Shown here piece after piece: positions 1-64,000 of a stretch of 64,000 nucleotides of DNA (positions are counted from its first letter, which is position 1; each line of letters starts with the position of its first letter). The notes under the pieces are model-generated. The model saw only the letters and a program-made list of their open reading frames with translations. It was not told the origin of the DNA and made no database searches. This stretch comes from a virus (Duplodnaviria; Caudoviricetes), in the IMG/VR virus record IMGVR_UViG_3300020045_018276, positions 6,491-70,490 of that record. One strand, 5' to 3'. A program made the translations under genes and the position numbers.

Positions 1-79
1 AAGAAGATTAAAAAAGGCAGCACCGAGAGATACGAGAAACGTAAATCTCCCAAAATAAAGAAATTCAAAACCCGCGGGA

Positions 80-460
80 ATGAAAGAAACGGAAACAAAG
101 GCAAAGGAAACGATTGAAATCGTAAAGCAGGCCGAAGCTGAAAAGAAACTGAACTTCCTCGGAGGTTTCAAACTCGAAAAAGGACATAAAGTTTGGGAAT
201 TGAACACCAAAACTCTTGAAATCCAATTGGCCGAGATTGAAAAAGTTCCGTATGTGTACAAGGAAAAGCCAAAAAACGAGGGGATGCACGTGTTGTTGAG
301 ATTACATCAGGCACGGATTCCGCATTCTGTCGGTAAAGTCGTTCAGAAGCAAGATTGTAAATATTGCGGGGCGCTCAATATGAAGAATGCGTTGAAGAAA
401 TTCGGGATCCGCGGGATAAAGTTGGTGAAAAAGAAAAAAGATGCGGGAAACAAAGGTTAA
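80..460 (+). CDS. hypothetical phage protein (basic)
   Basis: 126-aa ORF overlapping the next gene; no recognisable motif. Confidence 0.6.
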   Translation: MKETETKAKETIEIVKQAEAEKKLNFLGGFKLEKGHKVWELNTKTLEIQLAEIEKVPYVYKEKPKNEGMHVLLRLHQARIPHSVGKVVQKQDCKYCGALNMKNALKKFGIRGIKLVKKKKDAGNKG

Positions 461-800
461 TATCCCCATATATTACGGCTATCTCAGAATAATCGTTGTC
501 GATAGTGAGCAGGAAATGGCGGAGGTTGGAAAAAAGTACAAACACGACATAGACACCTCGAAGTTCGGCGCATTTGTTTGGTCAGGCCATGATAAAAAAG
601 GAATATCAGAATATTTTGTCGCACTACATGAGGATTCGTCTAATCATTTAATTGCCCACGAAATAGTTCATCTTGTAAATGCAGTATTCATTCATATAAA
701 CGCCCAATTAGACCGACATAATGACGAGCCGCAAGCATATCTGACTGGCTGGTTCTTTAAGGAAATAGAAGATTTTTTAACCAAAAAAGCAAAAGCATGA
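441..800 (+). CDS. HExxH-motif protein (putative Zn metallopeptidase-like)
   Basis: AHEIVH followed by DEPQAYL (HExxH...E). Confidence 0.5.
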   Translation: MRETKVNIPIYYGYLRIIVVDSEQEMAEVGKKYKHDIDTSKFGAFVWSGHDKKGISEYFVALHEDSSNHLIAHEIVHLVNAVFIHINAQLDRHNDEPQAYLTGWFFKEIEDFLTKKAKA

Positions 801-925
801 GTTCAAAAAAAATTGTTTTGTTATTCTGTTGCGTTACCATAGTTCCGATGGCGCTGTTGATAATCGGCTCAATTTTAAACACGAACGGCTATGAAGATAG
901 TACGTTAAAAAATCTATTAGAATGA
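797..925 (+). CDS. small membrane protein (42 aa)
   Basis: manual translation MSSKKIVLLFCCVTIVPMALLIIGSILN...; ATGA overlap with the upstream gene. Confidence 0.55.
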   Translation: MSSKKIVLLFCCVTIVPMALLIIGSILNTNGYEDSTLKNLLE

Positions 926-1056
926 AATACGTAATCATCGGAATATTCGTCACAGTATTCGTTTCGGAATTCCTTTTCCGCCCAAGACTCGATAAAACCG
1001 AAGATGGGATTTTGCTTTGGTACGGGATAAAAACTAGAAAATTCATTAAACTTTAA
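922..1056 (+). CDS. small membrane protein (44 aa)
   Basis: manual translation MKYVIIGIFVTVFVSEFLFRPRLDK...; ATGA overlap with the upstream ORF. Confidence 0.55.
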   Translation: MKYVIIGIFVTVFVSEFLFRPRLDKTEDGILLWYGIKTRKFIKL

Positions 1057-1075
1057 CCTTATAAAATTTAACACA

Positions 1076-1333
1076 ATGACTACAGAAAAACTACAAAGAT
1101 TGGCTCAATATTTCTCAGCGGATGCCGAGGTAATAATTTTCGCTGACAAAGCAGAAATTGATTCGTTTGTTCCGAAAGTGAATATTCCAGCGAACTTCAA
1201 TAACGAGAGCGATTCATTTGCGGCTAAGCTCGGGATGACATCGGTTACGGTACTTGGCCGCACAATCTTCTTCGCCGAGAAATCAAAATTTGTTGATCTG
1301 ATTACGCCCGACGCGGAACCTGAAATTACATAA
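1076..1333 (+). CDS. hypothetical protein
   Basis: 85-aa ORF with an A-rich leader. Confidence 0.6.
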   Translation: MTTEKLQRLAQYFSADAEVIIFADKAEIDSFVPKVNIPANFNNESDSFAAKLGMTSVTVLGRTIFFAEKSKFVDLITPDAEPEIT

Positions 1334-1343
1334 AACCAACAAT

Positions 1344-1763
1344 ATGAGACATTTTTTAAACACACACCGACTTATCCTTCACCTTTTTCTCGGAACAGCA
1401 TTCGGGGATTTATGTTCAAGATTGATTATGAGCGAAACATCCGTTATCAAGCGGACTGAAAGATTCGGGGATTACGTCGATTACATCATCGGCTTTCCTT
1501 TTATGCTAGTGATTCCAGTATTAGCATCAGGACTCATTAATTACTTGGCAGAGGACTTCCAATTAAGATTACGAGGAACAATGCTCGGATTCGATGTGAA
1601 AACGATTTTACGGTGCGCGCTTGCTGGTATTCCATCGGGAATTATTTTCATCTTGACGAGAAATAACAAGAACGACATTCCTGCAATTATCATCGACTCG
1701 ATTGTAATTCTTGCCTTGTCCGGTTATTACTTTTGGGATTACAAGAAAAGTAAAAATCAATAA
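1344..1763 (+). CDS. multi-pass membrane protein
   Basis: three to four hydrophobic segments. Confidence 0.6.
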   Translation: MRHFLNTHRLILHLFLGTAFGDLCSRLIMSETSVIKRTERFGDYVDYIIGFPFMLVIPVLASGLINYLAEDFQLRLRGTMLGFDVKTILRCALAGIPSGIIFILTRNNKNDIPAIIIDSIVILALSGYYFWDYKKSKNQ

Positions 1764-1789
1764 ATCAATAACATTTTAAAACCATAATT

Positions 1790-2119
1790 ATGAAGCTTAC
1801 TAAAGAACAAGAAAAACAATTGGCGGAATTGCCGCAAGAAACACAGGACGCAATCATTTCCGATTCATGGAAAGGCGAAAACCGCTACGAAAGAAGTTTG
1901 GATTTCGGGCCATTGAAACCATTGATCCAATTCCTCGATGAAAAGGAAATCCCGCGCGTAGACAAATCGGTTGACGGACTCGTAGTCGTAGAAGCTGATT
2001 TCACGAATGTTGATTTCGCAACGAGATTGGCATTCCATACGGAAGCCGGAACAGTTTCGGAAGAAATCGCTGCATCCGAAGAAGAAGCCGGAGACAACAT
2101 GAAGGACACCGACAAATAA
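1790..2119 (+). CDS. acidic hypothetical protein
   Basis: 109-aa ORF, Glu/Asp-rich C-terminus. Confidence 0.6.
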   Translation: MKLTKEQEKQLAELPQETQDAIISDSWKGENRYERSLDFGPLKPLIQFLDEKEIPRVDKSVDGLVVVEADFTNVDFATRLAFHTEAGTVSEEIAASEEEAGDNMKDTDK

Positions 2120-2355
2120 TGGCCCACATTCCTATTCCAAGAAAATCAACGATTGAACGACATTTCAAAGATGCTCAGGAAATCGTTGATTTGAAATCAA
2201 AGGCTACGGTCGATATCGGACTCAGGAGCGCACCATCGTTTGAAAGCGGCGCTTGGTATTTCGGACAGATTATGGTTTGGCAGAACGGAAAGTATGCGCA
2301 GGTCACGAAATGCAAACCCGGCGCTTGTGTCGGATGTAAGAATAAAAAGAAGTAA
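2119..2355 (+). CDS. hypothetical protein
   Basis: 78-aa ORF, TAATG coupling, C-terminal Cys cluster. Confidence 0.55.
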   Translation: MAHIPIPRKSTIERHFKDAQEIVDLKSKATVDIGLRSAPSFESGAWYFGQIMVWQNGKYAQVTKCKPGACVGCKNKKK

Positions 2356-2359
2356 AAAG

Positions 2360-2399
2360 AAAAGCCGGACTCGTTTAACTACGAAGATTCGGCTTTTTT
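2360..2399. terminator. bidirectional intrinsic terminator
   Basis: AAAAGCCGGA...TTCGGCTTTTTT hairpin between convergent genes. Confidence 0.6.
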
Positions 2400-2993
2400 C
2401 TCATAAAGCGCTTTACGACTTTCCGGAACCTCCATCTTATTTAGCGATTTGATAACACGAAAAGCCTTCCTGTCATACGGTGAATTACCTACCGTTCTCG
2501 CTAATGGATTTGCCCATGCTTCCTCCGGCATTTTCTTTTCTCCTGAAAGGCAGTGATAAAATTCCTTCACGATCGATTTACAGCGTTTTGACAACGTGAA
2601 AATATCATCGTATGTAATCTTTTTCCCGACCGAAATCCGTACGCACATATCTTCCTTCATCAAGTCCTGAACCCTTTTAAACCGCAATGGTTTTGGAAAA
2701 GCCGCAAAATCCCGTGTCGTGAAATACTGTTTCGGGTAAAGGTACAGCATGATTTCAAAGGCAAATATACTGATGTTGTACCGCTGCTGAACATATCTCC
2801 TGACGACCAGGAAGTTCTCAAATGCGTCGTAATGCTGATGGACGTGCAAGAAATTCCGCTTTGAATATTTCTCGACCCCTTTATCGGTCTGCCTGTCAAT
2901 CTTCACGCTTATCTTTTTAGCCTTCATTGCTTTTTTTGCGAACGGCGCGATGCCTGAAGTATTCATCACGTCTTTGGTTTTTCTGACTCCCAT
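2379..2993 (-). CDS. conserved Flavobacteriia-phage protein, possible winged-helix regulator
   Basis: basic 204-aa ORF (FLVVRRY...FEIMLYLY...FTLSKRCK), divergent from the structural operon. Confidence 0.5.
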   Translation of the reverse strand: MGVRKTKDVMNTSGIAPFAKKAMKAKKISVKIDRQTDKGVEKYSKRNFLHVHQHYDAFENFLVVRRYVQQRYNISIFAFEIMLYLYPKQYFTTRDFAAFPKPLRFKRVQDLMKEDMCVRISVGKKITYDDIFTLSKRCKSIVKEFYHCLSGEKKMPEEAWANPLARTVGNSPYDRKAFRVIKSLNKMEVPESRKALYEKKAESS

Positions 2994-3006
2994 AAAAATA
3001 TCTTTT

Positions 3007-3065
3007 TACAAATAATTACAAAATTAATACAAATTGTTACAAATAGACAAAAACTATTATCTTTG
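3007..3065 (+). promoter_or_regulatory. promoter with phased TACA array
   Basis: TACA at 3007, 3017, 3028, 3038; Bacteroidota -7 box TATCTTTG at 3058-3065. Confidence 0.7.
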
Positions 3066-3086
3066 TAAAGTTAATAATAAAAAACT

Positions 3087-4412
3087 ATGGGACGGATTTT
3101 AGATCAGGATTTATACCCACCACCAGCAACTGTATCTCCTGATGATTATCTCATAGGTACGAAACGGGACAATAACCTAGCTACACAAACATTTCCCGTC
3201 AGCTCTTTAATCAATGCGACAAATGTAGCCAACGGAAATTCAGCGATGTATTTCAAGTTCTCAGACGGAAGCGATGATGATATTACTCCCGAAACTCCGG
3301 GATATTTCTTTTCAAATAGCGGAGAGACGAACCCCGACGACGTAAACAGGCTCACATTCAATGACCTCAATCTCGGACTTCAGAATTCATACGCATTATT
3401 CGAGTACCTCATTGCTTCGGGATTATTCGTATTGAAACTGACCAATGCTGGAAACCCGAACAACGTGATTTACTTTAATTGCAACGCGGGAAATTCCCAA
3501 AGATTTGCAGATTACTTTGAATTTGAAGTCGAACTGTTCAATGACCTTTGGCAGGGAGAATTTATAAATGAAACTACCTACGTCGTTGACTTTGAACTGA
3601 ACACCAATATCAAAACGGAACTCACGGCAATCGGTACCACTACGGTCGACGACAATGACGTGACGCTTTCGGTGGGGTTTGAATGGTTGATAAACAACTT
3701 CGAGAATGCCAACGCTGCAATTTTTGTAACGAACAGGCCTTTTACGGCATCAGGAAATAAGCGTACTGATATTATCGTCGGAAATAATATCGGTGGATTC
3801 GATGTCATTTCGGGAATTGAAGGTGTCGTGGCGACGCAACCGAATACGCCTCCAAATAAAGTCTTGGTGTCGGTGATAAATATTACAGATACTGAAATTA
3901 CTACTACTCCCGGAAGCACAACGGAACGTCCATGTAAGTTCATTAAGCCAGCCGCTTACTCGACAATATTCACGGATGAAGCCAAAAGCCTAATCGCAGA
4001 AGGGACAGGCGTGCTTGCCCTTACGATTTCAGCCGACACACACCCTGAGAATTCAGAAATACAAGTCACGCACTTAGTCGACGGCAGTATTAACCTTATT
4101 GTTGACGGGACTTATGAAGGTTCGCTTGTGTTTCCGAGATATGCGACGGCTCATTTTAAATTAATCGGCGAAAACCATTGGGCGATAAATTACAGATTTA
4201 AAGATGCTGGCGCTAGCCAGATTCAAGCGGATTTGTTTGCGGGAATTGCCGGAACATCGCAAATATTTTCTATCCCTGCCGGTAAAATAGCGAAATCAAT
4301 TACAGTAAACAGGACAAATCTATATCAATCAGAATTTACGCAAGTCGGCGTGAATGTGACCGTTACGTGGGAATTCTTCGGCGACGAAAAAGTAGAAATT
4401 ACATATCAATAA
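3087..4412 (+). CDS. virion structural / tail fibre-associated protein
   Basis: N-terminus DDYLIGT...TQTF of the type seen in flavophage fibre anchors; beta-rich T/N/G composition. Confidence 0.55.
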   Translation: MGRILDQDLYPPPATVSPDDYLIGTKRDNNLATQTFPVSSLINATNVANGNSAMYFKFSDGSDDDITPETPGYFFSNSGETNPDDVNRLTFNDLNLGLQNSYALFEYLIASGLFVLKLTNAGNPNNVIYFNCNAGNSQRFADYFEFEVELFNDLWQGEFINETTYVVDFELNTNIKTELTAIGTTTVDDNDVTLSVGFEWLINNFENANAAIFVTNRPFTASGNKRTDIIVGNNIGGFDVISGIEGVVATQPNTPPNKVLVSVINITDTEITTTPGSTTERPCKFIKPAAYSTIFTDEAKSLIAEGTGVLALTISADTHPENSEIQVTHLVDGSINLIVDGTYEGSLVFPRYATAHFKLIGENHWAINYRFKDAGASQIQADLFAGIAGTSQIFSIPAGKIAKSITVNRTNLYQSEFTQVGVNVTVTWEFFGDEKVEITYQ

Positions 4413-4416
4413 AAAC

Positions 4417-7176
4417 ATGAAAAAATACATTTTAGGATTACTCTTTTTAATTTCAGGATTTGCAAGCGCACAAAGTCCAATGCCTGATGGCGCTCGTGTA
4501 GCGAAAGGAATTTTGCAATATCCGACTGGGACTTATGCGAATAAACTTGGATTCGGTACTTTGACTCCGACGGCCGCTTATGATTTTGTTTCGACTACTG
4601 GCGGATTTCTGTTTCCGAGAGTTACAACGGCGCAGCGTAATGCGATTTCAAGTCCCGCTACTTCAACCATTGTAAGAAACACGAGTACCAATCAATACGA
4701 ATATTATGATGGGGACAGTTGGGAAGTTTTTGGCGGAGATCCGCAGGACTTACAATCCGTACTCACCGAAGGAAATGTCGCAAATATTGGGTTTACCCTG
4801 ACTAACGGAATAAAAGTTTCGACTTATGACTTGTCGTCAATTTTTATAGACAACGGCACGGGATTAAATATCAGGGTGGACCCGGAAGAAGCGGTTAGTC
4901 TTTTCGATCAAATTGGCAATCAGTCAACGATGCAGTTGAACAATATATTTACAACATATCAAGACGGAGCCAATCAATTAAATACCGGTATAAACGCGCT
5001 TGTTGGATTGCGCTTAATAAATAATCCAACAGGAGGAAATAGTTTTATATCAAATCATACCAGAATCAATCCTGATCCAAATTATTTCACATTACCTGAA
5101 AAAGCCGGGAATACCGATTCAACGCCATATGTCTTAGCAACGTTAGACGATATCGCAGGAGGAGTAACCAATTTAACTTATACGTCATCGCCTACAAACG
5201 GAACCGTAAATTCAGACACTGGCACAGACGCGATAATTCCGCTGGCCGATGTGACCAACGCAGGGCTACTTAGTCCATCTGAAAAAACATCAATCGGCAC
5301 AATTTCTTCAAAAGAAGATTCGGCAAATAAGCAGAATTCGCTTACAGTCGACGGCACAGGAGTAAAATTCGCCACTGTTGACGCTGTAAATACCGGTATC
5401 GCTGCCATTACAGGCGTTCAAGATGTAAAGACATCCAAAATTGCCAACAGCGTAGAGGTTATCAAAACTGGGTTTGAATACGGGTTCGACGATTTCGCAG
5501 GATATACGCCGTTTACTACGATGACCAAAACCGTCGGCACAACCAAAGGAATCAAGATTGTCACTGCAGTCGATAATTTCCTTCCAACCGGAAAGATTAT
5601 CGACAACAATGTTTATTCGGTTACGGTCACGGCTAAATGCACCGCAGGAGCAACTGGATATTTTGGCTTCGGGATTAAAAACGGTTCTAGCTGGGGCGGT
5701 ATGCAATGGCGAGGTTCTACTGGCGCAACGGCTTTTCTTCAATATAATTCAAGTTCTTTTGTAGGCGCGGCAAGTGCTGGAACCCAGGCCACCTTTACCA
5801 CGGGGGACATTATATCTGTTCAGCTTATTTTAAGGGGTTCTAAATCATTTTTAAGATTTGCTAAAAACGGCGTTTGGAATACTACCCTTTATACTTCGGC
5901 GGCAACAGCGCCGGCACTATCAGGAGGTGAAATTGTTCTTGCAATTCGTGGAGCGTCGACGTGGGATGATATTGTAATGGTAGCCGAAGACGTGAATGAA
6001 TACTCTAAAGAAGTCTACGTAGCTCCATCAGGTGGTTCAGACTCGAACAATGGCACATTCGATTCGCCTATGGCTACAATTGAAGCGGCCAAGCTAAAGG
6101 CCAAAGGCATTGGTTCCGTTGTGCTTAAAACAGGCGATTATCTCGATCAGCAATTCACTACTGCATTAGGGTTGAATTTAAAAGCAGATACAGGCTCTAC
6201 GGTTCGTTTGATTTACGGAACACGATTTACTTCCGCTTCAATATTGGGAGGCACAACAAAAGTCTATTCCGTAGCCTATGCGCCTACGCTTGATGCGTCA
6301 GATGTTATTTGGCAGCATGATGTAAATGATGCAAATTCATTAATAACAGCAGCCGAAAGTCATCCGTTACATAGAGGTTTGACACATCGTTTACCGTCAA
6401 GTAAATCAACATGGTTAGCTTCTACCGCTTTACTTGAAGCAAGCTCCAACAGCGAAACGCATTTCTTTTGGAGTGCGGGAACTCTATACTTTACAATTAT
6501 CTCAGGAAGTAACTTGGCGACAAATCCAATTGTAGTACCGGATGACGGCAATGAGATACAGATTTTTATCGCCGATCAGCCAAAATTAACAATGCAGAAC
6601 ATCAATTTCCTATACCGTTCAGTTCGCCTTTCATCGACAAAATTTAAGATTGAGGATTGTTCTGTTTTATGTTCGGCAAATGCTTTCGGGTGGCAGTATG
6701 GTAACGCAACCGGTGAATTCATCAGATGCAGGGCGGGCGGAATAAATTATAACCTCGGGACGGGAGGCGACGGATTCAACGGTACGGCTACACTGACAAG
6801 CACAATGTCGTCAACGGGTAACTGGGCACACGACAACGAAGATGACGGAGATTCATTACACAGTAATTGCAGTAGCGATATTGATTACATGCTTTCTGAA
6901 TATAACGGTGGTGGCGTTGTTGCCGCTTCGGGAGGACATATTGCTATCAGAAACTCTGTTATGAGAAACAGCGGTGCCGGCGCATCCGCACAAGGAGCAT
7001 CAGCGGATAGCGGTAATAGCACAACAGTTCTCGCTACAAATTGCCTTATGCAGGGAAATACGACAAACTCGACTGCCAGTAGCGGATTCATCACAACAAC
7101 CCTTATCAATTGTATTGCAAAAGGAAATGATTTCCCGGCAGGAGCAACAAAATGGAATTGCCTTTATATACCGTAA
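4417..7176 (+). CDS. tailspike/depolymerase-like protein with N-terminal signal peptide and C-terminal parallel beta-helix
   Basis: MKKYILGLLFLISGFASA|Q; GFLFPRVTTAQRNAISSPA motif; GGSDSNNGTFDSPMATI and DGF/NWAHDNEDDG pectin-lyase-like repeats. Confidence 0.6.
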   Translation: MKKYILGLLFLISGFASAQSPMPDGARVAKGILQYPTGTYANKLGFGTLTPTAAYDFVSTTGGFLFPRVTTAQRNAISSPATSTIVRNTSTNQYEYYDGDSWEVFGGDPQDLQSVLTEGNVANIGFTLTNGIKVSTYDLSSIFIDNGTGLNIRVDPEEAVSLFDQIGNQSTMQLNNIFTTYQDGANQLNTGINALVGLRLINNPTGGNSFISNHTRINPDPNYFTLPEKAGNTDSTPYVLATLDDIAGGVTNLTYTSSPTNGTVNSDTGTDAIIPLADVTNAGLLSPSEKTSIGTISSKEDSANKQNSLTVDGTGVKFATVDAVNTGIAAITGVQDVKTSKIANSVEVIKTGFEYGFDDFAGYTPFTTMTKTVGTTKGIKIVTAVDNFLPTGKIIDNNVYSVTVTAKCTAGATGYFGFGIKNGSSWGGMQWRGSTGATAFLQYNSSSFVGAASAGTQATFTTGDIISVQLILRGSKSFLRFAKNGVWNTTLYTSAATAPALSGGEIVLAIRGASTWDDIVMVAEDVNEYSKEVYVAPSGGSDSNNGTFDSPMATIEAAKLKAKGIGSVVLKTGDYLDQQFTTALGLNLKADTGSTVRLIYGTRFTSASILGGTTKVYSVAYAPTLDASDVIWQHDVNDANSLITAAESHPLHRGLTHRLPSSKSTWLASTALLEASSNSETHFFWSAGTLYFTIISGSNLATNPIVVPDDGNEIQIFIADQPKLTMQNINFLYRSVRLSSTKFKIEDCSVLCSANAFGWQYGNATGEFIRCRAGGINYNLGTGGDGFNGTATLTSTMSSTGNWAHDNEDDGDSLHSNCSSDIDYMLSEYNGGGVVAASGGHIAIRNSVMRNSGAGASAQGASADSGNSTTVLATNCLMQGNTTNSTASSGFITTTLINCIAKGNDFPAGATKWNCLYIP

Positions 7177-7178
7177 CA

Positions 7179-7382
7179 ATGAGCGTATCTGACAAAAGAA
7201 CAAGACTGCCATTTGCGGCATTAATAATAATCGGGACAGCGATTGCTTGGTCAGCGTTCTTTTTTGAAATGGAAGGCCTCAGAAATGTAGTGAACGGCTG
7301 GATTAGAATTGGCATCGCGGTACTGGGAATTGCGGCAATAACGATTGGCATAATTAAAATTGTGAGAATTGAAAACGAATAA
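7179..7382 (+). CDS. small two-TM protein (holin/antiholin candidate)
   Basis: two hydrophobic helices; start of the lysis region; ATG 7179 preferred over 7152. Confidence 0.45.
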   Translation: MSVSDKRTRLPFAALIIIGTAIAWSAFFFEMEGLRNVVNGWIRIGIAVLGIAAITIGIIKIVRIENE

Positions 7383-7407
7383 ATTATAACCCATAAATCT
7401 AAACATT

Positions 7408-7806
7408 ATGCAAATCTTTTTGTTGGCCGTAACCCTACTTACAATCGCTCTTATTTTTTTACAGAGATACAATGAAACAATCAAAGATGCCGAAGTCGGT
7501 CCCGCAAGTTTCTCTTTTAATGAATGGCTAAGACATACCGCCGTAGAAATGTCTTGGAATTTAGTTGTCTTCGGTGCCGTATGCGCAGGACTAAATGTAG
7601 ATTTTATTATAAAAGCTACAGAAATCGGAACTGATACTGGAACGGAAGCAACGCTTGTTGGAATAGGCGGAGCAATCGCTACAGGAACAGGAATCTACAA
7701 AGGCGTCCAATTGATAGTATTGCCGATTTTCAACAAAATAACAGGCGGAACGACCGCAAGGAATAAGCTTCGTAAAAAATTGGAAGAAGTTACTCAGACA
7801 CAATAA
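7408..7806 (+). CDS. holin candidate
   Basis: about three TM segments, basic C-terminal tail, upstream of the endolysin. Confidence 0.5.
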   Translation: MQIFLLAVTLLTIALIFLQRYNETIKDAEVGPASFSFNEWLRHTAVEMSWNLVVFGAVCAGLNVDFIIKATEIGTDTGTEATLVGIGGAIATGTGIYKGVQLIVLPIFNKITGGTTARNKLRKKLEEVTQTQ

Positions 7807-7846
7807 ATAATAACCCGATTTTCAAAAAGCTTAACCTACTTTTTAT

Positions 7847-8179
7847 ATGCAAGTGATTACTGCCGGTATAAATGCCACAAAAGAATTTTTTACGCTGAAA
7901 GACCGGAATAAGATACTTGCCCTGCTAATCGGGTTCTTGGGTTTGTCAGTTTTTATCGGCTATAAAATAGCGATGTTTTCTTTGGGAATGACCCAAGATA
8001 TGCTGACGCGCCAAGCCGAGGAAATAAAAGAATTGAAGTCTGACAAGAAAGAATTGCGAATCGAAAACAAAGGACTGTACATTGAATTGCACGACTGTAA
8101 CCGAATGAACAATGGAATTTATGATAGTATCGTGAGAGGGAACCAGGCAAAAATAAACGAAAAAACACACAAAAGATGA
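7847..8179 (+). CDS. membrane-anchored coiled-coil protein (lysis cassette)
   Basis: one TM segment followed by a coiled coil. Confidence 0.5.
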   Translation: MQVITAGINATKEFFTLKDRNKILALLIGFLGLSVFIGYKIAMFSLGMTQDMLTRQAEEIKELKSDKKELRIENKGLYIELHDCNRMNNGIYDSIVRGNQAKINEKTHKR

Positions 8180-8406
8180 AAGCGCTAATTATCATCATTG
8201 CAAGTATTCTCGGAAGCGGAACATTTTGGTTGACTTCAAGTTTCAAGCCTTTATATCCGAAGAATAAATCAGCCGCCGTTTACGAAACTATTGTTGACGA
8301 ACTCGCTCCTTACCGCATGCAGCATAATCGGGATAAGGTTGACAAATCAAGAAAACTCAACGAGATTGTGGAAACACAAATTTGTTTAATTGAACTCAGT
8401 AAATAA
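8176..8406 (+). CDS. small N-terminally anchored protein (lysis cassette)
   Basis: hydrophobic N-terminus; coupled to both neighbours. Confidence 0.45.
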   Translation: MKALIIIIASILGSGTFWLTSSFKPLYPKNKSAAVYETIVDELAPYRMQHNRDKVDKSRKLNEIVETQICLIELSK

Positions 8407-8903
8407 TGACACCAGAACAATTTGTAAAATACTATTATCCGCAAGCGAAGAAGGTTCAGGATAAAACCGGAATGTCGGCAATCGCATTATTGGCTCAGTC
8501 GGCACACGAAACGGGCTGGGGAAAAAAGGCAGTTGGTAATATGATGTTTGGAGTCAAGGACACCGATGGACTCAACGGAAACGAGCAATTGATTACCACC
8601 ACGGAGTACCACGCGACCAGCAAAGTAAAATACCCCGTAATCCTTTCAATCACAAAAGTTGGCAGCAAATTCAAATATCTGATCAAAGATTGGTTTAGAA
8701 AATATGACTCCGCTGAACAATCATTTTTGGACCACGCAAATTTCCTTATTAAAAATCCAAGATACAAAAAAGCACTTTTAGTAAAAGCAGACCCGAGGTT
8801 GTTCCTCCAAGAAATTGCGAACGCCGGCTACGCAACAGATCCTAACTACAAAAACCTAATGATGCAGATGATTGTATCAGTAACCAAACGACTACCGAAA
8901 TGA
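8406..8903 (+). CDS. endolysin, GH73 glucosaminidase (FlgJ-type)
   Basis: LAQSAHETGWG, NMMFGVK, FRKYDS, YATDPNY motifs. Confidence 0.9.
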   Translation: MTPEQFVKYYYPQAKKVQDKTGMSAIALLAQSAHETGWGKKAVGNMMFGVKDTDGLNGNEQLITTTEYHATSKVKYPVILSITKVGSKFKYLIKDWFRKYDSAEQSFLDHANFLIKNPRYKKALLVKADPRLFLQEIANAGYATDPNYKNLMMQMIVSVTKRLPK

Positions 8904-9625
8904 TAAATCTTACACTACTCTGGGCAAAAGCAAAGCCATACGTATTTCTACTAATCGGACTCGCTATCGGGTATTTTCTATTTCAGGGATGTCCGGGAAA
9001 CTCAACAAACGATGACGCGGTAAAAGCGCTTAATACAAGCCTTGCTGAGTCGAAGAAAAAAGAACTCGCATTATTGAAGCAGAACGATACGTTGAAAAAT
9101 GAAAAGCAATTGTTCAAAGATTCAATAGCAGCGTACGTTGAAAATGAAAAATCATACGTTGCGGAAATTGCCTCATTGAAAAAACGAGGCACCGAAAAGA
9201 AAGCGGAAATCAAAGTTTACAATACGAATGATTATGCTGAATTCTTTGCGTCGAGATATCCTGAAGTAGCAGATGGAATTTCAATTACGTCAACAGGATT
9301 GACGATTACCGACTCGGTTGCAAATCCAATTGCAACCGACCTGATTTCTTTCGATGTTTCACTCTTGGAGAATAAAATCAAGGATAAGATTATTATCGAA
9401 AAGGAAAAGACCATTTCCGCTCAGGATTCAATCAACGAGAAGTCTGAACAGGAAAAGAAAAACCTACAAGCAATTGTCGATCAAAAAAACATCGACGACG
9501 ATAAGCAGAACAAAACCATAAAAGACCAGCAGAAATCAATCAACCAAAAGGAAAACGCAAATCTGTTTTGGAAAATTGCTGCAGGAGTTACATTCGGAAT
9601 AGGAGTATTAATTGGCACTAGATAA
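8900..9625 (+). CDS. spanin candidate (unimolecular architecture)
   Basis: hydrophobic N-terminus ending in lipobox-like LFQG|C, long coiled coil, C-terminal TM segment; follows the endolysin. Confidence 0.55.
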   Translation: MINLTLLWAKAKPYVFLLIGLAIGYFLFQGCPGNSTNDDAVKALNTSLAESKKKELALLKQNDTLKNEKQLFKDSIAAYVENEKSYVAEIASLKKRGTEKKAEIKVYNTNDYAEFFASRYPEVADGISITSTGLTITDSVANPIATDLISFDVSLLENKIKDKIIIEKEKTISAQDSINEKSEQEKKNLQAIVDQKNIDDDKQNKTIKDQQKSINQKENANLFWKIAAGVTFGIGVLIGTR

Positions 9626-10001
9626 TATGGAAAACAAAAATATGTTGCAGGAAATTCGGAAGAAAAAAATTCCCGATGTAATCAAAAAGTACGAAAAACT
9701 AATTGAAGATATTTTTGCTGCCGTATCGAAGCCGTTTCCAACTTTTGAAAACTTCACAAACTCGGATGGAGAGGTGACTCAAACGAGTGAGCAACAAATG
9801 TATGCGTTCATATCGGTAAGAAAATCTGCGGTAGACAACGCCGACCGAATGCTTCTTCAGATAAACGAACTTGAACGAGAACTGTACGACCCAACTTTCC
9901 ACGATAAAAAAGAAAACGACGAAGACGAATCGCCGCCTGCTGGAAATATTGCAAAACAAAAGGCAGCGGCCAAGAAATTAAACTCAACCCCGCAAGCATG
10001 A
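9612..10001 (+). CDS. terminase small subunit candidate
   Basis: helical 129-aa ORF overlapping the start of the large terminase. Confidence 0.5.
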   Translation: MALDNMENKNMLQEIRKKKIPDVIKKYEKLIEDIFAAVSKPFPTFENFTNSDGEVTQTSEQQMYAFISVRKSAVDNADRMLLQINELERELYDPTFHDKKENDEDESPPAGNIAKQKAAAKKLNSTPQA

Positions 10002-12235
10002 TATTCTATCTCGGAGAAAAAGTTGAAGTCGTAGAACCCAAAGTCCGTCAGTTGAAAAACAAGGCGAACTCTTGGAAGTACGGCTACAATGAAGCTATCG
10101 ACACCGTAATAATTTCAAAGGACGGTACATTGGGCGAAGTATTCCGGGTGAATGGGTTGAATATCGGACTTCCGGAAATGCCTGACCACAAGGAAATCAT
10201 CAACCACGATAAGACTCCGCAAAATCAGAAATGGGAACGTCAGCCGATGCCGGTCGGACTCACTGAAAACAACCAACACAAGCACAAGGAATACATCGAC
10301 AAGGAATATGACCGTCGCGAACAGGGCGTTTGGATTTATGTCAACGGGAAACCGATTTATCTTTCCAGAGTCTATTACTACTTCCTGCAGTGGATCCGAG
10401 AAGGAAATAAATATCCGAACTTCCGTGTTATCCAAAACGAATTGATGATTTACTGGGAAGCGTGTAAGGCCGACGAGCGTTCTTTCGGAATCTGCTTCGT
10501 TAAGCCTCGACGTTTCGGCTGGTCCGCGCTGGGATTTACTGAATTGCTGGAAGCAGGTACCGCCGAGGAAAATAAACTTCTCGGAATGATGTCAAAAAAA
10601 GGAACCGATGCGAAGAAGATATTCAATCGGATGGTTCGTTCATTCAAGCGTCTTCCGTTTTTCTTTATGCCGGAACTTGACGGTACTACTACACCGAAAA
10701 CAGAATTGGTATTTGCCGAGCAGTCCAAAAAGAGAAAAGTCGGTGAGCAGATTACGGCCGGCGGCGGACTCGATACTTCAATCACCTGGCACAACACCGA
10801 GATTAACGCGATGGACGGTGATGAAATATTCCGTTCAGTCATCGATGAAATCGGTAAATTTCCAAAAGATGTGCCGGCGTCAGAATATTGGTCAATCGTG
10901 CAAACTTCACATACCATAGGTTCAGAGATAGTCGGAAAGGCAATGGTTGGATCAACGGTAAATGCCTTGAAAAAAGGTGGCGCCGAATTCAAATCCATTT
11001 ACGATGACAGTGATCCGCACCAACGCCAAGAAACAGGAGAAACAAAATCTGGGCTCTATCGATTATTTATATCAGCAAAATTCTGTCTCGCGGGATTCTT
11101 TGACCAATACGGATTCAGCGTTGTTGATGACCCCGCAACCCCGTTTATAAATGACCTCGGAAAATTAACCAAGATAGGCTCAAAAACTTTCCTCCGACAA
11201 AAGCTCGAAGCATTAAAAAACAAGCCTGAGAAATACAATGAACGTTTACGTCAGTTTCCGGACACCGACGAAGATGCTTTTCGTGACGAGGCCAGTGACT
11301 GTAATTTTAATCTGACGAACCTTATCGACCAGATAAAATATAATTCATTCGATTTGAATGACCGGTTTGACGGTGACGAGGATTACTACGGAAACGACGA
11401 AGTTGAGCGCGGAAATCTATTTTGGAAAGACGGTATTCAAGACTCGGAAGTTATTTGGCGGCCCGATCCGGAAAATGGCCGATGGTTTATAAAAAGCAGT
11501 TGTCATCCCTCGAAAGAGTTCAGAAACAAAAAAGAAAAGAAGTTCAAGAACGGAATTTTAGCTTGGTCGCCGATGGCTGAACATCAAGGATGTTTCGGTG
11601 CCGACCCGTATAACAGGGACAAGTCAGCGGATGGTCGCGGCTCGAAAGGAACTATCAGCGGAAGCACCAAAACCAATACGAGCGATATGCCGAACGAGGC
11701 GTATGTTCTGGAATACTATGACAGGCCGAGAACCGTGACCCAGTATTTCGAGGACGTAATTATGACCTGTGTTTATTATTCATGGCCGGTGCTCGGCGAA
11801 CTTTCAAACGAGGCATTCCTTAAACATTTGTACGACCGGGGCTATCGAAATTTCAGCATGAATAATCCGTTCAAAAAATGGCACGAATTATCAGATACGG
11901 AAAAGAAATATGGTGGAGCGCCGCCTCAAGACCAGAAAATCGGGGATGCCCAATTTTACGCAATCGAAGAATACATAGAAGAATATGTCGGAGTCGCGCG
12001 CGATGAGTCTAATAGAGATTTAGGAACGATGGGCGATATGCCTTTTTCGAGAACACTTCGCCAGTGGAAGGATGTCGATTTAAAAAACAGGACAAAGTAT
12101 GACTTATATATCAGCTCGTCGTTGTCAAGGCTTGGAAATCAAAGACGCTCTGTTCCGGTCGCCGAAGAACCAAAGCCAATGTCGATGCCATTCAAGACAT
12201 ACGATAATTCAGGAATGGTTTCAGTCATAAATTAA
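9998..12235 (+). CDS. terL: terminase large subunit
   Basis: KPRRFGWS Walker A-like, VIDEIGK Walker B, GADPY RNase H-like nuclease motif. Confidence 0.85.
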   Translation: MIFYLGEKVEVVEPKVRQLKNKANSWKYGYNEAIDTVIISKDGTLGEVFRVNGLNIGLPEMPDHKEIINHDKTPQNQKWERQPMPVGLTENNQHKHKEYIDKEYDRREQGVWIYVNGKPIYLSRVYYYFLQWIREGNKYPNFRVIQNELMIYWEACKADERSFGICFVKPRRFGWSALGFTELLEAGTAEENKLLGMMSKKGTDAKKIFNRMVRSFKRLPFFFMPELDGTTTPKTELVFAEQSKKRKVGEQITAGGGLDTSITWHNTEINAMDGDEIFRSVIDEIGKFPKDVPASEYWSIVQTSHTIGSEIVGKAMVGSTVNALKKGGAEFKSIYDDSDPHQRQETGETKSGLYRLFISAKFCLAGFFDQYGFSVVDDPATPFINDLGKLTKIGSKTFLRQKLEALKNKPEKYNERLRQFPDTDEDAFRDEASDCNFNLTNLIDQIKYNSFDLNDRFDGDEDYYGNDEVERGNLFWKDGIQDSEVIWRPDPENGRWFIKSSCHPSKEFRNKKEKKFKNGILAWSPMAEHQGCFGADPYNRDKSADGRGSKGTISGSTKTNTSDMPNEAYVLEYYDRPRTVTQYFEDVIMTCVYYSWPVLGELSNEAFLKHLYDRGYRNFSMNNPFKKWHELSDTEKKYGGAPPQDQKIGDAQFYAIEEYIEEYVGVARDESNRDLGTMGDMPFSRTLRQWKDVDLKNRTKYDLYISSSLSRLGNQRRSVPVAEEPKPMSMPFKTYDNSGMVSVIN

Positions 12236-12239
12236 ATGT

Positions 12240-12278
12240 TACACGAAATTACACTTATTGTAATTTATTGTAGATTTG
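12240..12278 (+). promoter_or_regulatory. portal operon promoter with TACA/TGTA array
   Basis: TACA 12240, 12250; TGTA 12259, 12269; -7 box TAGATTTG at 12271-12278. Confidence 0.65.
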
Positions 12279-12309
12279 TAAAAATTATTACCCCATAATA
12301 CCTACCAAT

Positions 12310-14718
12310 ATGAGTTTGATAAAAGTTGTTTCCGGAAACCCTGACCCGTTCGCTTCGTTCGAAGAAAAGAAAAGCGACGAGTACGGATTGAAAATTGGCG
12401 GCAAAATCGGGACCGAGTGGTTTAACGGCGGAACAATCTCAAACGGCTGTGTATTTATGAAGCGTCGGGAATACGTCGTCAGCAACAGATTGTTTGTCAG
12501 AGGCGAACAAGACACGAAGATCCATAAAGATTTAGCAAAGCGCGGGGACAATGATATGAATCTATTGAACCTCGATTGGGAAAATGTAAACCACGTTGAG
12601 AAATTCTGCCGATTAATCTCCAATGGAATTTCAGAAGATACTTACCGATTGAATGTACGGGCAACAGACACACTTTCCGTAAAGCTCAGGACTAAAAAAG
12701 TAGACGAGTACAGAAAATTTATGGCTGCGAAACCAATGCTTGAAAAGGCAAAAAAAATTCAAGGAATCGACTTGATGCCGACCAATGCGATACCGGAAGA
12801 CGAAGACGAATTGCAATTACAGATTAAAATTAAAGACCGCCCGAAAATCGAGGAAGCCGAAGAAATCCTGATTGACTTTGTGAAGAAAACGAACGATTGG
12901 AATTACATTCATAATGCGGCCAATGTCGATGCGGTTGACAATGGACTTCTCGGATGTCGAGTATGGACGGATAAGAATAATGGCGTGATGCTGGCTTACG
13001 TTGACCCTGAAAATTATATCCACAGTTACATAAACAGAAATGATTTCGCGGATAAATATTATGAAGGCGTTGTTGACACCATCACACTTTCTGATCTAAA
13101 ACGCGAAAGTGATTTCGACGATATGCAATTACGTAAAATCGCAAAAACCTATTCGGTAAAAAACGGCGCCACTTTCGGTTTCAATTTTGATAAATGCTCA
13201 ATGGATAGCATCATCGACTATCAAATTGACGTTCTAAGATTTGCCTGGAAAACCTCAAAGCAAATTACGTTCAAACAAAAAGTAAGGAAAGGGGAAGTTG
13301 TAAAGACCAGCCGCAAATCAGATACTTTCCAGGCGCCGGATCGTGAAGACGTGAAAATGATTTCAAAGAAACTCGACACTTGGTTTGAAGGAAATTACAT
13401 TCCCGGCGCCAATGCAATTTACGGCTATCAGGAATGCGAGAACCTTGCAAGAGACACAATGAACAAAGCGTTATCTCCATTTGTTTTCCGTGCCACCAAC
13501 ATCTATAAAAACCAGCCGCAGTCGTTCCTTACTAAAATCAAACCGATAGCAAGGAGAATGCAGGATGCTTTATTGAAATTGCAATTACTGATTCAGGAGT
13601 TACGCCCTGATACGATTGTAATAAACACCAACCAGCTCGCCGAAATCAAAACAGGCAAAGGTACTCAAGGTGAAAAATGGCAAGGCGCACTCGATATTTT
13701 CCAAGTCAAGGGTATTATCCTTGAACAAACGATTGACATGGGCGAAATGGGGAAAGATAAATCAGCACCGGTTCGCTCACAGGCTTCCGCTCAGGGTACG
13801 GCAATCATTCCGGTAATGAACGCACTCGCCTACTATTATAATCAAATCCGTGATATTACCGGTGTGAATGAAGCGCGCGATGGCTCGATGGCTCCGGACG
13901 CACTCGTTGGCGTTAATCAAATGGCCCAACTTGCAAGTAATACAGCCACCAAACATATTGTCGACGCTTCGGTTGATTTCAATTTAAAGGTCTGCGAACT
14001 TATCTCAACCCGTCTTCACGGAATCTTCAAGCATAAGGAAGCTGATCACCTACGTAAAATATACGAGGCCGCAGTCGGAAAACATTTCATGGATGCCGTA
14101 GAAGTACTTGCCGACCGCCATTTGCACGAATTCGGTTTCGTGTTTGAAATGCTGCCAACCAAAGAAGAACTCGCGAAATTCGAGCGCTATTTGACTATAT
14201 GCATTCAAGACAGTAGCATTGATGGAGAAGTTGTAATGGAGGCCGAGCGTATTGCTAAAACGAATATCAAACTTGCGGTCGATTATCTATTCTTCGAAAG
14301 AAAGAAAAAAATGAAACAGCGTCAGGAAAACGAAATGGCATTGTCCGCAAATAAAAGTCAGAATGATGCCGCCGCCGCCGCAAGTAAAGCACAGTCAGAT
14401 ACTCAATCATACGGACAGAAGAAACAGATTGATTTAGGATATGCCGGCCAACTTGCGCAGATCGAAATTCAAAAAGCCCAAGCATTACAGCAAATCGCCC
14501 AGCCGGTAGCTGACCAAGAATTCAAACAGGAAGTGTTTTTAGCGCAAATTCAAAAATCTTCCGACTTGAATGTAAAGCGATACCTCGAAGACCGTAAGGA
14601 TGACAGGACAAAATTACAGGCCACGCAACAATCGAAATTAAAAAAGCAATCGCAAGTAAATGGTGAGCCAATTGATTTTGAAGAAAATTGGGACTTGGAA
14701 AATTTAGTTGAAAATTAA
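12310..14718 (+). CDS. portal protein
   Basis: 802 aa, directly after terL; N-terminus EKKSDEYGLKIG..I..EWF resembles crAss-like/flavophage portals; helical C-terminus. Confidence 0.8.
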   Translation: MSLIKVVSGNPDPFASFEEKKSDEYGLKIGGKIGTEWFNGGTISNGCVFMKRREYVVSNRLFVRGEQDTKIHKDLAKRGDNDMNLLNLDWENVNHVEKFCRLISNGISEDTYRLNVRATDTLSVKLRTKKVDEYRKFMAAKPMLEKAKKIQGIDLMPTNAIPEDEDELQLQIKIKDRPKIEEAEEILIDFVKKTNDWNYIHNAANVDAVDNGLLGCRVWTDKNNGVMLAYVDPENYIHSYINRNDFADKYYEGVVDTITLSDLKRESDFDDMQLRKIAKTYSVKNGATFGFNFDKCSMDSIIDYQIDVLRFAWKTSKQITFKQKVRKGEVVKTSRKSDTFQAPDREDVKMISKKLDTWFEGNYIPGANAIYGYQECENLARDTMNKALSPFVFRATNIYKNQPQSFLTKIKPIARRMQDALLKLQLLIQELRPDTIVINTNQLAEIKTGKGTQGEKWQGALDIFQVKGIILEQTIDMGEMGKDKSAPVRSQASAQGTAIIPVMNALAYYYNQIRDITGVNEARDGSMAPDALVGVNQMAQLASNTATKHIVDASVDFNLKVCELISTRLHGIFKHKEADHLRKIYEAAVGKHFMDAVEVLADRHLHEFGFVFEMLPTKEELAKFERYLTICIQDSSIDGEVVMEAERIAKTNIKLAVDYLFFERKKKMKQRQENEMALSANKSQNDAAAAASKAQSDTQSYGQKKQIDLGYAGQLAQIEIQKAQALQQIAQPVADQEFKQEVFLAQIQKSSDLNVKRYLEDRKDDRTKLQATQQSKLKKQSQVNGEPIDFEENWDLENLVEN

Positions 14719-14724
14719 TCCGCT

Positions 14725-16314
14725 ATGAAAAAAATATTGTTCTTCTTATTACTTAGTGTCTCCGTCCAATCCCAATGCCTGACCGCTACAACTTGGAATG
14801 GAACATTATGGTCGAATGGCGCTCCAAATGTGACAACTGTTGCAAGGATTGACGCTCCGTATATTATTACAGGAACGGCGCCATACGTAAATTTCGACTG
14901 TTGCGATTTGATAGTCAATTCAGATTTACAGATTAACAACGGCAGATTCGTTACAGTTCAAAACGATGTAAAGGTAAACGGAAATCTCGTTGTGAAATCA
15001 GGAGGTAAACTTTGCCAATTCAGTAATTCACCAAATAATACAGGAGTCATTACGGTCGAACGGACGACACCGGTACTTAAATTATACGACTACGAATATT
15101 GGAGTTCGCCTGTGAATACAACCATCAATCAACCGCTTGGTACTTGGTGGGATTTCCGAACTTTCTTTATGAATGCGTCGAATTGGTTTGATGTAGAGGA
15201 AACTTATAACGGTAACTGGATATCAAACAATCCCGATAATCAGGATGATAACGGCGATGCTTGGACGTTGGCGCCACAATCGATGGTTATGGTTCCGGCA
15301 CAAGGGATAGCGTCGATGGTCAATCCCGCATGGACTTTCCCAAACACGCAGACCGTAATTTTCACAGGAGCGCCGAATGCGGGAATTATAAACATACCAC
15401 TTCAATTAAGCGCAAACGTCCTTGATGATAAAGACGATGCGAACCTTACAGGAAATCCTTATCCAGCACCAATATTAGCCGATACGTTCATTATCGATAA
15501 TATTCCAAACATCACCGGAACCATCGCCTATTGGACGCATCAGGGAAGTTTGAGCGCTTCATATCCGGGATTGGAACAACTAAACTTCCTTGCTTCGGAT
15601 TATGCTTTCTATAATCTATCGGGAGGTATAGCAGCCACGTTCGGCGGAAATGTACCTACTCCATTCATTCCAAGCTGTCAGGGATTTATGGTCGATGCCG
15701 AAACCAATTCCAACTTAGTTTTCAAACCTTCGTATATGGCTGCGGGATATCCAAACAATGGATTTTTCAGAATCGGGGACGCGAAGAAATTACGTCTTTC
15801 TATCAAAAATGGAACCAACGAACTGTTCTCGCAAATCCTTTTGAATTACGAATCAGGAACGTCGATTAATTACGATTACGGCTATGACTCGAAAACAAGC
15901 AATGCTAAAGTACCGATTAAATTATACTCGATAGAAAACCATAAATTCAATATCCAGGCGCGCGGCGAATTTGAAATTTCGGACGTGGTGAAAATCGGAT
16001 ATAAATCTGCCGTCGCCGAGTCATTTACTATCTACATCGACAGCATTGCCGGAATTGATAATGCGTACATCAAAGACATCGGGGTCATTCATAATCTTCC
16101 CTACACATTCACTTCCGAAATCGGAGAATACAATGACCGGTTTGAAATCGTTTACGACAACCAACTAAAAAATATTGAATTCACCAAACTTAAAGACTAT
16201 GAGTTTGAATTATTCGATATGTCGGGGCGAAAAGTAAGCAATCAAACTACTACACAGGGAATCTATATCGTCCATGTTTTAGGGACGAACCAATCATTCA
16301 AAATAATCAAATAA
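14725..16314 (+). CDS. secreted protein with degenerate T9SS type A C-terminal domain
   Basis: signal peptide MKKILFFLLLSVSVQS|Q; GNPYP, QGFMV, DRFEIVY; C-terminus FDMSGRKV...QGIYIV...FKIIK. Confidence 0.75.
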   Translation: MKKILFFLLLSVSVQSQCLTATTWNGTLWSNGAPNVTTVARIDAPYIITGTAPYVNFDCCDLIVNSDLQINNGRFVTVQNDVKVNGNLVVKSGGKLCQFSNSPNNTGVITVERTTPVLKLYDYEYWSSPVNTTINQPLGTWWDFRTFFMNASNWFDVEETYNGNWISNNPDNQDDNGDAWTLAPQSMVMVPAQGIASMVNPAWTFPNTQTVIFTGAPNAGIINIPLQLSANVLDDKDDANLTGNPYPAPILADTFIIDNIPNITGTIAYWTHQGSLSASYPGLEQLNFLASDYAFYNLSGGIAATFGGNVPTPFIPSCQGFMVDAETNSNLVFKPSYMAAGYPNNGFFRIGDAKKLRLSIKNGTNELFSQILLNYESGTSINYDYGYDSKTSNAKVPIKLYSIENHKFNIQARGEFEISDVVKIGYKSAVAESFTIYIDSIAGIDNAYIKDIGVIHNLPYTFTSEIGEYNDRFEIVYDNQLKNIEFTKLKDYEFELFDMSGRKVSNQTTTQGIYIVHVLGTNQSFKIIK

Positions 16315-16321
16315 CCATTTT

Positions 16322-17473
16322 ATGGTATCACGATTTAAGGTTTACGACTCGGAGATTATCAAACATCTTAAAGAGCCGAATCCGAAAGGCGCTTATGAAA
16401 TCTCAAAACTGATTTTAAAAGGCGAAAAGCGGGAAGATGAAGATGGGTTAGGGAAATATATTTCGAGGAATGGAAAATCGCTTCTTGATGACCATGAAGG
16501 AATTTATGCGGCCACAAATGAAATCGACGTAAATAATTCCGACGTCAAACACATGTGGATTAAAAGCGAAGGCGTGAGTGCTTTCGTTCCAAATCCGAAT
16601 TATGTGCCGAGGGAAGCTGCCGAGGTGAATGATTTGCGAGAAGCGCTGATTGAAGACCTGCGGAAGTACTCTCCGAAATTCCCGAAATTAGTTCGTGAGA
16701 AAAATGACCGGTCCCACCTACTCGTAATTTCACCATGCGACGTTCATATCGGAAAACTATGCTCTGCATTCGAGACGGGAGAAACCTACGAAAGTCAACT
16801 CGCAGTTCAAAGAGTCCGGGAAGGCGTGGCCGGATTGATTAATAAAACACAAGGCTTCAGTATTGATAAAATACTCTTTGTAGGCGGAAACGATATCCTC
16901 CATATCGATAGCCCGTCAAGAACTACCACAAAAGGAACTCCCCAAGATACTTCGTTAATGTGGCACGAAAATTTTATGATCGCCAAACAGCTTTATGTAG
17001 AAGTTTTGGAATCATTACTTACAGTCGCCGACGTTCATTTCGTTTTCAATCCATCAAACCACGATTACGTTCATGGGTTCTTCTTGGCAAATGTTGTGCA
17101 GACATATTTTAGAAACTGTCCGAACATCACATTCGACTGCTCTCTACTACACAGGAAAGGTTTCAGATACTTTAATAATCTAATCGGAACAAGTCACGGT
17201 GATGGAGCGAAACCGGGAGATTTGCCACTATTAATGGCTCAGGAATATTCTGTTGACTGGGCTGGAACAAAACACCGGTATGTTTACATTCACCACCTGC
17301 ACCATAAAATCGCAAAGGATTACATCGGAATCACTGTTGAGAACTTGAGAAGCCCGAGTCCTGCAGACGCATATCATCATAAGCACGGGTATCAGCATGC
17401 GCCTCAAGCAATTGAAGCTTTCCTGCATGATAAGGAGCACGGGCAGATAGCGAGGTTTAATCACATATTTTAA
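16322..17473 (+). CDS. calcineurin-like metallophosphoesterase
   Basis: DVH, GND, SNHD, SHGD and HHLHH metal-binding motifs. Confidence 0.8.
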   Translation: MVSRFKVYDSEIIKHLKEPNPKGAYEISKLILKGEKREDEDGLGKYISRNGKSLLDDHEGIYAATNEIDVNNSDVKHMWIKSEGVSAFVPNPNYVPREAAEVNDLREALIEDLRKYSPKFPKLVREKNDRSHLLVISPCDVHIGKLCSAFETGETYESQLAVQRVREGVAGLINKTQGFSIDKILFVGGNDILHIDSPSRTTTKGTPQDTSLMWHENFMIAKQLYVEVLESLLTVADVHFVFNPSNHDYVHGFFLANVVQTYFRNCPNITFDCSLLHRKGFRYFNNLIGTSHGDGAKPGDLPLLMAQEYSVDWAGTKHRYVYIHHLHHKIAKDYIGITVENLRSPSPADAYHHKHGYQHAPQAIEAFLHDKEHGQIARFNHIF

Positions 17474-18129
17474 TGATAGGTATTTATAAAATCACAAATC
17501 CAAAAGGAAAAATTTATATTGGACAAAGTGCTAATATAGAGCAGCGGTTTACCTATTATTCAAAATTGTATTGCAAGGGGCAACGTAAATTGTACTATTC
17601 TTTGCAAAAATATGGGCCAGAAAAACACTCTTTTATTATACTTACCGAATGCGAAATTTCAGATCTAAATAAACTTGAGCGATACTATCAAGAATTATAC
17701 GATTGTGTTGGTAAAAACGGGCTGAATCTAATGCTTCAAAACACAGAAACGCAACGAAAAATAATGTCTATAGAAACTAGACAGATAATCTCACAGAATT
17801 TGATAGGAAGACTCCAAAGCAAGGAGGCTAAATTAAGTATTTCTATAAAAAATAGCGGAGAGAATAATGGAATGTTTGGACATAGACATAGTGAAGAATT
17901 TAAATTGAAACGAAGACAGCATAAACATACTCAGGAAAGCCTTGAAAAAATATCCACTAGGTCAGCCGGCGGAAACAATCCCAACGCAAAAATGGTGTTG
18001 GATTTAAATACAGGAGTATATTATTCACATATCGGAGACGCGGCAAAAGTACTCGGCGTTCCGTATGATAGATTAAAGCAATGGCTTAATGGACGGAGAA
18101 AAAACCTATCCTGTTACATATATTGCTAA
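17473..18129 (+). CDS. free-standing GIY-YIG homing endonuclease with NUMOD3/NUMOD1 repeats
   Basis: GIYKITNPKGKIYIGQS; GENNGMFGHRHSEE; GGNNPNAKMV. Confidence 0.9.
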   Translation: MIGIYKITNPKGKIYIGQSANIEQRFTYYSKLYCKGQRKLYYSLQKYGPEKHSFIILTECEISDLNKLERYYQELYDCVGKNGLNLMLQNTETQRKIMSIETRQIISQNLIGRLQSKEAKLSISIKNSGENNGMFGHRHSEEFKLKRRQHKHTQESLEKISTRSAGGNNPNAKMVLDLNTGVYYSHIGDAAKVLGVPYDRLKQWLNGRRKNLSCYIYC

Positions 18130-18255
18130 TCACCAACCATTAACTTCCTTCAATAATTTCCTATACCGGTCATTCAACTTCTCGTCATTACTTCCTTTAG
18201 TGAGAAGATTGTCCATCTGTTTTTGCACTTTCTCCAACTGTTCCTTTGCTTCCAT
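18130..18255 (-). CDS. small helical protein (41 aa)
   Basis: manual translation MEAKEQLEKVQKQMDNLLTKGSNDEKLNDRYRKLLKEVNGW; divergent from the scaffold promoter. Confidence 0.5.
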   Translation of the reverse strand: MEAKEQLEKVQKQMDNLLTKGSNDEKLNDRYRKLLKEVNGW

Positions 18256-18290
18256 GATTTATTATTTGAATTGTAAAGATAGTCTCCATT

Positions 18291-18351
18291 TACAATTATT
18301 TACAAAATTTTACAATAAATTACAATTAAATAGAAAAAACTTATAACTTTG
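18291..18351 (+). promoter_or_regulatory. capsid operon promoter with phased TACAA array
   Basis: TACAA at 18291, 18301, 18311, 18321; -7 box TAACTTTG at 18344-18351. Confidence 0.75.
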
Positions 18352-18379
18352 CCGTATCATATAAGATAAAACTATTGTT

Positions 18380-19423
18380 ATGGCTGAACCGGGAGAAAAC
18401 ACAAACGAAGAAGAAGTAAAAAATGAAGCGCCGGAAGCGGATATTATTGTCACAGATCCGCCAGTCGCTGAAGTATCAACAATAAAAGACGAAGACTTTC
18501 TAAGTCTTGCAAAAGAACGATACGGAAAAGAATTCGGCTCAGTCGATGAAATTTTCGCAGATAAAGCGCCGGTAGAAAAGATTGTGAATCCTTACGAGGA
18601 TATTCTCGATGAAGAAGACAAGCAATACCTGAACTTCAAAAAAGAAACAGGACGTGGAAGAAAAGATTTTGAAGCATTGAATACCGATTACAACGCGATT
18701 GACCCATTACAATTATCACGTGAACGTATCAGAAAAGAATCCGGAATGGATTTGTCTAATGAAGATGCTGACAGATACCTCGCAAAAGAATTGAATATCG
18801 ACCTCGATGATTTGAACGAGATTGATCCACTTGACAAAATAAAATTGAATGCTTATGCCAAGCCCGTCCGCGACGCTTACATAGCAGACAAAGAAAAATA
18901 CAAACAGCCTATTGCTCCGAAAATGCCGGTTGCCGCTGACGAAATTGTCAGATTGGATAACGGTGCTGCAATGAAAAAAGCAGATTACGACAATATGTTG
19001 GTTGAACATCAAAAGCATGTCGAACAAGTTATCGCATCGGCGGACAGCGTCACCGAGGCAAACTTCAAGGTAGTGATTGATGACAATGGAACGCCAAAAG
19101 AATTAAGCTACAAGTATGACTATTCAGTAGAGGACAAGCAGAGTATGGTGTCCAACGCTAAAGACCCGTCAGCTACTGCAGAAAGACTTCTACGTTCCGA
19201 AAAAGGTTTTGATACCGCCGGACTGAACGAGAATATGTTTTGGTTCGACAAAACGCTTAGGGAAAAAGCAATCGCCTCTATTGTCCACAAAGTTCGCTCT
19301 GAGGCAATTGAGGAAGTAACGAAATTGGAGAACAACGTGAACTTTCAAGCAAATCCATTACCGGGCCAAGAGCCAAAAGATGGGGTGAAGATAGTTCCAA
19401 TCTCAGAAATTTTCAAACGCTAA
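18380..19423 (+). CDS. capsid scaffolding protein candidate
   Basis: acidic helical protein immediately upstream of the MCP. Confidence 0.6.
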   Translation: MAEPGENTNEEEVKNEAPEADIIVTDPPVAEVSTIKDEDFLSLAKERYGKEFGSVDEIFADKAPVEKIVNPYEDILDEEDKQYLNFKKETGRGRKDFEALNTDYNAIDPLQLSRERIRKESGMDLSNEDADRYLAKELNIDLDDLNEIDPLDKIKLNAYAKPVRDAYIADKEKYKQPIAPKMPVAADEIVRLDNGAAMKKADYDNMLVEHQKHVEQVIASADSVTEANFKVVIDDNGTPKELSYKYDYSVEDKQSMVSNAKDPSATAERLLRSEKGFDTAGLNENMFWFDKTLREKAIASIVHKVRSEAIEEVTKLENNVNFQANPLPGQEPKDGVKIVPISEIFKR

Positions 19424-19438
19424 AAACCCACAGAAAAC

Positions 19439-20800
19439 ATGGCTTTTTCTTTACAGACAAACAACCTTACAGGGCTTGCTACAATCACGCAGCCCGGCGG
19501 AGTTCTTGCGACAAACGCAAATTACATCACGCTTTATGATTATGCGACGCAGTATCAGCCGGAATTAATCCCTGAATTGCACTACGCAAACGGAAAAGGT
19601 AACATCACTGGAATGCTGGCTTTGCTTGCAGGTGAAAAAACCGCCGCATCTGACGTTGTTCAGCACGCCGAAATGAACCGCTTGATGAACAAGCTTACGA
19701 ACGTTGCCGTTGCTGGAAACGTTTTCACCTCGCCGACTCCACACAATTTACGTCCAAACATGGTGATTAAAATCTCCGATGGTGTAAAAGAAATTCAGGC
19801 TTACGTGACAGTTGTAACTTCTACAACCGTATTCACGGCATTGAATGACAAAGTTGGTGCTTATGGATTCGCAGGAACCGTAGATATCGTAGCCGACTTC
19901 TCGAACCGTTGGGACAAGGGAACAAAATCTTTCGTAAAAGGAAGAACCTGGAACCCGAAATTCTTCAAAAACTACATGCAGATCATCAAGGAACGTTATG
20001 ACATTAACGAGTCCGATATGGCGCACAACATTTGGCTTGATACGCCTGATGGTCCAAGATGGTGTAACGTAGAGTTAGAGAGGACCAACACATTGTTTGA
20101 TAACATCGTTGAGCTTACGCACTTCTTCGGAGAAAGAGCAGAAGATACCGCACCATCAACACTTGCCGGAGTAACGCAGGGTATGAAAGGTATCATCCAG
20201 CAAGTAGAGCAGTACGGAAACGTTGGAAACGACTACATCCAAACTGTTGCAAACTTGCGTGACATCGCCTTGAGAATCAAAGAGCAAGGAATTGATGCGA
20301 CCGAATACTCGTTCTTCTGTAACCACACCCAAATGAATTACTTCAATGACATCTGTTCATTGGTAAGTCCGGCGGCTGTGAATGCAGGAAGTTACGGAGC
20401 ATTCAACAACAGCAAGGATATGGCGTTGAAAATGGACTTTACTTCGGTAGAGGTTTCAGGAATCACGTTCTACTTCAAGCCGTGGAGATTGCTCGACGAC
20501 CCAACGTTATTGGCCACCGGCAAATTTGCGACCACAGGTGTTGCTTACTTCGGAATGCCGATGGGTATTACCACTGTTCAGAATGAGAAAGAAGAAAAAG
20601 TTTCGACTCCTTACTTGTCAATCTACAACAGAGTAAAAGGCAATGTTAACAGAAGACGTAAAGTTCAAATCTTCGGATTGGGCGGTACTGACCAGGAAGT
20701 TGATGCGATGACAATGTTGCTTACTAACGAAAGCACGAATCAGGTTGTTGGAGCGAATGCATTCTTCGTAGGAAGACGCGCAGCAGCTTATTACGCATAA
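19439..20800 (+). CDS. major capsid protein
   Basis: 453 aa, follows the scaffold, strong terminator downstream; QIIKERYDINESDMA and MKGIIQQV resemble crAss-like MCPs. Confidence 0.8.
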   Translation: MAFSLQTNNLTGLATITQPGGVLATNANYITLYDYATQYQPELIPELHYANGKGNITGMLALLAGEKTAASDVVQHAEMNRLMNKLTNVAVAGNVFTSPTPHNLRPNMVIKISDGVKEIQAYVTVVTSTTVFTALNDKVGAYGFAGTVDIVADFSNRWDKGTKSFVKGRTWNPKFFKNYMQIIKERYDINESDMAHNIWLDTPDGPRWCNVELERTNTLFDNIVELTHFFGERAEDTAPSTLAGVTQGMKGIIQQVEQYGNVGNDYIQTVANLRDIALRIKEQGIDATEYSFFCNHTQMNYFNDICSLVSPAAVNAGSYGAFNNSKDMALKMDFTSVEVSGITFYFKPWRLLDDPTLLATGKFATTGVAYFGMPMGITTVQNEKEEKVSTPYLSIYNRVKGNVNRRRKVQIFGLGGTDQEVDAMTMLLTNESTNQVVGANAFFVGRRAAAYYA

Positions 20801-20814
20801 TCAGATTAGGATCT

Positions 20815-20843
20815 AAAAGGGGTTAGAGATAGCCCCTTTTTTT
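20815..20843 (+). terminator. intrinsic terminator after the MCP
   Basis: AAAAGGGGTTA-GAGA-TAGCCCCTTTTTTT. Confidence 0.85.
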
Positions 20844-20868
20844 ATTTATAAATTAAACAAACCACATT

Positions 20869-21765
20869 ATGGGAAAATCAGTAGTTTTTAGATTAATCAC
20901 GGGCGATACACCAGCCTCGTGGACTATCAGCGGGGGAAGCGCAGTGAAAGAAGGAAAAGGACTCAAGAAAATCGATTACTTTCCGGGTTCGGACAGTATT
21001 TTCGTTGAGGACAATAAAGACAACGACATCAAGCCGGAATCGGTAGTATTTCGTTACAATGACGTTTTGAGTGACCCGGCCACTGAGATTATCGTACCGG
21101 AAGAAAACGTGGTTCTTATCAATTATTTGAAAGCATATCCGTTGTTCGGAAAGAAATACGGAATCCATGACGAGGATTTACTTGCTCAATCAAGCGTGGA
21201 CAATTACGACGCGGTTGAACAAGCATTCGGACTTATTCGGGAATCCAACCCTGTGAAACAACAGGCGATGGCTTTGGCGGTTATTGGATCGGAAGTCTAC
21301 GGCTGGTCCGCGGTTAAATGTTCTGCAGCATTGAAAGAGCGCGCAATAAAAAATCCACAGTCTGTAATCAGCAAAATGGAATCTCCGCATTACGAAAGTA
21401 GCTACCTGGCAGCATTAGCTTTCTTCTCCGGTATCGTAAAGGTAAACCCATACGAAACTTCGGTAATTTGGAATGACGGCAAGGAAGGCGAAATTATCCC
21501 ATTAGCGAAAGGTGAAAGAGGTCTTGACAAACTCGGCGATTTCTTGGCCGAGAACACTGACGCGAGCCGTTTGGTATTGCAGGAAATCGGAATCAGGAGC
21601 GATAAATCCGGCAGCGATAAAAAGGCGGCGAATGAGACGCTAGAATCGCTGGAAGGAATTACGCTGGAAGAAGCATATATAAAATTCAAGAATAAATTCG
21701 ATAAAGAAGTGTCTTTGAACAAGAGGAATGACCTCGACTGGATCAAGGCGAAACTTATCGAATAA
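20869..21765 (+). CDS. conserved protein downstream of the MCP (head accessory candidate)
   Basis: 298-aa ORF; position only. Confidence 0.55.
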   Translation: MGKSVVFRLITGDTPASWTISGGSAVKEGKGLKKIDYFPGSDSIFVEDNKDNDIKPESVVFRYNDVLSDPATEIIVPEENVVLINYLKAYPLFGKKYGIHDEDLLAQSSVDNYDAVEQAFGLIRESNPVKQQAMALAVIGSEVYGWSAVKCSAALKERAIKNPQSVISKMESPHYESSYLAALAFFSGIVKVNPYETSVIWNDGKEGEIIPLAKGERGLDKLGDFLAENTDASRLVLQEIGIRSDKSGSDKKAANETLESLEGITLEEAYIKFKNKFDKEVSLNKRNDLDWIKAKLIE

Positions 21766-21804
21766 CAATACCAATTCGTTTGGTGCGCTTTTTCCCGAAA
21801 GTGG

Positions 21805-21835
21805 AAAGCCCTTGCATTTATGTAGGGGCTTTTTT
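21805..21835. terminator. bidirectional terminator
   Basis: AAAGCCCTTGCA-TTTA-TGTAGGGGCTTTTTT between convergent genes. Confidence 0.75.
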
Positions 21836-22454
21836 ATTGGTAGATACCGAGTTGTTTATTGAATTGTTTACGAAGGGAAAGTCTTTCAGCAAGGGAATAT
21901 TTTCGATCCTGCAAACGCAACCGCTTCACTATTCCGCGCGCCAAAAATATCTTCTCTTTGATTTCGTCTACGGAAAGCTTAATAGGCGGAATTGATTGAA
22001 GACCATTTAAGTACTCCAAATAATCTTTGCCAAACAATCTTACTATTCCTTCCTGATAACGGAGCGTGTCACCTGATTTCCAAGTATTCGAGTGTTCAGA
22101 TTGCAGCCAAATGTTTTCAAGATGAAAACGTATTGTCGGGTTGGCTAAAGTTCCGATGTAGTGTCCGGCATTCACCTTTCCTGTTGTTGCGCCTGTTGCT
22201 ATACAAGGCCATTGGAAATCGATTATTCGAACTATAAGGTTTATTTCTTTTTGTAAATCAGCCTTCCAATCGGCCAGACTTTTAAGTTTTTCTTTGAGCA
22301 GGGATTTTTCAGCTCTCCATTCCTTCGCGTTTTTCTTCGCGGTAACGTCCTTAGCAAAAACAGTAAAAGCAGAAATGCATTCGTCTTTCTCCATGCAAAA
22401 CTTCTGAAGAAAAAATTTGGGCTCAAACCTGTCTCCGCAGCATTTACACCTCAT
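21834..22454 (-). CDS. ninG: NinG/Rap-family recombination endonuclease
   Basis: RCKCC..F.PK..LQKFC, PCIA, AGHY, RFHLENIWLQSEHSN motifs. Confidence 0.85.
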   Translation of the reverse strand: MRCKCCGDRFEPKFFLQKFCMEKDECISAFTVFAKDVTAKKNAKEWRAEKSLLKEKLKSLADWKADLQKEINLIVRIIDFQWPCIATGATTGKVNAGHYIGTLANPTIRFHLENIWLQSEHSNTWKSGDTLRYQEGIVRLFGKDYLEYLNGLQSIPPIKLSVDEIKEKIFLARGIVKRLRLQDRKYSLAERLSLRKQFNKQLGIYQ

Positions 22455-22686
22455 ACTTCACCTTCTTTTTGTCGAGAATACTTTCGGGAGCCGTTAAAAA
22501 ATATGATGGATGATCAGTTTTCGGATTAAAAGGCGGAACCTTTCTAATCGAACAATCCGATTTTGGAAACCATTCAATGCGACTAGCGGAAGTATTTCGT
22601 CCGTTCTCATCAAATAACAGATCGACCAAGCAGCCGATATGCGTTGCACTTTCCCTTACGCTACTTACCTGTACTGTCTTCATCAT
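22444..22686 (-). CDS. hypothetical protein
   Basis: 80-aa ORF coupled to its neighbours. Confidence 0.5.
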   Translation of the reverse strand: MMKTVQVSSVRESATHIGCLVDLLFDENGRNTSASRIEWFPKSDCSIRKVPPFNPKTDHPSYFLTAPESILDKKKVKYEV

Positions 22687-22885
22687 TTATAAGTTCTTCG
22701 ATTATTGCATTGTTGATGTAATTGTTCGGAGCCATGTTTCTCCAATATTCCACACTTTGATTTTTACAAATCATATATCCGTTTTCAATTGCCGCCCGAT
22801 TAGCGGCCTTCAGTGTGAGATTTTGTTGAACCCGATTCATTTGTTTAAAAACCTTTGAGTTTTCTATCCGTTTTCTTAAAGACAT
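22661..22885 (-). CDS. hypothetical protein
   Basis: 74-aa ORF, first gene after a minus-strand -7 box. Confidence 0.55.
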   Translation of the reverse strand: MSLRKRIENSKVFKQMNRVQQNLTLKAANRAAIENGYMICKNQSVEYWRNMAPNNYINNAIIEELINDEDSTGK

Positions 22886-22900
22886 AATTGTTTGGTTTGA

Positions 22901-22986
22901 TACAAATCTACTACAAAATTTTACATTATTTTACACGATTTTACATTATTTGTAGTTTTTGTATATTGATTTTCTATACTTTTGTA
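22901..22986. promoter_or_regulatory. divergent promoter region with TACA array
   Basis: TACA at 22901, 22912, 22922, 22932, 22942, then inverted TGTA; minus-strand TAGATTTG at 22903-22910. Confidence 0.65.
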
Positions 22987-23012
22987 GAATACAATAGATA
23001 ACCCCTATCGCT

Positions 23013-23717
23013 ATGATTCCTGTTGATTTGTTTTATAAAACCTTACTGACCAACGCGAACAGCGATATCCGTGGGAACATCACTCCGACTGAACTCACTC
23101 TCATTTTAAACGATAAGGTTAATGAGATTTATGAGGAATACTTTTCCGATAAGACACGAATGCTCAACAGGCAGAATCGTGGGTTGATGGCTGGCGGAAC
23201 CGCAAATATCCCGGACCGTATCGATGAAAAAATAAATCACTTCCTTACTGAGGCAACTATGGTTTACGCAGCACCAATATTCACGTTGCCTGCCGACCAC
23301 AGATGGACCGACGCGATATTTTACGATACAATTAACGAAGTCGAAATGTGCGCGACAACCAAGAAATTTAATCTTCTTTCAAACTTTATCCATACGAAGC
23401 CGACCACAACAACTCCAATCGGATTGAAGACAGGAGGCGGAATTAAAATAGCTCCATCAACTATCGTAAATAATATCACTATTTCATATCTCAGAAATCC
23501 GCTGATAGGTAAATGGACTTTTCAGGTAGTGAGCGGCGCAGAACTTTACAATCCAAGCGCCGGCGATCACCAAGATATCGACTTGCATCCAAGCGAATTC
23601 AACAATTTGGTAATCCGGGTACTGCAAGGTTTTGGACAGAATTTAAAAGAAACCGATTTGCAGAACGTGACGCAGAATGAAAAGACCATGGATTTTAACA
23701 ACGAAAATCAATCATAA
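23013..23717 (+). CDS. tail ring / head-tail connector protein
   Basis: position; ITISYLRNP...WTF and DLHPSEF resemble crAss-like ring proteins. Confidence 0.6.
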   Translation: MIPVDLFYKTLLTNANSDIRGNITPTELTLILNDKVNEIYEEYFSDKTRMLNRQNRGLMAGGTANIPDRIDEKINHFLTEATMVYAAPIFTLPADHRWTDAIFYDTINEVEMCATTKKFNLLSNFIHTKPTTTTPIGLKTGGGIKIAPSTIVNNITISYLRNPLIGKWTFQVVSGAELYNPSAGDHQDIDLHPSEFNNLVIRVLQGFGQNLKETDLQNVTQNEKTMDFNNENQS

Positions 23718-24559
23718 TGGCAGTTACTCCTTTTCAATATTACGAAGGCGACGATTCCCAACACGGGAACTATCAATACGTTTCTGCTAAGGATATTCTC
23801 GACGCTATGGAATTTGAGGCGCTCGACGAGGATTCATATTTAAAAACGGTCCCGCGGTCAAAATTACTATATCATCTGCGGCAGGGAATAAAAGAAGTTA
23901 CGCGTCGTGCGGCAAATGAAATCCTGGCGATTGAATTTACGGTTCCGGATAATCTCGTATGGACTTTACCGCAGGATTATTTGGATTACAAACGCATTTC
24001 GGTAGTTGTGATGGAGAATGGAACGCGCAGATTGCAACCTCTTGATATTAATTCAAGTATCAATACTGGTACCGGTTATTTGCAGGACAATAACTGGAAA
24101 ATCCTTTTCGACAACAACGGTAAAATCCTTACTGCAGATTCGGCGAACGCATACGCTTTCCCTTATAAAACCTATGAATTCTGTGAGGCTGGCGGACAGG
24201 GAAATCTCGACACCTCAAAACTAAGCCAGTACGGTGAATTTAAAATCGACAAAAGACGCGGGAAGATTTTATTCAGCTCTCAATTATCTGACTGTGAAGT
24301 AGTGCTGGAATACGATTCTGACGGGTTACAGGCCGATTTGACCGATAGCGAAATCACGATCCACAAAGATATTGAGCAATGCGTAAAGGACTGGATTTAT
24401 ACTGAGGCGATTTCCATGAAAAGAAACGTTCCCGCAAACGAAAAGATGCGCGCGCGTCAACGATACAAAACCTCTTTACACCAATCGAAACTTGACCAAA
24501 TTGACCTCAATCTATTACAGATCAATAGGACTATGCGAACCAAAACTATGACTCCGTAA
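23717..24559 (+). CDS. tail ring protein 2
   Basis: GNYQYVS, LPQDYLDYKRIS, VVLEYDSDGL; coupled to the previous gene. Confidence 0.6.
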   Translation: MAVTPFQYYEGDDSQHGNYQYVSAKDILDAMEFEALDEDSYLKTVPRSKLLYHLRQGIKEVTRRAANEILAIEFTVPDNLVWTLPQDYLDYKRISVVVMENGTRRLQPLDINSSINTGTGYLQDNNWKILFDNNGKILTADSANAYAFPYKTYEFCEAGGQGNLDTSKLSQYGEFKIDKRRGKILFSSQLSDCEVVLEYDSDGLQADLTDSEITIHKDIEQCVKDWIYTEAISMKRNVPANEKMRARQRYKTSLHQSKLDQIDLNLLQINRTMRTKTMTP

Positions 24560-27500
24560 TGGCAAATACCCGCAGAACCTTCGTCCGGGGTAAGATGGAC
24601 AAAGATAATGACGAAAGGAGCTTGCCGGATGGCGCATACCGTCACGCCGAGAACGTCATCATATTAAACTCCGAAGGCTCGGAAGTCGGCTCGGTCCAAA
24701 ACTCTCTCTCGAACAAACAACTCACAAATTATGATTTCGGAACCAACGTCAAATGTAATCTTGGTTACTGCGACGAGGCCGAGGATAAAATCTATTGGTT
24801 CATTATTTCAAGCAACGGATGTTATCTTGTAGAATGGAATAATCGCAATACAGTTTTGTCAATTGTATTGGCAGATACCCGCGCAATCGGTTCACGTGTA
24901 TTGGATTTAAACGAAAACTTTCTTATTACCGGTATCGAAAAAATAATATCCGAAGACACCAAAGAAGATTTGTTGATTTGGACCGATGACAACATGGAGC
25001 CTTGCTGCGTGAATATCGAACGCGCGAAAACATGGCCCGTTAACGGATTCGTTGAAGAAGATATTTTACTTATTAAAAAACCGCCAAGATACGCTCCGAG
25101 CATATTGCCGATTTACTCGAATGAACTTAGTAATTACATTGAAGAAAAATTCCTTTCAATATCTTATCGTTACAAATACCGTGACGGTGAAAGAAGCGCG
25201 CTTTCCTCCTATTCAAACTACCAATTCAATCCAAAACCGTTTAAGTTAGACTACCAAACCGTAGAGAATTTGGGGATGGTCAATGCTTTTAACGCGATTC
25301 GTATTGGATTCAATACAGGAGAGCCACAAGTAACAGATATCGAAATCATTGTCAAGAACAGCAACTCGAACGCGTTATACTTGATCGCCTCATTCAATAA
25401 AATCAAAGAAGGATGGGCGGATAATGACCTGAAAAATATTTCATTCTCGAACAATAAACTTTACAGCGTACTAGCCTCCAAAGAATTGTATCGTGCATTT
25501 GATAATGTACCCCTGAAAGCAAAAGCACTGTCGCTAATCGGGAACCGTCCTGTATTTGGAAATTATCTTGAAGGCCGCGATATCGTCGACGCAAATAAAA
25601 ATAAAATCAAACTTGACTACGAGGTTGCACTGAACAGTGAAAGTATTGAAGGCACAGCGCTCACAACTTCATTTGAAGACGAATTCCTGACAATTAATAT
25701 TCCTTCCGATATTGTCTTGACGACCGGTAACAGGCTTTCGTTTACAATTGAAATGGAGTCGTTGTTGTATAACGGTAAATATAGTGCCGAATTCGACTAT
25801 ATCTTAACGGCTGATTTTGCCGATGCAAATGCATTGGCCGTCGACCCTGACTTTATCCAGTTTATTGAGATTGCCATTAAAAACGATTTCCTTCAGCGTT
25901 ACACTATTGATTTACTGACAGGATGGGTTTACGACTCGGAAGTTACATTTACGATAAGCGCATCTACATCAACATCAATTACCATACAAGGAATCAAATT
26001 AATATTCCAGGTTGACGACACGCCGCTTGACCCCGAAGATGATGTCTTTCATACGGAAGAAGTACAATTTAATTTCATCGCCGGAAACCTCGCTAAATAT
26101 TACAAGAATGAAAGCGTGTCTTCGTTGAAAACAAACCGCGATTACGAGGCGGCGATTATTTATCTCGATAAATACAATCGAAGCACTACCGTCTTGGCCG
26201 GATTCAACAATACTATTTATATCCAACAGAAATATTCAACAAGCAAAAACCGATTGCAATTAGCAATCAATCATCCTGCGCCGTATTGGGCAGACAGGTA
26301 CAAGATTGTTATAAAGCAACAGGAATTAAGCTACCAAACAATCTACGCTACAACTTTTTACGAGGACGGAATTTTTCGTTGGGTAAAACTTGACGGTGAA
26401 AATCACGACAAGGTAAAACAGGGAGATATCCTGATTTTGAAAAAGGGTCGATATGATGCTGCCGAAAACGTGATAAAAGTAAAAGTCATTGAGGTCGTTC
26501 AGCAGCCTGAAAATTTCTTAGGGACAAATGTTACTTCTTTCGGACTTCCAATAACTGAGCGCGCAGGACTATACATGAAGATTAAGCCAACTGGCTTTTC
26601 CATGAATTACGAAGAAGATGAATTTTATGCCTCCGCCGGCTACGGGGAAGCATCAAATGATCGTCCTTACGCATTCAGCCCATTATTTACAAAAGAAAAT
26701 CCTCCTGGAACTTTTACGGATATTCCTATTAGGGCCGGTTATGTAATTACCATCATTCTATCAAGCAGCGGACGAGGCGACACAGGCTACTTCGAGCACG
26801 ATTATATTGTCCAAAATGATTACGACAACATACAAGATTGGTTCATCGAAAATGTGCAAGGCACATTAATATTGGCGCATGAGGGCCAAGTCTATTCAAA
26901 TGTAAATATCGTCAGAGGCTTTGTCAACACTGCGTTTCAAGGAATTATCACAAGCTTGACTTATGCAGATCCGGGCTATTTATTTCTACAAGCGGAAGGC
27001 GTGATAGCCGGAAACGGAATGAAACGTAAGGGCTACCTGAATACATTGGTTACAATTAGGGCTTCCGACGCGATGTTCATTTTCGAAACCGAACCAAAAG
27101 TATCTGATAGTAACGTATATTACGAAACCGAAGAAACATTCGATATCATCAACGGAGAACATCAGGGAAATTTCGGTGTAACGCCAAATCAGGATATTGC
27201 GACCATGCAGCCCGCGAATCTATTGCTTGACTTTTTCAATTGCTATGTTCAAGGAAACGGCGCCGAAAGTTATCGTGTCAAAGACGCTTTACTGAAACCG
27301 TTTTTAAACGTCGATTTAAGACCTTCCGCAACTTCCGTGGAAGAATACAAAGCAGTGAGGAGATATGCTGACCTGACTTATGGGGAAGCGTTTATCGAAA
27401 GCACGAACATGAACGGGCTGAATGAATTTAATCTGTCTACCGGAAATTTCAAAGAACTCGACAAGCAATACGGCAGCATCCAAAAACTGATCAGCCGGGA

Positions 27501-29247
27501 CAATGACTTAGTTGTCTTGCAGGAAGAAAAATCATCAAAGGTACTGTTCGGTCGCGATGCTTTATATAATGCAGACGGAAGCGCAAACATCACTTCTATA
27601 AAAAATGTGCTCGGCGCCCAGGTGACTTATCTTGGAGAGAACGGAATCGGGAAGCATCCTGAAAGCGTTGCGGTTTACGATTATCAAATCTATTCCGCAA
27701 ATCCATTGAGAGGCGTCATGCAACGTCTTTCAATTGACGGTATTACGGAAATTGTCGATACCATGCTTGATTGGTGGAGGGACTTATTCAGGCTTCAGCC
27801 AAACGCGAAAATGATTGGGGCCATCGACCCATATCTTAAACAATACGTTTATTCGGTCGGAGAAGAACCGGTTCGCGTCTATGAATTGGAATGCGGGAAT
27901 ACGATTGTTAAAAATAATCAGTCGGAGCCGTTCACTTACACCTTGAATCTTAACGAAATGATTGGAGATATTGATTTTAACTACAATATCACCGAAGGAA
28001 ATGTTACGATAGTCGCCACGTACAATTCAATCGATACCGTTGTTTCAAATGTTACGGGCGAGGGAGTATTGACCATTTACAGAAATAATCTTTCAGTCGA
28101 TACCGTGACGATTACAATCACGCCTATATCTGACGCCGCGAGTTATGAAATTACAAACTTGTGTCCTGTCGGGATAGCGATGACAATTGTTTCTATGGTG
28201 GTTAATGATTCCGGTGACTTGACCAAGACAATAAATAACCGTTTCAGATGGAGCGGTGGCGCTTTCTTTAACTCGAACGATATCTTCGATGATGTCCCTG
28301 TAAGCAGATTCGATGTTGAGACGGGCGTTGAAGGGGTTGGTAAGTTTCCGGCCAGCGGTTCAATCGTTAATTTGCAAAGTTTTAAGGACGCTTCTGCGAC
28401 AGGATTATTGAATATCGAGCAATGCAACAGGATCGGGTACTTGGTTTCCTCAACTATCTATACTGATGCTGATTTTCAAACTATACTGGATGCCGCAACG
28501 TTTGTCTCCTTAACCACAACTACTCCGGGAGTCGGCACATCGCAAAGCTCAGGCAATTTCCTTTTCAACAGGACTGACCCAAGTGAAATACTTTATCTTA
28601 TTTGGGATTATACTGACCGCGCTCCTGTTCTTGTAGATGATAGCGTGGCTGTGGAAATCGGAGAAAGCTTTACAATCGACTCATTGCTTAATGACACAGG
28701 AGTCGAAGACGGAATTGTTACGATTGCCACCGAACCGGAACATGGAACCGCAGTAGTTAATGTAGACAATACAATAACTTACGAAAATGATGGTGAGGAT
28801 TTCACGTCCGATACGATTGTGTATCAGGTTTCCGATGGAGATTGTTCATCCCAAGCAACAATTACCATTAACATTTTTGATCCTAACAATTATTGTGTTG
28901 TATGGAATTCGGAAAATGCTGGAAATATTAAGATGGAATTGCAAGGTGAAATCAATTTATCTGAGCTTTTGGCCGGCAGAACTATTTCATTTGTTTCGGG
29001 TTCGATAACCGAATATAGAATTGACGGAGTTGACGTGCCGTGTTCAATACCGATGACGCATAATGCTACTAAACTGTTATTTGAAGAAAATGATTTACCG
29101 ACTGTAACCGACCGGGTATTGACCCAAATAACATTTAGCGCTGATATTATTTTTAATGACGCCTCCGAACTATCAATTTCAGGAATCAAGACGGCGGTTT
29201 CTATTCCTGGTGTTCAAATGACTGCTGAATATAACGACTGCGATTAA
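24559..29247 (+). CDS. tail nozzle/stabilisation protein with a C-terminal Ig-like (cadherin/Big) domain
   Basis: TFVRGKMDKDNDER N-terminus and LKTNRDYE typical of this class; DDSV...LLND...EPEHGT...TITY...YQVSDG Ig-like motif. Confidence 0.7.
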   Translation: MANTRRTFVRGKMDKDNDERSLPDGAYRHAENVIILNSEGSEVGSVQNSLSNKQLTNYDFGTNVKCNLGYCDEAEDKIYWFIISSNGCYLVEWNNRNTVLSIVLADTRAIGSRVLDLNENFLITGIEKIISEDTKEDLLIWTDDNMEPCCVNIERAKTWPVNGFVEEDILLIKKPPRYAPSILPIYSNELSNYIEEKFLSISYRYKYRDGERSALSSYSNYQFNPKPFKLDYQTVENLGMVNAFNAIRIGFNTGEPQVTDIEIIVKNSNSNALYLIASFNKIKEGWADNDLKNISFSNNKLYSVLASKELYRAFDNVPLKAKALSLIGNRPVFGNYLEGRDIVDANKNKIKLDYEVALNSESIEGTALTTSFEDEFLTINIPSDIVLTTGNRLSFTIEMESLLYNGKYSAEFDYILTADFADANALAVDPDFIQFIEIAIKNDFLQRYTIDLLTGWVYDSEVTFTISASTSTSITIQGIKLIFQVDDTPLDPEDDVFHTEEVQFNFIAGNLAKYYKNESVSSLKTNRDYEAAIIYLDKYNRSTTVLAGFNNTIYIQQKYSTSKNRLQLAINHPAPYWADRYKIVIKQQELSYQTIYATTFYEDGIFRWVKLDGENHDKVKQGDILILKKGRYDAAENVIKVKVIEVVQQPENFLGTNVTSFGLPITERAGLYMKIKPTGFSMNYEEDEFYASAGYGEASNDRPYAFSPLFTKENPPGTFTDIPIRAGYVITIILSSSGRGDTGYFEHDYIVQNDYDNIQDWFIENVQGTLILAHEGQVYSNVNIVRGFVNTAFQGIITSLTYADPGYLFLQAEGVIAGNGMKRKGYLNTLVTIRASDAMFIFETEPKVSDSNVYYETEETFDIINGEHQGNFGVTPNQDIATMQPANLLLDFFNCYVQGNGAESYRVKDALLKPFLNVDLRPSATSVEEYKAVRRYADLTYGEAFIESTNMNGLNEFNLSTGNFKELDKQYGSIQKLISRDNDLVVLQEEKSSKVLFGRDALYNADGSANITSIKNVLGAQVTYLGENGIGKHPESVAVYDYQIYSANPLRGVMQRLSIDGITEIVDTMLDWWRDLFRLQPNAKMIGAIDPYLKQYVYSVGEEPVRVYELECGNTIVKNNQSEPFTYTLNLNEMIGDIDFNYNITEGNVTIVATYNSIDTVVSNVTGEGVLTIYRNNLSVDTVTITITPISDAASYEITNLCPVGIAMTIVSMVVNDSGDLTKTINNRFRWSGGAFFNSNDIFDDVPVSRFDVETGVEGVGKFPASGSIVNLQSFKDASATGLLNIEQCNRIGYLVSSTIYTDADFQTILDAATFVSLTTTTPGVGTSQSSGNFLFNRTDPSEILYLIWDYTDRAPVLVDDSVAVEIGESFTIDSLLNDTGVEDGIVTIATEPEHGTAVVNVDNTITYENDGEDFTSDTIVYQVSDGDCSSQATITINIFDPNNYCVVWNSENAGNIKMELQGEINLSELLAGRTISFVSGSITEYRIDGVDVPCSIPMTHNATKLLFEENDLPTVTDRVLTQITFSADIIFNDASELSISGIKTAVSIPGVQMTAEYNDCD

Positions 29248-29249
29248 CC

Positions 29250-29993
29250 ATGAGCAAATATACCCTGACATACAGCGACAAGTCAAAAGGATGGACTTCA
29301 TTCCATTCTTACCTACCGGATTGGATGTGCCGATTAAACAATCGTTTCTTCTCAATCAAGGACGGTCAGTTATGGCTCCATAATGACGAAACAAATCCTA
29401 TCAGGAATAATTTCTACGGCGTCCAGTATGACTCAAAAATCGTGACCGTTATAAATGAAGCGCCAACGGAAGACAAGATTTTCAAGACAATAGTTTTGGA
29501 AGGAAATAAGCCGTGGGATGTTGAATTAAAAACTAACCTGACTGAAAGCACGATTAAGAAAAGCGAATTCAATACAAGGGAAAGTCGCCATTTTGCGCAT
29601 ACGAGACAGAACGAGGATGTGGCTGATTTACATGGACACGCGGCCCAGGGAATCGGAGTGATAATTTCTACCGCAGGACTCACAATCACATATCCGACAT
29701 TATCCCAAATCGTAAGCGTAGGAGACAATCTTTATCAGTTGAATGCCGGTGCCGAAGAATTGATCGGTGAGATTGATTCAATTGTAAATGGAGTCGTTAC
29801 AGTTACGGCAATCATTACAACACCGGTTCCGGGATATTATTCATTCGCTAAAAAGGATTCACGGATTGAAGGCGCTGCATTACGAGGATATTATGCGGAA
29901 GTCACATTAACAAACGACGACACAACCGAAGTAGAGCTTTTCGCAATAAACAGCAACATCGTTCACTCGGGAGTAAATCTTCAAAACAAATAA
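29250..29993 (+). CDS. tail nozzle C-terminal partner protein
   Basis: KGWTSFHSYLPDW, EDKIFKTIVLEG, LRGYYAEV, VELFAI motifs. Confidence 0.6.
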   Translation: MSKYTLTYSDKSKGWTSFHSYLPDWMCRLNNRFFSIKDGQLWLHNDETNPIRNNFYGVQYDSKIVTVINEAPTEDKIFKTIVLEGNKPWDVELKTNLTESTIKKSEFNTRESRHFAHTRQNEDVADLHGHAAQGIGVIISTAGLTITYPTLSQIVSVGDNLYQLNAGAEELIGEIDSIVNGVVTVTAIITTPVPGYYSFAKKDSRIEGAALRGYYAEVTLTNDDTTEVELFAINSNIVHSGVNLQNK

Positions 29994-29994
29994 T

Positions 29995-30399
29995 ATGGAA
30001 TTCTCATTCAGGCTATTAGACGAAAGCGACTACGATACTCTTGTTGATTGGTGGAGATTTTTTAGATTTCCAGTTCCGCCGAGAGATTACCTCCCTGAAA
30101 ACGGACTAGGTGGGTTAATGGTCACAAAAGACGGTCAGGATATTTGCGCAGGGTTTTTGTTTTTGAACAACTCTAAAATTGCCTGGCTAGAATTTATCGT
30201 AAGGTCAAACATATACCGCGAAAACGATGTTCCCGAAGCGATAGAATATTTAATTGATAAACTGTGTCATATCGCTAGAGCACGCGGATATAAAGCAGTT
30301 TTCACTTCATTGAAGAATGAAAGTTTGATACAAAGATACGAAGCGGCCGGATTTAAAAAAGGTTCTCGCTCGACTACCGAAATGACTATTTTGCTATAA
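29995..30399 (+). CDS. GNAT-fold acetyltransferase-like protein
   Basis: 135-codon ORF with a GNAT-like alpha/beta pattern (ICAGFL, RGYKAVF, RYEAAGF), located before the ejection proteins. Confidence 0.6.
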   Translation: MEFSFRLLDESDYDTLVDWWRFFRFPVPPRDYLPENGLGGLMVTKDGQDICAGFLFLNNSKIAWLEFIVRSNIYRENDVPEAIEYLIDKLCHIARARGYKAVFTSLKNESLIQRYEAAGFKKGSRSTTEMTILL

Positions 30400-30442
30400 T
30401 ACAAAATATTACAAATTTCTACAATCAAAATTAATATCTTTG
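30400..30442 (+). promoter_or_regulatory. ejection-protein operon promoter with TACAA array
   Basis: TACAA at 30400, 30410, 30420; -7 box TATCTTTG at 30435-30442. Confidence 0.7.
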
Positions 30443-30505
30443 TCAAAGTCAATTGGGAAAAAGACTAAAACGAATTGCGTCAATCAAACATTAAAAATGT
30501 AAGAA

Positions 30506-31096
30506 ATGGCTGCAATTACTGTATCAGCATTATCGGTGGGCTTGTCAGGATATATGGCATATCAAGGAGCACAAGAAAAAAAGAAAGCCTCAAAAGAGCT
30601 GAATGAATACGAGCGCCAAACGCTTGACAACGCATTCAAGGACATTCCATTAAGCACAATTGGTTCCGATGCTATCCGTGAAGAAAACAGGATTACTTCT
30701 TCGGACTTAGTTGATTCTTCAAGGCAGGCAGGAATTCGCGGAGTATTCGGCGGCATTCCTAAAATCCAATCATTTACAAATACTTCAAATCAGGAAGCTT
30801 TGAGCTATCTTGATGGTCAGGATATCAAAAGAAATTATGCTATTGCAGGCGATAACGTAAACACCCGTAATATGCGCGAGAACCGTGATATTGCCAACAT
30901 CGCCGCATTGTCTTCCCGCGAACAGGCTGGAAAAGAAGATATGTGGAATGGACTCACAGGAGTTGCAAAAGCCGTCCCCGGTATGATGAAAGCTATTCCT
31001 CAAGATAGCGACTGGGGAGATTACTTCGCTAAAATGGGTGAAGAAGATTTCGGTGATACTGTTGGCTATACACCTTCCAAAACTTTTAACTTTTAA
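30506..31096 (+). CDS. internal virion (ejection) protein 1
   Basis: hydrophobic Ala/Gly N-terminus, helical, first of three. Confidence 0.6.
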   Translation: MAAITVSALSVGLSGYMAYQGAQEKKKASKELNEYERQTLDNAFKDIPLSTIGSDAIREENRITSSDLVDSSRQAGIRGVFGGIPKIQSFTNTSNQEALSYLDGQDIKRNYAIAGDNVNTRNMRENRDIANIAALSSREQAGKEDMWNGLTGVAKAVPGMMKAIPQDSDWGDYFAKMGEEDFGDTVGYTPSKTFNF

Positions 31097-31099
31097 GAA

Positions 31100-32602
31100 A
31101 TGGGAAACTCAAGCAGTGTATTCGGGACAGCCAAGCCAATCAGTATTTCAATGGTTGACCTGCAGACCGACCAAGAAAACCAAGACTTAAAATTCAGGGC
31201 CGAACAGCGCGAAATTGACAAAATCGCCCAAGACCGTAAAGATAAGGCCGACGCCAAAAAAGAAGCGCTTCAAAAAGAAATGCTTGCCAAATTGCCTCAA
31301 AATTACGACTCAGGATCAAAATCACTTACCGAATTACAAGGCAAGATTATAAATCAAGGCGTCGAGCGTATCGGGGAAATTACCAAAAAACTTTCTGACC
31401 CGAAAATTTCCGATGATGAAAAGATTTCATTGCGCATCGAAGCCCAACAATTAAACCAGCTTCCGGAAAATCTTAAGATTGCGACCGATACATTCACGAA
31501 AAAAATCGAGACTTATAAAAAAGGCGTTGCCGACGGAAGCCTATTTGAAGACCCAGTTTTCGAAAAGCAAGTTTTAAGCGGTTTCGAAAATTACGTGGGC
31601 GGACTTGACGGTGGATTACCTGTTGTTGGATTTGTCGACAAGAATGCTGACGGAAAAGTTGATAAACTCGATGTGGTTGATTACAATGATATCCAAAGCG
31701 GTATTCCGCAATTTGATTTCCAGCCGAAAGTTGATTTGGATAAAATCGTAACAGTAATAGCGAAAGATGTTGGAATGGATGATATCACAACCGATAGCAA
31801 TTTCACGTCTACCCAAGTCAAACAAGCCAACTCAGCGAAGGTAGATGCGGCAGTGAAAGGAATTCTTTACGATGATCAAGGAATGCCAACCCCGGCTGCA
31901 AAATCCCAGCTCAAAAAGATGGGATTGGATAATACACCCGAAAATCTAAAAAAGGTAGACACATATACGAAAGAATTATTGCTTTCCAAAACGGATTACT
32001 TGAAGAAGACCGACAAGGATTACGGGTCGATGAATGCTGCGGCACGATTGAAATTTGATAAAGACAAAGAAAAACCGAAAGAAGACACCACGTTTGCTCA
32101 GGTCGAAACGCCTCCCGTATATGCTGCAGCGAAAGTAACTCCGTCCGCAGGTTACAGGACCGTATCAGTTACAGGAGCTAAACCGATTTCCATCCTAAAA
32201 GGTTTCGTTGACGGTAAGGAGGTTTCATACACAAACGCGACCATTAATTCATATACCGTCGAAGTCAATAAAAAAGGCGAACGGACTGTTGTTGCTGAAG
32301 TTGTTTACGGAGAAACAAAAGGCGGCAAGACAAACGAAATCGATCCAGTGACAGGAAAAGTTATTGAATCCACTACGACCGACAAGCAAAATCAAACCGC
32401 TCTCGTAAGATTGAATGAAAAAGACGGCTATAAATACGCGAAATCAATGGGATTGGAAAACTTCAATCAATTGAAAAACCAAGCCAAGTCAGCAGAGCAG
32501 AACAAAAAATTCAACGCCGTTCAGGAAAGTGCTATCTCCAAAGCGATGAAGGATAATCCGGGATATTCAAGGGAAGAAATAATTCAAGGCTTAGGCTTAT
32601 AA
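31100..32602 (+). CDS. internal virion (ejection) protein 2
   Basis: 500 aa, charged and helical; position. Confidence 0.55.
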   Translation: MGNSSSVFGTAKPISISMVDLQTDQENQDLKFRAEQREIDKIAQDRKDKADAKKEALQKEMLAKLPQNYDSGSKSLTELQGKIINQGVERIGEITKKLSDPKISDDEKISLRIEAQQLNQLPENLKIATDTFTKKIETYKKGVADGSLFEDPVFEKQVLSGFENYVGGLDGGLPVVGFVDKNADGKVDKLDVVDYNDIQSGIPQFDFQPKVDLDKIVTVIAKDVGMDDITTDSNFTSTQVKQANSAKVDAAVKGILYDDQGMPTPAAKSQLKKMGLDNTPENLKKVDTYTKELLLSKTDYLKKTDKDYGSMNAAARLKFDKDKEKPKEDTTFAQVETPPVYAAAKVTPSAGYRTVSVTGAKPISILKGFVDGKEVSYTNATINSYTVEVNKKGERTVVAEVVYGETKGGKTNEIDPVTGKVIESTTTDKQNQTALVRLNEKDGYKYAKSMGLENFNQLKNQAKSAEQNKKFNAVQESAISKAMKDNPGYSREEIIQGLGL

Positions 32603-32611
32603 AACCAAACT

Positions 32612-35600
32612 ATGGCACTAAATCCAAATAATAGAAAGCCTTTAAATTTAAGTGGCGCCAAAGAAATATTGGACAGCGATGAACGTCCGGCATTAAATCT
32701 GTCTGGCGCTCAGGAAATCTTAAAAAAAAAAGATATTTCTATTTCGTCAGAACAAGCGACCGTATCGGAATCGAATGCAACGGTTATTTCTTCGGGCGAA
32801 TCAAAGTCTGATTTACCTTTATCATCACCTTCAAAATACAAGGAAGGTTCGATGGCTTGGAACCAGGAGAAGTTAAAACAAAACGTTTCCGGCTACACTT
32901 CCATTTTCGATAAATTCCAAGAAACCCAAAAAGTATCGGACGAACGCCAAAAAGAAATTGCGCTTGAAGTTGAAGCCGAATCTAAAGACGAAGGTATATT
33001 CAACAACCTTATCAAATACGGTAAACGTACCGCTAACGCATTGGCTGATACGGTTACCGCTACACTCACTTTAGGGACAAACGGAGAGAGCCCAATCAGA
33101 TTCGAGGAAGATACCTTGAAATCTGAAAAGGAAACAGCGCGCAAGGAATTACTCAAAGAAGCCGCTATTGCAAAGGCAAAGAAAGAACCGGTTCCTGAAA
33201 TCTCAAAGGAAGCTATTACAGCCAAAGCGAAAGAAATTGCTATCGCCAAACGCATCAAATCTGAAAGTAAAAGTCAGGTTCGCGATTTTCTGCAGGACAT
33301 TCCGGACGCAGATAAAACCGATCTGACAAAATTCGCGGTCCAGGAATACGCAACAATCAAAGAAGACGAGAAACTTAACCTGAAAAAACAGAATGTTTTA
33401 CAGTCAGAAATCGATTTGAGCCTGTCTAAAATCAACGATTTAAACAAAACGGTATCTCAGTATAAAAATAATCCTGAAGCAATTCCTGACGACTTAAAAT
33501 CCGAATACCAATCTGAACTAAAAAAGTATCAGGTATTGGTTTCCGACGCTATACAAACGCAGAAAGAATTCATTTCCAACGAAAAGGATTTGGGAGATAT
33601 GCGGGAGAACGTCGATATTTTTAAAAGGAATTATGGTAAACTTCGAAACTTCGTGAATAACGTCGACGCTACAATCGGCGATATCTCAGCGGGAGTTTTC
33701 GGCGCAGTCGATTACGCGAACAAAGCTTCGGAATATGTATTTGGAGAAACTGAAATGACCCGTCGTCGCGGAGAAAATGCAAAAGCCATTTATCAGTCTT
33801 TAAAATCTGATGCCGATGAAGCGCGCGCGGAAATTATGAAGCCGTTATCGGTCGACGATATTGAAAATGCTTCTGACTTCGGTAGTTGGTTTTCAAATAC
33901 AGTACTTGCGAATCAAATCCCAATATATGGACTCGTTGCGACTGGCGCTCCGGGAATCGCTGCAATTGGAGGTTATTCGACGGGTGAAAAGTTTGAGGCG
34001 ATGCAGGAAGAAATGAAATCGGGAGAACAGAATTACTCCGACGAACAAATGCTGGGAATTCCGGCTGGATTTGGCGTTACGGAAACTGCAAGCGCAATGG
34101 TCGACAGATTGCTTTTGGGTAATGCGTCAAGGGTAATCCGTAGCGCAACGGCACCGGAACGTACAATGATGGCGAAAAGCATTTGGGACAGTGCGAAAAA
34201 TATCGGAGGCGCTTCACTAAAAGGCGGATTGCTGGAAGGTCTTGATGAATCAGGAACTCAGGTTGCCCAAAACATTCTCGACAAATATGCAGGAGACAAA
34301 AACATTCAATTGCTCAATGGAGTAAAGGATGCGGGAACAGCAGGAACGGTTATGGGCATGCTCTTGCCTTTCGGTTCAAATCTTGTTGCCGAAGCTATCA
34401 AACCATTCTCAACAGATACGAAAATACAAAAAGCCTCGGCGCAGATACTCGCTTACGAAAGCCAACTTGATAATAAGGAAATAAGCGACACTTCCCGAAA
34501 AACAATCGAATCGCAACTTGACAAAACCAAGTCGGACGTAAAAACTTTGCTTGAAAAGAAAATCAAGAACATCGGCAATCTTACAGATGCTCAGTTTTCC
34601 GAAGTAATGCGTCTTGAAAAAGCACAGGCAAATATTAAAAATCAGGTGCGTGAAGTATTATTGGACGATGCTTTGTCTGAAGATATGAAAAAGCAACTGA
34701 CAGGTGATTTGAAAACCGAATTCGAAGCCAACGATCAAAGGCGTATTGATTTGGTCGAACGCGGAGGCAATCGCGAATTGAATAAACTCGGCGACGAAGA
34801 ATTGATTATCGCTAAAGACCAAGCCGCGCGTAAATTGATGAAAGAATTGAATCCTGACGGCACGAAATCAATCACATTAACCGACGAGCAGATTACGAAG
34901 AAAGCTGGTGAAATGCTGGCTGAGAAGAATGCGAAACGTGAAGCGAAAGAAAATCCTGTTGTTGAAGAAAGCGCTCCGATTGTGAACGAGACGATAAACA
35001 CGAATATCGAAAATGAAACAATACCGAACCAAAATCCTATTCCTGATGGAAACGTTCAGCCTGACGCTGGAATCGTGGAGCAAAACAGAAATGCTGTCGA
35101 AGAAAATACTGAAACAGAAAACGTTTCCGAGTCCGTTGACACCGCAGCAGCTACGAGTGAAGTTCAAAATGTAAAGGAAGTCACGGTCGGGAAAGGAGCT
35201 TTTTCAGGAACTTTCAGTATTGAAATCACTCCCGAAGGCAAACAAAAAATTACAAAAAAAGACGGAACTGAAATTCCTGAGTTTGTTGAGCGTAAGATTA
35301 AGCAACGTGGCGTCGATAAGCCGAAAACTAAGATTGTAAAAAATCCTACTTACGCAAAGATTTGGGCCGAAGCAAATAATACCTTGACCGAAAACCAAAT
35401 TAACGAAGAACGCAAGAAAAATTACAATGAGGCGCTTAATAATACCGAGCCAACAACGCCTTATGAAGTAGCCGCGCGCGCAATTGCTAATGGGCAGAAA
35501 ATCAATCGCGAAAGTGTTGCCAGAGAAACCGGCGATGGTAAAAATAGGACTTGGGTTACAGGACTCGGAAATAACGAGTCGGCTCCGTCAGTTGAAGTGC

Positions 35601-38600
35601 TGGCCGAACAATTAGCAGAAGCTAATCCGCAAATCGAAGCCGATGGTACAAATTTCCGCGACGCAATTCTTGAAGTTATCGGAGGCCACAATAATATCGA
35701 CGATGTTCGCGACGGCATCATTGAAAATTATCAAAGAGGCAATGATCAATACTACGGACTTTCCGAGGAAGAACAAATTTCCGCTTATAAAGGCAGTTTA
35801 TCGGAAGAAGAATTATCTTTGTTTGAATCGAAGCAATTTGACGATTACGTTGATTCGCTTCCTGAGAACGAAAAAGTAAAATATTATAAACAAGAATATG
35901 CAAAACAACTCGAATCCCTCGACCCCGACCAACAACGAGCAATCCACGAACAGTACGAACTCGACGAGCAGCAACGACAAGGATTATCTTCTGCGAATCA
36001 AGGGGATGAAGTTAGCGATAGCGGAATCGGCGCGGAAAGCGAAGAAAGCGGGAGGCAGTCAGAACAAGAAATAGACGACGAAGCCGAATCCGCTACTCAA
36101 GGAATGTCTTTCAATAACGACAATCGTCGTGATTTGACAGGTAAAGGCCGAATCCGCGATTTATTAAGCCGTCAGCGTAAGTTCAGAAAACTTTGGAACA
36201 ATACCTTTAAAAGCAATGCTGGACTCGATACGCGTGTCGCTGAAACTTTCCGTTCAAGAAACCGTGAGATTTCAGCTTTTACCGACGCGCTGGATTACGA
36301 AACAGGATTGTTTAAAAATCTTCTCGACAAAGTTCGCAAATCAAATCCGAAAGACTACATCAAAAATTCACTGGCGATTAACGATTATCTTGCGGGTGAC
36401 TCAAATGCCGTACCTTTTTTAAATACTGAACAAAAAGCGCAACTCGATTATTTCCGAGAAAGGATTGATATTCTTTCGGAAACAATTTTGGATAAGCTCG
36501 ACACAAAACTTACTGATTTACAGACTCGGCTTGCATCAGCCACAAGTCCGGTTGCACAATCTTCTATATCCGGTTCCGTTGAAAGAACCCAAAATCTCAT
36601 CGATACAATCCGAAACAACAAAGGAACTTACCTTAACCGCTCGTACCAAATCTTCGTCGATGATAGCTATTCCGAAATTATAACCGAGAAGAACAATGAA
36701 ATCAGCATCGAAGGCCGCGATAAAATCAAGAACGCGGTTGATTACCTGGTCCGCGAAGAAGGTTATTCGAAAAAAAATGCCGAAGAATACATTGCTGATT
36801 ATCTCGACGGAATCCGAAAAGCAAAAAATGATTTCTCATTCATATCTTCAGGAAAGGCCGACGCTCCGTTTTTGAAGAAAAGGAAAGATTTGCCTGTGGA
36901 ATTCCGCGAACTTTTAGGCGAGGCGAAAGATCCGATTTATAATTTCGTGAACACTGTTTACAAATTAAGTAACTATGTGGCAAATCTCGAATATCAGGAC
37001 AGGATGCGCACTACTTTACTTGACACGGATATTGGTAAGTTGGCTCCGGAACAAGGTTATACAAAACTCACAAGCGATGGTGACGGCTGGCAGACATTAA
37101 GCGATGTTTACGTTCCGAAAGATGTAGCCGAAGCCTTAAACGAAATGGCGCCGTTAGCAAGAGTCGACAGCGGATTTTACCAAGCGTGGATTAAGATTGC
37201 AGCGGCGACAAAAATCGGAAAGACAATCTTATCGCCGACGACTACTTTCCGGAACCTTTACAGCGGCGTATTTTTAGGCGTCAATGCGGGCCACTTCTTT
37301 CTATCAAGTCCAAAATATACCGCACAAGCATTTAATCAGGGACTCGGAACTGACCGCTCACAAACCAAACTGAAATCCGAGCGTCAGAAATTAATCAAAC
37401 TCGGCGTATTGAATGATGGTGGAAATGCCGGAGAAGTTATGGCGATCGTAAATGATTTCAGCAAGGAAACCGACCGTATGGTTAAGACCAATAAATTCCA
37501 ATATTCATTTGACGTGCTGAAAAAACTCTATGCGTTCGGTGATGACTTCTATAAAACAGCAGGATTCTATATTGAGAAGGAAAGGTTTATGAAAACCGGA
37601 ATGAATGAAGCTGATGCGGAGGTAAAATCAGCCGAAAGAATCAGAAACTCTTATCCGACGTATTCGTACATCCCGAAGAATTTTCAGCGCCTTAGAAGGC
37701 TTCCTGTTGTTGGGACATTTGTTTCGTTTCCTTATGAAATGGTACGGACCACAAAAAACAACTTGCTTTTCATTAAGGAGGATTTTGAACAGGGCAGAAA
37801 AAAGATGGCCGCGCAACGTGCCGCAGGATTGATTATTGGTAACGCGACATTATTCGGACTCAGTGCATTTACACGAAGTCTTATCGGATTTGATGACGAG
37901 GACGATGACGCGGTCCGCGACATGCTTCCGCAATGGCAAAAGAATTCCAAATTGATTTACACGGGCACAAAAAACGGCAAACCTACATTCGTGGACGGCA
38001 CCGCATTATTTCCATCAGAGGTCGTGATGAAACCATTATCAATTTTATTTGAAGACCGCGCCGGACGTGATAAGGACGACAAAATTCAGGAAGCTGTCTA
38101 TGAAGCGATTTCCCCTTACATCGGACTAGATATTTCGTTCAAGACAATAATGGGATTGATTAACAACCAAAACGAGTACGGCGAACCAATTTACAAAGGC
38201 GACAATATTGCTGAAGGCGCCGTAAACAGTCCTGATAAAATTACGAATTATTATCTCAAGCAAGCTGGTCCTGGCGTTTACAATAACATTTCAGAATTCA
38301 TGCGCGCCAATGAAATCATGCCTGAAACTTTCGGTGATAAATTCGCGTCATACGGCAAAGAGTACACAAATAAGGAAGCGGTGCTCGGATTATTGGGATT
38401 CAGGATTTCCACGATTAATTACAGTAATGGAATCACAAGTTTCGGTTACGGCGTAAAAGATGAATACGATATTGACCGCAAGGAAATGGTAGCCAAGATG
38501 AAAGGTTCTGAAAAACTTACTGTTGCGGAAGTTGCTAAAATCGCTTCTGATTACAAGAAAACGAATGAGGAAGCTCTTGAGAAAATAGGAAATATAATTA

Positions 38601-38920
38601 CGGCCGGCACCAAACTCGGAATGACTCAGGTTGAAATAAAAGACGCGTTGATCCGTTCGGGTTATTCAAAAGGCGACGCATTACTTTTGACTTTAGGAGG
38701 CAAGCCGGCGCCGAAGCCTGTATCTGCAAAATCTGAAAGTAACCAAAAAGAAAAGCTGACTGTGAGCTATGGAAAAGATAAGGCCAAGCCGCTTATCGAC
38801 GTGTATGACCACAATCTCAGTTTGCTTGAAATAGAACTCCGGAAAATAAACGAAAAGGATATTCAGGAAAATTCGGCGCTATTGAAGAAGTATTCGACAG
38901 ACCTGCGTTCTAAGAGATAA
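32612..38920 (+). CDS. large internal virion (ejection) protein, 2102 aa
   Basis: size, helical composition, TM-like segments; C-terminal region (FRNL, GDDFYK, GTFVSFPYEMVR) like large phage ejection proteins. Confidence 0.65.
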   Translation: MALNPNNRKPLNLSGAKEILDSDERPALNLSGAQEILKKKDISISSEQATVSESNATVISSGESKSDLPLSSPSKYKEGSMAWNQEKLKQNVSGYTSIFDKFQETQKVSDERQKEIALEVEAESKDEGIFNNLIKYGKRTANALADTVTATLTLGTNGESPIRFEEDTLKSEKETARKELLKEAAIAKAKKEPVPEISKEAITAKAKEIAIAKRIKSESKSQVRDFLQDIPDADKTDLTKFAVQEYATIKEDEKLNLKKQNVLQSEIDLSLSKINDLNKTVSQYKNNPEAIPDDLKSEYQSELKKYQVLVSDAIQTQKEFISNEKDLGDMRENVDIFKRNYGKLRNFVNNVDATIGDISAGVFGAVDYANKASEYVFGETEMTRRRGENAKAIYQSLKSDADEARAEIMKPLSVDDIENASDFGSWFSNTVLANQIPIYGLVATGAPGIAAIGGYSTGEKFEAMQEEMKSGEQNYSDEQMLGIPAGFGVTETASAMVDRLLLGNASRVIRSATAPERTMMAKSIWDSAKNIGGASLKGGLLEGLDESGTQVAQNILDKYAGDKNIQLLNGVKDAGTAGTVMGMLLPFGSNLVAEAIKPFSTDTKIQKASAQILAYESQLDNKEISDTSRKTIESQLDKTKSDVKTLLEKKIKNIGNLTDAQFSEVMRLEKAQANIKNQVREVLLDDALSEDMKKQLTGDLKTEFEANDQRRIDLVERGGNRELNKLGDEELIIAKDQAARKLMKELNPDGTKSITLTDEQITKKAGEMLAEKNAKREAKENPVVEESAPIVNETINTNIENETIPNQNPIPDGNVQPDAGIVEQNRNAVEENTETENVSESVDTAAATSEVQNVKEVTVGKGAFSGTFSIEITPEGKQKITKKDGTEIPEFVERKIKQRGVDKPKTKIVKNPTYAKIWAEANNTLTENQINEERKKNYNEALNNTEPTTPYEVAARAIANGQKINRESVARETGDGKNRTWVTGLGNNESAPSVEVLAEQLAEANPQIEADGTNFRDAILEVIGGHNNIDDVRDGIIENYQRGNDQYYGLSEEEQISAYKGSLSEEELSLFESKQFDDYVDSLPENEKVKYYKQEYAKQLESLDPDQQRAIHEQYELDEQQRQGLSSANQGDEVSDSGIGAESEESGRQSEQEIDDEAESATQGMSFNNDNRRDLTGKGRIRDLLSRQRKFRKLWNNTFKSNAGLDTRVAETFRSRNREISAFTDALDYETGLFKNLLDKVRKSNPKDYIKNSLAINDYLAGDSNAVPFLNTEQKAQLDYFRERIDILSETILDKLDTKLTDLQTRLASATSPVAQSSISGSVERTQNLIDTIRNNKGTYLNRSYQIFVDDSYSEIITEKNNEISIEGRDKIKNAVDYLVREEGYSKKNAEEYIADYLDGIRKAKNDFSFISSGKADAPFLKKRKDLPVEFRELLGEAKDPIYNFVNTVYKLSNYVANLEYQDRMRTTLLDTDIGKLAPEQGYTKLTSDGDGWQTLSDVYVPKDVAEALNEMAPLARVDSGFYQAWIKIAAATKIGKTILSPTTTFRNLYSGVFLGVNAGHFFLSSPKYTAQAFNQGLGTDRSQTKLKSERQKLIKLGVLNDGGNAGEVMAIVNDFSKETDRMVKTNKFQYSFDVLKKLYAFGDDFYKTAGFYIEKERFMKTGMNEADAEVKSAERIRNSYPTYSYIPKNFQRLRRLPVVGTFVSFPYEMVRTTKNNLLFIKEDFEQGRKKMAAQRAAGLIIGNATLFGLSAFTRSLIGFDDEDDDAVRDMLPQWQKNSKLIYTGTKNGKPTFVDGTALFPSEVVMKPLSILFEDRAGRDKDDKIQEAVYEAISPYIGLDISFKTIMGLINNQNEYGEPIYKGDNIAEGAVNSPDKITNYYLKQAGPGVYNNISEFMRANEIMPETFGDKFASYGKEYTNKEAVLGLLGFRISTINYSNGITSFGYGVKDEYDIDRKEMVAKMKGSEKLTVAEVAKIASDYKKTNEEALEKIGNIITAGTKLGMTQVEIKDALIRSGYSKGDALLLTLGGKPAPKPVSAKSESNQKEKLTVSYGKDKAKPLIDVYDHNLSLLEIELRKINEKDIQENSALLKKYSTDLRSKR

Positions 38921-38921
38921 T

Positions 38922-38954
38922 AAAAAAACCCGCTGCATAATTGAGCGGGTTTTT
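38922..38954. terminator. bidirectional terminator ending the late region
   Basis: AAAAAAACCCGCT...AGCGGGTTTTT. Confidence 0.85.
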
Positions 38955-38962
38955 GTTTTAAT

Positions 38963-39139
38963 TTACTCAGCGTTCTTCATGTTCTGAACTTCAACGCGGA
39001 CTTCTTTTGCTAAAACCGTGATGGCTTGCATTTTGTTTCTGAGGCGGGTTCCCGCTGATTTGTTGTTCTTTTCGTAAAATGCGGAAGCTTCTACTCTTGC
39101 TTCGGCTAACAATACTTCGAGTTGATCAATTTTTTCCAT
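38963..39139 (-). CDS. Bacteroidota histone H1-like (Hc1-type) small DNA-binding protein, 58 aa
   Basis: manual translation MEKIDQLEVLLAEARVEASAFYEKNNKSAGTRLRNKMQAITVLAKEVRVEVQNMKNAE; FY.K.N.SAGTR.R signature. Confidence 0.75.
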   Translation of the reverse strand: MEKIDQLEVLLAEARVEASAFYEKNNKSAGTRLRNKMQAITVLAKEVRVEVQNMKNAE

Positions 39140-39184
39140 TCTTTATATTAGCGATTTCCTACATATCGCGAGGTTTTGGTTAAA

Positions 39185-40240
39185 TTATTTTTCTTCTTTA
39201 TTGAAGTACGCCAAATAAAAATACATCTGCTTTTCTTCGTCCCAGCCTTTTTCGAGAAACTTTTCGGCGCTTTCCGGGTTGATAAAATCCATTTTAATCG
39301 TCATTCCTGTATCGAGTTTGATAACGTTCTTAAATTTTTTTCTCGCGTCGGAAACGGCAGAATTTGAAATCTGAAAAGTCGTCAAGTCTTCAATGGAATA
39401 CTTCTCGCCTTTGTCTACTTTGTAATTTTTGAATTCAGGAATCAAATCAGGATTATCGAGCACTTCGTTCAAGAAATTACTTTCTTCAAATTGGTCATTT
39501 TTCGCGAAGTAGTTAACAGCCCGATTCTGAAACATTACTTGCTCTTTCGTGTCTTCGGCCGGAAGCACAATATCTTTCGCAAACCCCTGAACGAATTGCA
39601 GATATTTTTTCGTTTGGAAATTCTCGTCCTCAAACGCGTCAACCGATAAGAAGTGCTCAAGCCAGTAACGTGCATCATAACGATTCTGGTCGATGCACAG
39701 GATTTTAAATCCTTCTTCTTTTTTGTGATTGAAAATCAAACAACCTTTGTCGAGTTTGCTTAAACTGATTCCGTGCTGCAGCAGCATTTCAATCGCAGTT
39801 TCATTTTCCTTAAACTGAAAGAAATCAGATTGAATTTCCGTTTTGAAAATTCCGATGGCATCAACAATGTTATTGTCGATTGAGACATTTTTAAGGTACG
39901 CCACAAAAACCTCCCCTGCTTTGATATGTGGGTGCGCGGATTGATCGTAGAGGTGTTTTGTGATTTGCTTTGAAACGTCATGTGCCTTATCGGGGTTTGC
40001 GAACATTTCAGAAGCGAACTTGAACATTTCATTATATTCCAAATCGACATCATGCGCAAATTGGAAATATACTTCTTCTTTGTCGCGGAATGGCTTCAAA
40101 AAGAATTCTTTGACAAGCGGAGTAATCTCGTCATTTAAAGTGTACGGATTGTCCGTGATAAAGAAACTTTCATTTCGGCTTTTATTGCCGACTCTGTGCA
40201 AACTCAGTGTGTCGATTTGCGTGTTGTACAAATTTATCAT
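39185..40240 (-). CDS. nucleoid-associated protein (NdpA/YejK, 37-kDa family)
   Basis: LSLHRVGNKSR, HPHIKAGE, KLDKGCLIFN, YWLEHFL; Flavobacterium-like. Confidence 0.8.
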   Translation of the reverse strand: MINLYNTQIDTLSLHRVGNKSRNESFFITDNPYTLNDEITPLVKEFFLKPFRDKEEVYFQFAHDVDLEYNEMFKFASEMFANPDKAHDVSKQITKHLYDQSAHPHIKAGEVFVAYLKNVSIDNNIVDAIGIFKTEIQSDFFQFKENETAIEMLLQHGISLSKLDKGCLIFNHKKEEGFKILCIDQNRYDARYWLEHFLSVDAFEDENFQTKKYLQFVQGFAKDIVLPAEDTKEQVMFQNRAVNYFAKNDQFEESNFLNEVLDNPDLIPEFKNYKVDKGEKYSIEDLTTFQISNSAVSDARKKFKNVIKLDTGMTIKMDFINPESAEKFLEKGWDEEKQMYFYLAYFNKEEK

Positions 40241-40256
40241 ATTTATTATTTAAGGA

Positions 40257-40865
40257 TTAATTTTTTTCGTAAAATGTCACGAGCACTTTTCTTTCGCCGC
40301 GAATGATCCGATTTGGGAATTTTCCGTGAAACCTCGAAGCTTTATAAATCAGCATCCGGTTCGGCTCCGAAAATACCGAGTCCACCAATTTCCATTTATC
40401 ATAATCGTCGGCATCTTCGGTAATCAGTCGGTTGAATTCGGCTTCGTCGCCTTTGAATTCCTTCCCGTGAATATGGTGCTCGTAGAAGGCAGTGCCGGTA
40501 GGCTCTAATTCATGTTTATTATTAAGGTACAATACCGAGGCAAGCGCGGTCTGTTTTCCGTTAATCAGTCCATCACAGTGTGCCCTCAAGGTATCGTCGA
40601 AATCTTTCCAAGCCCGACGGATAAAAGTCAGTATAATCGAATGCCCTTCAATCTCCAAATGCGGCAACAACCAATCGGGTACCGGCAAAACAGAGAAACT
40701 TTTATCTCCAGCCTCGACAATCTGGAAATCATTCTCATTCACGTATTTTTGCAGGTCGGCAAATAGTTCTTTCGGGAGATAGTTATCTTTAATGTTCATT
40801 TGGTTTGGTTTTTTTATAGGGTTATATTGTAAATGACAGAGATTAGCGTGATTTTTCGACGGCAA
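40257..40865 (-). CDS. 2OG-Fe(II) oxygenase-like protein (DUF6445-type)
   Basis: HCD...VLYLN...GTAFY...NRMLIY...FHG...R facial-triad pattern. Confidence 0.75.
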   Translation of the reverse strand: MPSKNHANLCHLQYNPIKKPNQMNIKDNYLPKELFADLQKYVNENDFQIVEAGDKSFSVLPVPDWLLPHLEIEGHSIILTFIRRAWKDFDDTLRAHCDGLINGKQTALASVLYLNNKHELEPTGTAFYEHHIHGKEFKGDEAEFNRLITEDADDYDKWKLVDSVFSEPNRMLIYKASRFHGKFPNRIIRGERKVLVTFYEKN

Positions 40866-41080
40866 TCCTGAGAACTTATCAGATTATTGGCTATTTATAT
40901 TCATTATTGCTGATTGTCGCATTTTATACACATTTCAACGATAACGATTTCGCTTCGAGTAAACATATATTCATAATGCGAACATTGTTATGATAAATAT
41001 CATAGTTATTATGAACATAAAAGGCAGCATCCAGTTTGCTCTTTTACAATCCCGGTCGATTTGTTTTCGTCTTTCCTCGG

Positions 41081-41284
41081 TCATTTCAGAAATAGGAGTT
41101 TTGAATTTACGCCTTGGCGAACCCGAATAAACTTCTCGTCATACAATTGTTTTAGCAAAGGATTAATTTCTTCGGTCGTTAGATTTAATTCTGTCATAAG
41201 CTGGGTTATTGACGTGCCGGATTTGTTGTCGTTGGATGTTTGTTTGGCGGTTATTAGGGATTTGAGTTGGTTAAGCAAAATCAT
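41081..41284 (-). CDS. small winged-helix protein
   Basis: ITQLMTELNLTTEEINPLLKQLYDEKFIRVRQG pattern. Confidence 0.55.
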   Translation of the reverse strand: MILLNQLKSLITAKQTSNDNKSGTSITQLMTELNLTTEEINPLLKQLYDEKFIRVRQGVNSKLLFLK

Positions 41285-41531
41285 AATGCCTGAATACTCG
41301 AACTATTTGGGAAACATCTTTGAGTGTAAAATCGCTAGAGCATTTAGCATAAATAGATTCTTTTCCAATCTCTTTAAAGAATTCTAGTCCTTCTGCCGTA
41401 AAACGAAATATCCAATCTGATAAATCTTTTTCTATTAGTCTAGAGACTTCTCCTTTGATTTCGTTTGCCGTCATTCCGGTTCCGTGAATTTCGTCGATTA
41501 CTTCAATGTCGTTTGGTTCGGGTGTTTTCAT
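41271..41531 (-). CDS. hypothetical protein
   Basis: start reassigned to MKTPEP (41531) to avoid a long overlap. Confidence 0.45.
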   Translation of the reverse strand: MKTPEPNDIEVIDEIHGTGMTANEIKGEVSRLIEKDLSDWIFRFTAEGLEFFKEIGKESIYAKCSSDFTLKDVSQIVRVFRHYDFA

Positions 41532-41532
41532 A

Positions 41533-41856
41533 TTACAGATGTAATTTTTGTCTTTCTCCAAATGAAAGTTCTTGCATTTTTTCAAACCCATATGATGCCG
41601 CGAAAAAGAGGTGGTTAATAAGTTCTGCTTCCGCTCCTTGAAAAGCAGTGCCGTCATCTCTTGTTTCTTTAACAATTACGCCTCCCTTGTATTCAGGCCC
41701 TGTAATTGGAAATGGAGTAACGCTTAACTCCATCTGAACGGAGTTGGCGCTTTGTTTTACATCGAGGTAAAGTTTTCTTCCTCTGTCGTTGGTCGGATCG
41801 TTATTGAATTTCTCCAACGCTTCTTTAAAATTCCATTTTTTGTTTTCTGTGTTCAT
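41533..41856 (-). CDS. hypothetical protein
   Basis: 107-aa ORF in the operon. Confidence 0.5.
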   Translation of the reverse strand: MNTENKKWNFKEALEKFNNDPTNDRGRKLYLDVKQSANSVQMELSVTPFPITGPEYKGGVIVKETRDDGTAFQGAEAELINHLFFAASYGFEKMQELSFGERQKLHL

Positions 41857-41871
41857 TTCCTTTTTTTTTAG

Positions 41872-42174
41872 TTATTCAATTCTGAAAACTCGGCATCCGT
41901 CAAGCTCTCTGTATTTTTTGATTAAAAATTTTGCATCGTGGCCGCTCTCTATTCTGTATTCTTTTTGTTTCAAGAAAAGATAGCTTGTCAATTGAATTAA
42001 TGAAGTTTTCTTTTCTGCTTTCTTTGTCACGAAAAAACTGTCGCCGATATCCATTGCGTTAAATGGGAATCTCGACCATTTTATATGTCTTGACGGAATC
42101 GGAATGTCTTTATCAATCTGATACGGCGATTCGGTGAGTTCAAACGAAAAGACAATTGGCACTTCTCCTCCCAT
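41872..42174 (-). CDS. hypothetical protein (possible DNA-binding)
   Basis: IDKDIPIP...FPFNAMDIGDSFFV is a common small phage protein motif. Confidence 0.55.
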   Translation of the reverse strand: MGGEVPIVFSFELTESPYQIDKDIPIPSRHIKWSRFPFNAMDIGDSFFVTKKAEKKTSLIQLTSYLFLKQKEYRIESGHDAKFLIKKYRELDGCRVFRIE

Positions 42175-42176
42175 CT

Positions 42177-43046
42177 TTATTTAAGTATTTGGTTAATATC
42201 AATTCTATCGTCAATCAGTTTTTGGAAGTACCAAGTCAAAGTGTTGTATTTTGCCCGAGCCATTAACATTTCGTTGTTCGGATTTTCAAGCGCAGAAATC
42301 GCTTCCTTAATTTTATTCCTGTCGCCTTTGTCGGGAGTTACTTTGGATTTCAATTCCGCCGTAATATCGTCCTTAGCCAGCTTTAAGCAAATTTGGTAAG
42401 GCGTATCAGTTGGAAATAATTTACGTTCATACAGCGTGTCGAAAATGTGCGCACAGGGCGTTTCAATCTTACCGTTCTCTTTAAAGGTTTCAAATCGGCG
42501 AACAATACCATCGTTGACCATTTTCTCCTTTGCGATATCATCCATAGATTGAAATTCTTTTAATTCTTTGGGAAGTTCGACCGATCCGTTCGTTTCCATA
42601 TTATGGGCCCGTTTCATATCGAGTTTCCAGGATTTGTATTTATCGACGACCTTGCTGAAATATTCTGCGTTGAAAAGGCCGAAGTGTTCTGTTCTCGGCA
42701 ATAAATCACCGTGGCGTTCAAGCATAAAAGCCATTACGATTTCCTCTGCTGAGATTTCACCGTACTTACGCATTATCAACTTTGCGATGTCATCCTTGTC
42801 GAAATCTGAAATCTCGCCTTTACAACCTGCCAGACCCGATATTTTAGTTATCATTGCCGCAAGTGCCAATTCAAAGTTTGGTTCGGTTAAACGGTCCCGA
42901 ATCTTCTTATTCTTGAGGTTTGATGTTAGAAATGTAACCGCGTTTCCTTTTGCTCCCGATTCAATCTCGGATAATAGTTCTCCGGCGCGCTGCTCGTTTC
43001 TTTCGGCAATTTCAAATCGGTCTATTTTCTGCGGATAGTCGCTCAT
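42177..43046 (-). CDS. replication-associated protein (lambda P / helicase-loader position)
   Basis: follows the initiator-like gene; HFGLFNAEYFSKV. Confidence 0.45.
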   Translation of the reverse strand: MSDYPQKIDRFEIAERNEQRAGELLSEIESGAKGNAVTFLTSNLKNKKIRDRLTEPNFELALAAMITKISGLAGCKGEISDFDKDDIAKLIMRKYGEISAEEIVMAFMLERHGDLLPRTEHFGLFNAEYFSKVVDKYKSWKLDMKRAHNMETNGSVELPKELKEFQSMDDIAKEKMVNDGIVRRFETFKENGKIETPCAHIFDTLYERKLFPTDTPYQICLKLAKDDITAELKSKVTPDKGDRNKIKEAISALENPNNEMLMARAKYNTLTWYFQKLIDDRIDINQILK

Positions 43047-43049
43047 AAT

Positions 43050-43499
43050 TTATTGGAATTTCCAGTTACTTAAATTGCTCTTTACTGTTGTTGATGTCTG
43101 CCTACCGATAACCGCTTTTTCAACTTCCTGATGGTTAAACTGCGGGTTCTTTTCCCAAGTGATAATCGATGATTTCCATGATTTCATTTTTACCCTGCCG
43201 ACGAACCAATCTTTGCTGTTGTAACTGTGCCAAAACTTCTCAGCGTCGATACCATTTTTTCTTTGGTTGCAATATTCCTGGATTTCTTCAATGGTCGGGA
43301 TTTGAAATAATTTGGATTCGCGTTTTGGTTTTTGTAATGCAGCGATGCCTTTTAAAATCAAATCGGCGTTTTGTTCAGTACAATAGCAAAAGACTTTAGG
43401 AGGACTTTCAGAAACGTCAATTAAGCCAGTGTTTTTGGTTCCGTTGATATTTATTCCGAATATTAGGTTCATAATCTTCTTTTTTAAACCGTCACCCAT
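43050..43499 (-). CDS. protein carrying a phage replication-initiator-type C-terminal domain
   Basis: FQIPTIEEIQEYC...DAEKFWHSY...W..G..KMKSWKSSIITWEK. Confidence 0.65.
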   Translation of the reverse strand: MGDGLKKKIMNLIFGININGTKNTGLIDVSESPPKVFCYCTEQNADLILKGIAALQKPKRESKLFQIPTIEEIQEYCNQRKNGIDAEKFWHSYNSKDWFVGRVKMKSWKSSIITWEKNPQFNHQEVEKAVIGRQTSTTVKSNLSNWKFQ

Positions 43500-43555
43500 T
43501 CCCCATCAACAACAATCTTTACCGAAATAGTTATTGATAATGAGCGACGGTTGTG

Positions 43556-43906
43556 TTATAATTTTTCTTTCCAATGCGGATAATTCTCTAAAATCCACAT
43601 CTTTTCAAAATCGAATATTTTCCTTCTCGAAGAATACTGATATTCGGAATCGAGATTTATGATAATCTGCTCATGGGTTGATCGCCATAAGTAGAATACT
43701 TTGTCATTCGCCCAAGATTCACTTATGACTACGGTTTCTTTCCTTCTTTCAAATTCTCCGTTCCGTTCCTTTTGGCAACCGAGTTGTAGGCGATATTCTT
43801 TTTTACATTGCTTACACCTGTTGTCGTAACCGTCTTTCGAGCGCCTGTATCTGCCGAATTGGTCTAAATCTTTTGGGTCGAAACAGATGTTGCAGATTTT
43901 TTGCAT
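43556..43906 (-). CDS. Zn-finger protein (HNH-type N-terminal finger)
   Basis: KICNIC...DGYDNRCKQC. Confidence 0.55.
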   Translation of the reverse strand: MQKICNICFDPKDLDQFGRYRRSKDGYDNRCKQCKKEYRLQLGCQKERNGEFERRKETVVISESWANDKVFYLWRSTHEQIIINLDSEYQYSSRRKIFDFEKMWILENYPHWKEKL

Positions 43907-43907
43907 T

Positions 43908-44183
43908 TTATACGCGTTCTATCTTCCAGCAGATAATCGTGTTATAAAATCGGTCATCTTGGCCGGCTTTTACAAATCGTTTGCCTCTGATATTGATGGC
44001 GCATTTGATTTCTTCGCCAATTCCATACGGGTCGATAATGTCAACTCGATCTTGGTGAAGTTCCAGGATAATTTCCTGCGTATGCGTTCCTTCAGTAACC
44101 GCTATTACAAATTCTCTTTTTTTGAATGATGCAGAAATTTCCTGTTCGTCTTTAATTTCTACGATAGTGCCAATTAGTTCCAT
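43908..44183 (-). CDS. DUF3127 OB-fold single-stranded DNA-binding protein
   Basis: FKKREFVI, INIRGK, FYNTIICWKIE. Confidence 0.8.
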   Translation of the reverse strand: MELIGTIVEIKDEQEISASFKKREFVIAVTEGTHTQEIILELHQDRVDIIDPYGIGEEIKCAINIRGKRFVKAGQDDRFYNTIICWKIERV

Positions 44184-44371
44184 TATAATTCTCCTGTGTT
44201 AGATTTGATCGATTTTTCTATTTTTCTAATTCCGATTACAATGAGTAGAATTTTACAAACTACTCGGAATACGTTTTGAAAGTTGAATTCTTCGCCGATA
44301 GGTTCTCCGCTAAATAATGCTACAAGAAATAGCGTCAGTCCCCAAATAAATAACCTGTTTTGATTTCCCAT
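44183..44371 (-). CDS. small membrane protein
   Basis: two hydrophobic segments, coupled genes. Confidence 0.45.
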   Translation of the reverse strand: MGNQNRLFIWGLTLFLVALFSGEPIGEEFNFQNVFRVVCKILLIVIGIRKIEKSIKSNTGEL

Positions 44372-45285
44372 TATGCTGTTTGTTTAAGTTTTTCGTAAAT
44401 TGCTAATACTTCTTTTTCTTTGTTACACAACCACTCGCGGCACATAACTACTCGTGATTTGATAAATTCGATATCTTCCTTTTCAAGAGTCACATCGAAT
44501 TGCTTTACGCGAAATACCGGATGGACATCGAAGTCAAGAACCACGTTTTCAAAATCGTACGCCGGCCATTGTTCCTTAAAACCTTCGATGTCGAAAATCA
44601 TATTTCTTTCTAATTGCTGTACGGCCTCAATCCACCGGTCTTCCTCTTGGTCAGGCATATTCAATTGATACCAAAGCGTTTTCTTAGCAGCGATTAATTG
44701 GTGATATGGCGTGTTGACAAGCGTGTAAACCAATTGGCCTTTAGTCTTACCTGTAAGCCACAAATAGAATTTCAATTGCCATTCGTAGATTTTAGTCAGC
44801 TCGGCCTTATCGAAAGAGTCCATATCGTAATTACACTTGATATCGATTACCAAGTCTTCTCCGACGTGATCCGGCGTTCCTTGCGCGTACTCGTTTGAAA
44901 AGTGCTCGTCGTTCTTTTCGTAGAAGTCATTATCAACGAAACTTTTGAGTGCTAATCCTTCTTGTTCAGCATAGTTTCCTTTATCGAGAAACTTATTAAA
45001 AAGCAAACGCCTTCTTTTCCAAAACTGACTTCTGAACACGTCTTCGAGGTGGGTTATAGCGCCGGACGGCAAACTGTCAGGAGCGTCACGTTTAGCGATA
45101 AGCTCAGAAAGTTTTTTCTCCATATTCTCGGTCAACTTCAATTTTGGATTATCTGTTGAATCCATTTTACGCTGCAGCAATGCTTGAAGTTCCTTTAACT
45201 GCGATTCAGTAATTCCTTCTCTTGCTGTTAGGATATGACCGCCCGAACTTGAGCGGCACAACCAATTTTCAAAAAACAGTCCCAT
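44371..45285 (-). CDS. YqaJ/lambda-exonuclease-like nuclease
   Basis: KGNYAE, GTPD...DIKC, YEWQLKFYL (PD-(D/E)xK). Confidence 0.8.
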   Translation of the reverse strand: MGLFFENWLCRSSSGGHILTAREGITESQLKELQALLQRKMDSTDNPKLKLTENMEKKLSELIAKRDAPDSLPSGAITHLEDVFRSQFWKRRRLLFNKFLDKGNYAEQEGLALKSFVDNDFYEKNDEHFSNEYAQGTPDHVGEDLVIDIKCNYDMDSFDKAELTKIYEWQLKFYLWLTGKTKGQLVYTLVNTPYHQLIAAKKTLWYQLNMPDQEEDRWIEAVQQLERNMIFDIEGFKEQWPAYDFENVVLDFDVHPVFRVKQFDVTLEKEDIEFIKSRVVMCREWLCNKEKEVLAIYEKLKQTA

Positions 45286-46241
45286 TACGATTTAGATAAT
45301 TCAGCCAGCTTATCGTCAAACTGTATTTGCAAATCAAGATTTCCGGCAGGAATTTTATTTTGCACGGTAAGCAGTTCGTCTTTCAGGATTGCTTTTTCAA
45401 TGAAATCAACCAACAATTCCGAGGCTTTGGTTTCGTATTTTTCAATCAAGTCGTTGTCTGTTGATTTGATTGCTGATTTACATTTTTCAAGTTCTTCCAA
45501 AGATTTAGATCCGTCGATGTGTTTGATGACACGCGCGCTTTGTTTTGCATCAGAAACTTCAATTGGACCTCCTGTCTTCGGAGTAATATCGATAATCAAA
45601 GGCTCCTGAACATCGCCGTCAGCAATGTCGGTTCCTGATATATAATTGTAAAGCCATCCTCTCGCTTTTCTCGTCGCTTTTCCTATCAAAGCATCAGATG
45701 TAGCATAAGCATTAGATTTCATCGGGAAATCGATTGTCTGCGAGTTTTTATCACCATTTAGTTCCCAATCGACAATTACTTCAACATTTGCAGATTTTCC
45801 GTCTGCAGCCGTAACCGGGTTTTTAAAAGTCAGATTGTATTTCAATCCGCTGATCGTTTTGAGAAGCGACCCGAAACCCTCCTTAGTTGGGTACATGTTG
45901 CCGCCGATGATATTAAATTCATTGCCGGTCGCTTGAAGTCCTAGAAGAACAGCATCGATTAAACAGTCTTTTACGACAGCGACAGGATATCCTGGACCTT
46001 TTGTTTTATCTGCGTTCAAATCTTTGTCCGAACGAAATCCGAGTTTACTTCCCTGTAAGGCCATTATCGGCGTCATATACTCGGGCGTAAGTTTATCTTT
46101 CAGGGTTTGGATAGCCGTAGCCATTACAAAGGCTTTCTGAAATCCGCTTAATGAGTTATTCAGGACGGCGACGATTTGATTATTCAATTCTTGCGAAACC
46201 AATTCTTGATCCGCACTGATATTTGCTACTGCTGTTGACAT
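45285..46241 (-). CDS. ssDNA-annealing recombinase (RecT/Redbeta-like)
   Basis: paired with the exonuclease; VKDCLIDAVLLGL, FNIIGGNMYPTKEG, KATRKAR. Confidence 0.65.
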   Translation of the reverse strand: MSTAVANISADQELVSQELNNQIVAVLNNSLSGFQKAFVMATAIQTLKDKLTPEYMTPIMALQGSKLGFRSDKDLNADKTKGPGYPVAVVKDCLIDAVLLGLQATGNEFNIIGGNMYPTKEGFGSLLKTISGLKYNLTFKNPVTAADGKSANVEVIVDWELNGDKNSQTIDFPMKSNAYATSDALIGKATRKARGWLYNYISGTDIADGDVQEPLIIDITPKTGGPIEVSDAKQSARVIKHIDGSKSLEELEKCKSAIKSTDNDLIEKYETKASELLVDFIEKAILKDELLTVQNKIPAGNLDLQIQFDDKLAELSKS

Positions 46242-46285
46242 ATTACTCTATTCTTATTGGTGGATTAAATTGTTCTTTTGCTTTA

Positions 46286-46558
46286 TTACAAGCGGGATGG
46301 GATTTCATAATTCTGAGATAACCATAGAGTAAGGTCGTATTGGTCACCGCTAGGATTTTCTGATTTGAACTCAGCTAACAATTCGTGCCATTGGTCAAAT
46401 CTTTTATCAGGAACGACATCGCCAATTTTATCTTCAATCACCGGCGGTTCTTCTTCATCAATAATCTGAACAGGCGCGACTTCAATAATTGGGTCTGAAC
46501 CGATTTGGTCGTGGATTTCTTCAGGGTCGGTCAGTTTTCTTAATTCTTCCTTTTCCAT
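46286..46558 (-). CDS. hypothetical protein
   Basis: 90-aa acidic ORF. Confidence 0.5.
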   Translation of the reverse strand: MEKEELRKLTDPEEIHDQIGSDPIIEVAPVQIIDEEEPPVIEDKIGDVVPDKRFDQWHELLAEFKSENPSGDQYDLTLWLSQNYEIPSRL

Positions 46559-46559
46559 C

Positions 46560-46814
46560 TTACTTCCAATTAATAACTTCTTCCAAACTCACTTCAACAA
46601 TCGGGAAATCCGGTTCTCTTAAATCACGGGAATATGCGAGTGCTTTGTTGTCGACGTTCCAATACGTGCGATTTTCCTTGTCAACGATTACGTTGTATTC
46701 TTCTTCTTCAGCATCCATATCGAATATTGCTGCTTCTTTTTCAACGAACCCGATTGCTTCTAAATAGTTGGCGATTTCGAGTCCTTCTGTGGTTGCGAAT
46801 TGTAGATTTTTCAT
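46560..46814 (-). CDS. hypothetical protein
   Basis: 84-aa acidic ORF. Confidence 0.5.
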   Translation of the reverse strand: MKNLQFATTEGLEIANYLEAIGFVEKEAAIFDMDAEEEEYNVIVDKENRTYWNVDNKALAYSRDLREPDFPIVEVSLEEVINWK

Positions 46815-46840
46815 ATTTTATTTAGTTTGAATTAGATTTT

Positions 46841-47227
46841 TTATTTTAAGAGTTCTGGATTTTCGTAGATGTTGCCGATGACTTCGCTTTGAGCCATCCA
46901 TTCTGCCATGTAAAGTGAAGATTGTGTTTCTGAAACGGTGACTTCAAAAGCATGGTCTTTTCGAACTACTACGCCCCAATTGTCGTTGATCGTTTTTATA
47001 ATATCACCTTCGAAAATATCTTTACCATTTTTATCCTTAATTCCTATGAATTGCAGAAATTGAACATTCTCACCATCGTCGCCAAATTCATCTTCATTTT
47101 GCTCAAACTCCATAACTCCCGCCAATAAATATGATTTATCAGCTTCCGAACTTGACGTTAGATATCCTTTGGATTCAAACCGTTTGGTGTAATTATTCCA
47201 AACTTTAAATTTTATTCTATTTTCCAT
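46841..47227 (-). CDS. YopX-family protein
   Basis: IKFKVWN, QFIGIKDKNGKDIFEGDI, EVIGNIYENPELL. Confidence 0.9.
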   Translation of the reverse strand: MENRIKFKVWNNYTKRFESKGYLTSSSEADKSYLLAGVMEFEQNEDEFGDDGENVQFLQFIGIKDKNGKDIFEGDIIKTINDNWGVVVRKDHAFEVTVSETQSSLYMAEWMAQSEVIGNIYENPELLK

Positions 47228-47520
47228 TACTTCTGATTTAAATGTAAATACTCGTCCAAATCGCTTTGGTGAATTAAATAATGCTTTCCAGGTCGACTTG
47301 CTTTTAAAAGTCCAATTTTGATATGTGCCCGAAGCGTCGCTGTTTTGATTCCTGTGATGTTATGTGCTTCCCGAATGCTTAAAACTGCGTCTTTGACAAT
47401 TGGCTCAGGTTTGATTTCCTCGACGGGCTTGCGTTCGTCCTGAATAGCGACAACTTCTTCTGCAATGGCTCTGATTATTTTTTTATCGTTGGGGTCGTTT
47501 GGATCGAGTTGAAATTTCAT
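47227..47520 (-). CDS. excisionase-like HTH_17/MerR-type DNA-binding protein
   Basis: LSIREAHNITGIKTATLRAHIKIGLLKASRPGKHYLI. Confidence 0.75.
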   Translation of the reverse strand: MKFQLDPNDPNDKKIIRAIAEEVVAIQDERKPVEEIKPEPIVKDAVLSIREAHNITGIKTATLRAHIKIGLLKASRPGKHYLIHQSDLDEYLHLNQK

Positions 47521-47545
47521 TTCGGTTAATTTGATTTGTTATGTT

Positions 47546-47572
47546 AAAAAAAGGCGGAATGTCGTTCCCGCC
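47546..47572 (-). terminator. intrinsic terminator ending the tmRNA coding piece
   Basis: GGCGGGAACGACATTCCGCC followed by T7 on the minus strand. Confidence 0.85.
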
Positions 47573-47812
47573 GGACGTAACCTTTATGCAGCGACTTCTA
47601 AAGCCTCTGGGTTAAGTTGGATAACTTTTGCGGTTATCGTTAAAATGCTTCTCCGAGTCACATACTATTCTGCTGTCAAAACCAATCGACCCCTAAATTT
47701 TATAATCGGCGGGCAAGGCATAACTACAAACCTTAACCTTTAGGAGTGGAATCGGCGGGAATCGAACCCGCGTCCAAACAGATTTCTATGACACATCAAC
47801 AAAACATTTTTC
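47546..47812 (-). ncRNA. ssrA: circularly permuted (two-piece) tmRNA
   Basis: minus-strand order: helix-2 strand + T-arm GCGGG-TTCGATT-CCCGC + 3' acceptor CGATTCC-A (ends 47747); 53-nt intervening segment; 5' end GGGGTCGATTGGTTTTGAC (starts 47693); tag ORF 47631-47584 after ATAACC. Confidence 0.88.
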
Positions 47813-47816
47813 TATT

Positions 47817-47960
47817 TCAATTTTTTAAAAAGATTCTTACTATTTCATCCCATTGCCAATAACCAATAATTATTAATGCTGAGATTATTACTACGCACCG
47901 GAAAATGATATTTATCGTTCTTGGACTCCAATCGTTTCGGTCTTCGTTGTAGGTGCTCAT
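47817..47960 (-). CDS. small single-TM protein (47 aa)
   Basis: manual translation MSTYNEDRNDWSPRTINIIFRCVVIISALIIIGYWQWDEIVRIFLKN; ATGA coupling. Confidence 0.55.
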   Translation of the reverse strand: MSTYNEDRNDWSPRTINIIFRCVVIISALIIIGYWQWDEIVRIFLKN

Positions 47961-48259
47961 CGGTCAAGATATTCACGTTCGAGTATTTCTTCCTTAATTG
48001 CTTCTTCTGATTTGTGCCATTCGGAGATTTCAGCGAGAAGTTCTTCTGCAAAAGATTTTTCTAATGCCCTGAACCTCCAAGGCCAATAACCGCCATCACT
48101 ATTATTAATGCCTTCAAGATAAATGGCGTCTTTGAAATAAGGGTTAAAGAATCCCGAGACAATATATTCGCTGTCTTTTTTTACCATTACTCCGCTAATT
48201 ACAGTTTGATTCGAGTCATCAACACAAACCACTTTCTGTCCTATTTTAAAATTGCTCAT
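47957..48259 (-). CDS. hypothetical protein (SH3-like, FKIGQKVVCVD)
   Basis: common small phage protein start motif. Confidence 0.55.
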   Translation of the reverse strand: MSNFKIGQKVVCVDDSNQTVISGVMVKKDSEYIVSGFFNPYFKDAIYLEGINNSDGGYWPWRFRALEKSFAEELLAEISEWHKSEEAIKEEILEREYLDR

Positions 48260-48271
48260 ATCTGATTGATT

Positions 48272-49009
48272 TTATTGGTTGGTGAATTGAATTTTTTGAA
48301 CCGGCGCCTGTATTACGCCCATCGTTTTAGCGATGTAGCCAAGTCCTTTTTGAGTAACAAGCGTCTGCATGGAGATTTTCTCATTCCCTGCGCCGTTACG
48401 CCACTTCTTTTCTTTGATTTTGAAATAGCCGCGGTCGATGAATTCCTGCCTCGGCTCGTTGGTAGTTTTGAATAGAACGCCCTTTTCCCGTAATGTTTTG
48501 AAAAGGTTGTTCCGGCCAACAGGGAGATTCAATATTTTAGCAACCTGACCCATCGTAATAAGGTCATCGGATTTAAAAACCAAGTCGACGAATTCAGATC
48601 GTGGCCTCAATTTTGTATTCTCAGCAAGCAATAATTCATTTTTATTAAGCAAGTCCAAATTAAGAATCAACGACTCTTTTAATGTGATTTGTTTAGGCGC
48701 CGAAGACTCCCTTAAAGCCTTTTCACATTCAATAAGGTATTTTCTAATATTGCGGCCTTCTTCACTTCTTTGCAGCATAGAAATCTCTTTTGCTGTATCA
48801 GTAGTCAAAGCATAATCTTGAAGGTGTTGATTTGCAAGGGTGTTAAAAGTTTTACACCCTACGTAATCCCTATCTTCTTCAAAGCCGTATTGCAGTTGAC
48901 GATTAAACCAACTCTGGAATCTTTCCGATACATTTAGCGCGGAATGCAATTCCCTTGCAGAAACTACTTGATTTCCGTCCTGTTCTGTGATTTTGATTAG
49001 CTGGTTCAT
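48272..49009 (-). CDS. antirepressor (AntA N-terminal + KilAC/ANT C-terminal domain)
   Basis: VSARELHSAL, DYALTTDTAKEISMLQ, GRNNLFKTLRE, QTLVTQKG. Confidence 0.9.
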   Translation of the reverse strand: MNQLIKITEQDGNQVVSARELHSALNVSERFQSWFNRQLQYGFEEDRDYVGCKTFNTLANQHLQDYALTTDTAKEISMLQRSEEGRNIRKYLIECEKALRESSAPKQITLKESLILNLDLLNKNELLLAENTKLRPRSEFVDLVFKSDDLITMGQVAKILNLPVGRNNLFKTLREKGVLFKTTNEPRQEFIDRGYFKIKEKKWRNGAGNEKISMQTLVTQKGLGYIAKTMGVIQAPVQKIQFTNQ

Positions 49010-49215
49010 ATCGTTACTTCTTTAAAATTAGGCACATCTGCCTGTAAGCTTTCCGCATACGCCTTAACTGCAGCATAGTCAAACCAAACCTTTCTGCCTT
49101 TGCTTTTCAATGGAGTCAATTTTGGGTGATGAACGGCGTAAAATACTGACCTTGAGCAGCCACATAGTTTAATTGCGCTTTCGGTCGATACCACTTCTCT
49201 TTGCTCTTTAGCCAT
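49006..49215 (-). CDS. small HTH protein (Cro-position)
   Basis: AIKLCGCSRSVFY HTH; divergent from the CI-like gene. Confidence 0.6.
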   Translation of the reverse strand: MAKEQREVVSTESAIKLCGCSRSVFYAVHHPKLTPLKSKGRKVWFDYAAVKAYAESLQADVPNFKEVTI

Positions 49216-49400
49216 GTTTTTTTGTATTTAATCGAAAATAATGTTAGAAATTCAATCTTAATAGGATTATGTTGTACTTTAGCGGACAGTACTATATTTC
49301 AACAATGCGAATATAAGGACAAAATAGGACAACTTGTATCGTTTCGTCCACAATTTTATCTTTTTGTCCGTTATTTATATTTATTCTAATTAATTTTTAT

Positions 49401-50219
49401 ATGGAAACAATTGCAGAAAGGTTGCAATATGCCCGAAAACAAAAGGGATTGTCGTTTAAGAATCTTGGCGAGATGGTTGGTGTTAGCGGGGATGCTATCA
49501 GAAAGGCAATCGATAGAAATTCAATAAAAGCATATCATTTAAATATTATATCTGAAAAACTAGGCCTTTCAAAGGAATGGCTTGAACACGGAACTGGCGA
49601 TATGCACGGCAGAAAACCCAACGACATCAATTCCGTCATCGACTACTTCAAATCACAACCACAGCCGAATGACCTAAAAGTAAAGGACCCGTTGGAAATG
49701 GATTATTCCGATAAGGACGTAAATCAGCATCTAAAAGTAGGAGTGGATCAATACGTTATGATCATGCCGTTACTCGGTTATTCTGCGCAGGCAAGTTTCC
49801 CGGATCACTTTCAAGATGCAGAATTTATTGGTGACCTCGAAAAGCACAGTATCGTCGTGAATCAAAAGGCGCCGCCGCAGGGAAGATATTTTGCGTTTAG
49901 GGTAAAAGGCAATAGTATGGATAACGGTGTTGCTGGGGAAGCTATTCAGCAGGGAAACATTGTGACAGGCCGGGAACTGCAGCAGCACCATTGGAAGAAT
50001 AAACTGCATTTGAATAAATTTAAGAACTGGGTTATTTACACGACGAAAAGCTCAATGCCGCTTGTGAAGGAAATTATCAGCCACGATGTGGAGAGTGGAA
50101 TAATCAGATGTCGATCATTAAATACCGCGCCGGAATACCAAGATTTTGACCTGTCGCTGAATGATGTGACAGGTCTTTTTAATATCGTAAATGTAAGTTG
50201 GAAACCAATTGACGGATAA
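49401..50219 (+). CDS. CI-like repressor (XRE HTH + S24 peptidase domain)
   Basis: RLQYARKQKGLSFKNLGEMVGVS; AQAS cleavage-site region; FRVKGNSM; LVKEI. Confidence 0.9.
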   Translation: METIAERLQYARKQKGLSFKNLGEMVGVSGDAIRKAIDRNSIKAYHLNIISEKLGLSKEWLEHGTGDMHGRKPNDINSVIDYFKSQPQPNDLKVKDPLEMDYSDKDVNQHLKVGVDQYVMIMPLLGYSAQASFPDHFQDAEFIGDLEKHSIVVNQKAPPQGRYFAFRVKGNSMDNGVAGEAIQQGNIVTGRELQQHHWKNKLHLNKFKNWVIYTTKSSMPLVKEIISHDVESGIIRCRSLNTAPEYQDFDLSLNDVTGLFNIVNVSWKPIDG

Positions 50220-50235
50220 TCTTAAAATATAAACT

Positions 50236-50679
50236 ATGAAAAAATTACTACTTTTTATCGCCGCGATTGCAGTTCTTTCATGCTCAAAATCCGACGACGA
50301 CCAAAATTACAACGTGCCGGCCACAACGATTTATGGAACCTGGAATCTTATATCGATGGAAAATTATGGCTCGACAACAAATGTTGCGTCGGATTGCCAG
50401 TTAGAGCATGGTAAATTCAATTTTAAAAGTGATAATTCAGTTGACGAGTCAATCGGGTACGTCACTAATGATATATGCTATACAGGCACGTATGACAGGG
50501 ACTCGTTTACTTTCGCAAACAACGTCGTCGAGATTAAGGATGACGGATTTACTTTCAAATATAAAGCCTCGATATCTTCAAATATACTTTTACTAACGAA
50601 ATTCTACACTAAATCACCGAGCGGAAACATCACTTCTATAAATGAAAGTGAGCAGGTTGTTTTGAAGTTTGTGAAGTAA
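50236..50679 (+). CDS. surface lipoprotein (lipocalin-like)
   Basis: lipobox AVLS|C followed by SKSDDD; IYGTWNLIS. Confidence 0.75.
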   Translation: MKKLLLFIAAIAVLSCSKSDDDQNYNVPATTIYGTWNLISMENYGSTTNVASDCQLEHGKFNFKSDNSVDESIGYVTNDICYTGTYDRDSFTFANNVVEIKDDGFTFKYKASISSNILLLTKFYTKSPSGNITSINESEQVVLKFVK

Positions 50680-50705
50680 AAAGATTTCGTATCTTTAAAA
50701 TAAAA

Positions 50706-50981
50706 ATGACACCTACCGTATACGGAATCTTTGAAATTCCAATCCATAAATACACAGGCAACACTATCTCGGATTTTCAATTCGCCAAGTTCCGTCAATG
50801 GAATTATCTTGACTTGGAATCCAAGCAATCTCCTTATGAGCCGAAGCCCGAGCATCGATTGATCCGTGTTGAATTCGACGAGCCGAAATTGCTGCCTTTT
50901 CATACCGGTAAGGAATTCGTGAAATTCGCCAAGTCGAAAATAAAAAACAATCCCGACGAGATTTCCGTTAAATATCTATGA
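50706..50981 (+). CDS. hypothetical protein
   Basis: 91-aa ORF, TATCTTTA box upstream. Confidence 0.5.
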   Translation: MTPTVYGIFEIPIHKYTGNTISDFQFAKFRQWNYLDLESKQSPYEPKPEHRLIRVEFDEPKLLPFHTGKEFVKFAKSKIKNNPDEISVKYL

Positions 50982-51310
50982 AGACTCCACCTCCGTTTAC
51001 AGATTACCTTATTTCAGGCGTGTGGATGGATTATAAAGGTCAGGTTTCGCATTACGCCGTTCACCAGCATTTGAATCCTGGTGTTTCGGGTGCGGTAAAA
51101 TACTCAAGGGAAGAAACGATTAATCTTGTAGAAACTTCGGTAAAGCCTTTTCACGTTTGGGGATGGGATTACAAGACTGGCCGATTTCTTAAAGGTGAGA
51201 AGATTATTATTTATGAAGGCCGAAACGGTAAATTACTTTGGACGGCTAAAATGGAAGACAAGAAAAAAGATTTGAAGCATTTGATAAATTTGGATTGGTT
51301 TAATATGTGA
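50978..51310 (+). CDS. DUF3892-like protein
   Basis: YLISGVW...SHYAVH, NLDW C-terminus resembling DUF3892. Confidence 0.55.
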   Translation: MKTPPPFTDYLISGVWMDYKGQVSHYAVHQHLNPGVSGAVKYSREETINLVETSVKPFHVWGWDYKTGRFLKGEKIIIYEGRNGKLLWTAKMEDKKKDLKHLINLDWFNM

Positions 51311-51400
51311 AGTAGAAGTTTGCAGTAGTGAATATCCTCTGGGCCGAAAAGTGGTCAAATTCGACTACTTTAAATATAAAATCCCTGTGAAAACAACACT

Positions 51401-52030
51401 TCACACGATGGCCGCTCCGGGCAGATCAACATGAGCCCAAAACCTGTTAAATTCACAATTCCAATCAATCACATTTGCCTTGTATTTCGGCGGAGATTCT
51501 TTCGGGAACGCATCAACAAAATTCAGGTTATGAAAACGAAGAAAGTTGTTCGGGTACGCGGCGAAGAATCCATTTACGAGCTTGATGATATTAAACGATT
51601 TACTGTCCGTGTCATTCGCATAACCGACTTTCAATGAATTCGCGTCGGCGTAGTAATCATCGATCGTGAAAAGATATGTCCCGCGCATCCATTGTTTATT
51701 TCGGTTGTAGCAGTCAACGGTATATCCTTCTAGGTAGGAGTAGGTTATTACCTCTGCGGAACTGGATTGCATATTCCAGTACTGTAAAATCGAAAGAAGT
51801 TCCTTTTCCGACGTGGCCGGACTGATAAAATCCTTCCTGTGGACGAGTGAATGTATCGGAAGATTTTGGAAAACCGCCCCGTTATTCAACTGTACGATGA
51901 AAGTAAGCGGCTTGTTTATTAGCGTCTTCACTCCGAACGCATAGCACGGTGTCAAATCCTTGTTGTCGAAATCCGAGAACAGGAACGCGTCTCTTACGAA
52001 GCATTCTATGTATGGGATGTTTTTGTTCAT
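51401..52030 (-). CDS. conserved phage protein of unknown function
   Basis: NIPYIECFVR, NGAVFQNLPIHSL, YLFTIDD, GFFAAYPNN, a motif set widespread in phages. Confidence 0.65.
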   Translation of the reverse strand: MNKNIPYIECFVRDAFLFSDFDNKDLTPCYAFGVKTLINKPLTFIVQLNNGAVFQNLPIHSLVHRKDFISPATSEKELLSILQYWNMQSSSAEVITYSYLEGYTVDCYNRNKQWMRGTYLFTIDDYYADANSLKVGYANDTDSKSFNIIKLVNGFFAAYPNNFLRFHNLNFVDAFPKESPPKYKANVIDWNCEFNRFWAHVDLPGAAIV

Positions 52031-52037
52031 TGTTTAT

Positions 52038-52301
52038 TTAGTGATGTGGTTGCTTGCTTTCCGTCCAAATTTTTTCATTGTAAGTCGCAATTTTAAATTT
52101 GTGCCTCTTGTTAAAGTCTTGGAGGTCTTTATTTCCCAAATCGCATCTTTTACAGTAACAGCCAATAATTTTGATTCCTGATCGATTCTTGTCGTGATTA
52201 AAGAAAACTGGCACGAACTTATGACCGAAAATTTTACATCTATTTTTAATAAGATGTTGGATGGCTAAGCATAATTCTGAGGTTGCGTTATATATCGTCA
52301 T
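52038..52301 (-). CDS. hypothetical protein (CKIFGH...CKRC)
   Basis: Cys/His motif. Confidence 0.5.
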   Translation of the reverse strand: MTIYNATSELCLAIQHLIKNRCKIFGHKFVPVFFNHDKNRSGIKIIGCYCKRCDLGNKDLQDFNKRHKFKIATYNEKIWTESKQPHH

Positions 52302-52347
52302 TACAATAAATTAAGCTGATTAGGTATTTCAATATCATCTTTCGATT

Positions 52348-52662
52348 TTATCGCGAATATTCCAAATAATAGTTTTCGTCCTCTTGCAGAATTTCCATCA
52401 TATTTCTGACGTAATGTCTTTCGCTTGGGTTTTCTAAAGAGTCAGCCCACTCATAAGCCTTGTCGAAATCAATCGGACGATAATAAGCAGTCCAATCACC
52501 GTACTTTCCGCTTGAAAGTTCCAGCATCGGCACATAATCGGATATTTGATGTCTTATAGAAACTCGGTAATCGTTCCATTTTGGATGTTTTACGGTAGAG
52601 GCTTTCAAATATCCTTCATCGTCCTTTCCTAGGTATTTTACCAAAAATATATCTAACCCCAT
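52348..52662 (-). CDS. hypothetical protein (MGLDI start)
   Basis: 104-aa ORF. Confidence 0.55.
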   Translation of the reverse strand: MGLDIFLVKYLGKDDEGYLKASTVKHPKWNDYRVSIRHQISDYVPMLELSSGKYGDWTAYYRPIDFDKAYEWADSLENPSERHYVRNMMEILQEDENYYLEYSR

Positions 52663-52665
52663 GTT

Positions 52666-52845
52666 TTAAAATTTATCAGTTCTAAAATCGCCCCAAGACT
52701 CTTTAACCTCATAGGCAAACAAGCCAGCAATTCCATAAACATAGTAATTAAATCCGCCTGTATACATACCGTGTGAGCATGATCTTCTTCCGAAGTGTGT
52801 TTTCTTTGCATCTTTGCCAAATACTAGTCGCCTAATTGTTGTCAT
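52666..52845 (-). CDS. hypothetical protein (59 aa)
   Basis: manual translation MTTIRRLVFGKDAKK...; fills the operon gap. Confidence 0.45.
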   Translation of the reverse strand: MTTIRRLVFGKDAKKTHFGRRSCSHGMYTGGFNYYVYGIAGLFAYEVKESWGDFRTDKF

Positions 52846-52855
52846 AGTGAATACT

Positions 52856-53074
52856 TTAAATGTTGGTAAGTTCTTCTCGTTTTTTATCGTAGTCTTTCAT
52901 TGCTTCATCTAATAAGATATCCGGATGAAATGATTCCCGACAATATGGACATTTCTCAAGTTCACCGTTTCCTACAAATGTCGCGCTTCGATATCTGGGC
53001 ATAGTATTTATGCGCCTTCCTTTGCACGAACGGCATCCGCATAAAGAATGTTTTTTACAGTTTGGACAAGTCAT
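52856..53074 (-). CDS. Cys-rich Zn-binding small protein
   Basis: CPNC..HSLCGCRSC...CPYC. Confidence 0.55.
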   Translation of the reverse strand: MTCPNCKKHSLCGCRSCKGRRINTMPRYRSATFVGNGELEKCPYCRESFHPDILLDEAMKDYDKKREELTNI

Positions 53075-53094
53075 ACAATTATCTTTTAGAGATT

Positions 53095-53118
53095 AAAAAA
53101 ACCGACTTAACGTATCGG
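53095..53118 (-). terminator. possible intrinsic terminator
   Basis: CCGATACGTTAAGTCGG + T7 on the minus strand. Confidence 0.5.
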
Positions 53119-53214
53119 AGATTGAGTTAACGCGAGAATTTTATTTCTTAATTCTGCAACAACGAACAGTTTTAACCAACCGTGCTAGCATACGGTTACT
53201 GATAAAGGGTCTTT

Positions 53215-53484
53215 TTACTCGTTACATAGAAAAACCGTTCCTTTTGGAGATATATTACAATCAGCAACAACTTCTTCCCAAGTATCAGGATATTCGTTCT
53301 TAATTTCTTCCAAAGTACCGTAAGGCTCGGTATGCTCAAAGTATTGGTCTTCTTTTTGAACCTGTGCTGATTCTACCTTAATAGCGGAATCTTCGACCAG
53401 TGCCAAATAAACCTCTTGTTGTAATTGTTCTTCTGTTAACGAATCGCAAAAAGATTTTAAGTCATTGTAATTTGTGATTTTCAT
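53215..53484 (-). CDS. hypothetical protein (acidic)
   Basis: 89-aa ORF. Confidence 0.5.
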   Translation of the reverse strand: MKITNYNDLKSFCDSLTEEQLQQEVYLALVEDSAIKVESAQVQKEDQYFEHTEPYGTLEEIKNEYPDTWEEVVADCNISPKGTVFLCNE

Positions 53485-53566
53485 AATTTCTAATTTTAAT
53501 GTTTATTAATAAATTGATTATATTATATAGTTAGTATTGTATATATTTTATTGCTTTAGAAGGTTT

Positions 53567-54121
53567 TTAGGCTTGGACAACTAAATTTTTCTTCTCGCTT
53601 AGTTTTTGCTGTATCGCTAACTCAAGCCTGCCCCTAATGGTAAACCATTCGCCGTGCGTCTTATATTGAATGTATTTACGGTGTAATCTTTTCTCTGTTC
53701 TCATATCGCCTTCAAAACTCAAAATCAATTCAAGAGGATGCGGACAACTTGTTTGGATTTCAGATATGCGCCGTTCAGGATTTTTACTAAAACCGATTTT
53801 ACAGATATTTTTAGTCAGGCTCCCGATAACATACACAAATCCTTTGTCTGATTCTTTAATCTTATTCTGCCGCATTTTAGCATACTGTATTTCCGGATGG
53901 ATAGAAAACAATTCCTCGTATTTCGGGTACAATTTTTTTTTACTCGTAGATGAAATATTCTTTCCGTCGATTTTGTAAAAGCCGCGAGATTTCAGAACAT
54001 TGATCACCCATCGGCGGCATTTTTTGTTTTCGCTAAGAGTCAACAATGATTTCATATTGTAAAGTTTTATGTATAGCGTAACCTTTATGTTGCATTTCAA
54101 CCAAGCCTCCTTTTGACTCAA
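53567..54121 (-). CDS. T5orf172/MUG113 GIY-YIG-family protein
   Basis: GFVYVIG...KIGFSKNPERRISEIQTSCP...EKRLH...GEWF; the real start may be about 54055. Confidence 0.85.
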   Translation of the reverse strand: MSQKEAWLKCNIKVTLYIKLYNMKSLLTLSENKKCRRWVINVLKSRGFYKIDGKNISSTSKKKLYPKYEELFSIHPEIQYAKMRQNKIKESDKGFVYVIGSLTKNICKIGFSKNPERRISEIQTSCPHPLELILSFEGDMRTEKRLHRKYIQYKTHGEWFTIRGRLELAIQQKLSEKKNLVVQA

Positions 54122-54418
54122 TTAAGCAACATTTATAAATCACCCTCATTTATAATTTATCAAGCAATATCTGTACTTCCGAGCTGCAACCAATTTCTTA
54201 TTTACTTCTCCTTTCGGAATGGCTTTTTCGTTCAGTCAATTCATTTTACTCTTTCGAGAATGCAACACTCGTTGTCAGGTTTACGACATTGCGAGATTTT
54301 TTATTTTTGACCGCAGATATTACTTTTTGGATTACTCCGCCGACTACTACCAAATTACTTCGATATACGGTTCTTGTTTTTGCAGTTCAAGAGTATACAA
54401 CTTGTTTGGATTTGCCCT

Positions 54419-54543
54419 AAAAAGAAAAATCCCTCAATAAGCGGCTTCCGGGGCTTAATGAGGGTTGTCTTTTCTAATCGTTGTTTCGGTTCGTCCAGAC
54501 AATCAAGTCCAGTGGAAGCCGTAACATGATTACAGCAAATATA
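54419..54543 (-). promoter_or_regulatory. promoter + leader with terminator/anti-terminator
   Basis: -7 box TATATTTG 54536-54543; hairpin 54431-54464 + U-tract; loop GGAAGCCG complementary to leader CGGCTTCC (54514-54521). Confidence 0.65.
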
Positions 54544-54550
54544 AAAACTA

Positions 54551-54590
54551 TTTTACAATAAAATACACGAAATTACAAATTTTTACAAAT
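54551..54590. repeat. 10-bp phased TACA array
   Basis: TACA at 54554, 54564, 54574, 54584. Confidence 0.8.
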
Positions 54591-55012
54591 TATTTTTTGA
54601 GGATGGATAACATTTCGCTAAACATTTCCTTTAAATCGTTTTGATTAGCTTCAATTCTCGCCAGTCGGTTCGGTACATCTTTAAGGTTAAGTATTGTAAA
54701 TTGATCCTTTAAAGTAACGAGTCCGCTTTTATCGATTTCGGTCCCGTCGGATAAGACAGAACCCATTCCTGTACGTAAGAATTGCTCATTTATCTGCGGC
54801 ACGTTATTCCTGAACCTGAAAATCATATCCTCGCTTAAAGGATGGTAGCCTGTCTTGATATTTGCGACGGTAGCTGGGCTTTTATATCCCAGTTGCTTCG
54901 ATAATTTACTTGTGGTAGTAGCGAGCGCCACCAAAACCTTGTTAATGATTTCTGTATCGGGTATGGCCTTTTTCGGCGGCTCGGCTTTGTTGTATTTCTT
55001 TTTTTCACTCAT
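54590..55012 (-). CDS. XRE/CI-like HTH protein (paralog 2)
   Basis: SKLSKQLGYKSPATVANIKTG...PQINEQFLRTGMG. Confidence 0.7.
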   Translation of the reverse strand: MSEKKKYNKAEPPKKAIPDTEIINKVLVALATTTSKLSKQLGYKSPATVANIKTGYHPLSEDMIFRFRNNVPQINEQFLRTGMGSVLSDGTEIDKSGLVTLKDQFTILNLKDVPNRLARIEANQNDLKEMFSEMLSILKK

Positions 55013-55013
55013 T

Positions 55014-55358
55014 TTATTTCTGTATTAACGTTATCAGCATTTCTTCAATGCGGTTCAATTGGTCTTTTATCTCCCGGACTTCCTCAATTTCAAAAGTCAC
55101 GGGTTTGTGGATTATCGGTAACTTGCCTGATTTTAAATATTCCTGGTTCACTTGCGGAAGATACAGGCTGAAACGGTTTATCATATCGCCTGTAATGGCT
55201 CCGGTGCCGTAAAATATGTTGTAGATGCCTGCATGGCTTTTCGTTTGCAATGTGGCAGCGAGTTTGTGTTTTGTCATTTTCAGTTCCTTAGCGACATTTG
55301 TGATAATCTCGCTGTCTAAAAGTTTGCTGCCTTCGCGGGGTGATGTGATTTTACTCAT
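55014..55358 (-). CDS. XRE/CI-like HTH protein (paralog 1)
   Basis: HKLAATLQTKSHAGIYNIFYG...PQVNQEYLKSGK. Confidence 0.7.
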   Translation of the reverse strand: MSKITSPREGSKLLDSEIITNVAKELKMTKHKLAATLQTKSHAGIYNIFYGTGAITGDMINRFSLYLPQVNQEYLKSGKLPIIHKPVTFEIEEVREIKDQLNRIEEMLITLIQK

Positions 55359-55375
55359 GCTGTTTTAGATTTAAT

Positions 55376-56662
55376 CTATTTTAATTGTTTATCCCAAGCG
55401 GCCTTCAATTCTTTCGCTGCGTCCATATTCGATTGCTGCAAGTAGTTCATCATCATTTCAGTAGTTGACCAGCCGCATATCTCGCAAAGGCTCTTGTTTG
55501 AAATCTTGCCGAAATTATTGGTCGCGAAACTTCTTCGTCCGGTATGCGAGCTTACAAGCTTATATTTCGGGTACAATTTTACGACTTTCCTTTTAACTTT
55601 GGAAATCGGATCGACTTCTGAAATTCCGCCCATCATCATTTCATCGAATTCGAGAACCTGGCAAACCTGTTTTACGCGTTTATTAAACTTTTGGTCGCTG
55701 ATTTTCGACGGTAGTTGTCCGTGACGTTTCAATAATATCGCTTCGACGTGTTTGTGGATTGGAATAACGACATTTGCGCCAGTCTTTTGGGTTTTAATAC
55801 TGATATACCCGTTTGAGAAATTTGACGTGTCCAGTCGCCTGAGAAAGTCACTTACCCGAAGCCCCGTTAAACAGGCAATAGCAAAATTGTCGCGCGCATT
55901 GTCAAGTTCGTCGCTGTAACTGAAATCATATTTCACCATTCGCTCAATCTCATATTCACTAAGGAATGCCTTTTTGAAATTCTCAGGTTCGGTCTGTACG
56001 AAAACCCTTTGCTGGTAATTTTTATTCACGGTAATATTTTCCGACTCGGCACGTGCGCAAAAGAATTTAAACCTGCCAATCATTCTTTTTGAAGTAATCG
56101 CCGCATAACCTTCACTTGCCAAGAACTGGGAGAATTTATCCATCACCTCGACAGTTACGTTCCGGAGCATGATTTTATCCTTTCCCTCGAATTTTTTAAT
56201 AATTTCATTCAGGATTTTATAATGGCCGATGGTTTTCGCATCCATGTACTTTCCGGCTTTCACTTTCCATGTCGGCGCTTTTTCTTTAAGCCAAAAATCC
56301 GCGAATGGAGTCAGGTAAATATCCTTGTCATTATTCTTCAATTTCACTTCATCTTTCGGCCGGTTGAAGAACTTGCTGATTTTTGCAGTGAGCCAGTCGC
56401 CGTTAATAATCTCACCGTTCATATAATCGAGGTTGAACTCGTCGATGATGAAAATTTCAAGCTTGGCCAGGTGCTGGTTAATCTGATCACGATTCTGGCA
56501 GGCGATAACATCACGTACCCTTTGCGTTTTCGGATTCCAATGTTCCCGCATGATTATAAGGTTCGTGGAACGCGTGAAATCTGCGCCTCTGCCTACTGAA
56601 AAGCGAAGGAAGATTTTAACCGGATTCGATTTACCTTGTATGGAGTAGTTTGTGGTTGCCAT
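55376..56662 (-). CDS. int: tyrosine integrase with Bacteroidota arm-binding and SAM-like domains
   Basis: CLTGLRVSD (R), KTQKT (K), SHTGRRSF (HxxR), GWST...YL. Confidence 0.95.
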   Translation of the reverse strand: MATTNYSIQGKSNPVKIFLRFSVGRGADFTRSTNLIIMREHWNPKTQRVRDVIACQNRDQINQHLAKLEIFIIDEFNLDYMNGEIINGDWLTAKISKFFNRPKDEVKLKNNDKDIYLTPFADFWLKEKAPTWKVKAGKYMDAKTIGHYKILNEIIKKFEGKDKIMLRNVTVEVMDKFSQFLASEGYAAITSKRMIGRFKFFCARAESENITVNKNYQQRVFVQTEPENFKKAFLSEYEIERMVKYDFSYSDELDNARDNFAIACLTGLRVSDFLRRLDTSNFSNGYISIKTQKTGANVVIPIHKHVEAILLKRHGQLPSKISDQKFNKRVKQVCQVLEFDEMMMGGISEVDPISKVKRKVVKLYPKYKLVSSHTGRRSFATNNFGKISNKSLCEICGWSTTEMMMNYLQQSNMDAAKELKAAWDKQLK

Positions 56663-56814
56663 TATTTTCCTTTGTAAACTTTAAGAATTTGATACTCTCC
56701 ATACCACTGCGAAATTTGCTCAATTGCTTCGTCTTCGGTATCGAAATCTTTAGGCTTGCTCCAACCATAATCGTCGTCTAGTCTTATGACCCGATAAATT
56801 ATCTTCACTTCCAT
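56662..56814 (-). CDS. small hypothetical protein (50 aa)
   Basis: manual translation MEVKIIYRVIRLDDDYGWSKPKDF...; TAATG-coupled to the integrase. Confidence 0.5.
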   Translation of the reverse strand: MEVKIIYRVIRLDDDYGWSKPKDFDTEDEAIEQISQWYGEYQILKVYKGK

Positions 56815-56816
56815 AA

Positions 56817-57227
56817 TTACTTCTGTATTAAGTTAAGAGCCGATAACAATCCGGCTTCAAGTGCTTCTTCATAAGTTTTGTATAGTGCAAAATCTTTGAT
56901 AGTTACCTCTTGGTAATTGCCGAAGTCCTTATACTTGAAAATCTCAGGGCAATATTTCGGATATGACGTTTGATCTAAACTTGCAAGAACAATAATCTGA
57001 TGCTTCTCCCGTAGCCATTTTTGAAGGAGTGATTGGGTTGGTATAGAAATTGTTATTTCAGAACCTTCGTTCCATTGAGATTGAATATGTAACCGGCCAC
57101 CGCTTGATGAATTAATAACTGACTGCGAGAATTTTTTATCCGTCCATTGATAATTAAGAGTAGGCCACCCAAACCCTTTTTCCTTCGCGAGTTTTGCTGT
57201 TTCAAATTGTACGAGAGTGTCTTCCAT
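56817..57227 (-). CDS. conserved Bacteroidota phage protein
   Basis: FETAKLAKEKGF, PTQSLLQKWLREKH, YEEALEAGL. Confidence 0.65.
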   Translation of the reverse strand: MEDTLVQFETAKLAKEKGFGWPTLNYQWTDKKFSQSVINSSSGGRLHIQSQWNEGSEITISIPTQSLLQKWLREKHQIIVLASLDQTSYPKYCPEIFKYKDFGNYQEVTIKDFALYKTYEEALEAGLLSALNLIQK

Positions 57228-57229
57228 AA

Positions 57230-57856
57230 CTAAGCGTTTAATGATTTGTAAATTTCTTCTTGCTTTTTTAAAACAGCATTCCGCTCCGATTCGGTATTAA
57301 CATAAAGCCTACCAAGCGCAGCCTCCCGTATAGTATTCTCGCTAACTCCAAATTTCTCCTTAAGAATAGGAATTGATCCCCAAACGCTTTTTCGAAAAAC
57401 CGAACGAATATATATTACGTCCGCTTCGGTAAGTTTTCGTCCGGTTCCGACGTTTTTCAATTCCCTATAAGCGTGTTGCATATTTTCCTTAGAAGTAGCC
57501 CATTCTAGATTAGAAAGACGATAATCCGATCGAACTCCGTTAATGTGGTTCACTTGTGGTTTATTTTCAGGATTAGGAATGAAAAGCGTAGCAAGAAGTC
57601 GGTGTATAGAATATCTTTTACCGGATAGCCGAACAAATTTATATCCAGAACTATCTGTTGATAATTTCATATTCTTCACGTATCGGAAATCATAATATTT
57701 CCCAAACGCGTAAAAATCCAACTTCTGATATTTACGGATTTCGCCCAAACAATTAATTGTATACATTCCTTCAGTTCCAGGAATGTCATGAAATACATTT
57801 TCGAAAGATTTTTCCATATAAATTGTTTTTTTTAACATACAACCAAACTCCAACAT
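57230..57856 (-). CDS. HNH homing endonuclease (NUMOD4-type)
   Basis: IHRLLATLFIPNPENKPQVNHINGVRSDYRLSNLEWAT; likely start at MEKSF. Confidence 0.9.
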   Translation of the reverse strand: MLEFGCMLKKTIYMEKSFENVFHDIPGTEGMYTINCLGEIRKYQKLDFYAFGKYYDFRYVKNMKLSTDSSGYKFVRLSGKRYSIHRLLATLFIPNPENKPQVNHINGVRSDYRLSNLEWATSKENMQHAYRELKNVGTGRKLTEADVIYIRSVFRKSVWGSIPILKEKFGVSENTIREAALGRLYVNTESERNAVLKKQEEIYKSLNA

Positions 57857-58060
57857 CTACCGCTTGCTAAACTACAATAAAATACAATAAAAACATCATT
57901 TATTGTAGATTAATTTTACGAAGTGTTATTTTTACTAGTGTTTAGTGATGTTTAATAGTGTAATTTGGTGAAGGTTCGAATCCCATCGAGGTCACAGAGG
58001 GCGCTTGATTATCAATTAGTTAGGCGCCTTTTTTGTAAAAAACATCAACCAAACTCCAAC
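57840..58060 (+). repeat. 15-bp direct repeat CAACCAAACTCCAAC flanking attP (putative integrase arm sites)
   Basis: identical copies at 57840-57854 and 58046-58060. Confidence 0.65.
57973..57995 (+). mobile_element. attP core: 3' end of a host tRNA
   Basis: GGTTCGAATCCCATCGAGGTCAC is a T-loop plus 3' acceptor strand with no matching 5' half; followed by a hairpin-U-tract containing TTGATTATCAA; about 1.3 kb from int. Confidence 0.75.
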
Positions 58061-58832
58061 CGCTATGTTCTTTTAAATTGTCAAATTCTTGAATCGCTTG
58101 AAAAATCTTATAAGCTATTTCCGGAACTATGGCGTTTCCGTATCCGTGGAGTTGCTCCCTAACCAATTTTCCGGATACCCCATTATCCACGCATATAGCT
58201 GGGGGTTCACTCGACCAGAAACCGCCCCGAAAAGTCTGTACAAGTGTTCCGAGGTTCCTCCAGGGCTTCTGTGATGCCTTCTCGTGAACATTGGAAAAGA
58301 AAGTTTGTCTCTGTTGCATTCTGATGCTGTTGGGGTAAGCAACGATATACAGCCTGGCGCGGTGATGGATGGCACCGACTTCTGAAGCTCTACAAACTCT
58401 CCATTCTGCATTATACCCCATTGCGGATAGTTCGGCGAGAATTGCGCTAAAATCTGATCCGCCGTTAGTCTTAAGAATATTAGCCACGTTTTCGGCGACA
58501 ATGTACTTTGGCTGGATTTCTCGAATAGCTCGGCAGAACTCATAGAACAATCCTGTTCTTTCGCCTTGAAGCCCCTGTTGACCTTTACCGTCTTGTTTCG
58601 CGATGCTTGCGTCCTGACAAGGGAATCCTCCAGTAAGAACATCGCATTTTCCTCGGTAAATTGTAAAGTCTGTTGTTGAAATATCTCCGTGTCCTTTTGC
58701 ATTTGGAAAGTTTTTATAAAGTTGTTTTTGTTTTGACTCAATCCACTCGCACCATGCGACCGTTTCCCAATTCATCCAACGGGCGGCAAGGGAAAATCCG
58801 CCAATTCCTTCAAATAATCCGATGTGTTTCAT
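58020..58832 (-). CDS. C5 DNA cytosine methyltransferase (alpha-like subunit, lacks motif IX)
   Basis: LFEGIGG (I), GGFPCQ (IV), ENV (VI), HHRARLY (VIII), GNAIVP (X). Confidence 0.9.
   Translation of the reverse strand: MKHIGLFEGIGGFSLAARWMNWETVAWCEWIESKQKQLYKNFPNAKGHGDISTTDFTIYRGKCDVLTGGFPCQDASIAKQDGKGQQGLQGERTGLFYEFCRAIREIQPKYIVAENVANILKTNGGSDFSAILAELSAMGYNAEWRVCRASEVGAIHHRARLYIVAYPNSIRMQQRQTFFSNVHEKASQKPWRNLGTLVQTFRGGFWSSEPPAICVDNGVSGKLVREQLHGYGNAIVPEIAYKIFQAIQEFDNLKEHSGWSLVDVFYKKGA
58127..58741 (-). CDS. nested alternative-frame ORF, putative methyltransferase beta subunit
   Basis: 204-aa ORF wholly inside the MTase; LLTPTASE and GRVNPQLYAWIMGYPENW (motif IX-like). Confidence 0.65.
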   Translation of the reverse strand: MSQNKNNFIKTFQMQKDTEIFQQQTLQFTEENAMFLLEDSLVRTQASRNKTVKVNRGFKAKEQDCSMSSAELFEKSSQSTLSPKTWLIFLRLTADQILAQFSPNYPQWGIMQNGEFVELQKSVPSITAPGCISLLTPTASECNRDKLSFPMFTRRHHRSPGGTSEHLYRLFGAVSGRVNPQLYAWIMGYPENWLGSNSTDTETP

Positions 58833-59089
58833 TTCATTTTAAATTTTAATATTCCTGGATTAATTATTTCTGATCCGTCACGTTACGCTTCCCCGAATTT
58901 CTCCAACGTTATCCAGCCGAATTCAATCAACTGTCTGTCCTGTAAATTTTTTATACTTTTTAGAGTTAGCGGTTTTTATGCACTTTTTGCAACTTACAAC
59001 ATCACTTGACGATGAAGTCTCAATATCGCCTTTTTGACCGCAAACTGCATAGTAACTTCCTAAGTGGTAAATAATCTTTTTCTCCATCA

Positions 59090-59548
59090 TTACTGTTTTT
59101 TAAGTTTAGAAAGTGCTTCCGAGGCGATTGACCTGATATAATCCCTTACGCCGTTTGAACCGTGTTCGACTTCATAGCTTACGGGTTGCTGTTCTTCTCT
59201 GTCCCAAAACTTACCTGTTACAGGCAACTCCCAGTTAGCGATTGCCTCCAACGCCTCCCTCATTTCCTCATTCTCTTTTTGAAGTGCGGTTATTGTGGGT
59301 TCATTGTATTTACCGAACAGTTTAATAATTTTATCAATCCGATTGCCGTTTCTCGTTTCGTTGTTGCATATAATCTGCAATTCTTTTTTTAGGTTATCCG
59401 CTTCCTCAACGCTAACGGCTTCCGATACATCGGTTTGCGTTTCTGGAACGTCAAAATTATTCAAATAGCTATATCCGCATTCATAGCATTTCGGACAACG
59501 AATACCCATCGTGTTGTTACATTTCGGACAATCTTTTGTTGTTTCCAT
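59090..59548 (-). CDS. hypothetical protein with N-terminal Zn ribbon
   Basis: CPKC...CPKCYECGY. Confidence 0.55.
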   Translation of the reverse strand: METTKDCPKCNNTMGIRCPKCYECGYSYLNNFDVPETQTDVSEAVSVEEADNLKKELQIICNNETRNGNRIDKIIKLFGKYNEPTITALQKENEEMREALEAIANWELPVTGKFWDREEQQPVSYEVEHGSNGVRDYIRSIASEALSKLKKQ

Positions 59549-59549
59549 T

Positions 59550-60239
59550 TTAGTTTTTGTTAAGTGAGTTAATGTCGATTGCGATTCCTTTGTCGATTAA
59601 GCCGAAACGCCAGTCGAAATGATTACCGTCCATAAATTTGCAGATTTCGTCGTACAGCCTTAAATCAATACCGTAGTACGTTTTTTCTTGAATCGCCTTA
59701 ATGAAATGTTCGCAGGTCGATGAATTTAAAATATCGCAAAGGGAAAGCATTAATTCGTAGTTCTCGGAGTCTTCTTTGAGTAAATCCGACAACGGGCGTA
59801 GGATTGGTTTTACGTAGTCTAAATTCGTCCAATCTGTTAAAGGACAATCAAGCAACCCAATATTGTCATTCAGGTTTAAGTAATTCATTACATGAATACT
59901 GGAAGGAAGTGTGCTTTTTGTTTGGTATAGCACTTTCAACCCATACGGCAAATAAGGCGCTAAATGCTCCAAAGTTAATTTGTCGGTCGTTTCCTCACCG
60001 TTTAAGGCGGGGATGCCGTCTGAGATAAGGGCGTCAATCTGACTTTTACAATCTTCAACACTTTTGCCAAAATCAATGGGTTCGCCATCGTAATCGGCTA
60101 AATGAAAACAGAATTGAGAATTTTCGGTCGGGTAATCATTTGGATAAATAGTGTAGCCTTTGTATAGGTTTTCCACATTAGCTTCGGGCGTTGAATCTTC
60201 GATTTGTTTTGCTGTTTCTGAATTTGCTTTGTTTTCCAT
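59550..60239 (-). CDS. conserved Bacteroidota phage protein
   Basis: LAPYLPYGLKV, KPILRPLSDL, HFDWRFGLIDKG. Confidence 0.65.
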   Translation of the reverse strand: MENKANSETAKQIEDSTPEANVENLYKGYTIYPNDYPTENSQFCFHLADYDGEPIDFGKSVEDCKSQIDALISDGIPALNGEETTDKLTLEHLAPYLPYGLKVLYQTKSTLPSSIHVMNYLNLNDNIGLLDCPLTDWTNLDYVKPILRPLSDLLKEDSENYELMLSLCDILNSSTCEHFIKAIQEKTYYGIDLRLYDEICKFMDGNHFDWRFGLIDKGIAIDINSLNKN

Positions 60240-60245
60240 AGTGGT

Positions 60246-60482
60246 TTATTTTGTGGGCTTTAAGAAAACCCTGTTTTTTGTTACTTTCAATATTTTGCAT
60301 CCGGCATATCCAAATGAAATATAATCCTTGTAAACGTTCCACTTCCCAATTAACGTCCCCGATTTGCTAATATATATTTCGGAATAATCTAAAAAAGATT
60401 GATGGTTATAATCGGTTTCAATGATCCAAAAACCCATCTTTTTATAAAAGCGTACACAATCGACCATATTTCCTCTTGCCAT
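60246..60482 (-). CDS. hypothetical protein
   Basis: 78-aa ORF. Confidence 0.45.
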   Translation of the reverse strand: MARGNMVDCVRFYKKMGFWIIETDYNHQSFLDYSEIYISKSGTLIGKWNVYKDYISFGYAGCKILKVTKNRVFLKPTK

Positions 60483-60555
60483 AATTATTGTATTTTGTGT
60501 TCTTCCTGACTGGCTGTGTGGACTGCCGTTTTGGGGGTTAGTTGGGAGAGGGTTT

Positions 60556-60909
60556 TCATGGTTGGGAGTTTAAGATTTCATCAATTTCATTTGCACACAT
60601 TTGAACATAAGCTGTTACATCTTTTCCGCTTTGTTCACCGTGAGCCAAATATAACCCTCCTGCTTTTTCAAGTTCACGGACTCTATTGTCAGGTGACGGT
60701 TTCCAATATTTGGCAGCAAAAGGCCATCCATTTGGAACACCGTAATCAACCTTACCTTCAATCGCTCTTTGACGTTTGGCGGCAGCATAACAAGCGGCAG
60801 CTAAGAAAAGTTCGTTATTTTCGTATTCGCTATCGTGTATTTTACAATAGCCTTCCACATCAATCTGTCTTTGTCGCTCAATAGCGATTAATTCAATTCC
60901 TGTTTTCAT
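60556..60909 (-). CDS. conserved phage protein of unknown function
   Basis: IAIERQRQI..EG..HD, AAACYA, WPF..WKP, RELEKAG. Confidence 0.7.
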   Translation of the reverse strand: MKTGIELIAIERQRQIDVEGYCKIHDSEYENNELFLAAACYAAAKRQRAIEGKVDYGVPNGWPFAAKYWKPSPDNRVRELEKAGGLYLAHGEQSGKDVTAYVQMCANEIDEILNSQP

Positions 60910-61021
60910 AATTTATGTTTTACCCGCATTATTAGCGGAGGTTGTTAATTATGCGAGATTTATGTAAATTCTCGCGGTTTTGGTTACTTTTCAATTATAG
61001 CCTTTGCGTTGGGTGTGAGGG

Positions 61022-61363
61022 TTACGGAACAAAAACATCATGAAGCCCTTTAAGGACTTTAAATGCTCGTTTCAATACACGTCCAATGTCGTCATTTTCT
61101 CCTTCTTCGAAATAAAATGTTCCTTTTAGCTCAGGTTCGCTTGTGTCGCTTCTTTTTACGCCAATGGCTATGTAAACGTAATCGCACTTATTGGAATCAA
61201 TTGCCGCTAAAGCCGAAACCTCATAAATATATGATTTACGCTTTTTTAACCATTTTTCAGTTAATGCGTGCTCGCTTAAATCGCTGCCAAATTCATAAAA
61301 AACATACTCCTCGTCTAAGTCGTAAATTCTTTTTAATTCTGATTTTAAAAATTTCTCCATCAC
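61022..61363 (-). CDS. hypothetical protein
   Basis: 113-aa ORF. Confidence 0.55.
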   Translation of the reverse strand: MMEKFLKSELKRIYDLDEEYVFYEFGSDLSEHALTEKWLKKRKSYIYEVSALAAIDSNKCDYVYIAIGVKRSDTSEPELKGTFYFEEGENDDIGRVLKRAFKVLKGLHDVFVP

Positions 61364-61650
61364 TTCGTTTTTAGTTTGGTTAGTAGTTCGTCGAGTAGCA
61401 AAACAGCTTCATTGTATGCGTTTGCTTTGGAAATTCCACCTCGTAAAGAAGCATGTATGTCGTATCTGTTTTGGAGGTCTTTCTTCACCGCTTCGACTTC
61501 ACTGATAAATGCTGCGGATTGTGAGTTTATGCCGTCTATAAACCCTATTAACTTTCCGTTTTGAAAATCAGAAAAACCCTCTGTTTTAAAATCACTATGT
61601 GACCTTATGTATTCCTCGGCTCTTTCCTCCGCTGTCTTTGTTGTTGCCAT
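61360..61650 (-). CDS. hypothetical protein
   Basis: start reassigned to MATTKT (61650). Confidence 0.5.
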   Translation of the reverse strand: MATTKTAEERAEEYIRSHSDFKTEGFSDFQNGKLIGFIDGINSQSAAFISEVEAVKKDLQNRYDIHASLRGGISKANAYNEAVLLLDELLTKLKTK

Positions 61651-61651
61651 T

Positions 61652-62017
61652 TTATAGGGATTGAAGTTTCTTTTTGAATTTATTAAGCTCTTTGAAATAT
61701 TCCTCAGATTTAATTTCAGTTTGGAATAAGAAATGATGCTCCTTCGATTTGTGTTTGAATTGGTTTTCGTAAGGAGTGCTTTCAAATGAGTCAATAATAG
61801 CTTCATTGAGATTTGTAACCTTTAAGCACCTGACATAAAGTTTCCATCGGGTTTCTCTACTCGTTCCATTATCATAAACAAAAAACTTTCCTTCAAACTG
61901 TTCTCTTAGTTTCGGCAATTCTTCGTCTTGCTCAATTTTTTCAATTTGGTTTTGAATAGTAGCTCTTTTCTTGTTTACAATATTCAAATCGTTTCTTAGT
62001 TTGTCTATTTTCTCCAT
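61652..62017 (-). CDS. hypothetical protein
   Basis: 121-aa ORF. Confidence 0.55.
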   Translation of the reverse strand: MEKIDKLRNDLNIVNKKRATIQNQIEKIEQDEELPKLREQFEGKFFVYDNGTSRETRWKLYVRCLKVTNLNEAIIDSFESTPYENQFKHKSKEHHFLFQTEIKSEEYFKELNKFKKKLQSL

Positions 62018-62047
62018 AGTTTATTGTTTTGTCGCTTTTGGCGGGGG

Positions 62048-62287
62048 TTAACGTTTCCTGTAATTGTGTTTTGGTTTGCTGATGAATTTTGACGGATCGG
62101 GTTCGTGATAAACTTTAGGGTTCCAGTCTAATTCGTTGGCAGTAATTACGAAAGGTTTTGGCTCGGTTTCGAATGGATTTTCTTTTACCGTTACAGATTC
62201 GACATTTTCTATTTTCATCAATCTTTCAGTTAATACCGATAATTGCACTCCGTGTGATGCGATTAATACAATGTTGTGCTTTTCCAT
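62048..62287 (-). CDS. hypothetical protein
   Basis: 79-aa ORF. Confidence 0.5.
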   Translation of the reverse strand: MEKHNIVLIASHGVQLSVLTERLMKIENVESVTVKENPFETEPKPFVITANELDWNPKVYHEPDPSKFISKPKHNYRKR

Positions 62288-62320
62288 CTTTCTCTATTTA
62301 TTTTGCCGTTGGGCTGGTGG

Positions 62321-62641
62321 TTAGCTTGTTAATCGTTTTACTTCAAACTTGCCTATACTTTTTGAATTATGATATTGTTTGAAGTCTTCTAAATTGTTGA
62401 ATAAAGAACCTGATGAAACAAGTATTGAATAATAGTGGCTACTTCCCTTCGTTCCGTATGGAATTTCGACATATCTGTCTTCGGAATAATCCGACTCTTT
62501 TCCTTCAAAAGTTATAATAAGACCTTCGATTGAATGAAGTCCGCCCGTTGCGAATCTGTCAATCTCGACGAAAAACATACTTTTCATAATTGCGATAATT
62601 ATTTCTGCCGATTCCAATGATACTGATATTGATTTTTTCAT
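62321..62641 (-). CDS. hypothetical protein
   Basis: 106-aa ORF. Confidence 0.5.
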   Translation of the reverse strand: MKKSISVSLESAEIIIAIMKSMFFVEIDRFATGGLHSIEGLIITFEGKESDYSEDRYVEIPYGTKGSSHYYSILVSSGSLFNNLEDFKQYHNSKSIGKFEVKRLTS

Positions 62642-62675
62642 CCTTACTTATGTATTGTGCCGTTATCGGGCGGGG

Positions 62676-62834
62676 TTAATATTCCTCTGCTGAAAGGTCA
62701 AAGTCTTTAGGCTTCAACTTTTTTATGAATCGGGCGAGTGCTTTTTTCTTTGCCTCGGTTTTTGACGTTGCAGTCACAAGCAAATCATGTGAATATTTCA
62801 TGTCAATTCCAACTTTGTATTTTTTTGATTCCAT
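62676..62834 (-). CDS. small basic protein (52 aa)
   Basis: manual translation MESKKYKVGIDMKYSHDLLVTATSKTEAKKKA... Confidence 0.5.
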   Translation of the reverse strand: MESKKYKVGIDMKYSHDLLVTATSKTEAKKKALARFIKKLKPKDFDLSAEEY

Positions 62835-62859
62835 CTTCTCTATTTTTTATTTTCGTCCT

Positions 62860-63711
62860 TTACGGGCGGGTTAGACTTTCATAACCAATTGCTTTTTGAA
62901 CTTCAACAGGCAAACGCTCTAATCGGGATTTTGATATTGCCTCATAGTCATAACCTTCCTTTTTCGTTTCCATATAATTCACCAACCATAGAAAAGGTAA
63001 TTTCAACCATTTTTTCAAAAAAGTTCCATTTTCAGCAAGCAATGAAATATTGTTTTTTACCGCTTCCCTGCAATCGTGGTCGCCTTGCCAAACGTATTTC
63101 AAATCGTTTTCAGACACGAAATCATCGTTTCGTTTGTCGTATGCTTCGATTACTGTTTTGAAATCATCCCATTCCTGATTATTCCACTTCGGGCGTGGCT
63201 CTGGGTATTCTAAGATTCCAGAAAAATCTGGTTTTACATGGGTTGTACAGACGCCAGATGATGTTAATCCCATTCTTAAGGCTTCTATGCTGTTCGGAAT
63301 CCACGAATAGTAAAACTTACCACCGTTAACTGACGGCTCAGGAACTTCTCGACCAGCCTTAGCGAAACTCCCATCGTCACCGAATGTATATGTATCGAAT
63401 GACAGAAGTATGGAATATTCGGAATGCCACAAAATGTAAAAATGTTCGGTAATATTATCGCTGTTTATAAACGGGTCTTTTAGAACTACATCGAATCCAA
63501 AATCTGTCAATTTTCTTAGGTAATCAGTTACCGTATTTGAAAATTTAGTATCGTCGGATTTGTCGAGCAGTTTATTTAATTCTTTGCTTTTTTCCATCTG
63601 CAAAGCCATTCCTAAAAGTCCAGTATCGTCATTTTCTTTGTATGACTTTCCTGTGATGTTTTCAGCTAATGATAGCGTGTCAATTGATTGTAATTTTTTA
63701 ATTTCGTTCAT
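62860..63711 (-). CDS. hypothetical protein
   Basis: 283-aa ORF, no motif recognised. Confidence 0.6.
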   Translation of the reverse strand: MNEIKKLQSIDTLSLAENITGKSYKENDDTGLLGMALQMEKSKELNKLLDKSDDTKFSNTVTDYLRKLTDFGFDVVLKDPFINSDNITEHFYILWHSEYSILLSFDTYTFGDDGSFAKAGREVPEPSVNGGKFYYSWIPNSIEALRMGLTSSGVCTTHVKPDFSGILEYPEPRPKWNNQEWDDFKTVIEAYDKRNDDFVSENDLKYVWQGDHDCREAVKNNISLLAENGTFLKKWLKLPFLWLVNYMETKKEGYDYEAISKSRLERLPVEVQKAIGYESLTRP

Positions 63712-63758
63712 CTTTTCTTTTCTTTCGGGTTAGTTATTCGGTTAGGGAGGTGATCGGT

Positions 63759-63971
63759 TTAGTATTCTTTAAATTCAATGTAGCTATCGAGCGCAACCAG
63801 GATTTTCTGCAGCGTTTCCAGTTTTATCTCTTTTCCTTTTTCGATAATTGAAATTCTGCATCTTCCGGCCTTGTCGCCGAAAACTTTTTTCGCAAGTTGG
63901 TCCTGTGTCCAGCCTTTTACTAATCGCTTGGCTTTTATAAATTCTCCGGCTTGTATGTTTAGATCTTGCAT
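63759..63971 (-). CDS. XRE-family HTH protein
   Basis: IKAKRLVKGWTQDQLAKKV...ISIIEKG...LETLQKIL. Confidence 0.85.
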   Translation of the reverse strand: MQDLNIQAGEFIKAKRLVKGWTQDQLAKKVFGDKAGRCRISIIEKGKEIKLETLQKILVALDSYIEFKEY

Positions 63972-64000
63972 TTTTACTTTGTAATTTTTTGGTTAAAATC

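Follow-up and report, generated by a model that had tools for sequence, protein, structure and literature searches.

A predicted minimal two-piece tmRNA lacking pseudoknot 1 in a temperate phage of marine Flavobacteriaceae

The window analyzed here, a stretch of 64,000 nucleotides from the IMG/VR virus record IMGVR_UViG_3300020045_018276, carries on its minus strand a gene that is probably a working phage ssrA, encoding a two-piece, pseudoknot-less tmRNA of ~210 nt that would rely on the trans-translation proteins of the host. tmRNA is the RNA that frees stalled ribosomes; in its textbook form it is 350–400 nt long with four pseudoknots, and the two-piece form is attributed to three clades of bacteria and their phages.

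ARAGORN called a permuted tmRNA (tmRNA*) at 47493–47838 on the minus strand, with the same tag, AKVIQLNPEALEVAA, as had been read in the original prediction, and the Rfam model RF04321 (tmRNA_permuted) matched at 68.2 bits against a gathering score of 47 (E = 5e-11; model positions 1–213 of 213). Every sequence feature of that prediction was located on the minus strand where it had been placed, and ARAGORN, RF04321 and the proteins of the phage agree on its core, namely that a Bacteroidota phage encodes a minimal tmRNA in circularly permuted form. The gene runs from acceptor piece to spacer to coding piece, i.e., in permuted order, and has the following anatomy:

47747..47810, minus strand: acceptor piece, minimal extent, from the helix 2c 3' strand to discriminator A73 (sequence, RF04321 alignment, ARAGORN)
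47802..47810, minus strand: helix 2c 3' strand AAAATGTTT, pairing in trans with 47642-47650 (cofold MFE and family pairing)
47793..47801, minus strand: internal-loop strand TGTTGATGT (family consensus CGTTGA), opposite TCGGAG at 47651-47656 (near-invariant alignment columns)
47787..47792, minus strand: helix 2b 3' strand GTCATA, pairing with TGTGAC at 47657-47662
47777..47782, minus strand: helix 2a 3' strand TCTGTT, pairing with AGCAGA at 47669-47674
47755..47771, minus strand: T arm GCGGG / TTCGATT / CCCGC (sequence and RF04321 alignment; family covariation)
47747..47754, minus strand: acceptor-stem 3' strand CGATTCC (47754-47748) and discriminator A (47747)
47694..47746, minus strand: spacer of 53 nt, presumably removed in maturation, holding GTTTGTAGTTATGCC...CCCGCCGATTATAAAAT, common to the relative L010
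47546..47693, minus strand: coding piece of ~148 nt, from G1 (47693) to the terminator U tract (sequence, ARAGORN, RF04321, terminator scan)
47675..47693, minus strand: acceptor 5' strand GGGGTCG (47693-47687) and D-loop analogue ATTGGTTTTGAC (sequence and RF04321)
47642..47674, minus strand: helix 2 5' strands (2a at 47669-47674, 2b at 47657-47662, 2c at 47642-47650), with a conserved GGAG loop at 47651-47656
47620..47638, minus strand: resume-codon hairpin GATAAC-CGCAAAA-GTTATC, with GCA (47631-47629) in the loop (folding and family pair counts)
47584..47631, minus strand: tag frame AKVIQLNPEALEVAA of 15 codons plus stop, TAA at 47586-47584 (ARAGORN)
47593..47605, minus strand: hairpin inside the tag frame, GGCUU-UAG-AAGUC (folding); in relatives CCAG-UUAGA-CUGG or similar, one base out of register
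47546..47572, minus strand: post-stop hairpin GGCGGGA-ACGACA-TTCCGCC (47572-47553) with U tract, an intrinsic terminator (terminator scan)

The tRNA-like domain has the seven-pair acceptor stem (G1-C72, G2-C71, G3.U70, G4.U69, U5-A68, C6-G67, G7-C66) with its G3.U70 pair, A73, and a T arm with a TTCGAnT loop. CCA is not encoded in full, C74 (47746) following the discriminator with CA missing. The two pieces are joined by three trans helices, AGCAGA/TCTGTT, TGTGAC/GTCATA and AAGCATTTT/AAAATGTTT, and tandem G.A pairs are possible within the internal loop formed by TGTTGATGT. The tag frame lacks a start codon and shows the A/U-rich context ATAACC-GCA and the ending GCT GCA TAA characteristic of tmRNA tags, and its resume codon GCA lies 62 nt after G1. 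Cognate pieces of the window paired at -15.7 kcal/mol, better than with any of 32 other coding pieces (mean -8.3). The single-sequence folding energy of the window tmRNA was not significant (z = -1.36), and the acceptor stem was not formed in the MFE fold of the precursor.

Pseudoknots, especially pseudoknot 1 between helix 2 and the resume codon, are typical of tmRNA though not universal, and pseudoknot 1 matters for tagging in E. coli. In the window pseudoknot 1 was absent: the RF04321 hairpin at positions 133–149, the pseudoknot 1 region, was deleted in the alignment, and the gap from helix 2c to the resume codon is only 10 nt. Throughout the family described below, the 58–66 nt between G1 and the resume codon leave no space for it. 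Three small hairpins were observed in the coding piece: the first presents the resume codon, the second lies within the tag frame, and the third, with an RCGAMA loop, follows the stop. Pairing of the terminator loop (CGACA) with the GUUGA internal loop was considered and rejected, since GUUGA is, as judged by eye, retained in members whose loop reads CGAAA.

Relatives of the window tmRNA were found in at least 35 IMG/VR phage contigs, in the cultured Maribacter phage Panino and on a small Aequorivita MAG contig. Of 151 Flavobacteriaceae genomes sampled, 144 had a one-piece tmRNA and a single one had a member of the two-piece family, that case being the 5.8-kb MAG contig; the family is apparently phage-only. 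The tmRNA database has 48 Bacteroidota entries marked "permuted" (PMC11915505, Table S2), which may or may not represent this family on prophages or misbinned phage contigs. Other contigs bearing the family resemble phages of Flavobacterium, Cellulophaga and Tenacibaculum, and at least four unrelated phage lineages, some with the gene in tRNA clusters, have kept the arrangement, the tag and the three trans helices. The tmRNAs of the window and of L010 are 80% identical while their flanking genes have almost nothing in common, which suggests selection on the RNA itself. All 13 further relatives searched with RF04321 scored 49–68 bits. Spacer length varied from 18 to 172 nt across the family. 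A blastn search of the window tmRNA against 50,697 GenBank phage records returned only 38-nt T-arm matches, a megablast search with the 24 kb around it gave no match, and a search for related loci with the downstream HTH protein as query found no relatives.

The 5' end of the acceptor piece is not sharply defined in the window and may extend to ~47815. Among relatives, 8 of 32 have a -7 box (TAnnTTTG) whose distance upstream from the T stem is 45–53 nt, compared with 0.24 expected (P ~2e-10), and in about ten other members the tmRNA lies directly behind a tRNA gene; in many members the 5' end of the acceptor piece is thereby defined. No such Bacteroidota box was found upstream of the window tmRNA or in its spacer, and a sigma-70 promoter scan of the window gave nothing beyond chance level, as expected for Bacteroidota. 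A spacer-internal candidate, GGTTTG TAGTTA, agreed with five of the six positions of the -7 box and was set aside, being conserved among three close relatives only.

Covariation among homologues, one of the checks proposed with the original prediction, was found in the acceptor stem, the T arm and all three trans helices, and none of 500 shuffles matched the observed values. In an alignment of 15 family members made by sequence only, 84.5% of cells were paired, compared with 68.7% in shuffles and 46–50% in slid registers, and 24 of 34 pairs showed changes on both sides; no measure was reached by any of the 500 shuffles. RNAalifold, unaided, recovered the acceptor stem, T arm and helix 2a from the family alignment. 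In an alignment-free test, cognate pieces paired at -11.5 kcal/mol and mismatched partners at -8.7 (permutation p < 1e-4). Given these compensatory changes and the pairing of cognate pieces, the match in the window exceeds chance.

The T arm was 100% paired across the family, with covariation. The 5' and 3' strands of the acceptor stem covary (alignment pairs 74/165 and 75/164), for example CGATTCC/GGGGTCG in one phage and CAATTCC/GGGGTTG in another. G3.U70 was present in 34 of 34 members, and the G4.U69 wobble beside it, as in the window, in two. The three trans helices were 75–91% paired with two-sided changes, as expected of helix 2: helix 2c (family columns 21-25/202-206) was 75% paired, with two-sided changes in four of five pairs, and helix 2b 79%, with such changes in six of six; helix 2a was 85% paired by a position-anchored count, against 38–55% in shifted registers, and the alignment helix of its region (helix 3) 91%. 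RNAalifold predicted no pairs in the tag region, and the hairpins there were tested by explicit pair counts instead. The resume-codon hairpin is subfamily-specific, 62–71% paired in the family, with a covarying basal pair (G-C, A-U, U-A). The hairpin inside the tag frame was 80% paired, with two-sided changes in three of four pairs, and the RCGAMA loop motif of the terminator hairpin is conserved.

An open tag frame following xTAAxx and closing with small residues and a stop was present in 32 of 33 members checked. Most tags end in AA, VA or TA and a few in AS, AV or FA; about two thirds have exactly 15 codons, and those of the relatives, mostly of 15 amino acids, follow xKVIxLFxxP[LV]R[AL][AV]A. 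The RNA hairpins that overlap the frame can explain much of this amino-acid conservation, which is therefore no proof of selection on the peptide. This point also bears on a different reading, in which the RNA occupies host SmpB, AlaRS or the ribosomal A site so that trans-translation is blocked or diverted, the tag being unproductive. A TLD-only tmRNA of mycobacteriophage DS6A inhibits the endogenous tmRNA of E. coli (PMC11915505, PMC4131195) and so provides a precedent for an inhibitory phage form; the missing pseudoknot 1 and the absence of a phage SmpB, hence competition for that of the host, would also fit such a decoy. However, a pure decoy has no need of a tag frame, and DS6A has lost its tag, whereas in nearly all members checked the frame is unbroken and similar in length, mostly with AA, VA or TA before the stop and the xTAAxx context, and the resume codon is displayed in a hairpin loop or a single-stranded stretch. 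A decoy is accordingly unlikely, and a tagging tmRNA remains the preferred reading.

The source record is a complete virus genome of 70,490 bp with terminal repeats. Its terminase, portal and capsid proteins matched only those of Flavobacteriaceae phages, and the virus is a complete 70-kb phage of marine Flavobacteriaceae, temperate as marked by its tyrosine integrase gene. The terminase was not found in the 401 Flavobacteriaceae genomes sampled for lysogens. The phage encodes no SmpB, so its tmRNA would require that of the host. The genes relevant to the tmRNA are:

55376..56662, minus strand: tyrosine integrase (phrog_1, E = 5e-19), ~8 kb from the tmRNA
49401..50219, plus strand: CI-like transcriptional repressor (phrog_4, E = 2e-13), divergent from the minus-strand tmRNA operon
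48272..49009, minus strand: antirepressor with AntA and KilAC domains (Pfam PF08346, PF03374), upstream of the tmRNA in the same operon
47227..47520, minus strand: HTH_17 / excisionase-like DNA-binding protein (Pfam PF12728, phrog_66), directly downstream of the tmRNA terminator

Many temperate phages integrate into ssrA, and tmRNA genes are common integration targets. The acceptor piece might then be an attP sequence duplicating the 3' end of a host tmRNA gene, and the 5' half captured host DNA or a decaying pseudogene. The temperate character of the phage, its integrase at 55376–56662 and its CI-like repressor would suit such a relic, an idea also raised for phage Panino by its authors (PMC11590407). 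The evidence is nevertheless largely against it: between phages, the two strands of the acceptor stem covary; arrangement, tag and trans helices persist in the unrelated lineages, tRNA clusters included; the integrase is distant; the acceptor stem of the window, with G4.U69, is unlike all host-type sequences seen; and aberrant excision of an attP fragment would yield the normal gene order, not the permuted one. An attP fragment would comprise the 3' part of ssrA alone, identical to the host gene and adjacent to the integrase; the locus, which also has a tag frame and a 5' half that covaries, does not look like one, and an origin as an integration relic is highly improbable.

Early-operon expression, a further part of the original prediction, drew support from the CI-like repressor gene divergent from the tmRNA operon, but no promoter was recognized upstream; judged from gene order, early expression is plausible. 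The terminator of the tmRNA lies within a single operon and has the antirepressor side before it and the Xis-like/YopX/exonuclease side after it, and the tag, conserved in the family, is unlike the host tag GENNYALAA. Both would be compatible with a working tmRNA whose strong terminator divides the early operon, downstream genes then needing antitermination, or whose tag gives specific phage or host proteins a fate other than degradation. Since the gene elsewhere lies in tRNA clusters or other contexts, an operon-specific role is not general, and such a regulatory role is considered improbable beside that of a tmRNA serving ribosome rescue.

The two-piece tmRNAs of Alphaproteobacteria, one group of Betaproteobacteria and some Cyanobacteria (RF01849, RF01850 and RF01851, merged in RF04321) share the topology of the window gene, with the tRNA-like domain and helix 2 assembled in trans and the break downstream of the tag; the window tmRNA differs in lacking the hairpin at RF04321 positions 133–149 and in not encoding CCA. 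It remained below the thresholds of alpha_tmRNA (RF01849, 26.2 of 50 bits, model positions 68–185 only), beta_tmRNA (RF01850, 35.9 of 84 bits) and cyano_tmRNA (RF01851, 30.8 of 70 bits, model positions 38–137 only), and gave partial matches of 29.6 and 23.9 bits to the one-piece model RF00023 (threshold 47). With Bacteroidota one-piece tmRNAs it has in common the 5' end GGGGnnGAyUGGUUUUGAC-AGC (here UGGUUUUGAC-AGC), the GUUUGGAC lead-in to the T arm, the A-U / G.U / C-G start of helix 2a, and a C74 without encoded CA. The host tmRNA, however, is one piece of 393–400 nt, with the tag GENNYALAA from ~nt 96 and room for pseudoknots. One-piece tmRNAs also occur in Cellulophaga phages Calle and phi38:1 (PMC8776804), which have the same host family, the same 5' motif and related podophage genomes; in contrast to the window tmRNA they have normal order (RF00023, 86.6 bits), lengths of 320–450 nt and long tags such as AQIEANMEAVNAILNLEVAVGV.

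The tmRNA of the cultured phage Panino (GenBank PP540027.1, 27557–27889; Environ Microbiome 2024, PMC11590407), whose host belongs to the Flavobacteriaceae, is a member of the same family. Its acceptor piece likewise precedes the spacer and the coding piece, it has GTTCATTGA as loop motif together with the context AAGAGAAC / ATAACT-GGT, it encodes the tag GKVMNVSFAPTVRQFA, and it scores 62.2 bits with RF04321. Its 5' motif is GGATTTGAC, compared with GGTTTTGAC in the window, and it lies inside a 15-gene tRNA cluster whereas the window tmRNA is in a lysogeny-switch operon. Record and paper label it simply as tmRNA and do not remark on the permutation or the missing pseudoknot (PMC11590407). Two-piece tmRNAs have been described from aquatic phages, including OM43 phage Melnitz, pelagimyophages and cyanophages; as here, they are circularly permuted phage ssrA genes, for which early expression and support or redirection of trans-translation were proposed (PMC9004378). 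The family differs from the common phage form, sampled as 105 genes from IMG/VR, in its tags (xKVI..R.AA as opposed to ANDE..ALAA-type), in the distance from G1 to the resume codon (58–66 nt against a median of 85 nt), in encoded CCA (3 of 34 members against 87 of 105) and in its Bacteroidota-type signatures, promoter boxes and hosts. Table S1 of PMC9004378 also gives Cellulophaga phage phi4:1 as "Permuted", an entry that was discarded as a precedent; the ARAGORN call spans tRNA-Tyr, tRNA-Ser and tRNA-Asn, RF04321 gave no match, and the entry is probably a false positive. Likewise, a Muribaculaceae MAG match that appeared permuted in fact consists of a tRNA-Ser and, behind it, a one-piece tmRNA of normal order.

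Novelty had been overstated in the original prediction: phage two-piece tmRNAs are published (PMC9004378), the Panino member is in GenBank, and the Rfam model (RF04321, Rfam 15) detects the family. The minimal flavobacterial-phage family itself was not found described as such in the literature searched. The proposed independent permutation lineage fared unevenly. In its favor, the alpha, beta and cyano models failed and Bacteroidota traits are present, but these traits could reflect host adaptation rather than ancestry, and the helix 2 sequences shared 0.52–0.62 identity with host-type, alpha-type and phage one-piece sequences alike, giving no ancestry signal. An independent origin may still be entertained from the sequences. 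The family could then be a fourth, phage-restricted two-piece lineage, derived from a Bacteroidota-type tmRNA, which would show function free of pseudoknots, with an extended, GGAG/GUUGA-looped helix 2 and three hairpins instead, and phages seizing ribosome rescue with a tag of their own. We put this broader scenario forward tentatively, as possible rather than probable.

The processing, charging, SmpB use, tagging, timing and benefit of the window tmRNA that we infer from its sequence would be as follows. A transcript would start upstream of ~47810, probably by read-through from the early operon divergent from the CI-like repressor gene, and end at the intrinsic terminator (47553–47546). On folding, the 3' acceptor strand, first in the gene, would pair with GGGGTCG, second in the gene, and helices 2a, 2b and 2c would clamp the halves. 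RNase P would cleave 5' of G1, the trailer after A73 would be trimmed and CCA completed by the CCA-adding enzyme of the host, as for the CCA-less host tmRNA; with loss of the 53-nt spacer, an acceptor piece of ~64 nt would be left base-paired to a coding piece of ~148 nt. Host AlaRS would charge this RNA via G3.U70, and host SmpB and EF-Tu would carry it to ribosomes that have stalled on broken mRNAs, where translation would resume at GCA (47631), add (A)AKVIQLNPEALEVAA and stop at UAA. The likely benefit is that ribosomes would be kept free while the phage infects the cell and many non-stop messages arise from mRNA decay and RNA-cutting defences, with a rescue tag different from that of the host. 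The RNA may in this way supplement or redirect host trans-translation, as originally proposed.

If this reading is true, the family represents a natural, minimal ~210-nt design of a two-piece tmRNA without pseudoknot 1, apparently confined to phages whose hosts belong to a phylum with one-piece tmRNA, and, should it tag proteins, the smallest natural complement of elements that suffices for trans-translation. In that case Maribacter phage Panino, which is in culture, would offer a tractable system, in which it could be asked why phages bring a ribosome-rescue RNA and whether the phage tag alters the fate of rescued proteins. For annotation, ARAGORN missed or mis-tagged ~40% of the family members examined, and RF04321 detected all those tested.

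The tmRNA gene lies on the minus strand of the window at 47815-47546, where sequence inspection gave the order acceptor piece, spacer, coding piece, with the following features.

47771-47755, minus strand: T arm GCGGG/TTCGATT/CCCGC (sequence)
ending at 47747, minus strand: acceptor 3' strand CGATTCC, then discriminator A at 47747 (sequence)
between discriminator and G1, the 5' nucleotide of the coding piece, minus strand: spacer of 53 nt (sequence)
from 47693, minus strand: coding-piece 5' end GGGGTCG-ATTGGTTTTGAC (sequence)
47631, minus strand: resume codon GCA, the first of the tag, 62 nt after G1
from the resume codon, minus strand: tag AKVIQLNPEALEVAA, opened by GCA, with stop TAA at 47586-47584 (sequence and ARAGORN)
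47572-47546, minus strand: hairpin and U tract 3' of the tag (terminator scan)

The acceptor stem comprised 7 bp drawn from both strands, including G3.U70 and G4.U69. The coding piece measured ~148 nt, the acceptor piece 64 nt or more, and CCA was not encoded, only C74 following the discriminator. All features of the permuted, two-piece anatomy claimed in the original prediction were present; ARAGORN called a permuted tmRNA with the identical tag, and the Rfam 15 permuted model (RF04321) matched over its full length at 68.2 bits (cut-off 47). The identification as a permuted tmRNA is solid.

Of 119 IMG/VR loci identified by a scan for the 5' motif, about 36 had the same permuted layout as the window. 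Fifteen members of this family were aligned by sequence only (MAFFT; alignment A1), and RNAalifold recovered the acceptor stem, T arm and helix 2a, with compensatory changes in 10 of 21 pairs. Covariation in the helices that the original prediction had placed in trans was borne out when a fuller structure was tested (trans helices 2c, 2b and 2a, T arm, acceptor stem and resume hairpin): 84.5% of alignment cells held standard pairs, vs 68.7% in shuffles and 46-50% in slid registers, 24 of 34 pairs changed on both sides (reached in 0 of 500 shuffles), and the covariation score was 0.48 vs 0.19 in the control. An alignment-free test gave each acceptor piece -11.5 kcal/mol with its own coding piece vs -8.7 with those of others (permutation p < 1e-4), the window's cognate pair ranking best of 33. 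G3.U70 was invariant (34/34 members), and both strands of the internal loop that separates helix 2b from helix 2c showed sequence conservation, with GGAG facing GUUGA.

The cultured Maribacter phage Panino carries a clear family member inside a tRNA cluster (ARAGORN tmRNA* with tag GKVMNVSFAPTVRQFA; RF04321, 62.2 bits), labeled in its record as "transfer-messenger RNA SsrA" and nothing more. The Panino paper (PMC11590407) treated this tmRNA solely as a possible integration-site copy. An attP relic is an unlikely explanation of the window's gene, given that its halves covary and that phages unrelated to one another share the layout, also within tRNA clusters. The best protein matches of three further family-bearing contigs were to (i) Flavobacterium phages FL-1 and FCV, (ii) Cellulophaga phages phiST and phi13:1 and Tenacibaculum phage Larrie, and (iii) F. 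columnare phages, placing the RNA in at least four unrelated Flavobacteriia phage lineages. The window and its closest relative (L010) were 80% identical in the tmRNA, with almost nothing in common in the flanks. A scan of prokaryotes for the permuted arrangement (one genome per species, 185,579 species) yielded one true match, on a 5.8-kb contig of an Aequorivita (Flavobacteriaceae) MAG.

RF04321 scored above threshold in 13 of 13 members tested (49-68 bits). ARAGORN failed in roughly 40% of the members examined, making no call (L013, L015, L021, L028, L081, L098 and L104) or giving a wrong tag (L038, L055, L063, L106 and L107). One member (L029:3480-3844, minus strand) had a complete tRNA-like gene within the intervening spacer, echoing the single case of a tRNA-Ala in the spacer mentioned in PMC11915505. 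A mechanical ORF of 70 aa lies antisense to the window's tmRNA (47531-47743, plus strand), and in Panino the annotated 'hypothetical protein' PANI_CDS0067 (PP540027.1 27669-27818) is likewise antisense; both are most likely spurious calls due to an unrecognised RNA gene.

Family tags were mostly 15 residues long, xKVIxLFxxP[LV]R[AL][AV]A. In the xKVI subfamily, codons GUU AUC pair with an upstream GAUAAC, which places the resume codon in a 7-nt loop, with covariation at the basal pair. Another small hairpin, inside the tag frame (CCAG-UUAGA-CUGG and variants), also covaries. Much of the apparent amino-acid conservation in the tag is accounted for by these overlapping RNA hairpins; even so, conservation of the frame and its stop, together with an -AA/-VA/-TA ending in most members, argues that the tag frame is read. 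The RNA might instead act as a decoy for SmpB or the ribosome, but this is less likely, as the tag frame is conserved.

A post-stop hairpin with a conserved RCGAMA loop, (G/A)CGA(A/C)A, was found at 47553-47572 in the window and at the same position in L015, L023, L028, L053, L104, L123, L081, L038 and L010; it doubles as terminator in the window and some members, and elsewhere a separate terminator comes after it. As a further rival explanation, the phage might put the terminator or the tag to a regulatory use of its own. On its anatomy, covariation, conserved frame and context, the gene is most likely a functional phage ssrA. We infer its biochemistry: the RNA would be processed and charged by host RNase P, 3' trimming, the CCA-adding enzyme and AlaRS, and delivered with host SmpB and EF-Tu, so that ribosomes stalled during infection would be rescued and a phage-specified tag added. 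The phage itself lacks an SmpB gene.

The IMG/VR record (70,490 bp) has direct terminal repeats, indicating a complete phage genome. Its terminase (56% identity), portal (44%) and major structural protein (46%) matched proteins of Flavobacteriaceae phages only, the nearest being Cellulophaga baltica podophages phi18:3, phi46:3, phi13:2 and phi19:3 (Pachyviridae, Baltivirus), with more distant matches to Flavobacterium "elemo" phages, Tenacibaculum phage Gundel and Panino. The phage is temperate, based on two genes:

55376-56662: tyrosine integrase
49401-50219, plus strand: CI-like repressor, divergent from the minus-strand operon with the tmRNA

This operon runs small ORF, antirepressor, 100-aa ORF, tmRNA, HTH/excisionase-like protein, YopX and, further on, exonuclease, which places the tmRNA in the apparent early lytic arm of a lysogeny switch. 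The proposed early-operon expression fits this gene order, which suggests it; promoter scans of the window found no promoter for the tmRNA. The strong intrinsic terminator at 47553-47572 falls midway along the putative early operon (49215-39185, minus strand), immediately ahead of the Xis-like, YopX and exonuclease genes, and read-through or antitermination may be needed for expression downstream. A YopX-family gene lies near the tmRNA in the window (46841-47227, minus strand), and the otherwise unrelated contig L010 has two copies near its own (344-622 and 3325-3582). The phage also encodes large proteins of 2102 aa (32612-38920, plus strand) and 1562 aa (24559-29247, plus strand) in the structural arm, and a C-5 cytosine DNA methylase (58020-58832, minus strand).

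The distance from G1 to the resume codon was 58-66 nt across the family, whereas mainstream permuted phage tmRNAs (n = 105, IMG/VR sample) had a median of 85 nt, ANDE..ALAA tags and, in 87 of 105, an encoded CCA. The pseudoknot-1 region hairpin was deleted in the window's RF04321 alignment. The clade models all scored the window below threshold (alpha 26.2 bits, threshold 50; beta 35.9, 84; cyano 30.8, 70); for known permuted tmRNAs, RF04321 is usually outscored by the best clade model (PMC11915505). With Bacteroidota one-piece host genes the family shares the 5' end UGGUUUUGAC-AGC, the GUUUGGAC lead-in to the T arm, and C74 without encoded CA. In 8 of 32 members the canonical Bacteroidota -7 promoter box, TAnnTTTG, preceded the T stem by 45-53 nt (P ~2e-10), and ~10 others stood directly behind a tRNA gene. 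The spacer motif GTTTGTAGTTA is common to the window (47715-47732), L010 and L028 (A1 columns 100-112), and a looser GTTTAnAG occurs 10-20 nt past the discriminator in many members; motifs of this type may serve as a processing signal or represent a weak -7-like box.

Two-piece phage tmRNAs are already published, Buchholz et al. (PMC9004378) listing 53 ARAGORN-called permuted forms among 133 unique phage tmRNAs, mostly marine. The sole Bacteroidetes "Permuted" entry in their Table S1, Cellulophaga phage phi4:1, is probably an ARAGORN false positive: the call (L162:11919-12580, NC_021788.1) spans tRNA-Tyr, tRNA-Ser and tRNA-Asn, and RF04321 does not match it. No literature linking permuted tmRNA to Bacteroidota or their phages was found in the searchable library. 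Rfam 15 can already detect the family, and one of its members has a GenBank annotation.

Standard one-piece tmRNAs (~395-400 nt, 111-170 bits) were found in 144 of 151 sampled Flavobacteriaceae genomes, the Aequorivita MAG contig being the only permuted case. For 29,415 Bacteroidota genomes, the supplement of the tmRNA database (PMC11915505) gives 24,380 calls as standard and 48 as permuted, with no discussion of the latter. Given both sets of counts, the statement that Bacteroidota ssrA is one-piece holds for cells. A second, larger family on phage contigs, including cultured Cellulophaga phages, consisted of one-piece tmRNAs (L016, L025, L030, L031, L036, L057, which is Cellulophaga phage Calle_2, L070, which is phi38:1, and ~30 more), with a Bacteroidota-type 5' end and long conserved tags such as ANAQIEANMNKVFSLLGEEVAVAA. 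Both gene forms therefore occur in flavobacterial phages.
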